NCBI GenBank assembly: GCA_042408215.1
Contig: JAYFMW010000008.1
Span: forward strand, 32,001-96,000
DNA length: 64,000 bases
DNA from: Microcoleus sp.
GTDB taxonomy: Bacteria > Cyanobacteriota > Cyanobacteriia > Cyanobacteriales > Microcoleaceae
Direction of reading: 5' to 3'
The notes below the pieces were generated by a model. It saw only the letters and a list, made by a program, of their open reading frames with translations, was not told where the DNA came from and did not search any database. Position numbers and translations under genes: made by a program. Position 1 is the first letter of the stretch. Every line of letters begins with the position of its first letter. Shown piece by piece: positions 1 to 64,000 of this stretch.

Positions 1-204
1 CGCGACTGGGAAGTCAAGGCTCGTGAGCGTCTCGCCGAACAAGTCGCAACAGAGAAAATTACTTACATAGATTTTCTTCCTATTTTCAATTCAGCGACGG
101 AACTTCCAAATTTGTATCGAGACAGCATTCACCTCAGTCCTCAAGGTAATCAGCTAGTTAGCCAAACCATCATTCGTCAAATAGTCCACATCTCTTTGAG
201 ATAA
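1..204 (+). CDS. C-terminal part of SGNH/GDSL hydrolase (runs off window start)
   Basis: Frame 1 is open from base 1 to TAA at 202-204 and reads ...IDFLPIF...LYRDSIHLSPQGN, with the block V DxxH motif. Confidence 0.7.
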   Translation, partial: RDWEVKARERLAEQVATEKITYIDFLPIFNSATELPNLYRDSIHLSPQGNQLVSQTIIRQIVHISLR

Positions 205-344
205 TTTGGCATAAATCGTGGCATAAATCGTGACATCGAATCCGGTTGCACAGGTACTGTTACCAAAGTAACGAACAACAAACCCAAACTGTAAAAGCAC
301 CCGGAAACGACTCTCCGTGTCATTCTGACCGCAGGGAAGAATTT

Positions 345-1439
345 CTAACTAACTTGCAAAGTAGACTCTAGCTCTTTCGGATACCAAGCTTGACCATCGA
401 GAGCTATTTGCTCGATCGAACTCGCAAGCCGCAGAGCTTTGAGAGCTTGTTCTCCCCCAACAGAAGGCTGATTTCCACCCCGCACGCAATTAATAAAATG
501 CTCCAACTCTGCGTGGAGCGGTTCAATATTGCTGGTGTAAACTTTCTCGATCAACCCATCTTGACGGTAAAGCACCTGACCGTAATCTGTCACGTAATTT
601 GCGGTTGTTTGTCGGTGAATCAAGATTTCGTTGTTGAGAAAATCTGCCTCGGTCAGAGAATTTTTGCAGTGAGCCACGATTGAACGGAGTTTGCGGTGCG
701 TCACCTTACTCGCAGTCAGGGTAGCCACAATGCCGTTAGCAAAGTTTAAAGTAGCTGTTACATAGTCTAAATAACCCGAATCTGAAGCCCTACTGCCGCT
801 AGCCGTCAGCTTCACCACTGGGGAAGCTGCCAATTCCAGCAGCAAGTCGATGTCGTGGATCATTAAATCCAAGACTACCGATACATCGTTGGCCCGATCG
901 GAATAGGGACTCATCCGGTGAGCTTCCAAGGCCAGCAACTCTTCAGTTTTCAGCACTTTGCCGAGTTCCTGAAACGCTGGATTAAAGCGCTCGATGTGAC
1001 CCACTTGCAAAATCCGGTGGGATTCTGCGGCCGCGTTGACCAAAGATTCGGCTTCAGCAATACTAGCCGCGATCGGCTTTTCAATTAAAACGTGAACACC
1101 CGCTTGGAGACAAGACATCCCCACAGGGTGGTGCAGGCGAGTTGGAACGGCGATGCAAACTGCATCGACGTGGGCGAGCAAATCCCGGTAGTCTTCAAAG
1201 AAGCGAACCCGGTACTTGCTGGCTACATCAATTCCCCGCTCTACATTTATGTCTGCAACACCCACGAGTTCGATATCTTTTAGCAAGCTCAGAACTCGCG
1301 TGTGGTGCTGGCCCATATTGCCAACCCCAATGATCCCAATGCGAAGGGGTTCGGGTTGACCTCGCTGGGCAAAAACGTTTGCGTATCCTAATGACATTCT
1401 ATCTAGCACTCCTGGATTCTCCTCCACCACAGGAATCAA
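345..1439 (-). CDS. Gfo/Idh/MocA family oxidoreductase
   Basis: Contains GIIGVGNMG Rossmann motif, HVLIEKP, VGHIERFNP and DLMIHDID. The true start may be the ATG at 1397. Confidence 0.9.
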   Translation of the reverse strand: MIPVVEENPGVLDRMSLGYANVFAQRGQPEPLRIGIIGVGNMGQHHTRVLSLLKDIELVGVADINVERGIDVASKYRVRFFEDYRDLLAHVDAVCIAVPTRLHHPVGMSCLQAGVHVLIEKPIAASIAEAESLVNAAAESHRILQVGHIERFNPAFQELGKVLKTEELLALEAHRMSPYSDRANDVSVVLDLMIHDIDLLLELAASPVVKLTASGSRASDSGYLDYVTATLNFANGIVATLTASKVTHRKLRSIVAHCKNSLTEADFLNNEILIHRQTTANYVTDYGQVLYRQDGLIEKVYTSNIEPLHAELEHFINCVRGGNQPSVGGEQALKALRLASSIEQIALDGQAWYPKELESTLQVS

Positions 1440-1527
1440 GCCGTTTGGCTTCCCTCAGCTACTCACAGCCATCCAGATAGTATCACAGTCAATCTATTTG
1501 TAAAGAATTTCTAAGTTTTCAGATGTT

Positions 1528-1567
1528 GAGGGAAGAGGGAAGAGGGAAGAGGGAAGAGGGAAGAAGG
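1528..1567. repeat. Heptamer tandem repeat (GGGAAGA)n
   Basis: About 5 direct copies visible in the intergenic DNA. Confidence 0.8.
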
Positions 1568-1620
1568 TTTTGTCAACAGTCCTCGACGCACTCCGACTCC
1601 GACTTCTGCCTTTTTCCGTT

Positions 1621-2952
1621 CTACCTCCTGTCTTCGGAAGATATGCGAGTTGCAAAATTTTGCGATCGATTGGGAGACAAAGCCCTGGCTTTCAAAATCG
1701 CTGCTACCAAAAACGCATAGGACAAAACTCCCACCGCAGCCAGCAACAGTACGCTGACACTTCCCGACGCATTCCACAAAGCGTGAAGCGCGGCAGCGGT
1801 GAAATAGCCTACGCCCAAAATTTGCCAGCGCTTCCTTGGTTTGAGGGCGCTCAACCCGATAAAATATCCCAGATAGCCGCTGTAAGCCATGTGTCCGGCG
1901 ACGGAGCCCAAAATTCGGGGAATTAGCAACTGCAATCCTACTAATTCTCCGGCGTCTGACCCTGCTTGTAGAGTGACATTTTGAATAATATTCGGAACGT
2001 ACTGTCCCAGAGTTTCTAATAGTGTAAAGCCAACTGCGGAGGCACTTCCTAACAGAATTCCGTCTAAAGGTTCCCAAACTCCGATGCGATCGCGCCAGGG
2101 ATTTCGCAACAAATTTCCCAGCAACATCGCGCCCAAGACTGGCAAGGCTTTCAGCAATTCTTCCATCAGCCCCGCCCCGAAAAACATTCGGATTAAGAAA
2201 GCCAAAAAACTGATTTGTTCGCCTTCTGCTGGCAGTCGTCCGGGCAAAATTTCTCTAAATACTACTATAAAGCCAATCAATAACGGGCTGAGTAAAATTA
2301 AGACGGTAGCTAAGGCAGAACAAAATAAGATCCACCAAGGCTTGTGTTTGCCGCACAGTTGATATATGAAATAGTAAGCTGCACCGGAAAGGTAAGCGGC
2401 CAGCAGAAAATTGAAAGCTGCTGAATTTCCGACTGCTACAAACATCGACACGACAAAAATAACTGTGGCAATTCCGGGATATAAGTAGGCTTTCTGTCTT
2501 AAGTGTTTTCCTGTTGAGGCGATCGGGAATAATTGAGTGAAAGTTAGACCTTCCTTTTCGCCCGCGTTAGAAAAGCTCTGATTTGCGGTTGGGAATCCGG
2601 GTTTATTTGGGTGAGGGGTTGGGGGAGTTTCAAATATAAATTCAGGGCCGTCAATACCGAGACTGATGCGATCGCCCGTTTCTAAAATTTGGCAGCCTTG
2701 CAGCCTTGTGCCATTTAAATAAGTTCCGTTTGCGCTGTTGAGGTCGCAAATTTCCCATTTAGGAAAATTGCCATTACTCAGGGGACGGACTGTGGCGTGG
2801 CGACGGGAAACCATAGCGTAGGCGATCGATTCCAAGGCTATTTGACAACTTCGATCGCGTCCGATCGCCACTTCCATAATTTCCGAAAGTGGGTACTTGG
2901 ATACTGTCGCACCCACAGCACCTTGAGCTGACACTTGTCGCAGAAATCCCAT
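1621..2952 (-). CDS. FHA domain + PrsW-family intramembrane metalloprotease
   Basis: FHA motifs (IGR..., VSRRHA, DLNSANGTYLNG) are followed by TM helices with PrsW motifs EELLK, GFTLLE, HMAYSG and HALWN. Confidence 0.85.
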   Translation of the reverse strand: MGFLRQVSAQGAVGATVSKYPLSEIMEVAIGRDRSCQIALESIAYAMVSRRHATVRPLSNGNFPKWEICDLNSANGTYLNGTRLQGCQILETGDRISLGIDGPEFIFETPPTPHPNKPGFPTANQSFSNAGEKEGLTFTQLFPIASTGKHLRQKAYLYPGIATVIFVVSMFVAVGNSAAFNFLLAAYLSGAAYYFIYQLCGKHKPWWILFCSALATVLILLSPLLIGFIVVFREILPGRLPAEGEQISFLAFLIRMFFGAGLMEELLKALPVLGAMLLGNLLRNPWRDRIGVWEPLDGILLGSASAVGFTLLETLGQYVPNIIQNVTLQAGSDAGELVGLQLLIPRILGSVAGHMAYSGYLGYFIGLSALKPRKRWQILGVGYFTAAALHALWNASGSVSVLLLAAVGVLSYAFLVAAILKARALSPNRSQNFATRISSEDRR

Positions 2953-2953
2953 C

Positions 2954-3217
2954 TTATTAGTTATTAGTTATTAGTCATTAGTTATTAGTCATTAGTCATT
3001 AGTCATTAGTCATTAGTCATTAGTCATCAGTCATTAGTCATTAGTCATTAGTCATTAGTTATTAGTTATTAGTCATTAGTCATTAGTCATTAGTCATTAG
3101 TCATTAGTCATTAGTTATTAGTTATTAGTCATTAGTCATTAGTCATCAGTCATCAGTCATAGTTATTAATCATTAGTTATTTGTGATTGATGATTGGCAA
3201 TCGGTTATTAGTTATTA
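2954..3217. repeat. STRR-type heptamer array (TTAGTCA/TTAGTTA)n
   Basis: About 30 near-identical 7-mers; a reverse-complement tract (TGACTAA)n lies at 3312-3362. Confidence 0.95.
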
Positions 3218-3361
3218 GTAACAATCAACAACTAACCACTAACACCTAACAACTAGAAATCAACAACAAGTAATATAGGGCAACTCACCAAGAACAAATA
3301 ACAAATAACAACTGACTAATGACTGCTGACTAATGACTAATGACTGCTGACTAATGACTAA

Positions 3362-3565
3362 TTATAAATTTGCTCTAGCATCCCGAACGGCTGCATAGAA
3401 AAATAGCCCTGTGAGCGGTACACTGAGGGCGAGGATGATGCCTGTGACTACAGTGCCGAGTTGAGCTTCTCCCGAAGATAGCTCAAAGACTGAGCCGACT
3501 GCGGCGATCGCAGCAATGCACGAAAGAGCTAAAAATAAACTACTTTTTGGAGTTCCTGCCATCAT
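3362..3565 (-). CDS. Small two-TM hypothetical protein translationally coupled to def
   Basis: 67 aa with two hydrophobic helices; the start overlaps the def stop (ATGA). Confidence 0.7.
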   Translation of the reverse strand: MMAGTPKSSLFLALSCIAAIAAVGSVFELSSGEAQLGTVVTGIILALSVPLTGLFFYAAVRDARANL

Positions 3566-4122
3566 ACCGATTTTACCGCCTTTGGTGAAAATTTATGCTT
3601 GACTAATTCTTCGTTTAGTGCCAATTTGTTTTCTACTCTGTCTACAAATAGCACTCCATTGAGATGATCCATTTCGTGCTGAATAGCCCTCGAAAGTAAT
3701 TCTGTGGCTTTCAGGGTTTGCGGGCGGCCGTATTCGTCGCGGTAGGACACTTCAATCACTTCTGGGCGCTTGACCTCTAAATAGACTCCCGGAATGCTCA
3801 AACACCCTTCTTGCAATATACAGACTTGGCCGCTGCTACTTTTGATAGTGGGGTTGATCAAAACCAGCGGGGGTTTTGCTGGGTTGTCCGGTTCGCAGTC
3901 GAGCACGATGACTTGTTTGTGCACTCCGACTTGGGGGGCGGCTAAACCGATGCCCTCAGCACTGTACATGGTTTGCAGCATTTCTCGGACTAGCTGCCGA
4001 ATTTCTGCATCGACGCTTTTGACGCGCTTTGCTGGCTGGCGCAGCACGCGATCGCCCAATGTGTGTATGGTTAGGGGCGGTTGTTCTAACTTTTTCTTTT
4101 CAACCAAAACCTGAGCAGTCAT
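3562..4122 (-). CDS. def: Peptide deformylase
   Basis: Contains the three PDF motifs GIGLAAPQ, EGCLSIP and QHEMDHLNG. Confidence 0.97.
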   Translation of the reverse strand: MTAQVLVEKKKLEQPPLTIHTLGDRVLRQPAKRVKSVDAEIRQLVREMLQTMYSAEGIGLAAPQVGVHKQVIVLDCEPDNPAKPPLVLINPTIKSSSGQVCILQEGCLSIPGVYLEVKRPEVIEVSYRDEYGRPQTLKATELLSRAIQHEMDHLNGVLFVDRVENKLALNEELVKHKFSPKAVKSV

Positions 4123-4379
4123 AGCATCCTTACTTGATATTTGGGGCTACATTGGAACCAATAGCTGGTAAAAGTATAGTCATCTATTACAGTGCCATGG
4201 GAGGCGTTGAGTCCCTCCCCTTTCGCTTTCACTTCGAGCGGATTAACCCGCCTCGGCTGAACTACGCAGCTCTCTATCCCATCGCTAAACGCATTTGGGA
4301 TTGCTTTTCTCAAAATATTGTAAGACCCGTTAACATCGGCGTTAATCAATCGACCCTTCTGACTATATGATACTACCAT
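4119..4379 (-). pseudogene. C-terminal remnant of IS200/IS605 TnpB
   Basis: LINADVNGSYNILRK matches the TnpB RuvC-III region; the rest of the gene is missing. Confidence 0.7.
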
Positions 4380-4452
4380 TGTCTATTGATGCTTACAATC
4401 TTAATGAAGTTTTACAATACTATTTCCAATCTTAATCTAAATTAACGTACCG

Positions 4453-4779
4453 ATGACGGTCAACACGCCCAACCCACAACCTGTGATTTCTCTGAGGCGC
4501 CACTGTTGATAGCCGGAGAGTTGGCTGCTGCGATCGCGATTTTACTGTCTGTTTTGATAATTATACAGTTTTGGGCTGTTCTGCCCGATCGCATTCCGAT
4601 TCATTTCGGTTTTTCTGACCAGCCTGATGCTTGGGGCGACAAGGTGATGATTTGGCTGCTATCGGCGGTTGCTACGATTATTTTTGTGAAGGTTTAGTAT
4701 GCAGTTTGTTTTGGGGATGATTATTTTGATATTTGGGACTGTTGGCGTGTATTTTATCAAGGCTTATTTGGCTCGCTAG
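4453..4779 (+). pseudogene. Degraded DUF1648-domain membrane protein
   Basis: LPDRIPIHFGFSDQPDAWGDK motif; the ATG at 4453 runs into a stop and the motif lies in another frame. Confidence 0.55.
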
Positions 4780-5056
4780 ATTTATGGTAAACACCTTTCA
4801 TAAAAATGGTTTTTAGTGAGAAATTTATGCCTCATAAAACTTTTAAAACTCAAGTCCTAACTACCAACTTTTGGGATTTTGGGTAATCGATCGGACCTGA
4901 TATAAATCACAGGTGGAACGCCGGAACCACGGTAAACGCCGATGGATTAAACCATCAGATATGTTTGTTCTTCATAAAAAAGCTCGGTAAGTGGGAAACT
5001 CAGTGGCTTCAGCCCTGAGAGGGAAACGACCCGGCGGTTTCAACCGCCTTGAATCT

Positions 5057-6328
5057 TTAAAATGCGTAACTGTAGCCATCTTTGTGATGAACAATTTTGC
5101 AGTATTTGTGACTAACTCCTTGCACCAATTCTGATGTCGAGATGTTGAATGAACCTGTCGATCTAACTGCAACTCGACCAACATACTCACCTATTTTTTT
5201 GCCATTCGTGACGACTGCTTTTACAATGTCGCCAGTTTGAAAACCCTTGACAAACTTGTTTCTCGGAACGTACCGAGATGGGAATCCAAACTTGTCTGTG
5301 CGACACATTTGACGAGTTCCATGTCCTGTTGCTTTAATCCACAATGGCTTACTTGTTATTACGGACAAGGATTCAATTTGACCAACACAAGCAGCATCAA
5401 GCCAATGAGTTTTAGGTAGTTGTAGTCGAGTGCGATTAAACTTGGTCAGTCCACCTGAACCAGTTAAAACAGGCAACCCCGTTTCTTTTAAGCAACTAAA
5501 TAACGCCCATCGAGTCGAATTTACAGCAGCAGCGTCCTTCAGTGGACGTTTCGCTTGTGCAAGAATGTGTTTCAAGATATCAGGCTTCTTGACTAAGAAT
5601 TGCTTAATATCCTGAGTACCTTTTTTCTGATTACATTTCTCGCAAGCAAGACAGAGATTAGAAATTCGGTTACTTCCGCCTTTGGCTTTGGGATGAATGT
5701 GCTCAACCTGCAATGGTACATTTTCAGCACTACAGTAAGCACATTTTCTATTCCACTTGTTAAGCAGATATTCACGAACTTCGTAACCTTGTAGTTCGCC
5801 TTGCTGGTATTCGATTCCTAAAATTTCAGGATTCTCAAGTTGTTGCAGGTCAAATCTGACAAGCTCTTGAACGATTAAACCAATAGGTGCAAGTTTGATG
5901 AATTTAATTACCCAAGTTAGGGTTGTTTCTACCCGATGTTGCAAGCTAGGAGCTAACCAATCTTGTTTACGGGTACGGTTTAAAAACCTTGCTTGGCGGT
6001 AACGAGTGTGACGATTTCTGCGTGAACGACGCAGTGAGCGGCGCGATTCAAGACTTGCTTTGATGGTTTGACCGCGATGGGTTAGTTCAGCGCCAAAGAT
6101 GACTTTTCCTCCTTGCACTAATGCGATGCCTGTAGTTTTTGAACCAGGATCTATCTTCAAGGTAATTGATTCAGACGTTGTTGTTACTGCCACTTTCAAG
6201 ATGATGGTAAACGGATATTTCCGAAATACCGCAGCTTTTCCGGTGTCCAGCAACCTACGTGCTTGACCGGGTTGAACGGGGTTAAGCGGTCGTTTCTCAG
6301 TGTCTAGAACAAAAACAAAATTAGACAT
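5057..6328 (-). CDS. iscB: RNA-guided endonuclease IscB
   Basis: PLMP-like RPLNP, RuvC-I IDPGSKTTG, Arg-rich bridge helix, RuvC-II QELVRFD, HNH (CAYC...VEHIHPK...N...CEKCN), RuvC-III HWLDAA; no disruptions seen. Confidence 0.95.
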   Translation of the reverse strand: MSNFVFVLDTEKRPLNPVQPGQARRLLDTGKAAVFRKYPFTIILKVAVTTTSESITLKIDPGSKTTGIALVQGGKVIFGAELTHRGQTIKASLESRRSLRRSRRNRHTRYRQARFLNRTRKQDWLAPSLQHRVETTLTWVIKFIKLAPIGLIVQELVRFDLQQLENPEILGIEYQQGELQGYEVREYLLNKWNRKCAYCSAENVPLQVEHIHPKAKGGSNRISNLCLACEKCNQKKGTQDIKQFLVKKPDILKHILAQAKRPLKDAAAVNSTRWALFSCLKETGLPVLTGSGGLTKFNRTRLQLPKTHWLDAACVGQIESLSVITSKPLWIKATGHGTRQMCRTDKFGFPSRYVPRNKFVKGFQTGDIVKAVVTNGKKIGEYVGRVAVRSTGSFNISTSELVQGVSHKYCKIVHHKDGYSYAF

Positions 6329-6568
6329 TTCAGTCCTCCCTTTCGGGGTAATGTTAGCTTCGCCAATGTTATTAGGGCTTGTTAGGCTAGCAGCACTATT
6401 CCAGTGACTTTAGAACTGTTTAACTACTAGCGACAGAGCAAGGGACTAGCTTCGCATCCACAGGGTGTCGTGACCCACATAACGTAGTCAGTTAAGACTT
6501 AGGCTGGTCAGTACAGCCTGCTCGATTACTCTTACAAGCTCAGTGGCTTTAGCCCGCTCGTTACTGAC
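6329..6568 (-). ncRNA. omegaRNA (HEARO-type) scaffold of the IscB element
   Basis: About 240 nt of non-coding DNA directly upstream of iscB, with GTCAGTA...TACTGACCAG pairing, CTACGTT and GGCGAAG blocks typical of IscB omegaRNAs. Confidence 0.85.
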
Positions 6569-6991
6569 TCATCGGCAATACTCGCAGCCGTTGATTTTTT
6601 AAATCCGGTTCTAAGCCTAGCCTTGACCTTGGAATCACAGCAAAACCGCATCAACTCCTTCGGGCATTTCCAGACAGTCAAATACTGCTTGTCGCCCTTC
6701 AACTTCCAGCATAATATCTTGAAATATCCGCCCTTTTCTCACCCCCGCAGCAGTTTCTACATTGGTTTCTCCAAGCAGGCTTAAACCCAACTGGCCGATC
6801 GTGGAAGCTGGTAAGGCCAGTAGAGTGGCTCCGGTATCGACTAGAACTCGATCGAGAGTGAATGAACGAATTTCACCCGCAGGAATAAACCCGCGCTCAG
6901 CGAGGACTTGATCGATGCGATTCGTGACGGAGATTGTTGTAATAACTTGACCCATTTGTTTTCCTTGAAGATTGGGGAGTACGAGTGTCAT
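6569..6991 (-). pseudogene. Retropepsin-like aspartyl protease, frameshifted near the 3' end and interrupted by the IscB element (last codons at 4947-4975)
   Basis: VLVDTGAT motif. After the stop at 6635 another frame continues VIP..LGLEPDLKNQRLRVLPM, then NEEQTYLMV* beyond the element. Confidence 0.8.
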
Positions 6992-7070
6992 ATTATGTTA
7001 CCTGTTTGAGTGCAATTGGTTGATTCTTTTATTTTAATGTTATCTACAACAGGACTGAGGGACGGGTGTC

Positions 7071-7136
7071 AGAAACCGGGTTTTTTACCGAATCTGCGAT
7101 GCTCTAACCAAGTATCTCGTAAAAAACCAGGTTTCT
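7071..7136. repeat. Dispersed inverted-repeat element AGAAACCGGGTTTY...AAACCCGGTTTCT
   Basis: Related copies at 14042-14113, 50277-50343 and 62026-62168. Confidence 0.75.
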
Positions 7137-7227
7137 CGGCTCCAATGCGTTCAGGACTATAGAATTGTCCGGGGTTGGTTAAAATGGTAGTTCACTGACT
7201 AGCCGCCTTGAAAATTAGCCTGAACGC

Positions 7228-8520
7228 ATGACACCAGAACCCAACTCTTCTCAACCCAATCCTTCTGAGTCGATCGCGACTGTAGAAACTCTCAACGGTG
7301 CTAACCCGAATCTGCCGGCAGAGCAAGGGACAATAGTTGCTAATGCTGAACCGGAAAAACCGTTACCGCCACCTCCAACCCGTAGGGTTTTGTCGCCGCA
7401 GTACCCGACACAAACGACTGCTGAAATGTCTGGTTCGGTGCTGATTTTGGGGTCGATCGCTGCGATGATTGTAGGGTTAGCAAACGACGTTGTTTGGATC
7501 GGCTTAATTGGCGCGATCGCCGCGATCGGGATATCGCTGCGACTGATGTGGCCCAATTGGGGCAAAATCTGGGTGCAGGTAATTCCCCCAGCTTGGCGCA
7601 CCCTGATCGTCGCCTGCTTCGGTCTTTTAGCTGGGATTGTGGGCTTGCTGATGCTCAGCGGTACTAATACTGAACCGGGAAGTCGCAACATCCAAATTAA
7701 CTGGGATGCTATCGGAGCTCTCGGCGAGTTAATTGGCGCTTTGGGCCAAATTTTGATCGCAATTTTAGGCGTTTATGTGGCTTGGCGGCAGTATGTAATC
7801 TCGAAAGATTTGACTATTCAGCAAAACAGAATTACTCAGCAGCAAACGATAGATGCTTATTTTCAAGGGGTGTCGGATTTAGCCCTCGATGAACAAGGAT
7901 TTTTGGAAGATTGGCCGCAGGAAAGGGCGATCGCCGAAGGCCGTACCGCTGCGATTATGAGTAGTGTAGATGCTGAAGGAAAAGCTAAAATTCTCCGGTT
8001 TTTGTCGCAGTCGAGATTGGTTACTCCCTTACAGCGCGATCGACTTTTAGGCCGCCCCATCCTCGACGGTAATGGCGGCTATGCTGAAGATCGGGATTAC
8101 GGTATCCGCGTGATCGATTTAAATGTCATGTTAGCCGGTGCTGACCTCGCCAGCACAGACTTGCGGTGGACGGATTTGAGCGACGCTAACCTCGTCCGGG
8201 CCAATCTCAGCAAGTGCGATTTGGTGAAAGCCAATTTCTCCCGCGCTGTCTTGTACGACGCTAATCTCTCGCGGGCTGACTTGAAAGGGGCTACCTTATT
8301 CTACGGCTCGATCGACACTGCTTCGCCCCGCAGCCGCAACGAATCTCCCAACTACAAAACGGGGGAATATACCGGCGCTGTGCTGGAACGTGCTGATTTC
8401 ACTGGTGTCAAGCGACTGTCGGAGGAGCAGCGCCAATACTGCTGCGCTTGGTGTGGCTCGAAGTCGAGAGATACTATTCCCGGTGGTTGCGAAGGTATTC
8501 CCAATAAACTAGGGCGGTGA
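7228..8520 (+). CDS. Membrane-anchored pentapeptide repeat protein
   Basis: N-terminal TM helices and C-terminal A(D/N)Lxx repeats. Confidence 0.85.
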   Translation: MTPEPNSSQPNPSESIATVETLNGANPNLPAEQGTIVANAEPEKPLPPPPTRRVLSPQYPTQTTAEMSGSVLILGSIAAMIVGLANDVVWIGLIGAIAAIGISLRLMWPNWGKIWVQVIPPAWRTLIVACFGLLAGIVGLLMLSGTNTEPGSRNIQINWDAIGALGELIGALGQILIAILGVYVAWRQYVISKDLTIQQNRITQQQTIDAYFQGVSDLALDEQGFLEDWPQERAIAEGRTAAIMSSVDAEGKAKILRFLSQSRLVTPLQRDRLLGRPILDGNGGYAEDRDYGIRVIDLNVMLAGADLASTDLRWTDLSDANLVRANLSKCDLVKANFSRAVLYDANLSRADLKGATLFYGSIDTASPRSRNESPNYKTGEYTGAVLERADFTGVKRLSEEQRQYCCAWCGSKSRDTIPGGCEGIPNKLGR

Positions 8521-8540
8521 ACAAGGGCGATCGCACTGGA

Positions 8541-8718
8541 GTAGCGACGCACCCTACAGCTACTGTATGCACCGGTGCGTCGCTGCGAGATCGTTGCTCT
8601 TTTTTAGGATTTAAGGGTAGCGACGCACCCTACAGCTACTGTATGCACCGGTGCGTCGCTGGGAGATCGTCGCTCTTTTTTAGGATTTAAGGGTAGCGAC
8701 GCACCCTACAGCTACTGT
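8541..8718. repeat. Tandem 76-bp repeat (2.3 copies) built on a REP-like palindrome
   Basis: Units start at 8541, 8617 and 8693; each has AGCGACGCACC...GGTGCGTCGCT arms. Confidence 0.85.
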
Positions 8719-8818
8719 TGCATGAGTTTTGAGAATTAGTATTACGTTTATATTTGGCGATCGGAATGCAGCGGACTATACTTGGATTTTAAATCCACAG
8801 TCTTGCGCTGTTTTAGAG

Positions 8819-9967
8819 ATGACAAATACTGATTTAGGGCTAGCAGCAAGTCCGCATCGGGAAGACCACAACAGCAGGAACGGATGGATTTTTGTGATTG
8901 CTATGTGGTTCCTGAGTCGATCGGTAATTGCGATCGGGATGCAGGTAATTGCCCCTTTAATATGTCAGAAACCCCCCTTGTATAACCCCCCCTTACCTCT
9001 GGGTTTTGTGAGCGGCTTCCTGCCCAAAAGTGGTTGGGAACTATTTTCAAATTGGGATGGTAAATGGTATACCCAAATCGCAACTTCAGGCTACAGCTAT
9101 GCAGACGATGGGCAGTATCATTCTGTAGCTTTTTATCCGCTGTTTCCTCTGCTAATTCGGGGATTAATGAGCTTGGGAATGCCACTGGAAATATCAGGGG
9201 TACTGCTCAACAGTTTAGCGTTTCTCGGTGCATTAGTCCTGGTCTATTTTTGGGTAGAGGAGCAATACGATACTGGTGCGGCTAAATGGACAACTGCTGT
9301 GCTGGCGTGGTGTCCGTTCTCGCTATTTTGCACTGTAATTTATACAGAGGGATTGTTTCTGTTGCTGACAACAGCGGCTTTGCGATTCTTTGAGAGGGGC
9401 GAGTATATTCTGGCTGCTATTTGCGGAGCTTTGACTACTGCTACTAGGGGGCCGGGAGTGGCGCTGATACCTGCTTTTTTGCTGGTAGCTTGGAGAGAAA
9501 AAAGACCTCCTATGGCCTATATTGCGGGTTTTGCTAGTGCACTAGGTTTGCTTTGTTTCAGTCTCTATTGCGCTCTTCGTTTTGGAGATGCTTTGGCATT
9601 TGTTCACGTCCAGAAAGCCTGGGTTCAGCCTAGTTGGTTACAGATATTTATTGATTTTCTGAGTTTTCGCCTGCAAGCTGTTAGTAAAGTTGTGATGATT
9701 TTTGGCGGTTGCTATTTGTTATGGTACTTGCGAAAACGGCTCAGCAGCACAGTGTTCTCCTACGGTTTTTGCTCTTTAGCACTGCTTGTAAACTCGGGGG
9801 TTCTTCAATCCGTCCACCGCTGTGCTTACGGCCTTGTGTCCCTGTCAATAGGACTCGGTTTGTTGCTGAGTGCTAAGCCTCGGTGGGGATACGCTCTTAT
9901 GGCATTATTTGCTACATTCCTGCTCTATATTGCAGTTAAATTTGCTGGTTTTTTGTGGGTAGCTTAG
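8819..9967 (+). CDS. PIG-V-like mannosyltransferase (GT-C fold membrane protein)
   Basis: WDGKWY, AFYPLFP and YTEGLF motifs with multiple TM helices. Confidence 0.8.
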   Translation: MTNTDLGLAASPHREDHNSRNGWIFVIAMWFLSRSVIAIGMQVIAPLICQKPPLYNPPLPLGFVSGFLPKSGWELFSNWDGKWYTQIATSGYSYADDGQYHSVAFYPLFPLLIRGLMSLGMPLEISGVLLNSLAFLGALVLVYFWVEEQYDTGAAKWTTAVLAWCPFSLFCTVIYTEGLFLLLTTAALRFFERGEYILAAICGALTTATRGPGVALIPAFLLVAWREKRPPMAYIAGFASALGLLCFSLYCALRFGDALAFVHVQKAWVQPSWLQIFIDFLSFRLQAVSKVVMIFGGCYLLWYLRKRLSSTVFSYGFCSLALLVNSGVLQSVHRCAYGLVSLSIGLGLLLSAKPRWGYALMALFATFLLYIAVKFAGFLWVA

Positions 9968-9984
9968 AGCCGATCGAACTTAAT

Positions 9985-10606
9985 TCATTCGCTCTCCCAA
10001 GCTGCCTGAAAAAAGTCTCTTTCACACAGCATAGCATACCGATAAGTTGCTTCTAATTTTGGAGTTAATACGGCATATTTATCTGTCCAACTTTCCAGCC
10101 GTTTTGCTAACAGCTCAAACTCTGCGCTGCTGTCGGTGCGAATCCATTCGCTAAAGGCGTGTTCTGGTATTTTAGGTTGAGCTAACTTCTGCCCAAAAAG
10201 CATACAATCGCAGACAAGGAATCATCGCAGCTACTGTCAAGCCTACAGCATTTCCCCGGCGGTTGCTAATACAAAATCCCTAGAGCGACGGGTGGCAATT
10301 CCCGGTTTTGCCTCTGGTAAATATGCGCCCCATTTGGCTGCATATCCTTGATGCAAGCGCAATTCTGCTAAAACGCCACTGCCGAGCTCGTGGAGGATTT
10401 CAAACCCCTCCCAGTCGGGCGCTTTGGCAGCGACTATGCTGTAATCGCGGGCCAATGCTCCTAGAAAAAATGCGGATTGTGTGACATAATATGCAAAACT
10501 ATTTTGGGGGAGTTTGCCATCAGCAATGCCTCTGAGAAAGGGATGTTGCAGACAAGCTTCGCTTAAGTCTTAATTTGCTGGCCACAGATCATTTGGAATT
10601 TGTCAT
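9985..10606 (-). pseudogene. TenA/thiaminase II family pseudogene
   Basis: Fragments ACLQHPFLRGIADG..FAYYV, ELRLH and YRYAMLCERDFFQAAW are separated by stops and frameshifts. Confidence 0.75.
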
Positions 10607-10661
10607 GCCCTTTAGAGTCCATCGGTGATGATTGTAATTCTTATAGTCCGACCTAACACCT

Positions 10662-12599
10662 ATGATAGCAGATATCTTCGGCTTAATTCCATTGGTTTCT
10701 CTGGGCCTTTTGTTTCTGATATTTAAGCAAATAGATAAATGTTGGCGCACTGCTATTTTGTCGGCGGCTGTTGTCTGGGGTTCTGTTGTTGCTTTATCTA
10801 CTGAAATTTTAAGTTTGTTTGAATTGCTAACTTTTGAATGGGTGTTTGGGCTGTGGTTAGTGGCGGATATTTTATGGCTTATAATTTACCTAAAATTGAA
10901 CATTGTCAAGCCGGATCTTCGGAGCAATGATCGCAGTCAGTTATCTAGTTTTTTACTTTGGTTGCTAGGTGGTGTATCATTGATTTTTGCTGCGGTTGGT
11001 TTAATTGCTATAGTTTCACCCCCTAACAATTGGGATTCTATGACTTATCACATGAGCCGCGTCGCTCACTGGATGCAAAACCGCAGTGTCGAACACTACC
11101 CAACTTCTTATGTGCCGCAATTATTTCACCCGCCAGGGGCGGAATTTGCGATTATGCACTTTCAGATTATCAGCGGGGGCGATCGCTTTGCGAATCTGAT
11201 ACAATGGTTGAGTATGGTTGGCAGTGCGATCGCAGTTTCTTTAATTGCTAAGCAACTGGGAGCCAATTTGCGAGGTCAAGTTTTTGCGGCTGTTTTTGCG
11301 GCGACTTTACCGATGGGAATCCTCCAAGGTTCTAGCACTCAAAACGATTATGCTGTATGCTTTTGGGTGGTGTGTTTTGTCTCCTGCGGTTTGGCAGGAA
11401 TGTCAGCAGGAATTACTCTTTCTAACACTCTGAAAATTGGCGCAAATTTGGGTCTCGCTCTCTTGACAAAAACCACAGGTTACATATTTTCGCTGCCTTT
11501 TATTATCTGGTTTCTAATAGTAGGAATAAAACGCTATCACCAAAAGATGCTACCACCCATTTTGATGATAGCCGCCGTGACTCTGATCCTGAATATCGGT
11601 CATTTTTGGCGAAATTACGATTTGTTTGGATATCTGATAGGTGCTCCTCAAGATTTTACTAAAGAATACAAAATCGAAATATTTACTCTCCCAACTTTTT
11701 TGTCAAATATAATTAGAAACTTAGCGATGCACACCGGCACGAGCATTTCCAAAATTAACGGTTTGATTGTGGCGGTTGTTAAATTGCTACACAAAATATT
11801 AGGTATACTTCCAAATGACCCCCGCATCACTTGGCCCCCAGGACAAGTATATGCTCTCAGTACACCTTCATTTAATGAAAACAATGCTACCAATCCCATC
11901 CACTTTGGGCTAATATTTGCCACTATTATGCTGATTTTAAACAACCCAAAATTGAGACAAATAAAAATAGTAATAGTTTATTTAACCGCGACAATAACTA
12001 CATTTTTATTGCTTTGTCTGCTCCTCAAATTGCAACCTTGGCAAAGCCGCCACCACTTGACAATTTTTGTCTTATTTGCGCCGTTGTTTGGATTAACAAT
12101 ATCGCAATTATCAAATTATAAAATAGCCAATTATATTGTAGGAATTCTAATTTTTATGTCGCTCCCTTGGATTTTTAATAACAAATTTAGACCTCTCCTC
12201 GGAGAGAGGAACATTTTTAATAGCAGCAGAAATGAGCTTTACTTTACAAATCGCCCGAAAATCGAGTTTCCTTACAACAAAGCAGTAGATTTTGTCAAAT
12301 CTCAAAACTGCACAAATATAGGACTATCATTTTGGACTAAAAATTCCTGGGAATATCCGTTGTGGGTACTTTTTCAACAACCGGGAAAACCAGCACCTCG
12401 CATTGAACATATCTCTACCATCGATCCTGTAGTCGAGAAAAAATTAAATTCCGAACCTTACAAGAGTTTTATTCCTTGTGCGATCGTTTACCAGTCTACA
12501 AAAATAGATGATCGACCAGGAAAAGAAATGGTTGTCAAAAATCAAACTTATGTACAAAAGTTTACCCTTGAACCCCTCAGCGTGTTTCTGAAAAAATAG
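10662..12599 (+). CDS. GT39/ArnT-like integral membrane glycosyltransferase
   Basis: PPNNWDSMTYH, STQND and LTKTTG motifs with many TM helices. Confidence 0.75.
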   Translation: MIADIFGLIPLVSLGLLFLIFKQIDKCWRTAILSAAVVWGSVVALSTEILSLFELLTFEWVFGLWLVADILWLIIYLKLNIVKPDLRSNDRSQLSSFLLWLLGGVSLIFAAVGLIAIVSPPNNWDSMTYHMSRVAHWMQNRSVEHYPTSYVPQLFHPPGAEFAIMHFQIISGGDRFANLIQWLSMVGSAIAVSLIAKQLGANLRGQVFAAVFAATLPMGILQGSSTQNDYAVCFWVVCFVSCGLAGMSAGITLSNTLKIGANLGLALLTKTTGYIFSLPFIIWFLIVGIKRYHQKMLPPILMIAAVTLILNIGHFWRNYDLFGYLIGAPQDFTKEYKIEIFTLPTFLSNIIRNLAMHTGTSISKINGLIVAVVKLLHKILGILPNDPRITWPPGQVYALSTPSFNENNATNPIHFGLIFATIMLILNNPKLRQIKIVIVYLTATITTFLLLCLLLKLQPWQSRHHLTIFVLFAPLFGLTISQLSNYKIANYIVGILIFMSLPWIFNNKFRPLLGERNIFNSSRNELYFTNRPKIEFPYNKAVDFVKSQNCTNIGLSFWTKNSWEYPLWVLFQQPGKPAPRIEHISTIDPVVEKKLNSEPYKSFIPCAIVYQSTKIDDRPGKEMVVKNQTYVQKFTLEPLSVFLKK

Positions 12600-12642
12600 A
12601 CCTTTGATTTAACAGTTAAAAACCACAACTAAAAGATCAAGT

Positions 12643-13608
12643 ATGATGAACAGCACACCGAAATATTCCTTGGTAATTCCTATTTATAATGAAGAAGAAA
12701 CTCTAGCTGAACTTTACCTGCGAATTAGTGCGGTGATGGCAAAAATGGATGGCCCAGTAGAGTTAATTTTAATCAATGATGGCAGTCGCGATCGCTCTTT
12801 GGAACTCCTGCGAGACTTGCACGAAAAAGACTCGCGAATTTCTTACCTCAGTTTTGCCCGCAATTTCGGCCACCAAATAGCTGTAACTGCTGGTTTAAAC
12901 TTTTCTCGTGGTCAAGTTGTAGTCATCATGGATGGCGATTTGCAAGACCCGCCAGAGTTAATTATAGATATGGTAGAACAGTGGCGGCAGGGGTATCAAG
13001 TTGTTTACGCTCAACGCACTCAACGCCGTCAAGAAGGTTGGTTTAAGCGGTTTCCGGCTTATATGTATTATCGCATTTTGCGGAATCTTGCTGATGTTGA
13101 TATTCCCATAGATACGGGAGATTTTTGTTTAATGGATCGCTGTGTAGTCGATGTACTAAATGCTATGCCGGAACGCAATCGTTACATTCGGGGACTGCGG
13201 GCTTGGATTGGTTTTAAACAAACGGCGGTTAAGTTTGAACGCGATCCGCGTTTTGCTGGCGAGGTCAAGTATACGTTTAGAAAATCTTTTGCTTTGGCGA
13301 TGAATGGTTTAGTATCTTTTTCAAAAGTGCCACTGCAACTTTCGATTTATCTGGGGTTATTTGCTGCATTTGTATCTGTATCAATGGCTTTCTTGGTTTT
13401 GTATTGGCGGATTTTTTATCCAAATTCGGCATTAACTGGTTTGACAATTGTGATGATGGCGGTTTTCTTTTTGGGTGCGGTGCAGTTGGTGAGTATTGGA
13501 ATTTTGGGCCAGTATGTGGGGCGGATTTATGAGGAGGTGAAGGGCCGCCCGCTTTATACTTTGGCAGAAGTTGCGGGTTTTGGCGATCGACATCGATCGC
13601 CAAAATAA
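12643..13608 (+). CDS. GT2 polyprenol-phosphate glycosyltransferase (GtrB/ArnC-like)
   Basis: [29 protein letters not shown], two C-terminal TM helices and [10 protein letters not shown]. Confidence 0.92.
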
Positions 13609-13631
13609 TTTTAGCAAACAACAGTTAACTC

Positions 13632-14033
13632 ATGTTTTACTTGAGCGAAGCAACTGAGTTTTTCCCAACTGATAAATTTGAACGCTCCCAAGTCATGCAG
13701 TGGTTATTTTTTGAACAGTACAGCCACGAACCTTTTATTGCTACTTCTCGCTTTTGGTACATGACAGGAAAAGCTGAGGAAGATCGAGAAGCACTCCAAC
13801 AAAAACAGGCACCGGGTTATGCTGCTTTGGCGGTGATGGAACAGCATTTAGAAAACCATGCTTTTTTTGTTGGCGATCGCTATACCATTGCTGACATCGG
13901 TTTATTTGCATACACTCACGTTGCTGGGGAAGGCGGATTTGATTTAACAAAATTTCCAGCAATTGAAACTTGGATCGATCGAGTAAAAAGTCAGCCCGCA
14001 TATATCAGCATGACAAATTTAAATTTAATTTAA
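13632..14033 (+). pseudogene. Glutathione S-transferase, N-terminal domain missing
   Basis: Only the C-terminal domain is present (QWLFFEQYSHEP, YTIADIGLFAYTH). Confidence 0.7.
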
Positions 14034-14123
14034 ATTTCCGTAAAAAAACCCGGTTTCTGCATCAATATCTCTCGGAGAGAGCCACGATTTTTCGGATAAA
14101 CCGGGTTTTTTTTGCCTTAGTCT

Positions 14124-15005
14124 TTACTGACCAAATCGACCGCCTGTGGGTGGCGCGAACTCATGGTTAATCTCTGTAATCCGCCCTCTCCAGTACGGCC
14201 AAGCGCCTTCCGGGGGTTGCCATGCTACTTCGCCCTCTAAGGGGATCTGCATCCCATTGCGAACCGTATATCCCCAACATCGAACTTCCCACGGCATCCC
14301 CACCAGAGTGTCGCCAACTGTACGATAACGAGCCTCAGCACGGATGGTATCGATCGACCCTTCGGTATTAAAACGAAATACTAGGGAGACAGTTGTTGCA
14401 CCATCCGTCAGAGTGCCACGAGCGGAGATATCATCGATCGCCTCCCAGAGTACACCTTGACTCGGTAACAGAGCAGTGGGATACCACGCCGCCTCTGCGA
14501 AGAACCGCATTAACTCACCTTGAGCCATTTCAGGCGTACCGCACACACTTGCAAGGCTGACAATACCGAGTAATGATGCGTGCAAAATGCCTTCCCCTAA
14601 CAAATAGGTATCATGGACAAATATCTTCAGTCCTGGTGCCATCTGAATACGCGCATCCCAATCAAAACCTGGACGCTGAGTAATCACAAATTGTGTGGAG
14701 GTAAATGGACTCCACTTGGCTTTTTTCTCACCCATATTGAACTCTCCCTGATGGGTGAATTTGACAGCAGAGGCGATCGGCTGTCCATCCTTAAATACTG
14801 TCCGAAAGAATCGCTGCACTGGGGCTGGTAAGCCTTCAATCTCTTTTTGGTCATAGATTTGTGGCTTAATTATCCGCTGCCCACTTGCTAACTTGGCGCG
14901 TAAATTATCAGTATCTAACTGCCACCGAAATTTGCCGTAAATGGTAGCCAGTCCAATGCAAACTATGATTAAAATACTTATGAGTGCAATCCATTTCATC
15001 CACAT
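14124..15005 (-). CDS. DUF6544-like protein with N-terminal TM anchor
   Basis: LPAPVQRFF, PGFDWDA and RFFAEAAWYPTALLP motifs. Confidence 0.65.
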   Translation of the reverse strand: MWMKWIALISILIIVCIGLATIYGKFRWQLDTDNLRAKLASGQRIIKPQIYDQKEIEGLPAPVQRFFRTVFKDGQPIASAVKFTHQGEFNMGEKKAKWSPFTSTQFVITQRPGFDWDARIQMAPGLKIFVHDTYLLGEGILHASLLGIVSLASVCGTPEMAQGELMRFFAEAAWYPTALLPSQGVLWEAIDDISARGTLTDGATTVSLVFRFNTEGSIDTIRAEARYRTVGDTLVGMPWEVRCWGYTVRNGMQIPLEGEVAWQPPEGAWPYWRGRITEINHEFAPPTGGRFGQ

Positions 15006-15023
15006 GATACTTACCTATGTTTG

Positions 15024-15362
15024 TTAATTCAGAAGTTGATACATTGTGATGATCGTAATGATTATTACAATGGATGTATAGATTAAAAACCTGTACTTGG
15101 ATAGCCAATTAGGAAGATAAATCGCAAAATTGTCCTTTGTTGAATTTGAATACTTCCGTGCAATCAGAGTTAATGGGAAGACGAATCTAAAGGTTAGTAA
15201 AATTATACCTTCTAGAGATACAAATCCATAACCAATCCAGAGCCAGATATCTAGTTTATTTGCGATCGCGGCATAAAGCATATAGAAAATCACCAAATGA
15301 AAGAATACCCATATCAAAGTGTGAATAGCTTTAATCAACGTCAATTTGGTTTCACTTTTCAT
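15024..15362 (-). CDS. Small membrane hypothetical protein
   Basis: IKAIHTLIW...PLT...IYLP pattern, about 3 TM helices. Confidence 0.6.
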   Translation of the reverse strand: MKSETKLTLIKAIHTLIWVFFHLVIFYMLYAAIANKLDIWLWIGYGFVSLEGIILLTFRFVFPLTLIARKYSNSTKDNFAIYLPNWLSKYRFLIYTSIVIIITIITMYQLLN

Positions 15363-15463
15363 ATTGTATCAATATAATTTCTCCATTTTCGGCATTAAAT
15401 CGTGCCATTCGCTCTGTTTTTGATTTCCTAACGTTCCCTGACACCTTGCCAAGAGTGATTTGC

Positions 15464-16273
15464 TCATGTTTTCCTCGCAGTTAACTGTTTCCAATTTCCC
15501 TTCCACAGCAGCAGTCCCCCTAATACTGTCAAGGTAAGCATCTGCCAGATTTCAACCAGAGAACCAAAACCGATGGTAGTTTCGATCGCATCACGAATCT
15601 CATCAAATGCAGCGTGATAAACAGTTACAACAGCAAGGCTTTGGGTGACTGTCCAAATATATGCAAAAACCAGCGCGTGCATCATCGCAGGAATTAGACT
15701 TACTACAAGCATAATGGCTATTGAAGTACCCATATTATCAGTAAGTTTTTCAGCCATGCCCATCCCAACAATCACAGGCAAATGCCATGCCCACCAAATA
15801 AAGGAATGAAGCAACAGTGCTGTTCTTAGGCTGTATCGTTTTACCAAGTGCGGTAGCATATAGCCGCGCCAACCAAACTCTTCACCAAAGGCTGGAATCA
15901 AGGTAGCGAGAAAACGAAGTAGAAAATTTCCTAGAATCTCTGGAACGATAACTGCTTTAGGAATACTCTGCATTCCTAAGACTAATTCGAGGATTGTGGG
16001 AACAACCCACACAAAGATTGCTAGTGAGAAGACTGCGAAATAGTGTTTTGATTTACCCCAACTCCAACCAGCTTTTGAGAAGCCATCATGGAATATATAG
16101 CGACACGCGATATAGGTAGCAACTGTGACCATAATCATTGATAATGAGCTTAAGGCATAGCGCATAAACGGCGTCTTTGCCCACAGCACATACGCAATTT
16201 GAAATGGCCAAGATATCGCCACGACAATCAATAGATATGTTCTCAGCGAGAAAGGTTTCTGGGGATTTTTCAT
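15464..16273 (-). CDS. CPBP (CAAX/Abi) family intramembrane metalloprotease
   Basis: EEFGWRGY, WHLP and HAAFD motifs. Confidence 0.88.
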   Translation of the reverse strand: MKNPQKPFSLRTYLLIVVAISWPFQIAYVLWAKTPFMRYALSSLSMIMVTVATYIACRYIFHDGFSKAGWSWGKSKHYFAVFSLAIFVWVVPTILELVLGMQSIPKAVIVPEILGNFLLRFLATLIPAFGEEFGWRGYMLPHLVKRYSLRTALLLHSFIWWAWHLPVIVGMGMAEKLTDNMGTSIAIMLVVSLIPAMMHALVFAYIWTVTQSLAVVTVYHAAFDEIRDAIETTIGFGSLVEIWQMLTLTVLGGLLLWKGNWKQLTARKT

Positions 16274-16364
16274 TCTTGAACTTTACCTCCGATATTTTTG
16301 GCGGTTGTCTTCGTCAGAACCTTCTTCACCATCACATTGACAAATACTGGGCAGAAATCAAGTA

Positions 16365-16559
16365 TAAGCTGTTACGCACTTAAATTATATAATTTGGAGG
16401 CTGAATCCCTTCTACAGCCTAGATCGAGTTAAAAAACTAGATGCGTAACAACTTACAGCGGTTCCCGCTTTTATGAGGTACAGTAGCAATTAGTAAACCA
16501 ATTTATTACAAACCGCTACAGAATATTTAGTGTACCTCATTACAGCGGGAAATGCTGTA
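16365..16559. mobile_element. Two adjacent MITE-like elements
   Basis: First has TIRs TAAGCTGTTACGCA / TGCGTAACAACTTA (16365-16455). Second has TACAGCGGTTCCCGC..GAGGTACA / TGTACCTC..GCGGGAAATGCTGTA (16454-16559), and its family recurs at 27614 and 55582-55690. Confidence 0.7.
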
Positions 16560-17366
16560 TCTATATCTATATCGAGCTAATGTCTTTGATCCCCACAGAA
16601 AGACTACAATAACAGCGGCGATCGCAATTATTGAATAGTGAACTTCAGGATAGTCAACTAGCGGATTGTAATTTTGGTCTTTTGGGAATAAAATCCTACC
16701 AATATTAGCTATGCTGTGAAATAGAATGCACACAAATACACTTTTTCCAGTGTTGTTATAAAGCCAAACAATAAGTATCCGCATACCAACAAGACCGAGA
16801 GTTGCCCATGCTATCCATATCAAATCGTGACCCTGTTGAATGATTGATGGGTAATGCAATATTGCCCACACCAAGCCCAAAATGATGGCGGTTGTTAGTG
16901 CAGACCATCGTTCTTGCAGAGCATCAACGGCATATCCCGACCAGCCGACTTCTTCACCTGTAGCAAGGAGGAAGAAGGCAACAGACATTACCGCGTTCTT
17001 TAGAAACGGAATTTCCACTCCTATAGGAAGTGGCAGTCTAAACAAGTGCATTACTCCATATATCAATAAATATATTATTGGCATCAAGAAAATAAGAGGC
17101 AAATACCAGATTTTTTGCCTGATTCTTGAAAAATCGAAAACTCTTTTTAACAGATACTTTATACCAATAGTCCCCTCTTCTTTATAAACAAGGATGCAGG
17201 CAGCTATTAACGGTGTAAAGGCGGCTATAAAGTCAGTAACAGGAACATCCAGAGGAAGTCCTTTAACTTTGACCATTGTTCCAATTACCCATAATGGAAT
17301 AGTAAGAGCAAAAACCAGTAGAAAGAACTTTAGCGGTGATTTATTTGATGATGTGCTGGTATCCAT
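16527..17366 (-). CDS. CPBP (CAAX/Abi) family intramembrane metalloprotease
   Basis: EEVGWSGY, LHYP and HSIAN motifs. Confidence 0.88.
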   Translation of the reverse strand: MDTSTSSNKSPLKFFLLVFALTIPLWVIGTMVKVKGLPLDVPVTDFIAAFTPLIAACILVYKEEGTIGIKYLLKRVFDFSRIRQKIWYLPLIFLMPIIYLLIYGVMHLFRLPLPIGVEIPFLKNAVMSVAFFLLATGEEVGWSGYAVDALQERWSALTTAIILGLVWAILHYPSIIQQGHDLIWIAWATLGLVGMRILIVWLYNNTGKSVFVCILFHSIANIGRILFPKDQNYNPLVDYPEVHYSIIAIAAVIVVFLWGSKTLARYRYRYSISRCNEVH

Positions 17367-17534
17367 GATTGTGATTGATTAAATGTCGTTTTAGATTGAT
17401 TAGTCAGAAAGTAATTTTAGATGTAAGTATTTCATCGCTCTCAAGGTTTGTTAAAATTATAATTCAACTAACTGCAACCCGTATTCCTTGACGACTAAAA
17501 CTTTACACGGCTGTAAAACACTCGTTTCACATTC

Positions 17535-17756
17535 TCAGCAGCAGTAACATAAAACATCACAATCGCCCCTAACACCAGCACAAAATTCAACGGCAACGAT
17601 TGAAATCCAAACAGTTTTCCTAAAGGTGTCCAGGGGCATGATGATTGTTACTCCTACGGTAGCCAGCGTTGCCGTCCCATAACCACATACCGCGATCGTG
17701 ATTGTGGTCATCACCATTGCCGTCCACCACAGCGCAGTGCTATAGTTAGTAGACAA
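17535..17756 (-). pseudogene. Gene debris including an ion-channel pore-helix fragment
   Basis: YSTALWWTAMVMTT resembles a K+-channel pore helix; no full ORF. Confidence 0.35.
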
Positions 17757-17875
17757 CCAGGGGAATAGTTTTGCTTAGCAAGCGTGTTTGAGCGATCGCT
17801 TCCGTCAAATCACGATCGCCATGAACGAACCTATAATAATTCGTCAATTGCCACCATAATTCATTGTATAAGTAT

Positions 17876-20800
17876 ATGTCAACAAAGTTTTTCACGAATA
17901 GCGAAGAAAACACTTTAATCAAAAAGTTTGAAGGGGTTTTTACCTATAATCCCAACATTCAATATTTTGACGCTTTAGTAGGCTACTTCAGGGCATCAGG
18001 TTATTTCAGAATCAGACCATTTTTAGACCAAGTTCCAAATATTAGAATATTGGTGGGGATCAACATTGACAAAATGCTTGCTGATGCTCAAAAATCTGGG
18101 CTTGATTTTTTTAGCAACTACGAAAGAACAAGAGAAGATTTTATCAGGGAAATTCAAAAAGATATTGCACAAGCCAATTATGACAAAGACACCGAAAACG
18201 GTATTTTACAATTCATTGACGATATAATTCAAAATAAAATACAAGTAAAGGCACATCCCGAAAAAAAGATCCACGCCAAAGTTTATATTTTACGTCCTGA
18301 ACCATTTAATGAACATACACCTGCCACAGCAATAACGGGTTCTTCAAATCTTACGGATGCTGGACTTGGTGGAGGCAATTTTTATAATTATGAGTTCAAT
18401 GTTCAACTAACAGAATATCCTGATGTTCAATTTGCTACCGCAGAATTTGAAAAGCTTTGGGCTGAATCTGTTGATATATTGCCAGTTGATATTCAGGGCA
18501 TCAAAAAAGAAACTTATTTGAATGAAGAAACAAGTCCCTTTGAATTATATATAAAATTGCTGAGTGAATATTTTGGCAAAAATATTGATTATGATCCAGA
18601 CTCAATAGGTGATTTACCTCAAAACTTTAAAAAACTTTCTTATCAAGTTGATGCCGTTAATGAAGGCTTTAATATGCTGCTAAAACACAACGGCTTTATC
18701 TTAGCTGATGTTGTGGGATTAGGTAAAACTGTTATTGCAGCAATGGTTGCTAAAAAGTTTTTAATCCAAAATGGTAGAGAGAATACAAAAATATTAGTTG
18801 TTTATCCGCCAGCAGTTGAAAAAAACTGGAAAGACACTTTTAAGGATTTTAATCTTGACAAATACACCAAGTTTATCACTAATGGAAGCCTTGAAAAAAT
18901 ATTAACAGAACATCAAGACTATTGGAAAAAAGAAGAGTATGATTTGGTGATAGCTGATGAAGCACACAAGTTTCGTAATCACAAAACAGGTGCTTTTCAA
19001 AACTTACAATTAATTTGCAAAAGCCCCAGAGCAAATAATAAGGGTTTAATCAAAGGGAGTCAGAAAAAAGTAATTTTAGTATCTGCAACACCTTTGAATA
19101 ACAGACCTGATGATATTTTTTATCAAATACAGATGTTTCAGGATGCTAGACAGTCAACACTTCCTATTACAAATTTGACTGCTTTTTTTAGTCCCTTAAT
19201 GGAGCAATACAAAAGCCTAAAACGCTTTGAAGAATTAGATATAAATAAGCTTAGAGATATTTATGGGAAAATTCGTAAAAATGTAATTGAACCTATTACT
19301 ATTCGGAGAACACGCACTGACCTAGAAAATATTGCTGAATATAAATTAGACTTAATAGCACAAGAAATCAACTTCCCAAAAGTAGAACCACCTAAAAAAG
19401 TGGAATATCTAATGGATGAGAAACTAAATGAATTGTTTCATAAAACAGTTTTTTATCTAATAGATGAATCTCGAATAAAATACAGCCGTTACCAAGCCAT
19501 TGCCGGATTAAACCCAGAAATTCAAAGCAAGTATTACGAAAACGCAGAAACGGTTTCTAAATCCTTAGCATTTATAATGAAAACTCAGTTGATTAAAAGA
19601 TTAGAAAGTAGTTTTTATGCCTTTAAAAAATCCCTAAGCAATTTTCAACAAGCCACCGACAGAATGATTGAAATGTTTGCTAATGACAAAATATTTATCG
19701 CTCCTGATACTAATGTAAACAAGCTATTAGATAAGGGTTGGAGTGATGAAGAGATTGAGGAAGAAATAGAAAGATTAAGCGCAGACAATCCGAAAAACAA
19801 AACTTTTAAAAATGCGGATTTTAAGCCAGATTTTATTGAGAGTTTAGAGAATGATTCTCGACTTTTAAAGGAATTAGTCAAAGGTTGGGATGCTGTTGAG
19901 AACGATCCAAAATTGGATGTGTTTATTGCACAATTAAATAAACTATTTCTTAATAAAAAGACTAATTTAGAAGGTAAGTTGGTAATATTTTCTGAGTCAA
20001 AAGATACTGTTGACTATTTAGCCGAGGCTTTACAAAAGAGAGGTAGAAAAGATGTGTTGGTAGTTTCGAGTAAAAACAGAAACCAATTGTATGATACGAT
20101 AGTAACTAACTTTGATGCTAACTGTACGCAAGAAAAACAGGCAAACGATTATAGTATAATCATTACTACTGAAGTTTTGGCAGAAGGAGTAAATTTGCAT
20201 CGTTCTAATGTAATTATTCACTATGATACACCTTGGAACTCAACTAAACTTATGCAAAGAATTGGGCGTGTGAATCGTATTGGTACTCAAGCAAATGCTA
20301 TTTATAATTATGTTTTTTATCCTTCGGCACAAGGCGATTCGCAAATTCGGTTAAATAAAACTGCTTTTATGAAAATTCAGGCTTTTCATACCGCATTTGG
20401 GGAGGATAATCAAGTGTTTTCAACTGATGAAATTTTAGATGCAGTCAAACTTTTTAGCGGAACTTATAAGGAGGAACAAGACGAACGCTTAAAATTTCTT
20501 TACTTTCTACGCAATTTCAGGAAAAACAACAAAACTTGGTTTGATAAAATTAAAAAAATGCCTTTAAAATCAAGGGCGGGAAGAAGTTCAACTAAAATTA
20601 AGAAACCTGATTTACAAAATGGCACGGCGGCATTTTTAAAGACAGATAAAAAGTTTGAATTTTATTGGGTGGATAGCAACAATCAACCTAGAGAAATTAC
20701 ACCCATTGAAGCATTTAAGATATTTGAAGCCGATCAAAACGAAAAAAATGCAGAATTAATCGCCAGCCATCACGATCATGTAAACAACGCGATTAAACAT

Positions 20801-21151
20801 TTTGAAACACTGGAATATGAGTTAGTTCAGGCGCAAACAGACCCCGAAGCATTAGGCGGTGTGGCGCAAAATGCAAAAAAATTCCTTTCCACAATTATTA
20901 ACCATCCCAAAGTAACTGAGAAACAAAGGGACAACATTAAGAAAATTATCAACCTGATTGATATAGGGAAATATACTAATTTGCCTTCGGAGGTTGACAA
21001 GCTGCAAAAGAAAAGAGTAAACTTAGATACGGCGATTTTAGAGATCGATCAAATTGCTGAACGATATAGTGTTGATTTCTCGGATGTCCAAAAAGGACAA
21101 AAGAGAAAAGTTGAGAAACCAGTTTTAATCATTTCAGAATCTTTTGCATAA
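17876..21151 (+). CDS. PLD nuclease-SNF2/SF2 helicase fusion (restriction-like subunit)
   Basis: HAKVY...TGSSNLT...NYEFN (PLD HKD), ADVVGLGKT, DEAH, SATP, EGVNL and QRIGRVNR. Confidence 0.88.
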   Translation: MSTKFFTNSEENTLIKKFEGVFTYNPNIQYFDALVGYFRASGYFRIRPFLDQVPNIRILVGINIDKMLADAQKSGLDFFSNYERTREDFIREIQKDIAQANYDKDTENGILQFIDDIIQNKIQVKAHPEKKIHAKVYILRPEPFNEHTPATAITGSSNLTDAGLGGGNFYNYEFNVQLTEYPDVQFATAEFEKLWAESVDILPVDIQGIKKETYLNEETSPFELYIKLLSEYFGKNIDYDPDSIGDLPQNFKKLSYQVDAVNEGFNMLLKHNGFILADVVGLGKTVIAAMVAKKFLIQNGRENTKILVVYPPAVEKNWKDTFKDFNLDKYTKFITNGSLEKILTEHQDYWKKEEYDLVIADEAHKFRNHKTGAFQNLQLICKSPRANNKGLIKGSQKKVILVSATPLNNRPDDIFYQIQMFQDARQSTLPITNLTAFFSPLMEQYKSLKRFEELDINKLRDIYGKIRKNVIEPITIRRTRTDLENIAEYKLDLIAQEINFPKVEPPKKVEYLMDEKLNELFHKTVFYLIDESRIKYSRYQAIAGLNPEIQSKYYENAETVSKSLAFIMKTQLIKRLESSFYAFKKSLSNFQQATDRMIEMFANDKIFIAPDTNVNKLLDKGWSDEEIEEEIERLSADNPKNKTFKNADFKPDFIESLENDSRLLKELVKGWDAVENDPKLDVFIAQLNKLFLNKKTNLEGKLVIFSESKDTVDYLAEALQKRGRKDVLVVSSKNRNQLYDTIVTNFDANCTQEKQANDYSIIITTEVLAEGVNLHRSNVIIHYDTPWNSTKLMQRIGRVNRIGTQANAIYNYVFYPSAQGDSQIRLNKTAFMKIQAFHTAFGEDNQVFSTDEILDAVKLFSGTYKEEQDERLKFLYFLRNFRKNNKTWFDKIKKMPLKSRAGRSSTKIKKPDLQNGTAAFLKTDKKFEFYWVDSNNQPREITPIEAFKIFEADQNEKNAELIASHHDHVNNAIKHFETLEYELVQAQTDPEALGGVAQNAKKFLSTIINHPKVTEKQRDNIKKIINLIDIGKYTNLPSEVDKLQKKRVNLDTAILEIDQIAERYSVDFSDVQKGQKRKVEKPVLIISESFA

Positions 21152-21153
21152 TT

Positions 21154-24100
21154 ATGACACAACCACAAATTAAAGATATATTCAAGCAACGTTACAATCA
21201 AGCCAAATGGAAACAATTTCTAGGCGAAACTTTTGCTAATGCTCAATTATTATCAACTCCCGAAACTCTAACTGGTATTGATGTTAACGTGGCTTCCCAG
21301 GCGCAAAAGTTAGGCTATATTCTGTTAGATGAAAATGGCATTGAACGACAAATTGCGGTGTATGAAGTAACGCTGGCACCCGGTATTATCTTAGAACGTA
21401 ATCGGGTAGGATTAAGAAATTTATTGCGTAAATATTGGAAAAATATTGATGCTGCTTTTATTGTTTATCATCGTCCAGAAAGTGCAAATTGGCGTTTTAC
21501 TTATGTTTCGGAATTAACGGGCTATGATGCAGAAGGCGAATTTATAAAAATCAAAACTGAACCTAAACGCTACACATATTTATTAGGTGAAGGTGAAAGC
21601 ATAAGAACGGCTGTTGAACGGTTTGAGCGCATTGTTAAAAAAGGGAGTAAAGCCACTTTAGATGATGTCAAAGAAGCTTTCTCAGTAGAGAAACTTTCTA
21701 AGACGTTTTTTGATGAATATAAAAAGCATTATGATATTTTTTGTAAATATATGGTTTCACAACCAGGAATTAGCCAAACGATTTTTAATGGTGACGAAAA
21801 AGCTATCCGTGATTTTAATAAGAAATTATTGGGGCGGATTGTGTTTTTATATTTCATCCAGAAAAAAGGCTGGTTGGGTGTGCCCAAAAATGAAAGTTGG
21901 GGAAAAGGTGATCGTAACTTCTTAACTAATCACTTTCAAAGTTTTCAACATCCAGAACTTTTTTATCAGGATTTTTTATCGGTTTTATTTTTTGATACCC
22001 TCAACACCAAACGCCCGGATGATTTAATTAAATTGGGAGCAGGTGAACCTTGCAGAATCCCTTTTTTGAATGGTGGTTTGTTTGAAGAAGAAAATAAGCA
22101 TCATCGCCACTTGATTTTTACTGCAAAGTTATTTGAAAATCTTTTTAACTTTTTCGATCAATACAATTTCACCATTTATGAAGATGATCCTAACGATCAT
22201 ACTGTCGCGGTTGATCCTGAAATGTTGGGGCATATTTTTGAGAATTTACTGGAAGATAATAAAGACAAAGGCGCGTATTACACACCGAAAGAGATTGTCC
22301 ATTATATGTGTCAGGAAAGTTTGATTGAATACTTAACTACTTGGTTTGAAAATCAGGGTTATGATATTATTGGTTATGCCAGTATTGGGAATCCTGAACA
22401 ACCGGAATTATTTCCGATAAACGAGTTCAGACAAGGACAATTAGAACTAGAAATTGTAGTCACATCCCCATCAAAAAAAATAGACCGGATATTAATTGAG
22501 AAGTTGCTTAAAAAGACTTTAGATGATCGGGATCAGAAATTAATAAAACAGTATTCTGCCGAATTTAATAAGGCATTAGATAGGGTAAAAATTTGCGATC
22601 CGGCGATTGGTTCGGGGGCTTTTCCGATGGGTTTGTTGCACGAAATATTTACGGCGAAACAAACGCTGCATACTTTTGAATTTGGCAACACAACTAACTT
22701 TGATGCTTCGGGTGTGAAGCTAAATATTATCCAAAATAGTATTTATGGTGTAGATATTGAACGCGGTGCTGTGGATATTGCTAGACTACGTTTCTGGCTG
22801 AGTTTAATTGTAGATGAACCTGAACCGAAAGCTTTACCTAATCTTGATTATAAGATTGTGGTGGGTAATAGTTTGGTGAGTAAGTTGGGGGATGATATTA
22901 TTGATATTGATTGGAATATAGATCAAACTGCTCACGGACTTTTTGGACACGATTTAGCAAAACAACAGCGCGTATTGCTAAAGAAAATCAGCCAAGAACA
23001 AAAGGAGTTTTTTAGCCCAGATAGTGATAAGAAAAAACTATCTGCTGACATCCGCAATCTAAAAATTGATTTGCTTATCAATCAATTGGAGTTAATGGTT
23101 AAAACCCAAGGACAAGAAACTGAACCCAAGGCTTTAAACTTTAAGGATAAAAAGAAATTTGTCAAAGCGACTGAACAGTATTATGAAAGTCTTGGTTGGA
23201 AAAACACTATTGCTCAATTAAAGAAACTGAAAACCAAACCAGAATTATCGCTTAATTTCTTTGATTGGAAATTAGATTTTCCAGAGGTAATGAATGAGCA
23301 AGTTGTGGAAAATGTGGGTTTTGATATTGTGATTGGAAATCCGCCTTATGTATTCGCTAGAGATAGCAAAAGTAAAGGGATAACTCAAGCTGATAAAGAA
23401 TATTATCCAAAGCACTATCAAGTCACAGAATATCAACTTAATTTATATCCTTTGTTTATTGAGAAAGGGTACAATCTTTTAAAAAACAAAGGTTTACTTG
23501 ATTATATAACACCTAATAACTGGTTAACTATTAGTAGCAATAAAAACTTAAGAAAATTTATTTTAGATAATTCTAATATAAAAATAGTTAACTTTTATGC
23601 CAAGGTTTTTGAAAGTGCTGATGTAGATAGTTCAATTATACTGTTTGAAAAATCTCAACAGAATAAATCTATTGAATTATTTGAATATACAGATAATTTT
23701 TATTCTATTTTTGAAACAAAAACTAATTATTTTTTACAGCAAAAAGATTATATTATTAATATTGAAGCTTTTAAGAATACTGAATCACTTAGTTTATTAG
23801 AAAAAATTGAATTACAATCAATTCAACTAAAAACAATTGCTGATGTTAAAGCAGGTTTACAAGCTTATGAAAGAGGAAAAGGGAATCCTCCACAAACAGA
23901 AGAAATCAAAGAAAATAGAGTTTATCATAGTACCACTAAAATCAATGATGATTATATTAAATATTTAGATGGTAAAGATGTTTGTCGTTATTATTTAGGC
24001 TGGAGTGGCGAATATTTAAAATATGGTGATAACTTAGCTTCTCCAAGAAAAGATTTTTCTTTATTTTCGACTCCTCGAATTTTAGTCAGACAAATACCTT

Positions 24101-24537
24101 CCCCTTTACCCTATTCTATCAATGCTTGTTTTACTCAAGAAATTATTTTAAATGATAGAAACTCAATGAATATTATTAATCTTCAAGAAAATCCGATGTT
24201 AATTTTAGGAATTTTCAACAGTAAATTAATATCTTATTGGTTTGCTCATAAATTTGGTAAACTACAAAGAGGGATATTTCCTCAATTTAAAGTTAATGAA
24301 TTAGCTACTTTTCCTATTCCAAACAATTTTGGTAATTATAAACAACCAGTCATAAAATTAATAGATGAGATATTAGAAAAAAAGGAAAAAGATGTTAAGG
24401 CAGACGTATCAGAAATAGATCAACAAATAGACAATTTAGTTTACAAACTTTACGAACTAACATATCAAGAAGTAAAAGTAATAGATCCTGAATTTGCATT
24501 AACTGAACAAGAATATGATGCCATCAAAGTAGAATAA
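21154..24537 (+). CDS. Large Eco57I/TaqI-like N6-adenine DNA methyltransferase with C-terminal specificity domain (type IIG-like)
   Basis: FLNGGLF, GAYYTP, DPAIGSGAF (motif I), YGVDI and GNPPY (motif IV); starts 2 bp after the helicase stop. Confidence 0.9.
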   Translation: MTQPQIKDIFKQRYNQAKWKQFLGETFANAQLLSTPETLTGIDVNVASQAQKLGYILLDENGIERQIAVYEVTLAPGIILERNRVGLRNLLRKYWKNIDAAFIVYHRPESANWRFTYVSELTGYDAEGEFIKIKTEPKRYTYLLGEGESIRTAVERFERIVKKGSKATLDDVKEAFSVEKLSKTFFDEYKKHYDIFCKYMVSQPGISQTIFNGDEKAIRDFNKKLLGRIVFLYFIQKKGWLGVPKNESWGKGDRNFLTNHFQSFQHPELFYQDFLSVLFFDTLNTKRPDDLIKLGAGEPCRIPFLNGGLFEEENKHHRHLIFTAKLFENLFNFFDQYNFTIYEDDPNDHTVAVDPEMLGHIFENLLEDNKDKGAYYTPKEIVHYMCQESLIEYLTTWFENQGYDIIGYASIGNPEQPELFPINEFRQGQLELEIVVTSPSKKIDRILIEKLLKKTLDDRDQKLIKQYSAEFNKALDRVKICDPAIGSGAFPMGLLHEIFTAKQTLHTFEFGNTTNFDASGVKLNIIQNSIYGVDIERGAVDIARLRFWLSLIVDEPEPKALPNLDYKIVVGNSLVSKLGDDIIDIDWNIDQTAHGLFGHDLAKQQRVLLKKISQEQKEFFSPDSDKKKLSADIRNLKIDLLINQLELMVKTQGQETEPKALNFKDKKKFVKATEQYYESLGWKNTIAQLKKLKTKPELSLNFFDWKLDFPEVMNEQVVENVGFDIVIGNPPYVFARDSKSKGITQADKEYYPKHYQVTEYQLNLYPLFIEKGYNLLKNKGLLDYITPNNWLTISSNKNLRKFILDNSNIKIVNFYAKVFESADVDSSIILFEKSQQNKSIELFEYTDNFYSIFETKTNYFLQQKDYIINIEAFKNTESLSLLEKIELQSIQLKTIADVKAGLQAYERGKGNPPQTEEIKENRVYHSTTKINDDYIKYLDGKDVCRYYLGWSGEYLKYGDNLASPRKDFSLFSTPRILVRQIPSPLPYSINACFTQEIILNDRNSMNIINLQENPMLILGIFNSKLISYWFAHKFGKLQRGIFPQFKVNELATFPIPNNFGNYKQPVIKLIDEILEKKEKDVKADVSEIDQQIDNLVYKLYELTYQEVKVIDPEFALTEQEYDAIKVE

Positions 24538-24660
24538 AATAGCCCCCGTATTTTGCCAGCGCCTTTAAAAACTGCACAAACAATTCCCTGTCCCTGAACC
24601 AGCAACGGGCTAGAAAACAGAAACAGGAAAAGTCAATTAATTATGGCGTTGAATATATCG

Positions 24661-27294
24661 CTAATTAGGTTTTCCTGATTTAGCTTTAATAACTCCTTGG
24701 GGTCGATCGAGTAACTTTAACAGTTCAAACCAGACTAAGCTAATCGCTCCACCTCCCAAACAAATTGCCAAGTCGATCGGATGCAGCAAAGAGAAGCTAA
24801 ACAATTGACGCAAGAAGGGGACATACAGCACCAATACAAGGAAGAGCAAGCCACCACCAATCACCCACCACAGGGCAGCATTGGGGGATTGCAGTATTTT
24901 TAAGCTGAGGCGCGAGGTCGAACTTTCGCTCAAAATCAGTCCTAAATTTGCCAAAATCAACGTCGTAAATGTTAACGCACGAGCATCAAGTTCGCCTTGT
25001 CTGCGATATAGCGAGATCATAAATATCGCGAGAACGATCGCTAAAATCACCACACCTTGTAGCACCGCCAATCCCACAGTTTTCCTGCCAAATAAGGGTT
25101 CTTTGGAGTTGCGGGGAGGACGCTGCATCACCGTTGCTTCTGCGGGTTCGGCTTCTAACACAATCGAGCAAGCTGGATCGATAATCAAATGTAGAAATGC
25201 AACGTGAACGGGAAGTAATACTAACGGCAACTTAAACAACACTGGAATTAAAGACATCCCTGCGATCGGAATATGAATCGCTAGAAGATATGCCATTGCT
25301 TTACGGAGATTATCAAAAATTCGCCGTCCAAGTTTGACCGCTTGCACGATGGATGAAAAATCATCATCTAATAACACTAACGCCGCCGATTCACGGGCAA
25401 CATCCGTGCCTCGCTGACCCATTGCAATCCCAATTTGGGCAGATTTTAAGGCAGGGGCATCATTCACGCCATCCCCCGTCATTGCAACGATTTCACCCTT
25501 GGATTTCAAAGCATTAACTATCCGCAATTTTTGTTCGGGAACGGCTCTTGCAAAGATATTTGTACTTTGAATACGCTGCTGAAGTTCATCGTCACTCATG
25601 CGATCTAATTCTGCTCCAGTTACGATCGCTCCCATTTGCATCAATCCAACTTGACGAGCAATGGTTTGAGCAGTTTCTGGATAATCACCCGTAATCATCA
25701 CTACTCGAATCCCAGCGGTATAACATTCTTTAATCGCCGCCGCAACGGTTGGACGCACTGGATCGGACAGTCCAACTAATCCTAGAAATTGAAAAGGAAA
25801 ATCATGTTGTTTATCTGGTAAACTATCAAGATTGAGAGACGGATGAGGTGGTAAAAATGGGGGTGGTGCACCAATAAGAGGCGCTTTAGCAACACCTAAT
25901 ACCCGCAATCCTTGCTCTGCCATTTTACTGATTTGCGCGGCTAGAATTTGCTGCTGTTCGGGCGTGAAATGACAGAGATCCGCGATCGCTTCTGGTGCTC
26001 CTTTCGCAGCAATTTCATACTGCTTGCTATCGGCTGACTGCCAAACGTGAGACATTGCTAATAGCTCCGGTGAGAGCGGATATTCTCGTAACAGTTTCCA
26101 ATCGTTGTGCAGATGTTCGGTATCCGCGAGATAGCGATCGCCCAATTGCTTAAACGCTTTCTCCATCGGATCAAACGGATCTCTTTGGCTTGCTAGAATA
26201 CAGAACTCGACTAATTCATGCACCGATTCGGGAAGCGGTTCTTTTGAATGTAATTCTAAATTATATGGCTGAGGATTTTCTGACTGGTTATATGCAAATA
26301 GTTGTTGCACAGCCATAATATTCTGAGTCAAAGTCCCGGTTTTATCCACACACAAAACCGTTGCAGAACCCAAAGTTTCAACCGCAGAAGTGCGACGAGC
26401 TAAGACATGATTTTGAGAAATGCGCCAAGCTCCTAATGCTAAGAAGATTGTCACAACAACCGGAAATTCGTTCGGCAAAATTGCCATCGCCAATGTAATG
26501 CCCGCGAGAATTCCTTTGAGCCAATCTCCTCGCATGAGTCCATAAATCACCACAATCACTACACACAGCAATAAAGCGATGCCAAACAAACGACTCACTA
26601 ACCGATTCATTTCCTGTTGCAAAGGTGTCGGTTCTGGCTGCACTTTTTGTAATGCTTTGCCAATCTTGCCCATCTCTGTTTGAGCGCCGATCGCTTGGAC
26701 TTTAGCTATTCCCTGTCCCTGCACAACTAAGGTGCCAGAAAACACAAATGGTAACTCATCTCCCCCCGGACGGGCCATCTCTACGCTACCCACAGCGGCA
26801 ACTTTACGAACTGGTAAAGATTCCCCGGTTAATAATGATTCATCGGTGGAGAGATTGGAGCAAGAAAGCACGATTGCATCCGCAGGAATGCGATCGCCTT
26901 CTGCTAGCACTAAAATATCTTCCCGGACGACTTCTCGCCCTGCAATCCGTTTTCGCTCCCCATCCCGAATCACTAAGGCGCGAGGACTGGAAAGATCGCG
27001 CAAGGCTTCTAGGGCGTGTTCGGTTTTGCCTTCCTGGTAGAGGCTAATTCCGGCGATCAAAAAGACGAATCCTAACAAAATCAGGGCTTCTTGTAGGTCG
27101 CCTAAAATCCAATAAATGACACCACCACCGACTAGCAAGAGAAAGATTGGATCTTGAACGATCTCCCAGGCGATCGAGAACAGATTGCGCGATTGTGCTG
27201 AGGGAAGTTCATTGTAGCCTTCGTCTTTGAGCCGGGCGATCGCGTCTTGTTCAGATAAGCCAGTTACGGTATTGATATCGACTGGTGAAACCAT
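24661..27294 (-). CDS. Cation-translocating P-type ATPase (type II-like)
   Basis: TGES, PNEFP, DKTGT, KGAPE, MITGD and GDGVNDAP motifs. Confidence 0.93.
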   Translation of the reverse strand: MVSPVDINTVTGLSEQDAIARLKDEGYNELPSAQSRNLFSIAWEIVQDPIFLLLVGGGVIYWILGDLQEALILLGFVFLIAGISLYQEGKTEHALEALRDLSSPRALVIRDGERKRIAGREVVREDILVLAEGDRIPADAIVLSCSNLSTDESLLTGESLPVRKVAAVGSVEMARPGGDELPFVFSGTLVVQGQGIAKVQAIGAQTEMGKIGKALQKVQPEPTPLQQEMNRLVSRLFGIALLLCVVIVVIYGLMRGDWLKGILAGITLAMAILPNEFPVVVTIFLALGAWRISQNHVLARRTSAVETLGSATVLCVDKTGTLTQNIMAVQQLFAYNQSENPQPYNLELHSKEPLPESVHELVEFCILASQRDPFDPMEKAFKQLGDRYLADTEHLHNDWKLLREYPLSPELLAMSHVWQSADSKQYEIAAKGAPEAIADLCHFTPEQQQILAAQISKMAEQGLRVLGVAKAPLIGAPPPFLPPHPSLNLDSLPDKQHDFPFQFLGLVGLSDPVRPTVAAAIKECYTAGIRVVMITGDYPETAQTIARQVGLMQMGAIVTGAELDRMSDDELQQRIQSTNIFARAVPEQKLRIVNALKSKGEIVAMTGDGVNDAPALKSAQIGIAMGQRGTDVARESAALVLLDDDFSSIVQAVKLGRRIFDNLRKAMAYLLAIHIPIAGMSLIPVLFKLPLVLLPVHVAFLHLIIDPACSIVLEAEPAEATVMQRPPRNSKEPLFGRKTVGLAVLQGVVILAIVLAIFMISLYRRQGELDARALTFTTLILANLGLILSESSTSRLSLKILQSPNAALWWVIGGGLLFLVLVLYVPFLRQLFSFSLLHPIDLAICLGGGAISLVWFELLKLLDRPQGVIKAKSGKPN

Positions 27295-27613
27295 AATTTG
27301 TTTTTTGATAACTTTTTTTGATAACATTGATAGAATCAAGGAAATCGGATCAGGCATCAATCAAAACAGTAATTCAATACTAACATGACGCATGGCCTAT
27401 GCAACAGATATACCAGACTTTTTCAAGTCAGGTATTCTGTGGGTTTCAGTTGTTTTTCGAGATGAGGGAGGTGAAATTGAGGAAACATTATTGTATAGAT
27501 GGAAATACTTAACAATTTTGACCCCATCTTTTTTAGATAAAGTTGCGTAAATCCGCCATAGATCAGGCTTTTGACGGGGTTCTCATCCGTCAAATACCTC
27601 TTGCATAAATACT

Positions 27614-27935
27614 TACAGCGGTTTCCGCTGTTATGAGGTACACCAACTTATCGATCAACCCTCGTAGGGACACGGCTCTTGGACATAGGTGTCAACTTAA
27701 GGTCAAACCCAGTCAGAGACTGTTGTTTGACTATTAAATCTAGATCCCCCCGCATTCTTGCCCCCTACTCAACCCCTACTCCCCTTAAGAAGGGGGGGAC
27801 AAGAGTCTTCTCAAAGTCACCCCCTACTCCCCTTCTTAAGGGGGATTTAGGGGGATCTAGACTTAGGTAAAAGCGAGAGATACCAAGGGTTTCAGGCTTA
27901 AGTTGACACCAATGGGCTCGCTTGAGTGTCCCTAC
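27614..27935. mobile_element. Three nested MITE/repeat elements
   Basis: Outer TACAGCGG...GTAGGGACAC/GTGTCCCTAC element; middle element 27684-27914 with TIR CATAGGTGTCAACTTAAG / CTTAAGTTGACACCAATG; inner TCTAGATCCCCC...GGGGGATCTAGA at 27739-27861. Confidence 0.75.
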
Positions 27936-28041
27936 CGTACTTCATAAGTGTGGAATCTGCTGTAAATTGTCATGTTGAGCGCAGTCAAAAATAGGCGCGT
28001 GATTCTTCACTCCAGGAGCCTTTCGTTCAGAATGACATTCC

Positions 28042-28389
28042 TCATTTTGGGACTTTTGCAAGCGGTATATTGATTTGAGCCTCAGTGGATTCCTTTTTAG
28101 AAGTAGGCAGCCTATGAAACCACATAGAAATTCCAGTAAAAAGTAAGATGAACAAGCCGATCGCATTCAGGAAGGGATAAATGACTTCTAGATTAAGTGC
28201 TCCCAACTGTCCCTTGTGCCAATGTAATAACCATTTAAACCCATCTTCTTTGCCTGCCAAATCAACTATCTGATAAACCGTTCCTGTCAGGGTTGTCAGC
28301 AATAGAGGTAACAACATAATGGGAGCAAGTGTGCGATGAAGATGGCTAATATTTTGAAAATAGTGGTCGTGCTTTTTGGCGGTTGTCAT
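28042..28389 (-). CDS. PepSY-associated TM-helix type small membrane protein
   Basis: HRTLAPIMLLPLLLTTLTG, WLLHWHKG and TGISMW. Confidence 0.65.
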   Translation of the reverse strand: MTTAKKHDHYFQNISHLHRTLAPIMLLPLLLTTLTGTVYQIVDLAGKEDGFKWLLHWHKGQLGALNLEVIYPFLNAIGLFILLFTGISMWFHRLPTSKKESTEAQINIPLAKVPK

Positions 28390-28520
28390 CAAATAAGTTC
28401 CTTGATGTATGGGTCGATCAAAAATTAGTTCAGTAGTTCTTTTTGAGGAAGGTGGAATTAAATAGAAGATGACTGTAGAGTGGGCCATGCCCACCCTAGG
28501 GTTTAATCTTCACCAGGCCC

Positions 28521-29213
28521 TGAGTTTGTTGCCTTTATTGCAATTTATCCGCTGTCAACTAACTCCCCGACAAGCTTGGTTGAATCGTGTCTTGCTTCTC
28601 CATAGTTTCCGCAGCAGTTTCAGCATCTCGTCTGGTGCAAATCGCTTCCAAGGTTGCTTTTTCAGCTTCTTCCATCGCCGCCATTGCTAATAAAATCGCT
28701 GTATTTGCATAGTCTTCAGCTTGCTCTGCCCGATGTTCGAGTTTCGTGAGTTCGCGACTCGCTTTCCATTCCTCGATATTCGATTTAACCTCAGATTCTT
28801 TTTCTTCAAATTGAGTTTTGAGCTTGGCTCGGTACTCATCGAATTCTTGTTTCTTAGCCTCTAGCTTTGTCTTCACTTCGTCGAGTTTCGATTGAATCTC
28901 AGCTTGAGTTTTCTTCGGCGCAGATTGAATGCTTTCCTTCAGAGATTTTGCTCGGTCTTCAACTGCTTCTAAATTGTCATGAAGTTGTTTGGTGAAGTTG
29001 TCAATTGCAATACCCATGATGATGCCTCTAGTATGTTGAGTTTCTAAAATTTGTCGAGAGTGTTATTAAATGACCAGCCAGCTATAACAGTCGTTGTTGT
29101 CAATGACCTCGTTGACTTTACTGGTGAAAAATGAAATAACTCCTTTATGATTTCATGATGCGGAGTTATTGCCATCTATCTTAGGTTTAAGATGTGAATA
29201 TCTTGAGAGGTAG
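28521..29213. repeat. ~690-bp direct repeat, copy 1 (copy 2 at 43409-44110)
   Basis: Near-identical gene plus ~200 bp upstream and ~40 bp downstream DNA. Confidence 0.92.
28559..29017 (-). CDS. Coiled-coil hypothetical protein (paralog of 43456-43905)
   Basis: K/E/A-rich helical ORF kept intact in both repeat copies. Confidence 0.8.
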   Translation of the reverse strand: MGIAIDNFTKQLHDNLEAVEDRAKSLKESIQSAPKKTQAEIQSKLDEVKTKLEAKKQEFDEYRAKLKTQFEEKESEVKSNIEEWKASRELTKLEHRAEQAEDYANTAILLAMAAMEEAEKATLEAICTRRDAETAAETMEKQDTIQPSLSGS

Positions 29214-29396
29214 ATCTACCAGTCGCCCCTGTTAGGACATGGATGATAGCTTCCACCCTTAATAGTTAAGCATCTTGACGAATGACTCCTGGTGCATCGC
29301 AAAAATAGTGTGAACGAGTAACCATGACCCAATAATCGTTACCAATGCCAGAATTACCTGGGGAATCACTACACTGATCTCCTTTTCCAGTAATTT

Positions 29397-29786
29397 TTAT
29401 TCTCCTTCTTCTTGGTTGGAAGTATCTTCTGGAAACCGAGTAGAATCCTCCGGTGGTTGAGATGAGGCCATGCGTTCCTGCTCCTGGGATACCCATTCCC
29501 ATGCAATCAAACAACCTAGGGTTAAACCTGCTAGCATTAGTGCCAATGTCCATGAGAACTGACTGGGAAATTGGCGATCGATCCAGATTCCTAGCGCCAT
29601 TCCTAACAAAGTTGGTACGACGACTGACCAACCGACTAAGCCGGCGAAACCTAAACCAAACCAAACACCGCCATAGGGTTTTGTTTGGCGAGCATAAAGC
29701 TTGCGTCGTTCTTTATTGCCGATCGCCTTGGTGAAGGTATACCAAGGCGATCGCGACTTACGCGAGTGAGGATCTGGGGTGTTCAT
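29397..29786 (-). CDS. atpQ: N-ATPase subunit AtpQ (AtpI/AtpZ-like)
   Basis: GLVGWSVVVPTLLG..LGIWID; overlaps the atpC stop. Confidence 0.85.
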   Translation of the reverse strand: MNTPDPHSRKSRSPWYTFTKAIGNKERRKLYARQTKPYGGVWFGLGFAGLVGWSVVVPTLLGMALGIWIDRQFPSQFSWTLALMLAGLTLGCLIAWEWVSQEQERMASSQPPEDSTRFPEDTSNQEEGE

Positions 29787-30205
29787 AGATATTCTCCTAA
29801 CTCGATAAAGCGCCGAATCGTGCTGACTTCTAGCTTTGCTAAGACTGAACGTGCTGTTGTTTCCCGTTCATCAATTAAGCGAAACTGTTGCTCAACGGTT
29901 TGTCTCAACATTCCCAAATCGCCACCTTTGACAGCGTGTTGGGTTGCGACTGTTACCCGATCGCCATGTTTGATCAAAATCCCTTGATCGATCGCTAAAA
30001 ATTCTTCTTGTCCTTGTGGCGAGACAAAGGATAACAGACTTGGTATGAGCGTCGCGACAAAATCTAAATGACGAGGAAGCAAGCAAAACATCCCATTCTC
30101 CGCTTCCGCAATTACTTTGAGCGCGCCTGTTTCGAGCATGATTTTAGTGGGCAAAACAACTTTGAGCCGCATTTCTGAACGCATTTCTGATTGCGAAGAA
30201 GTCAT
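29783..30205 (-). CDS. atpC: N-ATPase epsilon subunit
   Basis: G.FCLLPRHLDFV and GILIK motifs; position in the operon. Confidence 0.9.
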   Translation of the reverse strand: MTSSQSEMRSEMRLKVVLPTKIMLETGALKVIAEAENGMFCLLPRHLDFVATLIPSLLSFVSPQGQEEFLAIDQGILIKHGDRVTVATQHAVKGGDLGMLRQTVEQQFRLIDERETTARSVLAKLEVSTIRRFIELGEYL

Positions 30206-30230
30206 GATTTTGTCTCCATGTTTCAGAGTT

Positions 30231-31772
<1,542 letters not shown>

Positions 31773-31801
31773 TCACACTCGTTTAGTTCCAATGGTGTCA
31801 A

Positions 31802-32116
31802 GGAATTAGGAATTGAGAATTACGAATTAGGAATTGATAAATTTAAACCTCGTAATTCGTCATGGGTAATTCGTAATTTAAAAAACCTCGTAATTCGTCA
31901 TGGGTAATTCTTCATGGTAATTCGTAATTTAAAAAACCTCGCAATTTGCAATTCCTAATTTAAACAACCTCGCAATTCGTAATTTGTCATGGGTAATTTT
32001 TCATGGTAATTCGTAATTTAAAAAACTTCGCAATTCGCAATTCAAAATTCGTAATTCGCAATTCAAAATTCGTAATTCAAAATTCGTAATTCGTAATTCA
32101 AAATTCGTAATTCGTA
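31802..32116. repeat. Heptamer array (AATTCGT/AATTCGC/AATTCAA)n between atpG and atpD
   Basis: More than 25 degenerate 7-mers, preceded by a short inverted tract. Confidence 0.9.
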
Positions 32117-32182
32117 CCTCTGAGATACTATACCGATTAATTTTACATCCGATTTTGGCGATCGCAGAACGTTTGAGAAGTC

Positions 32183-33085
32183 CTACCTTTGCATCAACTC
32201 AAAGCCTGAAATAATTTCTAGCAATTCACCTGTAATTGCAGATTGGCGTTCTTGTTGAAAACGACCATTAAATTCTGTGAGCCGATCTTCAATGTTTTTT
32301 TCAGCAACTTGCATAGAAGCAAGACGGCTAGCATTTTCGCTCGCAAGAGACTCACCAAACGCCCGATAGAGCGAAATAAAGAAATATTGTCGCAATAGAG
32401 ACGCAACCAAAGCATCGCTCGGCATCGTAAAAGTCGGTAGAGTCCGCGATTGCCATGTTTGGCTTTCGATATATTGCAGCCAAGCGCGATCGAGCGGCAA
32501 TAATTGCAGCTTGTACGGCTCATAAAACGTATTGGAATGTAAGTGGTTGTAGAACAAGAGGATGCGCGCAACTTGCTGGCGATCGCGCCACGTAGCAATA
32601 TGCAACAAAATTTCTTGCACCATTGACGTGATCCCCGCTAGGGAACTTGGCATGGCGAAAGTCTGCTCGATCCCATAGCCTGCGGTTTCTAAATGGGTGA
32701 TCGGTCTTGAGCCGATCGCGAAAATCGCAAGTTGTTCTTGTGCGATGTTCAACTTCTCTAATTCGGCGATCGCATAGCGGCTAATCTGTTCATTAAATTG
32801 ACCACACATTCCTTGCTCAGAGCCAAAGATCATCACGCCGCAACGACCAACACAGCAGGTCAAAAGGGCGCGTGGGTAACAGGCGGGGCGATCGCCATTA
32901 GTATGTGTGGGCGCCATTGCAACGTGCAGAGCCATTTCGATGGTACGGTTATATTCAGCAAGGGAAGCCACCGCCTGTTCGTATTGATGGATATTTACCG
33001 CCGCTAATACTTTCATCATTTTCACTACGGCTCGCAGCTCTTCGGCAGTGTGGATTTGGCGTTGGAGAAACTCAAGAGATGACAT
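32183..33085 (-). CDS. atpG: N-ATPase gamma subunit
   Basis: MKVLAAV, SEQGMCGQFN, SENASRLASM and RQSAITGELLEI. Confidence 0.93.
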   Translation of the reverse strand: MSSLEFLQRQIHTAEELRAVVKMMKVLAAVNIHQYEQAVASLAEYNRTIEMALHVAMAPTHTNGDRPACYPRALLTCCVGRCGVMIFGSEQGMCGQFNEQISRYAIAELEKLNIAQEQLAIFAIGSRPITHLETAGYGIEQTFAMPSSLAGITSMVQEILLHIATWRDRQQVARILLFYNHLHSNTFYEPYKLQLLPLDRAWLQYIESQTWQSRTLPTFTMPSDALVASLLRQYFFISLYRAFGESLASENASRLASMQVAEKNIEDRLTEFNGRFQQERQSAITGELLEIISGFELMQR

Positions 33086-33087
33086 AG

Positions 33088-34653
33088 TTAAGCCCCTTCT
33101 TTTAGAACTATGGCGATCGCAGTTTCGGCAATCTTGAGTAGAGCCTCTCGATCGGCATCAGTCAATACAGATCCGCTTTCGATTTGCAGGCTCATATCGG
33201 GTAACTGAGTGGTCACTGAGCTCCGTCGAAGTGCGGATATGGCTTGGGCGATCGCTTGCTCGGCAATGGCAATTTTGGCGATCGGGACGCGATCGAATAA
33301 ACCTGCTGTCACCGAAAGCAACACCGCGATTTGCACAGCCGCCGCCATTGGTACATATTGCTTTTGTTTGAGAATTTCACGCACCCTTCGCCCACGTTCT
33401 AACGTGAGACGAGTCGATTCTTCTAAGCGCGTACCAAAGCGAGAGAAAGCCTCCAGTTCTTCAAATTGAGAATAGGAAAGACGCAAATCTCCAGAAACAG
33501 AACGATAGGCTGGGAGTTGAGTTTTGCCACCAACTCGTGAAACCGATTTACCGATTTCGATCGCCGGTAATACTCCCTTTTGAAAGAGAACTGGCGAAAG
33601 ATAAATCTGTCCATCGGTAATCGAAATTAGATTAGTTGGAATATAAGCAGCCATGTTTTGCGCTTCTGTTTCGAGGATCGGCAATGAAGTTAAGGAACCA
33701 CCACCACGTTCAGCATTGAGATGGGTAGAACGTTCGAGTAAGCGCGAGTGAATGTAAAAAATATCCCCAGGGTAAGCTTCGCGTCCGGGAGGGCGGCGCA
33801 TTAAGAGCGATAGTTCTCGATAGGCGCGAGCATGATTAGTCAGGTCATCGTAAACAATTAGTACATCGCGCCCTTGATCTGTAAAATATTCTGCCATTGC
33901 AGTCGCGGCATAGGGCGCGACAAACTGTAATCCTGGTGGTTCTTCTCCTGCTGCCATTACGACCGTTGTATAGGCCATTGCGCCCTGTTCATAGAGGTCG
34001 GCAATCAGCTTGGCAACAGCGGCACTGCGCTGTCCGATCGCACAATAGATACAGAGAATATTTTTGCCTTTTTGATTGATGATTGTATCGAGGGCGAGAG
34101 CGCTTTTACCTGTTTGGCGATCGCCTAAAATCAATTCTCTCTGTCCGCGTCCAATCGGAATCAGGGCATCGATCGCTTTGATCCCCGTTTGCAAAGGCAC
34201 ATTCACGGGCGATCGATCCATGATTGGAGGAGCATCACGTTCAGCGGGACGGCGCCCTGAAGTTCGCACCGCGCCTTTACCGTCGAGGGGACGACCGAGG
34301 GGATCGATCACTCTTCCTAATAGGGTTTCACCCACGGGGACATCGAGAACTTTGCCAGTGCGCCGCACTTCCGTACCTGACTGAAGTTTATCGCTAGAAT
34401 CGAGCAGAATTACCCCAACTTCGTCGGGATCGAGGTTAAACACCATCCCCAGACTGCCGCCAGCAAAACGGACAATTTCTTCTGACTGCACATGAGGCAA
34501 ACCAACGATTCTAGCAATTCCTTGCCCAATTGATTGCACAATCCCGATCTCTTGCGATCGCAATTTCGCTTGATGGCGATCGAGAACGCGATCGTAGAGT
34601 GCAAAAGTATCTTGTAAAACTGTCTGTAAAGCTTCTTCTGTTTGGTGCATCAT
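33088..34653 (-). CDS. atpA: N-ATPase alpha subunit
   Basis: [38 protein letters not shown] and ISITDGQI. Confidence 0.95.
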
Positions 34654-34664
34654 GCTTCCTCATA

Positions 34665-34810
34665 ATATCAATTCCGGTTGCACCGGAATGATTGTTTACG
34701 GTTTACCGTTGACTGTTAACTGTTAACTGTTTACGGTTGACTGTTAACAGTTAACAGTTAACAGTTAACTGTTAACTCAAATTTACTATTCCGATGCTAA
34801 CGGATTTGAT
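34665..34810. repeat. MITE-like element with internal (TGTTAAC)n heptamers between atpF and atpA
   Basis: TIR-like ends ATCAATTCCGGTTGCACCGGAAT / ATTCCGATGCTAACGGATTTGAT; related ends near 44378-44469. Confidence 0.65.
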
Positions 34811-34836
34811 CTAATTTGTCGAAGTCAACATTAGTT

Positions 34837-35628
34837 CTAAACCGTGACCGATTCTTCTGCAAAAACCGTAACTAAATTCTCGGTAATTGTATCTAAGTAA
34901 GCATCCATACTCCACGCTAGTTTATAGCCAGTGCCGCGCAATTCAATTCCACAAATTAGATTGGATTGGATTTCACAAGTCAGCGCGATTTTACCTGAAC
35001 CCACCGCGCTGAAGTAATCTTGCAAAACCCTAGCGATCGCTTCACAAATATCCGTCGGTAGCGTGAACGTACTCACCAACGTCAACGGAATGCTATCTGT
35101 TGTCGAAGCAGTTAACGTCGTCACCAATTCAGCACGCTCTGCTTCAGTTAGAGCGCGTAACCTCTGCAAAAATATCCTTGCAATCTGCGTTTCTAATTCC
35201 GACTCTGCCAAGTCAGTCAACACTCGCCGCACAGTTGTCTGTAATTGCTGGATGGTGCGATAGGATACCTCCCGCAAAAAAGCATCTCTCTGACGTTGGA
35301 GAATGGATTGCCATTGCGATCGCTCTGTCGCCACAGACTCCTGTATTTCTTTTAATAAGCGTTGGCGAGTTTGCTCCGCTTCTAGTTTAGCTTGGGTGAG
35401 CAATTCTGTCTGTTGATCTGCCAAATTCTGCTGCATTTCCTGATAACGCTCGACCTCCTCTTGTGCTTCTTTTTTTTGTTGAGATGCTGACAACAACCGA
35501 TCGCCGATCGTCTTTTCGCGGCGTTCCATTGCCTGGGTAATCGGTTTATAGAGCAGGCGTTGCAGCACAAAAATCAACACAAAAAAGTTGACTATTTGCG
35601 CGAAGAAAGTAAACCAGTTAATCTCCAC
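34837..35628 (-). CDS. atpF: N-ATPase subunit b (long form with delta-like C-terminus)
   Basis: INWFTFFAQIVNF..L..LLYKPI, coiled coil, LICGIEL. Confidence 0.9.
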   Translation of the reverse strand: MEINWFTFFAQIVNFFVLIFVLQRLLYKPITQAMERREKTIGDRLLSASQQKKEAQEEVERYQEMQQNLADQQTELLTQAKLEAEQTRQRLLKEIQESVATERSQWQSILQRQRDAFLREVSYRTIQQLQTTVRRVLTDLAESELETQIARIFLQRLRALTEAERAELVTTLTASTTDSIPLTLVSTFTLPTDICEAIARVLQDYFSAVGSGKIALTCEIQSNLICGIELRGTGYKLAWSMDAYLDTITENLVTVFAEESVTV

Positions 35629-35632
35629 CTCA

Positions 35633-35941
35633 TCAGCCTCCTACTTTGGCGACTGCACCGATCGCATAGTTCCAAAATGGATTAGCAAATAGCAGAATTA
35701 GCGAGATCACAAAGCAATAAATTGCCACGGATTCGATAAAGGCTAAGCCCACAAATAAGGTGCGGGTAATCGTATTTGCTTCGTCGGGCTGTTGGGCGAT
35801 CGCGCTGAGAGCTTGAGCAACGGCTTTACCTTCACCGAGAGATGGGGCGATCGAGCCGATCGCCATTGTCAGACCCGCCGTTAAGATTGACACAGTGCCA
35901 ATAATTCCAATTAAAAGTGATAGAGATTCATTCTGAGCCAT
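35633..35941 (-). CDS. atpE: N-ATPase subunit c
   Basis: AIGSIAPSLGEG, AQQPD and FIESVAIY. Confidence 0.93.
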   Translation of the reverse strand: MAQNESLSLLIGIIGTVSILTAGLTMAIGSIAPSLGEGKAVAQALSAIAQQPDEANTITRTLFVGLAFIESVAIYCFVISLILLFANPFWNYAIGAVAKVGG

Positions 35942-36605
35942 GATGTTCGTTACTCGCAGAACCAATATAAACAACTGCTAAAATTGCGAAAATATATGCC
36001 TGAATTAAGCCGGTCAACAAGCCTAAAGCCTGCATAATGATGGGAAAAAAGAAGGGCGCGATCGAGATTAAAATTGCACCGATCATTCCTTCACTCATCA
36101 CATTACCAAACAATCGCACTGCTAGAGCTAAAGTCCGCGAGAGTTCGCTGATTATATGAAAGGGTAATAAGATCGGACTTGGTTCTAGGTAATGGCGGAG
36201 GTATTTCCAGATTCCTTGCTGACGAATACCAAAAACGGGAACAGCAAAAAATACGGATACCGCGAGGGCGGCAGTGGTGGAAAGTGAGCCAGTGGGCGGG
36301 TGATAGCCAGGGACGATCGCTAAGAGATTGGAGGTAGCAATAAAAATAAACAGGGTTCCCACAAAGGGCAAATAGCGATCGGGATTTTGTCCACTGGTTT
36401 GCTGAATCTGCTCGCGTAAACTGACAACCAAAACTTCCAGCAGGTTTTGCCAATGGGATAACTGCGGGTCAGTCGAGAGTTGGCGCGTCACCAGCCAAGC
36501 GCCCACCCCTAATAGTAGCACGATCATCCATGTGAAGACCAAAGTGGCGTTAATCGTCACGAATTCCCACTGCCAATAGACGATCGCATCTGAACTAATA
36601 TGCAT
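35928..36605 (-). CDS. atpB: N-ATPase subunit a
   Basis: PPTGSLSTT, SRTLALAVRLFGN and IQAYIFAILA. Confidence 0.93.
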   Translation of the reverse strand: MHISSDAIVYWQWEFVTINATLVFTWMIVLLLGVGAWLVTRQLSTDPQLSHWQNLLEVLVVSLREQIQQTSGQNPDRYLPFVGTLFIFIATSNLLAIVPGYHPPTGSLSTTAALAVSVFFAVPVFGIRQQGIWKYLRHYLEPSPILLPFHIISELSRTLALAVRLFGNVMSEGMIGAILISIAPFFFPIIMQALGLLTGLIQAYIFAILAVVYIGSASNEHHGSE

Positions 36606-36900
36606 TGAGTCTCCTGGGTAATTTCTGCTGCAACTTGTTAATCATGCGATTGCGTACCCAAATGAAGGCGCCTACGCCAACGAGCAGATGCCAAATTGCG
36701 TATTCTTGGGCGATCGCTAGCACCAAGGCAAATCCGGCGATCGCGATCGCTAGTCGCCCAAAAAAGCTGCCAAACGTTAACAGAATCGGGTTTTGGGCTG
36801 TAGGCAATTTTTGCACCGTCATCCACAAGCCACGAAAGTAGAGATTTCCCAGCAAAATTCCTAATATGAAAGTGACAGGTAAAAAGAAGAGGCTGTTCAT
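36595..36900 (-). CDS. atpR: N-ATPase subunit AtpR
   Basis: LG.LYFRGLW.TV and SFFGR motifs; AGGAG RBS before the ATG at 36900. Confidence 0.8.
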   Translation of the reverse strand: MNSLFFLPVTFILGILLGNLYFRGLWMTVQKLPTAQNPILLTFGSFFGRLAIAIAGFALVLAIAQEYAIWHLLVGVGAFIWVRNRMINKLQQKLPRRLNAY

Positions 36901-36964
36901 GCTAAATCTCCTAATATTAAGCTCCATTTTAGTATTGATTCCTGAAAAAGCCACACTTCGACTA

Positions 36965-37340
36965 CACTCAGTACACCGCTTTTTAAACACAAGAGAAACA
37001 TTAACCAAACTAATCAGCACAGGAACTTCTACTAAAGGGCTAATCACGGCTGCAAACCCTGGGAAGCGAGTTAATGCCAAATAAGGCGATCGCCACAGCA
37101 ATTCCTAACTCAAAGTTATTATTGGCAGTCAAAGCTAGAGTGGCGGTTTTTGCATAGCCTGCTTTAGCACGCCATCCCATGTAAAAGCTGACAAAAAACA
37201 TCACCACAAAGTAGATAGTCAAGGGCATTGCAATCCTCACCACATCCCTAGGAATTTGGACGCTCAGATAGCCCTTCCAACTAAACATGACAAGGATCGT
37301 AAACACCCAGGCGATCGGCGTGATTGGGCTGATTTTAGCG
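36965..37340 (-). pseudogene. acr3: C-terminal remnant of ACR3 arsenite efflux permease
   Basis: [21 protein letters not shown] and, frameshifted, [14 protein letters not shown]. Confidence 0.75.
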
Positions 37341-37379
37341 GTAAGAGGGGCGCTTTTTGCGCCGCCCCTCCTACCCTCT

Positions 37380-38378
37380 TTACAGCAGCAGCGTATTGAA
37401 TATATAGCCAACGCTGATAATGCCAACGGTCATTAACCCAACAAATACGGCTAATAGTTGAGGTTTCAAAACTTTTTTAAGAATCACTATTTCAGGCAGA
37501 GATAGTGCTGTTACTGCCATTGTGAAGGCTAAAACTGTACCCATTGGCATTCCTTTATTTACTAAAGCTTCGGTAATCGGCATTACACCCGCAATGTTCG
37601 CATAGAGTGGCACGCCCAAGATTACGGCGATCGGGACAGCAAAAGGATTATTCGCGCCTGCATATTTGATAATGAAATCTGTCGGCACATAACCATGAAT
37701 AAGAGCCCCGATCGCAATACCACCCACGACATAGAGCCACACCGATCGCACAATGGAGCTCGATTGGAACCTTCCTTGCTCAAATCTTTGACTCCAAGTC
37801 AGTGCCACAGGTTCTAGGTTGTCTTCATCTTCTAGAGGCATTGCTTGACGAGATTTTTGCAGTTCCCAAACAAATGGTTCTACCCATTTTTCTAGTTTTA
37901 GTAATCCGATGATGTATCCAGAGGCGATCGCCAAACCCACACCAAAACCGATATAGATCAGCGTCACTTTCAACCCAAACAATCCCCACAAAAGGATAAC
38001 AGCAACTTCATTTACCATTGGCGCTGCCATCAGATAGGAAAAGGTCACGCCTAAAGGCACACCTGCTTCTAAAAATCCGATGAATAAAGGAACCGCAGAG
38101 CAAGAACAGAATGGCGTGACGATTCCTACCATTGCAGCCAAAATATTTCCCGCAAAAGTGCGTTTTCCTTCTAGCAAAGAGCGAACGCGCTCTGGTTCTA
38201 AAAAGCTCTGAAATGTCCCAACAATAAAGCTAATTACAATTAGTAATGTTAAGACTTTTGGCACATCGTAAAGAAAGAAGTGCAGACTCGATCCTAAATG
38301 CGATGAAATCGACAAGCCCAAGAGTTGGGTGACAATCTGGGTTGCCAACCAATCAAAAGGATAAAATGGATCGAACAT
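37380..38378 (-). CDS. ArsP/DUF318 family permease
   Basis: [19 protein letters not shown] and ALSLPE motifs. Confidence 0.85.
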
Positions 38379-38390
38379 AACTTTGCCTCT

Positions 38391-38633
38391 TTAACGCTGC
38401 AATAAGGGCTGAATTTGTTCTGGACTGAGCACTTGACCTTTGCTGACGACTTTGCCATTGATTGTCATGGCGGGAGTAGACATCACACCTCGTTTAGCGA
38501 TTTCGATGGGGTCGGTAATGTGCAGAATTTCAGCATTTAAATTGAGATTAGTTACAGCTTGTTTGGCATTTGCTTCTAGCTGTTGGCACTTTTTGCAGCC
38601 TGTACCCAAAATTTCAATCTCGATCGCATTCAT
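38391..38633 (-). CDS. Small redox-active disulfide (thioredoxin-like) protein
   Basis: ILGTGCKKC and GVMSTPA. Confidence 0.85.
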   Translation of the reverse strand: MNAIEIEILGTGCKKCQQLEANAKQAVTNLNLNAEILHITDPIEIAKRGVMSTPAMTINGKVVSKGQVLSPEQIQPLLQR

Positions 38634-38687
38634 GGCATAACTCCTTTTTTGTATTCTCTAATTCAGTTCAGCTAATGTCTAGATTCT

Positions 38688-39116
38688 CTAGACCTTTTTC
38701 TCAAAGTAAGTATGAGCAAAACTTCCAAGAGGACAGTTAGGCTTCTGGTCAATTCCCAAAGTCTGAAATTGCTCAAGATATTGCGCCTCTGTCCAGCCTT
38801 CTTGTTCGGCCAATACCAATAAGATAAATACGCCCGCCCGCAATCCAGAGGCACAGCGAGTATAAATCGGCTGGGGGGATGCTTTCACCGCTTGCTTGAA
38901 GGCTTCTAGTGTTTCGACGGTCAAGTTTTTGGGTGAAACGGGAACACTGACATATTCCAAAGCCTGTTCTTTCACCATTGACGCATCAAGCTGATTTCCC
39001 TCAGCAGCAGGACACAAATCAATGACAGTCTTATAGCCTTTTTGGGCAATTTCTTGCAAGGCTTCAGAATCAGCAAGAGAACCAATGGCGGGGGTATTGG
39101 TGATGGTTTTGAACAT
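38688..39116 (-). CDS. DUF442/phosphatase-like sulfurtransferase domain protein
   Basis: GYKTVIDL and CASGLRA (Cx4R) motifs. Confidence 0.7.
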   Translation of the reverse strand: MFKTITNTPAIGSLADSEALQEIAQKGYKTVIDLCPAAEGNQLDASMVKEQALEYVSVPVSPKNLTVETLEAFKQAVKASPQPIYTRCASGLRAGVFILLVLAEQEGWTEAQYLEQFQTLGIDQKPNCPLGSFAHTYFEKKV

Positions 39117-39154
39117 AATGACGCACTCAATAGATGATAATCTTGGTTGATTCA

Positions 39155-39186
39155 AATATAAACCCTATACCCATGTATAATGTCAA
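39155..39186 (-). promoter_or_regulatory. MerR-type promoter/operator
   Basis: TTGACA-20 bp-TATATT on the minus strand, with dyad TATAC-atgg-GTATA in the elongated spacer. Confidence 0.75.
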
Positions 39187-39240
39187 GGGGTTTTTCAAAA
39201 TATCTGGTTTTTGATTTTGACGATCTTTAAGTAGGGTTTT

Positions 39241-39423
39241 TTATTGTTCTGTGTCAAGGACGAGGCATTGATAAGCTGGATCGGGATGGTCAAAGTTGGT
39301 TTTGCATTGCTCGACTAAAGGTACTAGCTCATCATGGAGCGATCGCAATTGGTCGATATTTTCCTCAATTGCCTTAACTTTTTTGCTGAGTCTTTCATAA
39401 ACAGCTTTACAGGTGAGTAGTTT
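39241..39423 (-). pseudogene. C-terminal remnant of MerR-family regulator
   Basis: TC..VYERL..K...IEENI.QL..L..EL..L...C...C is the dimerisation/metal-binding helix; truncated by the IS607 element. Confidence 0.65.
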
Positions 39424-41154
39424 CCGACACTTTTTTGCTAACAAACGCTAACAAACGTATAAGTTAAGAGAATCTCTAAACAAAGGCGTGTCAACCAATG
39501 CCTCGCCCGTGAAAATCCCGCGAGCACCATTTAGATCCCGATCCATCTTCAACCCGGTGGCTGCGGACTTAATAGTTCTAGCGCCACCTAGATTTTTAAC
39601 GATTTCGCCCGTCCACGACACAGTTTTCGATGTGTAAGCTTCGTTGCAGTCAATCACGAGTTTTGAATTTTCCCAAGCTTTCCACTTAAGAAAAATCTTA
39701 AATTCGTAATGGCTTAGAGTCAACATTTGTCTCACCGTTTTGTTTCTCAACTTACGGCGTGACTTCGACACCATTTGAGAACTCTCGAATGTAGGCAACA
39801 GGATTACATCAAAATTATCAACTAAAAACTTAGCTACTTTGTGATGTAACTCCTTGACCAGGCTCTTGATTTTGCAACGAAGCCTACTGACTGCTTTCTT
39901 GAATCTTTTTTTCTGCCGGCTGGGGGCTTTAGAGATTTTCGATACCAATTTGTCCAACCGGAAACACAATTTCTGGATGTGCAAATTAGAATCATTTCCG
40001 AGCCAACCATAGGAGCCTTCAGAAAAAAACGTCAGGAACGTGCGGACACCGGGATCTAGGGCAACTAGACGACCTTGGTTATCGGTCTTAACTTGTTGCA
40101 CTTCTTCAGAAACAACTAGGTAATATTCGCCGTAAGTGAGAGTCAATCTACCGTCACTAAAATTTGCAGGCAAGGCTTCTGTTAACTGAAATTTACCTAA
40201 AATCGAATGATAGACACCGCAGTCTTTTATAGCCGACTTTGGCACATAAATAGATTGTTTGGTGTCTTTTTTGCTGCGAAATTTGCATTTACGAAGTTGA
40301 CTATCTTTCTTGAAGCCTTGCTTAGCTGCTTTGACTGCTGAGCAAGCATCTTTGATGGCAATCGACTTGATTTGGAAAGGTACAGGTTTTGCCCATTCTG
40401 GCAAACTGTTGAGTATTCCAGTTTTGAGCGTCATCCAGTTAGCTTTTGTGCCTAGTTCTTGGAGGTATTTGATGGTCGCGTTGTAGACAAAACGACTCAC
40501 TCCAAACTACTGCTTGATTAAAGCTTTTTGTTGAGGATTTAGGAATAGACGGATCTTCCTTGATTTTCTTGCTGTAACTTCTGAGCCCGTGCATTCTGCA
40601 ACGGTCGCCGTGAAGGATGGCAAGAAGATCGCTTGTGAGTTCGGTTTCCGGGCAGTGAACAGTTCGGTCGAGAACCATGATTTGTCCACCGTTTTGCCAG
40701 GCCATGAACTCGAATAGTTCAAATCCGAATCGACACAATCTGTCGCGACAACAACAACAACCGTGAGCTGTTCGCCGCGCATAAATCTGACCAGTAAGGC
40801 TTGCAATCCTTTTCGCTTAAAGTTGAGTCCCGACCCGATATCTTGGGTGATTTCGGCGTCGGGGTATTGCTGTCGCATGAAGTCAACTTGTCTAGCAAGG
40901 TCGTCTCGCTGCTTGGGAGAACTGACGCGACAGTAGCAAACAATGGTAGTTCCAATTGCACCGCGCTGGTAGGACTCGACATCGTAGAGTCGTTGCCCTG
41001 CTTCGTTTTTGATGCTTTTGATCTTCCCTTCGTCTGCATATTTTCTCAAGGTATGTGGATGCAATCCCAGAAATTCGACTGCTTTTCTGAGTGGGACGTA
41101 TGCCATGCAGCCAATAGTAGCATATGTTAGTAAAAATTAGCAAATACTTTACTG
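39424..41154 (-). mobile_element. Degenerate IS607-family element (tnpA serine recombinase + tnpB)
   Basis: TnpA has HTH-YCRVSS, DIGSGLN and RDRLCRFGFE split by a frameshift near 40745. TnpB has ALDPGVRT, PTFE, NEAYTSKT and DRDLNGA with an in-frame TAG at 40507-40509. End coordinates are approximate. Confidence 0.85.
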
Positions 41155-41199
41155 TGCGTCAACCTCAAACCTAGCGAAGTTTATCGCTTTGTGTTGAGT

Positions 41200-41284
41200 C
41201 AAGATTCACGGTGGTTAAAACCACCCGCGTCGTTTCCCTCTCAGGTCTAAAGACTCGCTCGTTTCCCACTTACCGAACTTTTTT
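41200..41284 (+). mobile_element. Isolated terminal segment of an IscB-type element
   Basis: GTCGTTTCCCTCTCAGG...GTTTCCCACTTACCGAACTTTTTT matches the element ends at 4976-5050 and 52225-52299. Confidence 0.75.
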
Positions 41285-41465
41285 ATGAAGACTTCCTTGG
41301 ATTGTATTCCCTGTCTTTTGCGTCAATCCCTAGATGCCGCTAGGTTAGTTTCGCCCGATCCCTCTGTCCATGAGCGGGTTATTCGAGATGTTCTGCATTG
41401 GACAGGGGAAATGGACTTAAACCAATCACCGCCTGCGATCGCCCAACGCATCCATCGGCGGTTAC
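41285..41465 (+). pseudogene. N-terminal fragment of DUF89/ARMT1-like phosphatase
   Basis: MKT.LDCIPCLLRQ and SPPAIA..IHR; cut by an IS605-type insertion after TTAC. Confidence 0.7.
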
Positions 41466-42824
41466 CAAAAGTTTGGGTCTAAAGCCCCGTCCTTCTAGGA
41501 CGGCTTTAATTTCTATAAAGTGTAAATAATTATTAAACCTACGCACTTTTTAAACACAGTGATTTGTAAAAATGATAGAATAATGGCATGATTGTACTAG
41601 AGTTTAAGTGAAAGAGCAAAGCGCAGCAAGATCGGATTATCGACGAAATGATCCGCACAGCTCAATTTGTCCGAAACAAAACTCTTAGATATTGGATTGA
41701 TCATCAAGGAGTTAAGTTGGTCGATCTATACAAACAATGCGCCATCATGGCTAAAGAGTTTGAATGGGCAGGAAAACTTAACTCGATGGCACGTCAAGCT
41801 TCGGCGGAACGTGCCATTTTTGCTATCCAACGTTTTTTCTCGAATTGCAAAGCTAAGAAGCCAGGAAAAAAGGGATATCCACAATTTAAAAAGCAAACTC
41901 GTTCCGTAGAATATAAGACATCAGGATGGTCGCTTTCTACAGACAAAAGATGTCTCACTTTCACAGATGGCTTTGCCGCTGGAACCTTTAGGCTACTTGG
42001 TAGTCGAGATTTGCACTTCTATGCACCTGGTGAAATCAAACGAATCAGAGTAATCCGTCGTGCCGATGGCTACTACGCTCAGTTTTGTATCGACGTGGAA
42101 CGGACAGAGGAAACAATTCCTACTGGCAAAGCCGTAGGGTTGGATGTAGGTTTAAACCATTTCTACACTGATAGCACCGGAGAAACAGTTTCTAATCCTC
42201 GACATCTCCGTCAAAGTGAAAAAGCTTTAAAGCGGTTACAGAAACGAGTTTCTCGGAAAAAAAAAGGTTCCAGTAACCGTAAAAAAGCAATCAATAAGTT
42301 AGGAAGGAAACACCTGAAAGTCAGTAGGCAACGCAAAGACTTCGCCATCAAGGCGGCGTTGTGCGTGGTGAAATCTAGCGATTTCGTAGCCTACGAAAAC
42401 CTTCAGATGAGGAATATGGTGAAAAACCATAAGCTTGCAAAATCAATTAGCGATGCAGCTTGGTCACAGACTCGATCATTATTTGCAATACTTTGGAAAA
42501 GTGTACGGTAAAACAGTAGTTGCTATTGCTCCTCAGTATACTTCCCAAGATTGTTCAAGTTGTGGGAATCTAGTTAAGAAATCGCTTTCAGTTAGGACTC
42601 ATGTTTGCAGTTGTGGCACTGTTCTAGATCGTGACCATAACGCAGCTCTGAATATTTTGGCGAAAGGATTGAAAGCCCGTGCAGGAATCAATTTAAATAC
42701 GGTGGGGCACACCGAAATTAACGCTTGGGGACAGACCGACCTCTACTCGTTGGTGGTAGCATCAACGAGCAAATCGACTGACTGAACCAAGAATCAAGAG
42801 TGCCTTCAGGCCGAGGAGTGTCAA
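41466..42824 (+). mobile_element. IS200/IS605 (IS1341-type) tnpB element; tnpB disrupted
   Basis: TTAC|CAAAAG left end with hairpin AAAGCCCCGTCCTTCTAGGACGGCTTT; right end ...GAGGAGTGTCAA. tnpB (41588-42785; GLDVG, YENL, TSQDCSSC, DRDHNAA) has a TGA at 41609 and a frameshift near 42470. Confidence 0.88.
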
Positions 42825-43225
42825 GCTTCCTCAATATCGAGGTTGCCCAGGAAATCCCAGTTAGAGTTAGAATAATAACCGTGTCTAGCAGTTATTATTC
42901 CAGATTGCTTGATTTGTTTATTTAGTTGATTCCACAGGCTCCAAACGTGCTTAGTTGACTTCACATCAACAAAGGCGGTTAAGGAGCCTGGTATCTTTTC
43001 GCTTAATCTCATCCCTCGACGGGCAATTACTAATGCCGGCGCCTCGTCACTAGCCAAGCCATAGATCCTCAGATATTTGACTAAACCAATAATACTAGAA
43101 TAGGCGGGATTGACTGTTATTAATTCAATCCCTCTATTAGAAAGTATTGAATTTAACTGTTTATCAAACTCAGAATAAGCCCAACTTGATAACATCCTAG
43201 CATATTTTCGCTCGCGCTCTCTCAA
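42825..43225 (-). pseudogene. C-terminal fragment of another TnpB-like gene
   Basis: YARMLSSWAY, VNPAYSSIIG and ALVIARRG. Confidence 0.7.
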
Positions 43226-43409
43226 CGGCTCCAGCTTTGGCTGTATCTTTCCAGGTTAGAAATCCGCGCACATTTTCAGTGGTGTGGTAGTCTTGGCCAA
43301 TGATCGAGAGCTTTTGCAGATCGAAGCCTTCTTTTGGCAGCTCCAATACAACCCTTTCTGCTTCTGCATGGGAGGGGAAATGACCAACAATCCTATGTGT
43401 ATATGCCAT
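43226..43409 (-). pseudogene. Truncated general-stress (17M/YflT-like) protein
   Basis: VGHF..HAEAE.VV.EL...GFD..KLSIIG.DY; fused to TnpB debris. Confidence 0.6.
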
Positions 43410-44110
43410 GAGTTTGTTTCCTTTGTTGCAATTTATCCGCTGTCAACTAATGCCCCTACAAGCTTGGTTTAATCGTGTCTTGCTTCTCTGTAGTTACCGC
43501 AGCAGTTTCAGCATCTCGTCTAGCAGCGATCGCTTCCAAGGTTGCTTTTTCGGCTTCTTCCATCGCCGCCATTGCTAATAAAATCGCTGTATTTGCATAT
43601 TCTTCAGCTTGCTCTGCCCGATGTTCGAGTTTCGTGAGTTCGCGACTCGCTTTCCATTCCTCGACATTCGACTTCACCTCAGATTCTTTGGCCTCGAATT
43701 GAGTTTTGAGCTTGGCTCGGTACTCATCGAATTCTTGTTTCTTAGCGTCTAGCTTTGTCTTCATTTCGTCGAGTTTCGATTGAATCTCAGCTTGAGTTTT
43801 TTTCGGCGCTGATTGAATGCTTTCCTTGAGAGATTTTGCTCGCTCTTCAACGGCTTCTAAATTGTCATGAAGTTGTTTGGTAAAGTTATCAATTGCAGTA
43901 CCCATGATGCTTCCTCTAGTATGTTGAGTTTCTAAGACTTGTCGAGAGTGTTATTAAATTGCCAGCCAGCTATAAAAGTCGTTGTTGTCAATGACCTCAT
44001 ATACTCTACTGGTGAAAAACTGAAATAACTCTTTCATGATTTGATGATTTCATGATGCGGAGTTATTGCCATCTATCTTAGGTTTAAGATGTGAATATCT
44101 TGAGAGGTAG
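43409..44110. repeat. ~700-bp direct repeat, copy 2
   Basis: Matches 28521-29213. Confidence 0.92.
43456..43905 (-). CDS. Coiled-coil hypothetical protein (paralog of 28559-29017)
   Basis: Near-identical translation to the first copy. Confidence 0.8.
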   Translation of the reverse strand: MGTAIDNFTKQLHDNLEAVEERAKSLKESIQSAPKKTQAEIQSKLDEMKTKLDAKKQEFDEYRAKLKTQFEAKESEVKSNVEEWKASRELTKLEHRAEQAEEYANTAILLAMAAMEEAEKATLEAIAARRDAETAAVTTEKQDTIKPSL

Positions 44111-44223
44111 CTAGATCCCTGATTTGTCACTCCCTCCCATGCTGACGGGGTGACAACCCAGTCAAAACCCTTCTGGCCTTGGAAGAGAGATGATTTATGG
44201 TAAAAGATTTATGGTAGAGCCGA

Positions 44224-44260
44224 AGTCAGGATTCAGGAGTCAGGAGTCAGGAGTCAGGAG
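44224..44260. repeat. Heptamer repeat (AGGAGTC)n
   Basis: About 5 copies. Confidence 0.8.
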
Positions 44261-44648
44261 CGTTGCTCGATCGCCGGTCGTTGGGTTAGGAGTAGGATGC
44301 TTCACTATTAAGGGTGGAATCAATCATTCATCTCCTGACAGCCCTCTTCTACTGCTATAAACAGGACTTATATTGTTTACGGTTGCATCGGAATGATTTA
44401 ACCGCAGAGACCACAGAGGACACAGAGGAAGAGAGAGATGAATAATTTCGATACCAACGGATTTGATATTACGCAAGTACGCTATATGTTGGGTACTTGG
44501 GTCAGGTTGCTCGAAGCATCTAGCTACTGTGCGATCGTCCTGACTACGAACTGGTGTAGATAGACTCTGGCAAGTTTAATGTAGGGTGCGCCGCAGCGCA
44601 CTTGACCCTATACATAGCAGAAAAAACGATTTATTGCGTCAGTCATAT

Positions 44649-45662
44649 TTATGATTTGCTAAGGGCTACATTTTGCCCTGTTTCGCTCGATCGCCTTCCA
44701 GCATCTGCAACTTTCAAAGCGTACAAACTACTGGTATTATTCACGTATAAAGGCGTATTTTTAAACAAATATTCTAACACCATGTCCGTATCTTTTGCAA
44801 ACAAACCGCGCCGCGTTCCCACTGGGATATTTTGCCTATTTGCTCCCTGAATTAATTGACCTGATTCGGGAGTAAAAATCAGAGTTCCCTCTGATCCGTA
44901 AATTGTAAAAACGTTTTCCGACTGCGAAAAAGTTTCGCCTTTTCCATAAACAACTTCAGCAATAATTCCATCAGCAAAGCGTAACTGCGCGTTGCACAAA
45001 CAAGCTTTATAAAAGTCTGGCTGAGTGTTCCAAAATTGAGCTTGACAGTTAACGCTTGTCACTTCCCCAAACAAATCTGTAAATCGGTGGAGTCGCGAAA
45101 TTGCACCAACTAACGGAAACCCAAAGAGCGAATGTTGATAAGTCCACCGCTGCGGCGCTGGATGTTGAGGAGTAATCGTAACGTAGCGGGTGTAAAAAAC
45201 TTGGCCAACTAAGGGTAAAGATGCTTTGATGGCTTGGTGTAAGCCGCCTAAGAGTTCGATGTGTTCGATGTGGAGGAGTTTTTGCTTTTGTTTGGCAAGG
45301 GCGATCGCCCGATCGCCCTCTGATACGTCTAAAGATAGAGGATATTCGACCACAACGTGCTTGTCGTTTTCCAATGCCGCGATCGCGATCGCCCCGTGCT
45401 CCCGATTCACCGTACAGACAATTACCAAATCCAAATCGTCCCTTTCCACCAACTTGCGCCAAGAAACCGCAGCCTCGGCCCCGAATGCTTGACAAAACGC
45501 TTCCGTCTTGTGCGGAGTTTGGCCGGCAACTGTCACCAAGTGGGCTCTCGCGTCAGTTTGCAGCATCTCGGCCCTCAACTTAGCGGCAAAACCAGTACCC
45601 ACAATCCCCACCCTAATTGGAGAATTGACCGAAAAACCAGAGCGAGTATCAATATTAGTCAT
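44649..45662 (-). CDS. bvdR: Biliverdin reductase (Gfo/Idh/MocA fold)
   Basis: HVVVEYP, HIEHIELLGG, PAPQRWTY and RRGLF motifs, as in cyanobacterial BvdR. Confidence 0.85.
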   Translation of the reverse strand: MTNIDTRSGFSVNSPIRVGIVGTGFAAKLRAEMLQTDARAHLVTVAGQTPHKTEAFCQAFGAEAAVSWRKLVERDDLDLVIVCTVNREHGAIAIAALENDKHVVVEYPLSLDVSEGDRAIALAKQKQKLLHIEHIELLGGLHQAIKASLPLVGQVFYTRYVTITPQHPAPQRWTYQHSLFGFPLVGAISRLHRFTDLFGEVTSVNCQAQFWNTQPDFYKACLCNAQLRFADGIIAEVVYGKGETFSQSENVFTIYGSEGTLIFTPESGQLIQGANRQNIPVGTRRGLFAKDTDMVLEYLFKNTPLYVNNTSSLYALKVADAGRRSSETGQNVALSKS

Positions 45663-46180
45663 AGAATTTGAGATTTGAGAGTGGTGTCGTCAGGCTTTAC
45701 GGCTCGATCGCCCAAATCCTGAATTGGTGCAAAAATGCGATCGCCCGGTTCAATACCCAAGTCTTGATGCCATCTAACTATACATTCCACAGGGTTTGGA
45801 GACCAACTAGAGCCTCGCGAGTGCAAACACTACCGCACCGATGACCGAAACCAATTGGGTGCGGGGCCCCCGATTCATTCCTGGGCCCGATCGGGACGGA
45901 GACACAGAAAAGCTCCGCATTCTCACAAGCCCCCGGATTTATTCCTTCCCACGCTGACTGACTGGAGTAAATCTCAAGATAGATATAAGCAATCAGGATG
46001 AAATTAGAAAAATTTATAACTAATCCCATTCCAATTTTTTGTACATAAGTGTGTCAACCTCCCTTATTTCCCCTACTATCATAAAGGGAACGAACCTAAG
46101 ACCAAACCTCAAAGCTAATAAAGCATTGAAGTTTTGATTAGGAAAACTTATAAATCTTGTTGAATTTTTGAGAGGATTAG

Positions 46181-46483
<303 letters not shown>

Positions 46484-46492
46484 AAACAGCCT

Positions 46493-46546
46493 CAGCCATC
46501 GGCTGTCACTCTCAGCTATAAATTAATAGCTGTTTGAGCCGATGGC
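46493..46546 (+). terminator. Stem-loop downstream of petF
   Basis: GCCATCGGCT...AGCCGATGGC arms between convergent genes. Confidence 0.5.
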
Positions 46547-46664
46547 GGGTCTCAAATCTGGTCAAACGGACGCGAAGCAAGCTAGGGACACGTCACTGTG
46601 GTGTCCCTAAATATACAGCAGATTCCACGTTTATCATAAACCTGGAATACGCTGTATGTGGATT

Positions 46665-48320
46665 CTATTCCCGCCAAAATGTAATCGCATCATTAAGCGG
46701 CACAACTTGAGCGCCGGGAAAATAAAAGCTGAGAATGCGATCGCCATTCCAGCCCAAATTAGCCAAATTGTAAGAACCAGTTTGACTCATTCCCACCCCA
46801 TGTCCGAAACCGCCTCCCACAAAAGCATAACCATTGAGAGTTTGATCTGGGTTATAAATAGGATCTAGGTAAAACAGCGTGCTGATGGGAGGGTAAAAAG
46901 CATTGCGAATCTCGTCTTTGTCAATATCGATCGCCCCCAAGTCAGTTTGTACCTTCATTTGCAAAACTCGACCACCGGGAGACCTTTCGACCACTAGCAC
47001 CTGACTAATAGTTTTAAAATTAGCCAGCGGGTGCTGTTTTTTCTGAAGATACTGTTTGAGAAACCCAGCAATCGCCGTCAAAGAAGCTTCTTCCCGCCAC
47101 CGAAAAGTATCTTGTTTTTCCTCATTAAACCCATTTTTCAAACTGATAAAGCGACGGAAATTGTTTTCATCCGACAAACTCTGCTTCGACAAATCCCAAA
47201 CCTTAGACGGCGCATCAATGATCGATCGCAAATAAGGGCGTTCCGGGCCGTGCCAAACATCCCCAAAAAGTGCAGTAACGCCGCCACTAGAGGCCGAATA
47301 AAGGGCATCAACCAACTCATTTTGATAAGTTAGAACCAAACCGCTAGTTTGGGCGATCGCCTTATCAGTTTGCGGGTAAACCTCCGTCAAACCCTGATAA
47401 ACTTGGCAATTAACATCAGCGCACAACTCATAATTATCGATCGCAAAACGGCGCAAATTTCTCAGCGCATAAGTTCTCGCCAAAATAGCCTGTGCTTCCT
47501 GAGAAGCATAGGGCGAAAAAGCTCCAATTTCGTGCGGCACAACTCCCCGCAAATAAGTTTCTGTCGGCACTTCATTCACCAAAGTATAAGTGCCGTAAGC
47601 ATTTTTCTGAAGGTGCAAACTGCCACCATAACGGCGAGTTTGTTGAATAGCTTTCTCAGGCTCAGTAGCTGTCACCTCTTGAGTAGTCTGTTCCGTTACC
47701 TCAATCACATTTTTACCCGCCGCCACATCTAACTCATTGCGGTTAAAACGAAAGCCGTTCAATACCCAAAATGCCTGGGGGATTTGTTTCAAAACTTTGG
47801 TATCTAAAAAAGCAGTTTTATTGCCTTGAGCTTGCAAACTTTGCAACAGCCAGCGTCGCACTAAAGGAGAGTTGTAATTATCTCTTTTTGCCCAAACTTG
47901 CCAGCGCAAAGGTTGAGCAATTTCTACTTCAATTCCCTTAGCACGCCACTGATTAGCACTATCTTCTGCACTCTCAAAACTGCGATGAGAACTCAGTACC
48001 ACTCGTTCTTCTACTGATGGCGTTTCCAGCGGTTTCGCGGCGATTTCTAACTTGATACTAGGAACCTTTGCGGTTTCTATGCCTTGAGGAGTTTTGTAAC
48101 TTACAGTTAAGCTGTCACCCGGTATGGCTTTCAGTGTCAACTTATCCGTTGCTTTGGTGCCAAACCGCTGCACTACGCCGATTTTGATTTCTCGATTTTG
48201 GGGACTTTGGGCGGTAGCGGCAGCACTGGCGAGGGGTAACAGGCAAAATGCTGTCACAGCAGCGCTAGAAATGCAGCTAAACCATTTGTAATTGGGAGTT
48301 TGAGGTGCTTGAGCCAACAC
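46665..48320 (-). CDS. SpoIID/LytB domain protein
   Basis: ETYLRGVVPHE, AQAILARTYA, CQVY.G and GFGHGVGMSQ. Confidence 0.92.
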   Translation of the reverse strand: MLAQAPQTPNYKWFSCISSAAVTAFCLLPLASAAATAQSPQNREIKIGVVQRFGTKATDKLTLKAIPGDSLTVSYKTPQGIETAKVPSIKLEIAAKPLETPSVEERVVLSSHRSFESAEDSANQWRAKGIEVEIAQPLRWQVWAKRDNYNSPLVRRWLLQSLQAQGNKTAFLDTKVLKQIPQAFWVLNGFRFNRNELDVAAGKNVIEVTEQTTQEVTATEPEKAIQQTRRYGGSLHLQKNAYGTYTLVNEVPTETYLRGVVPHEIGAFSPYASQEAQAILARTYALRNLRRFAIDNYELCADVNCQVYQGLTEVYPQTDKAIAQTSGLVLTYQNELVDALYSASSGGVTALFGDVWHGPERPYLRSIIDAPSKVWDLSKQSLSDENNFRRFISLKNGFNEEKQDTFRWREEASLTAIAGFLKQYLQKKQHPLANFKTISQVLVVERSPGGRVLQMKVQTDLGAIDIDKDEIRNAFYPPISTLFYLDPIYNPDQTLNGYAFVGGGFGHGVGMSQTGSYNLANLGWNGDRILSFYFPGAQVVPLNDAITFWRE

Positions 48321-48433
48321 AGTTTTTTGTATCCCGATAGTGGAAAATTAGGAGTTTTGATTGTAGGTTAGCATATCTGCGAGTCGCGCTTCCTTTCCAT
48401 CCAACCGCCCCCGCTTTCCCGTTATGCACCCTA

Positions 48434-48610
48434 CAACACCTGCGAGTCGCCATAGACAAAGCAGCCGAACTCGGCGACGCCGACACCGCTGACTTGTATA
48501 CCGAAATTTCGCGGACAATTGACCAGCGTTTGTGGTTCCTAGAAGCGCACTTGCAAGGTTCTGCGACAACTGCAACCGCAGCCGCCCCAGCAAAAGTAGC
48601 TGTCAAATAG
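48434..48610 (+). pseudogene. dps: C-terminal remnant of Dps
   Basis: Hand translation gives LRVAIDKAAELGDADTADLYTEISRTIDQRLWFLEAHLQ...*; no 5' part. Confidence 0.8.
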
Positions 48611-48741
48611 TCAGCTATCAATGATAGGACTCTTGTGGAGCGGGCATCTTGCCTGCTCTTGCCCGCTCTAAAGATGCAGTTGCGGCACCTGACAGCTTAC
48701 GATACAGAAGATATCCAGTTATTCATTTGGATGGCTTTTTC

Positions 48742-49374
48742 GTGGTAGCTAATATTCCAGATTACGCTCCTCAACTCCAACGTCTGATGCAACAAGCAGG
48801 ACTTGGGGGCGATCGAGAACTCAGCCAAAAAGCAGGAGTTTCCGAACTTCAGCTCAGCCGTTTGCGTCGCGGCTTAGCCTTGCAAACGCGAGCAGATATC
48901 CTGCTCAAAATCAGCCAAGCCTTGGAAATTTCCTTAAACGAACTGCTCGCAACTTTTGCCCCTGGTTCTGTAGAGTTAGAACAGCCAACACCGACAGCAA
49001 TAGAGCAAGAATATCAGCGCCTGCAAGCTACACTCGATGCTCAGCGAGCATCTTTGATGGAGGAATTCCAGCTTGCGAGCTTACAAATTTTAGAATCCTG
49101 GATGTTGCAGTGGCCGACAGCCGCCCGCAAAGTCCAGGAAAATCAGCAGTTACCAGCAGTGAAATTGCTGCCTTTGCTGCGGCCAGTCGAGAAATTATTG
49201 GAAGAATGGGGGGTAGAGGCGATCGCCCCTGTGGGAGCCTCCATCCCCTACAACCCGCAACAGCATCAACTCCTCGAAGGAACAGCCGAACCCGGAGCGA
49301 CCGTCAAAGTACGCTACACGGGCTACAGACAAGGCGACAAACTCCTCTACCGCGCCAAAGTAATACCGGTTTGA
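48742..49374 (+). CDS. XRE-type HTH + GrpE-like domain protein
   Basis: RELSQKAGVSELQLSRLRRG HTH; C-terminal YNPQQHQ...V.VRY.GY..GDKLL.RAKV. Confidence 0.75.
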   Translation: MVANIPDYAPQLQRLMQQAGLGGDRELSQKAGVSELQLSRLRRGLALQTRADILLKISQALEISLNELLATFAPGSVELEQPTPTAIEQEYQRLQATLDAQRASLMEEFQLASLQILESWMLQWPTAARKVQENQQLPAVKLLPLLRPVEKLLEEWGVEAIAPVGASIPYNPQQHQLLEGTAEPGATVKVRYTGYRQGDKLLYRAKVIPV

Positions 49375-49426
49375 ATTTATAGTCAATAGTCAGTTAGTTG
49401 TCATTCTAAAGAACAAGGAAAACCTA

Positions 49427-50242
49427 ATGTCTCAATTAATTATAGCCAATGTAGCCGCCCCTTTCGTTTTGTCAAAGACGGGTAATATCTTTATTTTTCT
49501 CAGCATCATTCCCGTCGAGATGCTAGTTATTTGGGTATGCTTTAAACGCTCAAAAATCACCATTAGTTTTTCCAGATTGTTCATCGCAGTTTTAGTGGCA
49601 AATACAGCCACTTCTATTTTAGGAATTCCTCTTGTATTTAATAGTGTTTCTTCCAGTCCCATCGTCGGCTACGCTATATTCCCGACCAGCTTCATACTTT
49701 CTTTTGTGATTGAATCTGCAATTTATGGCATTTTTTTTACGACAAGACAGATTCCAATATGTAAGACAATACTAGCTTCTTTTCTCAGTAACTTGGCTAG
49801 TTATACATTTTTTTTCTTTGCTCTTACTGGCTTTTACTATCATGGTGAAAGTCCGTTTTTTACACCGAATATTCAAGCATACCCCGGGTTACAGAAACAC
49901 GTCTCACGACGTTATATTTATATGCAGAAAGACTTCTACTCTGAACACAACCGCTTTGCTTCTAATTGGGAAGAATTAAATTTTCCTGGCCAAAAAGAAG
50001 ATTATTTTTATCGATTTGATAGTCAGGGCGATGCCACGAAAGCTAGTATCACAGCTAGGAGCAAAAGAGAGGAACTCCGAAGTTACCGAGCCACAATATT
50101 TGTTATTAAAGACAAAGGCAAATTTATTCAAGGCGCTTGTGAAACTGACAAGCCATCTATGATACCTCCTGAAATGCCGCAACTGGTTAATGGTAAATTT
50201 CAATGTCCTTCTGGTTCTGTAGATAAAAGCGATGAATTTTGA
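49427..50242 (+). CDS. Membrane protein with C-terminal type IV pilin-like (G/H) domain
   Basis: TM N-terminus followed by Q..FY.E.NRFA..WEEL, A......LRSY and CET...P....CP. Confidence 0.6.
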   Translation: MSQLIIANVAAPFVLSKTGNIFIFLSIIPVEMLVIWVCFKRSKITISFSRLFIAVLVANTATSILGIPLVFNSVSSSPIVGYAIFPTSFILSFVIESAIYGIFFTTRQIPICKTILASFLSNLASYTFFFFALTGFYYHGESPFFTPNIQAYPGLQKHVSRRYIYMQKDFYSEHNRFASNWEELNFPGQKEDYFYRFDSQGDATKASITARSKREELRSYRATIFVIKDKGKFIQGACETDKPSMIPPEMPQLVNGKFQCPSGSVDKSDEF

Positions 50243-50372
50243 TTGTTTCGTTAACCATAAAAAATAGACTACGCAAAGAAACCCTGTTTCTGACCAAAGT
50301 TGTACTTTAATCACTTCAAGTTGAATTGAGAAACCGGGTTTCTGACTCCTAAATCAACAACTATCTAAGCCA

Positions 50373-51473
50373 ATGCAAAACTATCAGCTTAACTTCCGGT
50401 TTTACCGACCAACTATTTACTCTTCTGCTCTTTCTCTCTCCTTAATTCTTGGTATTGCTCACGGTTTCGCTGATGCAGCCGCGGGTTTTTTGCTAGGAAG
50501 ATTACCTCATACCATGTCCTTAGAGCAAGCAAGTGGGCTAATTATCCTCTACAACATTCTGGGTTTTGGGTATCAGCCATTAGTGGGGATGTTAACCGAT
50601 AAATTCAAACGTCCGCATCTAGCAGTTTTGGTGGGTTTGTCCTCACTTTTATTGGCGTTATTGGTGACAGATGGGCATTCACAAATGGCGGTAATTTTAG
50701 CAGGAATTGGTTCGGCGGCATTTCATGTCGGCGGCGGTGCTTTAGCGTTAACCGCGACTCCTAATCGTACTACTGGCCCTGGTTTTTTTGCCGCACCAGG
50801 AATAATTGGTTTAGCTGTCGGTGGTGTTTTAGGATGGACAGGTTATAACGTTACCTTACCAATAGTCTTACTGCTAGGTTTAATTATAGGGATCATTGCT
50901 ATAATTAACTTGTCAAAATATGATTTACTATCCCACGATCACGCTCAGTCAGGGAGTGAACCGATCGAAAATGCCAATTTTGATGATGGGGTGTTATTGT
51001 TACTGCTGATCGCGATCGCGCTTACTTCCACAGTCTGGACTAGCTTTCAATTCCTCTTACAAACCCATCTCGACTTGATCGTTGTCATAGCCTTTGCTGC
51101 TGCAATTGCTAAAGTATGTGGTGGTGTTTTTGCACAACTTTGGGGATGGCGGCGCTACACAATTTTTTCCCTGACAATTGCCGCATTTTTATTATTATTT
51201 GATCGACAAAATTACCTAACTTTAATTCTAGGTTTAGCATTACTCCAATCGACTATTCCTATCACTCTGGCTGCTACAGCCAAAATTATGCCCCAACAAC
51301 CAGCTACAGCTACAGGTTTTGCCCTCGGACTTTCTATCCTGATTGGCGGTATTCCGGTAATTGGCGGTTTGGGTGAGATCACAAGCATACCGACTGTTTC
51401 TGCTTTGATTGTCCTGATAACTACTCTGTCCCTGTGGTGGGTGTTGAAATCGAAAATTATGCTAAGTCGATGA
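50373..51473 (+). CDS. MFS-like membrane transporter
   Basis: About 12 TM helices, QPLVGMLTDK and AAFHVGGG. Confidence 0.7.
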   Translation: MQNYQLNFRFYRPTIYSSALSLSLILGIAHGFADAAAGFLLGRLPHTMSLEQASGLIILYNILGFGYQPLVGMLTDKFKRPHLAVLVGLSSLLLALLVTDGHSQMAVILAGIGSAAFHVGGGALALTATPNRTTGPGFFAAPGIIGLAVGGVLGWTGYNVTLPIVLLLGLIIGIIAIINLSKYDLLSHDHAQSGSEPIENANFDDGVLLLLLIAIALTSTVWTSFQFLLQTHLDLIVVIAFAAAIAKVCGGVFAQLWGWRRYTIFSLTIAAFLLLFDRQNYLTLILGLALLQSTIPITLAATAKIMPQQPATATGFALGLSILIGGIPVIGGLGEITSIPTVSALIVLITTLSLWWVLKSKIMLSR

Positions 51474-51689
51474 GAAAAGGAAGTTGTTGACCTATAGTAA
51501 ATGAATTTTTGTAAATTCCGAGCACTTCGACTTCGCGAGCGTGACCAGCGGTAGAAATTGGTAGTATGTCATAGGGACGCTACCGTTTAAAATGACCGCG
51601 TTGAAGCATCGGGCTTTTAATCAAGTTTCTTCGTCAAGTGCAACGGCTGTGCCCCCAACACTTCGACTTCGTTCTGTTACCGTTTTTAT

Positions 51690-51915
51690 ATAGCGCTTTC
51701 AGTATTTTGTTGAAAGCTTTGAGAGATACCTCCTGATCCGTCAGGCTAAAAGCTTGATAGATCTGCCATACACAGTAGATTTAGGCGCAATCCTGGATTT
51801 ACCGGGTTAAATGTATCTGAATGAGTTTCTCGGACTGTTTAGAGGCTGCTGGGCGCAGCCTTTAAAAGTGAAAATCTCTTAGCATCCCCGTCTCTTGATT
51901 GGCGGGGAGTGTCAA
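51690..51915 (+). mobile_element. IS200/IS605 right-end (TnpB omegaRNA-type) remnant
   Basis: Ends ATCCCCG...CGGGGAGTGTCAA like the right end at 42824; left boundary uncertain. Confidence 0.55.
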
Positions 51916-51950
51916 CTCGCAGCTATACTAGCCTTGTCTGGCTAGAAACT

Positions 51951-52299
51951 GTCAGTAACTCAGGTCTAAAGACGCGCTCGCTTGTCAGAGTAATCAAAGC
52001 AAGCTGTACTGACCAGACCCCTCGTTCATAGGAGACGTTATTTGGGTCACGACACCTCGAAATACGAAGCTAGTTTCCCGCTCTGTCGTTTGCCATTAAA
52101 CAGTCTTAAAGTCACTGAGACAGTGTTGCAAGCCGGAAAAAGCCCTTATAACCAGGTCGAAGCTAACATCACTCGTTCATAGTCGGGAGGGCAACCATAC
52201 CCTCCTCCCCTGCAAGGGGATTGTAGGCGGTTTTAACCGCCCGTGTCGTTTCCCTCTCAGGGCATTAGCCACTGAGTTTCCCACTTACCGAGCCTTTTT
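51951..52299 (+). ncRNA. Orphan IscB-type omegaRNA mini-element (no ORF)
   Basis: Collinear with 6568-6329 from GTCAGTAAC to GAAGCTAACAT, then carries the same terminal segment; ATGA follows directly. Confidence 0.85.
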
Positions 52300-52626
52300 A
52301 TGAGTTCTGTAGTTAAGATTATTCAACCCTCTGGTATTTTAGACACCACGAAGGCAAGTCAATTCCGTCAAGAGATTAGCGACCTAGTTCTAGCGGGAGC
52401 CGATGTGGTATTAATAGACTTCCAAGATGTGACTTTTATGGATAGTTCTGGTTTAGGCGCTTTAGTCTTAGCACTTAAAACAGTCCGGGCCGCTGGGAGT
52501 CAATTAGTCGTCTGTTCGATCAACGAGCAAATCCGTATCTTGTTTGAACTCACCAGCATGGATCGAGTTTTCGAGATCTTTGCCACCCGTGATGCTTTTA
52601 ACAGCAAGATGCTGTTAAATAACTAA
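52300..52626 (+). CDS. STAS-domain anti-sigma factor antagonist
   Basis: VLIDFQDVTFMDSSGLGAL. Confidence 0.93.
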   Translation: MSSVVKIIQPSGILDTTKASQFRQEISDLVLAGADVVLIDFQDVTFMDSSGLGALVLALKTVRAAGSQLVVCSINEQIRILFELTSMDRVFEIFATRDAFNSKMLLNN

Positions 52627-52684
52627 TCTTTTGGCTGCATCCTCCCTACCCCGCAAGCGTCGCAGATGTGCAGCCAGAGGTCAG

Positions 52685-53827
52685 TTAGCCAAAGTTGACC
52701 TTTAGTAAAGACCAATCATCATCAAAAACAGGTTTAGCGTTTAACTTTTGAATGTAGCTCAAAACCAGCTCTAACGGGTCGGCAGTTGCACCGTTGTAAG
52801 CTGCTAGCAAGTCAATGAAAGAATCGAGCCCCCAGATATTGCCGTCAGGTTGGTGAATCTCGTAAACCCCGTCGCTAAAGATGTAGAGAGTGCTCAAATC
52901 CTCGACATCGCAGCAATTATCGACATAGCGGGCATCGGGGAACATCCCGACAGGCATTCCGGGGGTTTTTAGTTGCTTGACTTTAGCATTGCTGGTGGGA
53001 GACTGGGAAATCAACACTGCCGGGGGATGACCGGCGCTGGCGTAAACTAACTGGCGCTTGCTCCGGTTGTAAACGCCGTACCAGATGGTGAAATATTTGT
53101 CATTTTGGTAACTCATCTGGAAAGTGGTGTTCAGGGCGCGCAAAACGTCGCTGGGTTTGTAGTAGTCAACGTTCGGTAGCGTGCGCGATCGCAACAAACT
53201 CAACACAGCCACAGAAGGCAGCGCCGCCCGCAAACCGTGTCCGGCTACGTCGAGCAAGTAAATCGCCAAATAATCTGAGTCCAGCCAGTTGTAGTCAAAG
53301 CAATCTCCCCCCAACTGTCGGGAAGGAATGAATTTTGACTCGATGCTGACAGGTTCCGTCATCGGATCTGGCAGTAGCGATTGCACGTACTCCGCCGCCT
53401 CTGCTAGTTCTGCTTCCAGACTTTGCTTGGCAATTTTCAAGTCTCGGCTGAGTTGGTGCAGCCGCAGTCCGGCGCGCACTCTCGCCTGTAACTCGTTGAG
53501 TTCAATGGGTTTGGAGATAAAATCATCGGCACCGGCGTCAAGTCCTTTGACTCGATCGGCGATCGACCCCAAAGAAGTCAACAAAAAGAATTGTGTAGTT
53601 GACAGATCCGGATCTGCCTTAACTCGACGACACACATCAATGCCGGTCAAGCGTGGCATGATCCAATCGCAGATGATCAAAGCAGGACGCAATTTTTGCG
53701 CCTGTGCTACACCCTCTTCGCCATTGCTTGCTACCGTTACTTCGTAACCCTGTTTTTTGAGGGTTCTTCTCAGCAGTTCTTGAACAGCAGTATCATCGTC
53801 TATAACCAGAATTTGAAACATGGGCAC
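52685..53827 (-). CDS. Response regulator receiver + SpoIIE/PP2C phosphatase
   Basis: IDDD, CDWIMP, GADDFISKP; GGDCFD, DVAGHG, AGHPP, FSDG and DDWS. Confidence 0.93.
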   Translation of the reverse strand: MPMFQILVIDDDTAVQELLRRTLKKQGYEVTVASNGEEGVAQAQKLRPALIICDWIMPRLTGIDVCRRVKADPDLSTTQFFLLTSLGSIADRVKGLDAGADDFISKPIELNELQARVRAGLRLHQLSRDLKIAKQSLEAELAEAAEYVQSLLPDPMTEPVSIESKFIPSRQLGGDCFDYNWLDSDYLAIYLLDVAGHGLRAALPSVAVLSLLRSRTLPNVDYYKPSDVLRALNTTFQMSYQNDKYFTIWYGVYNRSKRQLVYASAGHPPAVLISQSPTSNAKVKQLKTPGMPVGMFPDARYVDNCCDVEDLSTLYIFSDGVYEIHQPDGNIWGLDSFIDLLAAYNGATADPLELVLSYIQKLNAKPVFDDDWSLLKVNFG

Positions 53828-53912
53828 TCAGGTACTACAAGTCTTTCAACGTCTGGGAGTCATTAAAAATATATCCTGTCAGCGCGCTGACCTGAGATTG
53901 AGTATACTCTAA

Positions 53913-54118
53913 TAACATACTCACCGCCCTAAAAACTGCGGTGGTTGCTGAGCGTAGTCGAAGTATGATTCTTGACACTTCCGAAAGGCGAAGCTACCGA
54001 AAGTAGTCTGACTCTCCTGAAATGTCCATTTAGAGTCGTGGCGATGCCCCATCCCGACTTTTCTCAATTTTAGCTGAAAGCCGTCCTAGAAGGACGGGGT
54101 TTTAGACCCATTTTCTAG
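53913..54118 (-). mobile_element. TnpB-less IS200/IS605 mini-element
   Basis: Left-end hairpin nearly identical to 41474-41507, joined within ~200 bp to a degenerate right end (AAGAATC...GGCGGTGAGTATG). Confidence 0.65.
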
Positions 54119-54228
54119 ATCGCATCGCCTTCGACGAGGTAAATGCTTTTGCCTCCGCACCGTCGAGTTCAATTTACCTCTAAAATTTGATGGAAAGAGA
54201 GGGCGCGATCGAACTTCACTCAGTTTAT

Positions 54229-54539
54229 CAGAAAAATTGGGTTGAAAACCCCGTCCTTATAGGACGGCTTTTTCTACGACTCGTGCTCCGTCAGAAATCC
54301 CCATGGAGTTGGGTAGACATATCCACGCACCCACCCCTGTGTGGTATAGTAAAGGCATCAGACAAGATTTAAAAACCTACCCCTGGACTGGGGGAAAGTA
54401 TACGCCCAAAACACTTTTGAGGAGATCTGACTACACACATTTTTGTGCAAACGTGGTCAGCGAAAGGAACCCTAGAAATAGGGATATTAAGACTGAAATG
54501 TCTTAAGAATCCTCGGGCCTGTATGCCGAGGAGTGTCAA
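54229..54539 (+). mobile_element. TnpB-less IS200/IS605 mini-element
   Basis: TTAT|CAGAAAAATTGGG left end with CCGTCCTTATAGGACGG hairpin; right end AAGAATCCTCGG...CCGAGGAGTGTCAA. Confidence 0.78.
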
Positions 54540-54630
54540 GGTATCATGTTTGACCGATTAGTGAATTAAATATCTATACAACAGCCCACCAAAGCTAGTA
54601 TCCTCAAACTACCATTCAATTTTGCCGCCG

Positions 54631-54705
54631 TTGTATTTTGTCTCGTCGTATTTTGTCTGGTTGTATTTTGTCTGGTTGTATTTTGTCTCGTTGTATTTTG
54701 CCCAT
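54631..54705. repeat. 15-bp tandem repeat TTGTATTTTGTCT(C/G)G, ~5 copies
   Basis: Direct reading of the sequence. Confidence 0.9.
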
Positions 54706-55066
54706 CGGCCGATGAAGAACTTCAATGGCTGAGCGTGATTGAAGTGAACTACCAGACTAGAAATGCTCCGCATACAGCACTGGCTTCCTGATTCATCGGG
54801 ATGTGCTTTTATCTCCGAAAAGATAAGTAGTCTTACCGTCCCGACCCAGGCTGGAGTCCTAGTTCCTAAGACCCATATTTTTTCTTGCAACACGTCCCGT
54901 TCAGCTTGTTTTTCGCATTGGGAGATTATGGTCAAGATACACTTATCATATCATTGATTCGCTATCACTCAATTTATTTTCTGGCTCACTTTCATCCCGT
55001 CACTCATCCTGTAAACGGATAGAGTGCGGGACTTCCCGTTCGCATTAGTTAAAAGGTTCCGAAAAG

Positions 55067-55510
55067 TTGCCGATGCTAAAAAAAGCGGATCTTCAAGTCA
55101 ATACAGGTCTGAGTGGATTAGGCTGGGTTTTGTCGTGGTTTTCACAATTGTACGACTCGCGAATTCCCACAAGTGTGTGGATACGGTGTCAGTTGGTTTT
55201 GGCTGAGGGCTTTACGAATGCGGTGCGTCACGCCCACAAGGGCAAACCAGCGGATTTGGCTGTTGACATTCAGGTGGCGGTGTTCGCTGAATTTGTAGAG
55301 ATTAAAATTTGGGATTGGGGCGATCCGTTTGATTTAGAGCAAAAAATCAAAGATATTTCGGAAAAAGTCGATTTTGACTCTCCGGGCGGGCGGGGTCTAA
55401 AATTGATCAAAGATATCGCAGATAGTATTAGTTATGTGAGAACGGCTGATGGACGGAACTGTTTGTCGATCGTCAAAAATTATTCGCCCTGTCTCAACGA
55501 TCGAAAATAA
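55067..55510 (+). CDS. Anti-sigma factor Ser kinase (RsbW/HATPase_c_2)
   Basis: EGFTNAVRHA, IWDWG.PFD and GGRGL. Confidence 0.9.
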   Translation: MPMLKKADLQVNTGLSGLGWVLSWFSQLYDSRIPTSVWIRCQLVLAEGFTNAVRHAHKGKPADLAVDIQVAVFAEFVEIKIWDWGDPFDLEQKIKDISEKVDFDSPGGRGLKLIKDIADSISYVRTADGRNCLSIVKNYSPCLNDRK

Positions 55511-55581
55511 CACGAATATTTTTAGCGGGTAAGGGTTGACGGTAGCCGTTCTTCCCACCCCTAAGAACCGTGCGCGAATGT

Positions 55582-55690
55582 TACAGCAATTCCCGCTGTT
55601 ATGAAACACGGTAGGGACACGGCTCTTGGAGTGTCCCTAGGAGGATTGAACGATAAGTGAGTGTACCTCATAACAGCGGTTTCCGCTGTA
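55582..55690. mobile_element. MITE-like element (TACAGC...GCTGTA family)
   Basis: Terminal inverted repeats and internal TAGGGACAC/GTGTCCCTA hairpin. Confidence 0.7.
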
Positions 55691-55733
55691 AGCTGCGTAG
55701 CAGTTTATTATATTTTGATATGACTGCACTGCC

Positions 55734-57491
55734 CTAGATACTGGGAATTCCCATAGCATCGGTATTTCCCCCATTAACTTGTTGCCAAAGGGTGCCATAG
55801 ACTCCTCCTTGTTCCAGCAAATCTGTATGGCTACCAGATGCCACAATACTGCCATTTTCTAGGACAAAAATTTTATCCGCACGCAAGGCATGAGCAATGC
55901 GGTGGGTAATCATAATTACTGTGCGTTGTTTAGAAATGCGATCGATTGTAGCGAGAATACCCGCTTCCGTTACCAGGTCAAGGGCGGATGTCGCTTCGTC
56001 TAAAATCAAAATAGCCGGATTTCTGACTAATGCTCTAGCGAGGGCGATTCTTTGGCGTTGTCCGCCCGATAACTGTCCGCCTCTGTCACCGACGGGGGTA
56101 TCATAACCTTGGGGTAAGGTGAGGATAAATTCGTGAATTTCTGCATCTTTGGCGGCGATTTCGACTTCCTCATCGGTGGCTTCTAAATATCCCATTCTGA
56201 TATTTTCACGGATGGAAGTGTTAAATAAAATTACCTCTTGAGAAACCAGCCCAATTTGCTCGCGCAGGGATTTTTGAGTGCAGGAACGCAAATCAATGCC
56301 ATCAAAAAGAATGCTACCTTTATCTGGGTCATAAAGTCGGGTTAATAGGTTAACGATGGTACTTTTACCCGCACCGGAATGTCCAACAAAGACAACAAAA
56401 TCGCCTTGGTGGATGGTTAGGGATAGGTTATTAACTCCTTTTCGCTCTGAAGAATAGTTAAAGGTAACGTTATCAAAGCGAATTTCACGGGAAAAATGGG
56501 GTAATTCAATGGCATCCGGTGCGTCTTGGACTTGTGGAACTTCAGCCAACAGAACGGAGATGCGCTGCATCGCGGCTATTCCTTCTATTAGGTAAGGCAA
56601 GGAAAACGTAAAGCTGAGGATGTTTAGATTTAACCCGACTAATAAAACCTGAAAAGAGACGAGTGTACCTACTGTAATTATGTTTTTGTAGGTCATTACT
56701 GCGCCGATACTGATGATGGCAAGCTGGACAAATACAAAGACTAGAGTGGGAATCCTTTGGACTAAATAAGAGGAAAACTTGGCTTTAACATAAACTTTTT
56801 TTAGAGCCTGCAAATCCTTGGAAAAATTGTTAATGGTTCGGGGTTGTAAGCCAAATAATTTAACAACGGATTGAGATAGGATATTTTCTTGAATGACATT
56901 AGCAATTTCTCCTTGCTGGTTTCTCAATTGATAGTTTTGCACTGTAGCTTTTTGACCAATTTTTGCGGGTGCAATGACACAGAAGGTTAAACCAATACAA
57001 CTAATCAGCCCTAACTGCCAGTTGAGGGAAAACATAAAAATAGCAGAAAATAGAATGCTACCTAATTCTAAAATTATTATTAATCCGTAAGCCAAGCTAT
57101 TTTCTATTTTTTCGATATCGCCTGAAAAACAGTTGACAATATCTCCGGCTGAACGTCGCCCAAAAAACTCCATAGATAGGTTTTGCAGGCGAACGAACAT
57201 AGAATGGCGGATATTGTTGATGACTGAAATGTTAAACCGCGTCGCCCAATAATCTCCTAATAAACCGACGAAGACAAATAAAACTGCTGCTCCACCCAGC
57301 AATAGGATAATTAAAACCAGAAGACGGTAATTTTGGGGAATAATGGCTGCGTCGATAATAAATTTTAAGCTGATTCTAATTGAGGATTCAAAGACTGCCT
57401 CAAAAAGTCCACGAGCGATGAGAATAATTGCTAACCATCTGTAGGGAGCGATGTATTTATTCAGTTCTTTGAGAAACCAATTTAGATTCAT
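55734..57491 (-). CDS. ABC exporter half-transporter (TMD+NBD)
   Basis: Six TM helices, GHSGAGKST, LSGGQRQR and LDEATSALD; overlaps the upstream gene by 35 bp. Confidence 0.93.
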   Translation of the reverse strand: MNLNWFLKELNKYIAPYRWLAIILIARGLFEAVFESSIRISLKFIIDAAIIPQNYRLLVLIILLLGGAAVLFVFVGLLGDYWATRFNISVINNIRHSMFVRLQNLSMEFFGRRSAGDIVNCFSGDIEKIENSLAYGLIIILELGSILFSAIFMFSLNWQLGLISCIGLTFCVIAPAKIGQKATVQNYQLRNQQGEIANVIQENILSQSVVKLFGLQPRTINNFSKDLQALKKVYVKAKFSSYLVQRIPTLVFVFVQLAIISIGAVMTYKNIITVGTLVSFQVLLVGLNLNILSFTFSLPYLIEGIAAMQRISVLLAEVPQVQDAPDAIELPHFSREIRFDNVTFNYSSERKGVNNLSLTIHQGDFVVFVGHSGAGKSTIVNLLTRLYDPDKGSILFDGIDLRSCTQKSLREQIGLVSQEVILFNTSIRENIRMGYLEATDEEVEIAAKDAEIHEFILTLPQGYDTPVGDRGGQLSGGQRQRIALARALVRNPAILILDEATSALDLVTEAGILATIDRISKQRTVIMITHRIAHALRADKIFVLENGSIVASGSHTDLLEQGGVYGTLWQQVNGGNTDAMGIPSI

Positions 57492-58638
57492 TTTTATTCA
57501 AGGGGGAAGACTTTATATAACATCTAGCAAAAGCCTCAGTAATAATTTCTGACATCAATTGTGCAAAGGGAACGCCAGCTAGGTGTAATATAGTACCAAC
57601 TGGTGTTTCTAATGGGTCGGAGAACGTCGAGAAAGGTTTGGAAGAAATGGCACAGTTTGCATTTACTTCTAGGACAAATAGTTCTTTAGATAGTTTATCC
57701 ATTCGTATATCTACCCGTCCATAACCATTCCCACTTACTGCACAGTAAGCACCTTTAGCTAAATCGCAAAGTCTTTCACGCAACTCAGGATTAACGATTT
57801 TGTGGCGAATAAATGGTTTCTCTCTTTTCCAAGAGGTTTTTCCTTCATCTTTTCCCCAGTAGCGATCGTGTGATAAAAACTGTTCGGTTTCAGGTAAATC
57901 AGTGTTAAATATAATTTCTAGAGGTGGGTAGATTTTAATCTTCTCTGGTTGCTGATAAGAACCGATTACAAAGACTGTAAACTCAGAACCATTAATAAAA
58001 CTTTCTACAAAGATACTGTCGGACGATAATAGCATCCCCCCATGATTTTTTTCTATTAAACATTTAACCTGTGCGCCGATCTGTTCATCGCTGTACACAA
58101 CCGAGTTTAAAGAAAGCCCATAGCTACCGCCAGACAGCACTGCTGGTTTTACAATTAGGGGTGTACCGAGGCGATCACACACTCCTTCAACATTATTAAA
58201 ATCGTATATTACTTCATAGGGAGCAGTAGCTATTCTTGCTTCTGATAAAGCGTGTTTTAGGGAAATTTTATTGGTATTGAAACTGTCAAAAATTGAATCT
58301 GCACCGACAAAAATGATGCCTTTGGCTTCTAATAGCTTGATGAGAGAAACACCGGGACACTCATCAATTTCATCCAAACCATCACAATAATTCAGCACCA
58401 CAGGAATAAGCTCAGGGGTAGAAACTGCGATTTTTTCTACAACATCGTGCATATTTTCTAAGCTAACTGACTGACGTTTCCAGGGCACACCAAGCTCGGA
58501 AAAGACATCAATCATTTCCTGTTCAAAAGACTGTGTATGAAAGGCTTCCATCCATTCTTGTTTGATTTTGGAGGATGGGGTTAATACCCAAACAAAGAGC
58601 CTGCTACTGGGTACAGGGAATTTGTGAAAAATTGTCAT
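57457..58638 (-). CDS. D-Ala-D-Ala-ligase-like ATP-grasp protein
   Basis: IVKP, VESFINGSEFTV, GYGRVDIRMD and LEVNANC. Confidence 0.85.
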   Translation of the reverse strand: MTIFHKFPVPSSRLFVWVLTPSSKIKQEWMEAFHTQSFEQEMIDVFSELGVPWKRQSVSLENMHDVVEKIAVSTPELIPVVLNYCDGLDEIDECPGVSLIKLLEAKGIIFVGADSIFDSFNTNKISLKHALSEARIATAPYEVIYDFNNVEGVCDRLGTPLIVKPAVLSGGSYGLSLNSVVYSDEQIGAQVKCLIEKNHGGMLLSSDSIFVESFINGSEFTVFVIGSYQQPEKIKIYPPLEIIFNTDLPETEQFLSHDRYWGKDEGKTSWKREKPFIRHKIVNPELRERLCDLAKGAYCAVSGNGYGRVDIRMDKLSKELFVLEVNANCAISSKPFSTFSDPLETPVGTILHLAGVPFAQLMSEIITEAFARCYIKSSPLNKNESKLVSQRTE

Positions 58639-58681
58639 TGATTTTATTTTTTATAGACTAAAAGTAAATAGCGATATACTT

Positions 58682-59845
58682 TCATACTGATTGGTAAACC
58701 AATCCTGATTTAGAATAATACCTACTCAAAGCCTCAGCAATTATTTCTGACATCAGTTGTGCAAAAGGAATCTGACCGAGGTGTAAAATAGTACCAACTC
58801 TGGACGTATTTGGCTCTTCCACACCCATTGTAAGAGACCTAGAAGTGACAGCGGGACAGGGATTTACCTCTAAAACAAACATCTCTTGAGTTATATTGTC
58901 CATGCGGATGTCTACTCGTCCATATCCAGTACCACCCACTGCACAGTAAGCACGTTTAGCTAAATCACCGAGCCGCTTATGCAATTCAATTGGTGCTAAT
59001 TGATAACCAAATAATGGTTCCTGATTGGGCGGGAGAGTTCGCTCTTCTACTTCTGTTATCCGTAATTCACGGGTATAAAATTGCTCGGTTTCAGGTACAC
59101 CAGAGTGAAAAACGGTTTCTACAGGTGGATAAACTTCAATTCGCTCTGACTGTTGAGCATTTCCTACGAGTAAAACCGTAAATTCTCGACCTTTAATAAA
59201 TCCTTCGACAAAGATACTGTCTGCCGGAATCTGCATCCCATGTTGTCCTTGCTGTAGCTCCTCAAATCGATTGATCGCATCTTCATCACTGTGAACAACA
59301 GATTTCAAACAAATGCCTCTAGTGCCAAACGAAGCTGAAGGTTTGACAATCAGTGGAGGTACAAGGCGATCGCACAATCCCCGAATACTAATGACATCCT
59401 TAATCACCTCATAAGGTGCAGTTGAAACTCCCGACTCAACAAAAGCCTCTTTCATCAATATCTTGGAGTCCCCCATTTTAAAAAATTGAGAATCTGCCCC
59501 CGCAAAAGGAATACCCTTAGCTTCCAATAATTTGACAACGGAAGCGCCCGGATATCCATCAACTTCATCTAGTCCCGCACAGTAGTTCAGTACAAGTGAG
59601 AAATATTGGGCTTGGGAAGCAGCAACTTCTTCGATCGCTGCCTTCATATTCTCTAAGGTGATTAGCTTAAACTTCCATGCCACCTCCAGTTCCGCAAAAA
59701 CATCGGCTAGTTCTTGCTGAAAATATAAAGGATTAAATTCTTCGTTAGAAAAATCTTGCTCTACGGATAGACAGGGAATGAATGCCCAGACAAGTATCTC
59801 TTTATCGGAAAGCGGGGGATTTTGGATTTGTTGAATTGATTTCAT
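58682..59845 (-). CDS. D-Ala-D-Ala-ligase-like ATP-grasp protein (paralog)
   Basis: IVKPS, VEGFIKGREFTV, GYGRVDIRMD and LEVNPCP. Confidence 0.85.
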   Translation of the reverse strand: MKSIQQIQNPPLSDKEILVWAFIPCLSVEQDFSNEEFNPLYFQQELADVFAELEVAWKFKLITLENMKAAIEEVAASQAQYFSLVLNYCAGLDEVDGYPGASVVKLLEAKGIPFAGADSQFFKMGDSKILMKEAFVESGVSTAPYEVIKDVISIRGLCDRLVPPLIVKPSASFGTRGICLKSVVHSDEDAINRFEELQQGQHGMQIPADSIFVEGFIKGREFTVLLVGNAQQSERIEVYPPVETVFHSGVPETEQFYTRELRITEVEERTLPPNQEPLFGYQLAPIELHKRLGDLAKRAYCAVGGTGYGRVDIRMDNITQEMFVLEVNPCPAVTSRSLTMGVEEPNTSRVGTILHLGQIPFAQLMSEIIAEALSRYYSKSGLVYQSV

Positions 59846-59921
59846 TTTTTAGATAGGGTTAACAGGATTGCTGAGGTGGACAAAAACAATACCTTAGTGT
59901 TAGGTAAAGCCTATTGGCAAT

Positions 59922-60530
59922 TTATGAAAAACTATACTGGCACTCTTTGGATTCCAAAAAGTTTCTATATAGGCGTTGAAAAGGTGATTTAACTCGCTGT
60001 AAATGTTCAAAATTAAATACATCTAGCATCAGAGCAAGACCACTGCCATATTCGGGGTGATTTATCATATCAATCGTTTGATAGCCTATTTTTTGAAAGA
60101 AAGGAATCATGTGGGGTTCGCAGTCTATAAAATCAAACTTTATTCCATCTAGCAGTAATTGATGGTAATTTGCTTGCACTATTCTCAAAGCCATTGTACT
60201 TCCTCTAAAATGTGGTTCGATCATAAGTTTTGTGCTGATTGATGTACTCAATGGATGTGCATCTCCGGCAATATCACTGATTTGATAAAGCTCTGCATAG
60301 TACCCTAAATCTGAATTTATAGCATAGTTGCTTCTAACCGTACCCACCAAATTACCATTTTGAAAAGCCACAAATATGTTGCCGAATTTATCTAGCGGTT
60401 CTTCTATTTTGTAGTGTTGTTTCTCTGCATAGTGTTGGCTATATCCCAGTTCTTCTACATAGATTTGATAGCGCAATTTGAAAACCTGTTCTTTTTCTTC
60501 GGGGGTTTTAGCTAATCTTATTTCCAGCAT
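59922..60530 (-). CDS. GNAT-fold N-acyltransferase of FeeM/LuxI-like type
   Basis: A.T.EE.E.VF.LRY.IYVEE, LVGTVR, KLMIEPHFRG and FFQKIGY. Confidence 0.75.
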   Translation of the reverse strand: MLEIRLAKTPEEKEQVFKLRYQIYVEELGYSQHYAEKQHYKIEEPLDKFGNIFVAFQNGNLVGTVRSNYAINSDLGYYAELYQISDIAGDAHPLSTSISTKLMIEPHFRGSTMALRIVQANYHQLLLDGIKFDFIDCEPHMIPFFQKIGYQTIDMINHPEYGSGLALMLDVFNFEHLQRVKSPFQRLYRNFLESKECQYSFS

Positions 60531-60571
60531 GGTATTTCTATATCCGTAAATTCAGAGTTTGTTTTTAGTTA

Positions 60572-60831
60572 GGGCGATCGCCCTTCGGATGTGGAAATTT
60601 AATCGGGGGGCGATCGCCTTTCAGGTGGCGGGACTGCTAGAAAATAGTGCAGTCCTACCTGTTGCGGCAATGCGAGTCTGTGGAAGTTGGTTAGAGGGGC
60701 GATCGCCCTTCGGATGTGGAAATTTAATCGGGGGGCGATCGCCTTTCAGGTGGCGGGACTGCTAGAAAATAGTGCAGTCCCTACCTGTTGCGGCAACGCG
60801 AGTCTGTGGAAGTTGGTTAGAGGGGCGATCG
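60572..60831. repeat. Tandem 125-bp duplication bounded by HIP1-like sites
   Basis: Units start at 60572, 60697 and 60823 (partial), each beginning GGGCGATCG. Confidence 0.9.
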
Positions 60832-60944
60832 TGCTTAATGAATGATGGCAAGAGTAAAGTCAAGATTGATTTAAGAGCGCTCTGTTGAAAGCCGTTAATT
60901 TTGAGCTTGCTGTCAAAAAAAAAATGCTCTTAATTCCGGCAAAC

Positions 60945-61322
60945 TTATTGTATTGATTGCTTGATTATGAAACGTATTGAAAAATATGGTGGTAGACTTT
61001 CCGTTTCCTTGGTTTTGCCGTTGTAATTTACTTTTACTGGCGCATTTGTATCGATCACAGGCCAATCGTTTCCACCAGCTTTTCGTGTCTGATAAGACAC
61101 TGTTGCATTCACCTCGAAATCATGTGTATGGGTCTTGTTACCTCCAACTTTACCAACTGGGTTGTTATCGTCCACACCTCGTGGGAATAATCCAGATAAG
61201 TTCGGCGTGCCATTTTTCCCATCGCATATTTCCCAACCGGCCGGTACATTCTTATCACTTCCAGACCACATAATTATTGCTCCCACTGGGAAATCAAGGT
61301 TTGAGATTTGTGTGATTGTCAT
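60945..61322 (-). CDS. Stand-alone phage tail-collar-like domain protein
   Basis: PVGAIIMW, PAGW.ICDG, TPNL.G.F.RG, HTH and PPY..I.FIIK. Confidence 0.75.
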   Translation of the reverse strand: MTITQISNLDFPVGAIIMWSGSDKNVPAGWEICDGKNGTPNLSGLFPRGVDDNNPVGKVGGNKTHTHDFEVNATVSYQTRKAGGNDWPVIDTNAPVKVNYNGKTKETESLPPYFSIRFIIKQSIQ

Positions 61323-61579
61323 ATTTTTGTGTGTCTCCTCATTAAAGAGTTTCGATACTGTCTAGCTAATAATAAGACGATTCCCGAAGCCAAATTGTGA
61401 ACTCTTCAACTGCATAACTTTCCGAAACTCGTCGCACCCGATAAAACCAACCCAAAAATGCGCCCCTCTTCCTCTTCAGGGCAAGCAGAAACGAGTCAAT
61501 ATCACACCAGTCTTCTCTTGTCAAGGAAATCACGATATAATTTTCACTACTATTCCGGCTAGGTGTAAAGTTACAAGTC

Positions 61580-62027
61580 CCTTGACATTAAACCTAGAAC
61601 CGTTCACCTGACAGACAAACAGTTCTATCAGTTATGTCAAAATAACCGCGAGTTACAGTTTGAACGAACTGCCAAAAGAGAATTAATTATTATGTCACCC
61701 GTTGGCGCGAAACCGAATTAATTGCCGCTTGGATTCAGCGCGAACGCTGGGAAGCACTCACGCCCGAACAACGCCATAAAATTTCCCCCCATTGCACCCG
61801 ATTTTGCGATCGAATTAAGGTCAGCAACAGATGATTTGGAAATGTTGCGTTCCCAAATGCAGGAATATATGGGCGCAGGAGTGCAATTGGGATGGTTAAT
61901 TAACCCCCAACAGCAACAAGTAGAAATTTATCGCGCACGACAAGACGTGGAAGTGCGAAATCTCCCCACAGAATTATCAGGTGAAAATATATTGTCTGGA
62001 TTTAGCTTGAGTCTATCCCCCGCATAA
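61580..62027 (+). pseudogene. Uma2/DUF820 endonuclease pseudogene
   Basis: QFYQLCQNNRELQFERTA, PDFAIELRS and LGWLINP in shifting frames, with an internal deletion. Confidence 0.8.
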
Positions 62028-63102
62028 ACCGGGTTTCTTTCGGGGTAAAGGCTAAGATTTTATCGATCAAAACTAGAGAAACCCGGTTTCTCATTTCCCC
62101 AGAAACCGACTTCCTTTCAGCATTAAAACTAACATTTATTCGCTTAAAGCTAAAGAAACCCGGTTTCTCGCCCTTCATCCTTTCCTCTAGTTCCAGCTTT
62201 TCTCTATGCGCTACAGACAGCGCCGCCGACTGGGGTTCCCCATCAGCAACAATCTCTATTTCCTCTAACTTCTCATCAGGTTGAGCCTCCACCAAAACAG
62301 GCTCAATCTGCGTAACAGACAGCGCCACCTCTGGTAATTCTATAGCAGCAACAATTTGTACTTCTTCTAACTCCCCAGATAAGATTATCTCGCCCGCAAC
62401 GGGTTCTTTTTGAGCAGTCTTCTTCGACTTCCTTGGTTTTGCAGACTGAGGAGAAACCCTCGACTTAGGATTAGACAAATCAGAGTCAGTCCCATCTTCA
62501 GAGAAATTTTCATTGAACCGCTGACGCAAAATTGCCCGCGCCTGGGAAATCCGCTTGCGGACGTTATCGTAGGAAATATTAAGCTGTTCGGCAATATCTG
62601 GATAAGATAGCCCTGACTCAAAATGGAGAATAAAAGTCTCGCGTAATCTATCTGGCAACTCATCTATTGTGCCACGAAAAAATAATTCGAGTTCGCGCTG
62701 CATAGCAGCGCGAACTGGTGTTTCTTCTTGGCTAATTAATTCGGTTTCGTTTCCTATAGCAATGGTGTCTAAACTGTCAACTCCTAGTGCACCCCTGTTG
62801 CGCTCTCGATGGATATCGGCGCACAGGTTATAAGTCAGTTTGGTTAACCAAGCCTTAAAGTTTTTGATCTCATCGGTACAATCTCTTGCTTTCTCCCAAG
62901 CTTTGAGCATCGCCCGACTGAGGGCATCTTCAGCATCGGTTGGATTGCTCATCCACTTGCGACAGCAACGGTAAAGATAATCTTGATTATCCTGCCATAA
63001 TTTCCAAAAAGCTGAATCTATATCTTGAGTGCCTGAGCAAGGGATTGATGCAGAACTACAACTTAACATCTCTGGAGCCTGAAACTCTAGGTGGACAAAC
63101 AA
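62002..63102 (-). CDS. ECF-type sigma-70 factor with long acidic C-terminal extension
   Basis: Region 2 DAEDALS...FKAWL..L.YN; region 4 LP.RLRETF.L...LSY..IA..L.IS...VRKRISQAR. The start may be the ATG at 63069. Confidence 0.85.
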   Translation of the reverse strand: MFVHLEFQAPEMLSCSSASIPCSGTQDIDSAFWKLWQDNQDYLYRCCRKWMSNPTDAEDALSRAMLKAWEKARDCTDEIKNFKAWLTKLTYNLCADIHRERNRGALGVDSLDTIAIGNETELISQEETPVRAAMQRELELFFRGTIDELPDRLRETFILHFESGLSYPDIAEQLNISYDNVRKRISQARAILRQRFNENFSEDGTDSDLSNPKSRVSPQSAKPRKSKKTAQKEPVAGEIILSGELEEVQIVAAIELPEVALSVTQIEPVLVEAQPDEKLEEIEIVADGEPQSAALSVAHREKLELEERMKGEKPGFFSFKRINVSFNAERKSVSGEMRNRVSLVLIDKILAFTPKETRFMRGIDSS

Positions 63103-63180
63103 CTTGCGATTAATTGAGGCGGTAATTTACCTAGCCTCGGATGCACCTATCGCCATGTTGACTCACTACTCAGGCTAAAG

Positions 63181-63230
63181 TAAAGTCGGAAAAGTCGGAT
63201 CTTTAAAGTCGGAAAAGTCGGAAAAGTAGG
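63181..63230. repeat. 9-bp direct repeats AAAGTCGGA, ~5 copies
   Basis: Upstream of the sigma factor gene. Confidence 0.75.
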
Positions 63231-63397
63231 ATCATCGCCGCTAGGAGTGCATAGCTTAGACATCCCTTTGGCAGTTTTAGGACTTACGCCAACGGCTTTT
63301 AAACACTATTGGTAGCGTAAGGTGCACAGTGTGCACCCTACAGATAGAGTTTATGCGTAATTTCTCAATTTAATGTCACCAAGCTAAAATCTGAACT

Positions 63398-64000
63398 TTA
63401 AGATTTAAAATCCTTTGACAGAGGATTTAGCCACAGCAAAATTGTCTGTTTTAATTGATTTAATTCCCGATACACTTCTTGTTTTACCCACTGCCCGATC
63501 GCATCGAAGGGCGTAAAAATTTGACCGACTGGCCAGCCAAAATCTTGACCCAAGGGCGTTTGATGGTTTCCTACCAATGTCTGAACTGTAATCATGTCAG
63601 GAAATTGTGCTTTTAGCAGTTTGGTCAACAGCAGGGTTTGGTCGATGTTGTCGTCCTTAAATTTAATTAAAAGATTGCGCCGAATTGCATAGCTATCTTG
63701 TATGAGGCGATTGGTGTCTTGGGGGGAAGGCGTAAACTCGACGTTAAAGACGGGGGAAATTTGCTCGACGATCGGGATTGCCTCGGATGCCGCATAATTG
63801 TTGAAAGAGATCAGAATATTGCCGGCTCGTTCTACGTCAAATACAGAACCGATCAGGAGGTGCAGTTTACATCCCATGCTATGCCCGATGCCGTAGATGG
63901 GGAGATAGCGATTTCGCAGCACTTTGTTAGCCTGCAAGCGGGAGAGGGCATTTTCAAATTTGTTGAGGACATCGCGGGCGATCGCAATATGATCCAAAGT
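63398..64000 (-). CDS. DUF1350-family alpha/beta hydrolase (runs off window end)
   Basis: YGIGHSMGCKLHLL, EFTPSP, D..IDQ and GNH.TP. Confidence 0.8.
   Translation of the reverse strand, partial: TLDHIAIARDVLNKFENALSRLQANKVLRNRYLPIYGIGHSMGCKLHLLIGSVFDVERAGNILISFNNYAASEAIPIVEQISPVFNVEFTPSPQDTNRLIQDSYAIRRNLLIKFKDDNIDQTLLLTKLLKAQFPDMITVQTLVGNHQTPLGQDFGWPVGQIFTPFDAIGQWVKQEVYRELNQLKQTILLWLNPLSKDFKS

Follow-up and report, generated by a model that had tools for sequence, protein, structure and literature searches.

An exchangeable island of Microcoleus carries an undescribed four-gene cassette that probably makes and exports a small amide

A 64,000-nt stretch of Microcoleus sp. DNA (contig JAYFMW010000008.1; hereafter, the window) contains a real, undescribed and mobile biosynthetic unit. 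Four genes, encoding a GNAT N-acyltransferase, two Ddl-fold ATP-grasp ligases (LigA and LigB) and an ABC exporter, reside on an exchangeable island (Table 1). The cassette probably makes and exports a small amide of some kind, and the family to which it belongs is likely to build capped amides without giant peptide synthetases. Its predicted chemistry resembles a known kind of pathway, built from other enzyme families, and natural module swaps add to its interest. The full explanation proposed here, in which the GNAT caps, the two ligases each add an amine unit and the ABC protein exports the product, has in our judgement an even chance of being right. A sequence-only reading of the window had suggested such an NRPS-free route to an exported N-acylated di- or tripeptide; the genes, their folds and their co-occurrence support this in part, the product itself being a prediction. 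That reading had also not recognised a described pathway, and indeed none of the known systems compared below matches. The openly readable literature holds no description of the cassette, and an earlier in-silico mention, in a 2009 survey of amidoligases or in papers behind a subscription, is possible.

Table 1. Features of the island and its surroundings (positions in the window)
Feature	Position	Strand	Remarks
Whole island, ~8 kb	55500..63417	.	Empty site in relatives; joint 55483 to 63417
Flank: anti-sigma-type kinase gene	55067..55510		
ABC exporter, membrane + ATPase	55734..57491	minus	585 aa; without peptidase domain
LigB, Ddl-fold ligase paralogous to LigA	57457..58638	minus	393 aa; in swappable slot
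LigA, Ddl-fold ATP-grasp ligase	58682..59845	minus	387 aa; GNAT-linked clade
GNAT N-acyltransferase, FeeM/LuxI-like fold	59922..60530	minus	202 aa; predicted N-capping enzyme
Tandem duplication of 125-bp unit upstream of GNAT	60572..60836	.	Only two copies in genome
125-aa gene in variable cargo slot between ECF gene and GNAT	60945..61322	minus	Weak Collar match, below cut-off
Uma2-family gene, 3' part	61722..62027	plus	101-aa ORF; intact (206 aa) in G490
ECF-type sigma factor heading the island	62002..63102	minus	Sigma70_r2 and r4_2; likely regulator (predicted)
Flank: conserved hypothetical gene	63398..63997		

The ORF calls place the four genes in the same orientation, with gaps of 76 bp and 43 bp and an overlap of 35 bp, as had been noted. 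The cluster is not an assembly artefact, because run X2 yielded a separate 8.7-kb contig on which all four genes recur, with 14 differences over 5,015 bases. Their ORFs are intact, and dN/dS against orthologs lies between 0.16 and 0.36 for all four (nine pairwise comparisons). A search for transcripts found no evidence of them, the one RNA-labelled run giving no more than one contig, of 273 bases, which matches LigB exactly.

The island has a GC content of 41.7%, compared with 45.1% for the genome. In 7 of 10 congeners the site is empty, so that the two flanking genes abut, and the ECF gene is missing from these relatives; in G478 the flanking genes are unlinked. The joint of the empty form was found in runs X2 and X5, the latter containing both forms, with contig depths (a rough guide) of 166 for the empty site and about 5 for the island. 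Where the site is occupied, its contents vary. G490 retains the ECF, GNAT, LigA and ABC genes, with DNA 87% alike over positions 58728-60728 and 89% over 55685-57501, and carries a 290-aa gene and IDI-2 in the place of LigB, a different, 309-aa gene in the cargo slot and a single copy of the 125-bp unit (96% alike). The otherwise near-identical X2 contig has 618 other bases in place of 60703-61366. L125 and L137 form another pair at one and the same site; their downstream genes agree, and they have GNATs of different types and different slot genes. In G025, unrelated cargo is framed by the ECF gene and by 80 bases from the ABC end. Since slot contents are replaced between strains at the same site, the island is a frame with exchangeable slots.

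ATP-grasp ligases convert a carboxylate into an acyl-phosphate and afterwards couple it to an amine. LigA and LigB are paralogs, 48% identical over 372 aa; they share the motifs previously quoted and differ, as also noted, in the likely substrate loops (SFGTRG and EVNPCP versus LSGGSYG and EVNANC). The suggested comparison of Dala_Dala_lig_C with RimK came out for the former (48.5 and 51.5 bits, cut-off 24), and the ATP-grasp fold, the Ddl C-terminal domain and the catalytic Lys, Glu, Arg and Asn are all present. The Ddl N-terminal Pfam model matched neither ligase, and the GGxSxE(H) signature is missing from both, the GGxSxEH and HGxxGEDG motifs being replaced. Compared with Ddl/VanA they show about 20% identity, replaced N-terminal amine-binding motifs and an invariant Cys89, and an accessory island with divergent-loop paralogs is a feature of the cassette, not of those enzymes. 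Identity as Ddl was rejected on the replaced motifs and on the Ddl equivalogs, which scored 61.1 and 60.4 (TIGR01205, cut-off 245.65) and 70.5 and 60.1 (NF002378, cut-off 243). Could they nevertheless be alternative cell-wall ligases, with a Van-like or wall-peptide remodelling role? Their closest solved folds are Ddl and VanA, their public label is D-alanine-D-alanine ligase or hypothetical protein, and one locus contains a D-2-hydroxyacid dehydrogenase. However, several results make this role extremely improbable: the scores reach one quarter of the Ddl cut-offs, the genome has a true Ddl with GGRSGEH elsewhere (C6:531951-533024), the loops of the paralogs diverge fast, and no mur, van or racemase genes were seen beside the 25 cyanobacterial ligase loci.

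The pocket of LigA hints at what it might accept. Counting rows that include duplicates and kin, position 90 is Ala or Gly in 26/26 rows of the LigA clade, and Asp or Glu in 92/118 other cyanobacterial and 18/18 non-cyanobacterial rows, Ala also occurring in 15/118 GNAT-less rows; Arg259 is found in 26/26 LigA-clade rows versus 3/118 of the other cyanobacterial ones, again with duplicates and kin. The clade would thus have lost an acid at the amine-binding His position of Ddl and gained an Arg, a suggestive pattern that fits a donor whose amine is blocked.

The assignment of the GNAT as FeeM-type is supported at the level of family and fold, with 28.9 bits to the Pfam FeeM family (cut-off 27) and FeeM-like proteins among the top fold matches, at 11-17% identity to FeeM-type and LuxI-type synthases. 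The GNAT has no acid residue on strand 96-104, and no Asp or Glu occurs in strand 97-104 among the 24 aligned homologs; we take this strand to be the one expected to carry Glu95 of FeeM. In PMC4897644 this Glu95 is assigned a catalytic role. By the CoA-loop criterion of PMC11685415, the loop is non-canonical here (RGSTMA) and canonical (RxxGIG) in 3 of 9 aligned orthologs. The cassette GNAT differs from FeeM and LuxI synthases in being coupled to a ligase and in having no ACP gene in its cassette. As fold matches, LasI, TofI and RpaI come level or almost level with FeeM, and the GNAT profile weakly finds BjaI (E 0.017) and RpaI (E 0.69), in keeping with a LuxI-like enzyme that would make an acyl- or aryl-homoserine lactone from SAM while the ligases make a separate product; the set of ammonia-lyase, CoA ligase and synthase seen in one sister locus also resembles p-coumaroyl-homoserine lactone systems. 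We consider this quite improbable, as the GNAT has no Autoind_synth match at E 0.01, no LuxR-type gene was seen in the loci and the GNAT is tightly paired with one ligase clade.

In the order of steps that we propose, the GNAT would first acylate an amino acid, drawing on acyl-CoA or on housekeeping acyl-ACP, and LigA would then activate this amine-blocked donor. LigB would extend the LigA product, which in sister cassettes would be prenylated, methylated or oxidised at this step. Export through the ABC pump would follow, governed by the ECF sigma factor. The added amine-bearing units are predicted to include arginine or agmatine. The same exported amide might also arise in another order, in which the ligases would start by joining a polyamine or free amino acids. 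Acylation by the GNAT would then come at the end, to tailor the product, to keep it as a pro-drug or to protect the producer, and would take the place of the SET methylation in the parent module described below. Such late acylation would agree with a parent module that pairs a ligase with a ligase-SET fusion without a GNAT (53/58 and 40/41 loci), with the apparent interchangeability of GNAT, SET and amidinotransferase, with the best sequence match of the GNAT profile, a weak one to a polyamine acetyltransferase (E 0.0016), and with the exchange of the GNAT while LigA stays 80-85% alike. We nonetheless regard it as unlikely, because the GNAT is always the first gene ahead of LigA and because A90 and R259 of the LigA-clade pocket fit an amine-blocked donor.

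How widely does the cassette recur? Ligase-family matches were found in 8/143 genomes of the family, 8/400 of the order and 1/400 of the phylum, and the ligases of the 25 distinct cyanobacterial loci split into many clades with different loops. A GNAT lies directly upstream in 8 of the 9 LigA-type loci (the ninth contig measures 2.2 kb) versus 0 of the 16 others; this counts as one historical pairing, because the LigA clade is one lineage. ABC homologs, 61-93% identical, occur within 9 kb in 14/25 loci, two of the 11 below this threshold holding a split or cut copy, and ECF homologs within 9 kb in 16/25. Planktothricoides sp. SR001 has LigA and LigB types (79% and 68% identical) under neighbouring locus tags, and G024 has the same four-gene order, but with the ligases fused and the second ligase from a different clade. 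The exact four-gene order was seen in no other genome.

The slot after LigA holds LigB in the window and in Planktothricoides sp. SR001, a fused second ligase in G024, the 290-aa protein with or without IDI-2 in G490, L124 and L138, a heme-oxygenase-like protein in L013 and L125 and a methyltransferase in L137. At L124, a GNAT that is only 50% identical to that of the window follows genes for an aromatic ammonia-lyase and for an acyl-CoA ligase, while the LigA there is 85% identical, a pattern that fits a swap of acyl donor. Loci with a GNAT (8), a SET gene (4) or an amidinotransferase (7) overlap only once. Remoter GNATs (50-58%), many of them with internal stops, occur in 10/143 family genomes without a ligase match; of the 8 loci inspected, 6 have a solo SET gene beside the GNAT.

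The variable cargo genes raise the question of whether the cassette modifies co-encoded proteins or peptides, by acylation, amino-acid tagging, methylation or prenylation, before secretion through the ABC. SET, GNAT and RimK-type enzymes are known protein modifiers. Besides the 125-aa protein, cargo elsewhere includes MACPF, patatin, crystallin-like and PI-PLC-like proteins; L021 has ABC transporters with a C39 peptidase, and ligase-free ECF-cargo-ABC-methyltransferase cassettes were found at all four loci checked (L255-L258), so that an ABC of this type need not go with a ligase product. On the other hand, the ABC protein of the window matches ABC_membrane and ABC_tran without a C39 peptidase, and the cargo is unrelated between loci and swapped independently of the enzymes. 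As had been reported, no precursor peptide is evident, none of the 30 ORFs of at least 20 aa in 60500-62100 being precursor-like by eye or conserved as a precursor upstream. The Ddl fold is favoured over RimK/LysX by 6 Z and over graspetide ligases by 12-14 Z. The likeness to microviridin clusters therefore stays, as proposed, at the parts list (two ATP-grasp enzymes, GNAT, ABC), and a microviridin or graspetide cluster was rejected, its RimK-like ligases not being the closest and no precursor lying in that interval. Moreover, ammonia-lyase, PanD, GntB/C and IDI-2 provide small molecules, and such partners favour a metabolite. Protein modification is accordingly rather improbable.

Returning to a capped amide, the partner genes point to guanidine chemistry in the sisters. 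GntC and GntB, whose names refer to the hydroxylation and cyclisation of arginine, have homologs directly after the ligase at L245 (421 versus a cut-off of 415, and 432 versus 380). Amidinotransferase-like genes (our label, on weak ADI matches) occur in 7 loci, PanD in 2 and EctC-like genes in 3 of the 25, and L243 has a flavin oxidase and a 2-hydroxyacid dehydrogenase. Relatives of the 290-aa protein occur in 11/301 order genomes; in 5 of 7 fetched loci they lie (273-309 bits) between NRPS and large oxygenase plus SDR/cupin genes, the oxygenase being Rieske in 3/3 scanned, and a DxxxE motif is present in 5/5 aligned homologs. PMC12371840 describes Aer3, in this gene layout, as an N-prenyltransferase of agmatine that has a DXXXE motif, and AgdS/T as prenylating arginine. 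Judged by motif and gene order, the 290-aa protein is probably Aer3-like; genes of this putative family are present in 5/25 loci and IDI-2 in 3/25. A guanidine-handling gene is thus found in 12/25 loci, which are kin and non-independent, and not in 13. The cassette of the window itself lacks a guanidine enzyme, as it does the other small-molecule enzymes of its sisters; a guanidine in its product is an extrapolation from those sisters, and we place it slightly on the doubtful side.

Likely functions for such a product, by analogy with a minimal aeruginosin or E-64, would be protease inhibition or deterrence of grazers or competitors. E-64/circinamide (Cp1B, Cp1D; the Microcoleus mfa cluster) and dapdiamide are NRPS-independent amide pathways (PMC12568646) in which stand-alone enzymes likewise link a capping acid to an amino acid and to an amine, for example agmatine. 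Those pathways, however, use a glutathione-synthetase-like ATP-grasp enzyme, an amide synthetase of the ANL type and an epoxidase of the Fe/aKG type, whereas the cassette has two Ddl-fold ligases and a GNAT; the gene content described for the mfa cluster also sets it apart. With aeruginosin and microguanidine tailoring (Aer3, AgdS/T, AerC, IDI-2; PMC12371840) the likeness lies in the Aer3-family and IDI-2 genes in the sister LigB slot, but the cassettes lack NRPS, Choi genes and a Rieske oxygenase, and the window lacks an Aer3-like gene.

Why might this cassette family be easily overlooked? Its ligases are labelled as D-Ala-D-Ala ligases or hypothetical proteins. Yet the same-site swaps offer a ready comparison set, with predicted mass shifts for an extra residue, a prenyl (+68 Da) or methyl (+14) group and an aryl cap; because each swap predicts a defined mass change, the chemistry should be solvable with few 5-kb constructs. 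If the proposal is true, it would add a metabolite class from soil-crust and mat Microcoleus to those of cyanobacteria, supply amide ligases of divergent specificities for biocatalysis and give a handle on a widespread, unstudied ligase-SET module.

This module was met in scans of species genomes (at least 494 related stretches, the best 80 analysed) and metagenomes (491, with 79 loci analysed), where each count covers the loci with enough flanking sequence. In non-cyanobacterial loci (Bacteroidota, Gemmatimonadota, Acidobacteriota and others), a second ligase, fused to a SET domain, adjoins the ligase in 53/58 species and 40/41 metagenome loci that have at least 1.6 kb downstream. A solo SET gene is near in 27/63 and 20/55, and an ATPase-less ABC membrane gene in 20/56 and 8/29, respectively; the window-type GNAT and ECF were found in none of 145 non-cyanobacterial loci. 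At E 1e-30 the search of representatives yielded 243 clusters, among them fusions of two ligases and of SET with a ligase. The cyanobacterial ligases show 30-45% identity to the family over nearly full length, have the N-x-C-x-G and PG motifs in common with it and group in the tree with its non-cyanobacterial members. SET and ligase-SET had no match in G000 at E 1e-5, and SET was seen in 4/25 cyanobacterial loci. A bolder model, which we offer only tentatively, is that mat-forming cyanobacteria make peptides without NRPS by letting the Ddl-fold clades, each with specificity loops of its own, behave like adenylation domains. These would be recombined with enzymes for capping and for guanidine tailoring (acyl, amidino, methyl, prenyl, enduracididine) in ECF-headed islands at fixed chromosomal sites, each strain thereby making its own aeruginosin-like inhibitor. 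The model further holds that the parent SET methylates a small ligated amine. Were this plug-and-play model true, the parent module would reveal what many bacterial SET domains do.

The LAM-SET operon of a lichen Nostoc with its 'D-Ala-D-Ala ligase 3' resembles this module in its patchy Ddl-like ligase without the Ddl N-terminus and its linked SET and exporter (PMC5987646). It was rejected as a match: six LAM-linked cyanobacterial ligases, the Nostoc N6 protein not being among them, score 48-69 bits on the family profile versus 580-670 for full-length members, LAM_C has no match in G000 and the cassette has no aminomutase. The parent ligase/ligase-SET module itself spans at least seven bacterial phyla.

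Different cargo was also seen in cassettes that carry no ligase. In four genomes of the genus Microcoleus (loci L255-L258), these contain an ECF sigma gene, a TPR protein gene, variable secreted-looking genes, an ABC exporter gene and a methyltransferase gene; the frame is the same as that of the ligase cassettes and the cargo is different. In the congener genome G025, the chromosomal site of the window's island is occupied by secreted-looking genes, whose products are a 901-aa protein, an RTX-like repeat protein and proteins of 190 and 140 aa, and the end of the ABC gene survives there as an 80-base remnant. In other genera of the family, a solo SET gene and a GNAT gene form a two-gene unit (L128-L135). 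Because internal stops are frequent in these units, we suggest that they are decaying after loss of the ligases.

Two further neighbourhoods of family ligases, in L245 and L017, are given in the table. The remaining genes of the GntC/GntB pathway were not found in the 20 kb fetched for L245. This cassette and three others (L011, L016 and L127) encode a protein of 857 aa that ends in an ATP-grasp_4 domain and whose N-terminal half is ATP-grasp-like. Its gene is next to one for aspartate decarboxylase (PanD) in two of the four cassettes and next to one for an EctC-like cupin in two, an arrangement that may resemble carnosine synthase logic. The distant family members P0169, P0239, P0252, P0267, P0226, P0257 and P0265 carry either a pair of ligase domains or unrelated fusions, and look eukaryotic by eye.

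The window's own genome encodes a second divergent Ddl-like protein, which the tree placed outside this ligase family; its gene overlaps one for a membrane protein labelled EamA-like by eye. Within the window, GC drops to 31-36%, compared with about 45%, along a stretch that is possibly another island.

Coordinates of the features discussed
Locus	Positions	Feature
L245	6822-10384	Family ligase with GntC- and GntB-like genes immediately after it
L017 (Calothrix)	4062-11155	One-module NRPS (A-MT-T-TE), then ligase-SET, ligase
L011	14980-17553	857-aa ATP-grasp protein
L254 (G025)	1749-6670	Secreted-looking genes at island site
Own genome, C10	85600-86784	Ddl-like protein, 394 aa
Own genome, C30	539239-539586	Relative of the window's 125-aa cargo gene, 31% identical
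Window	17000-25000	Low-GC stretch
Window	54630-54704	Five-fold 15-bp tandem repeat between PP2C response regulator and anti-sigma gene
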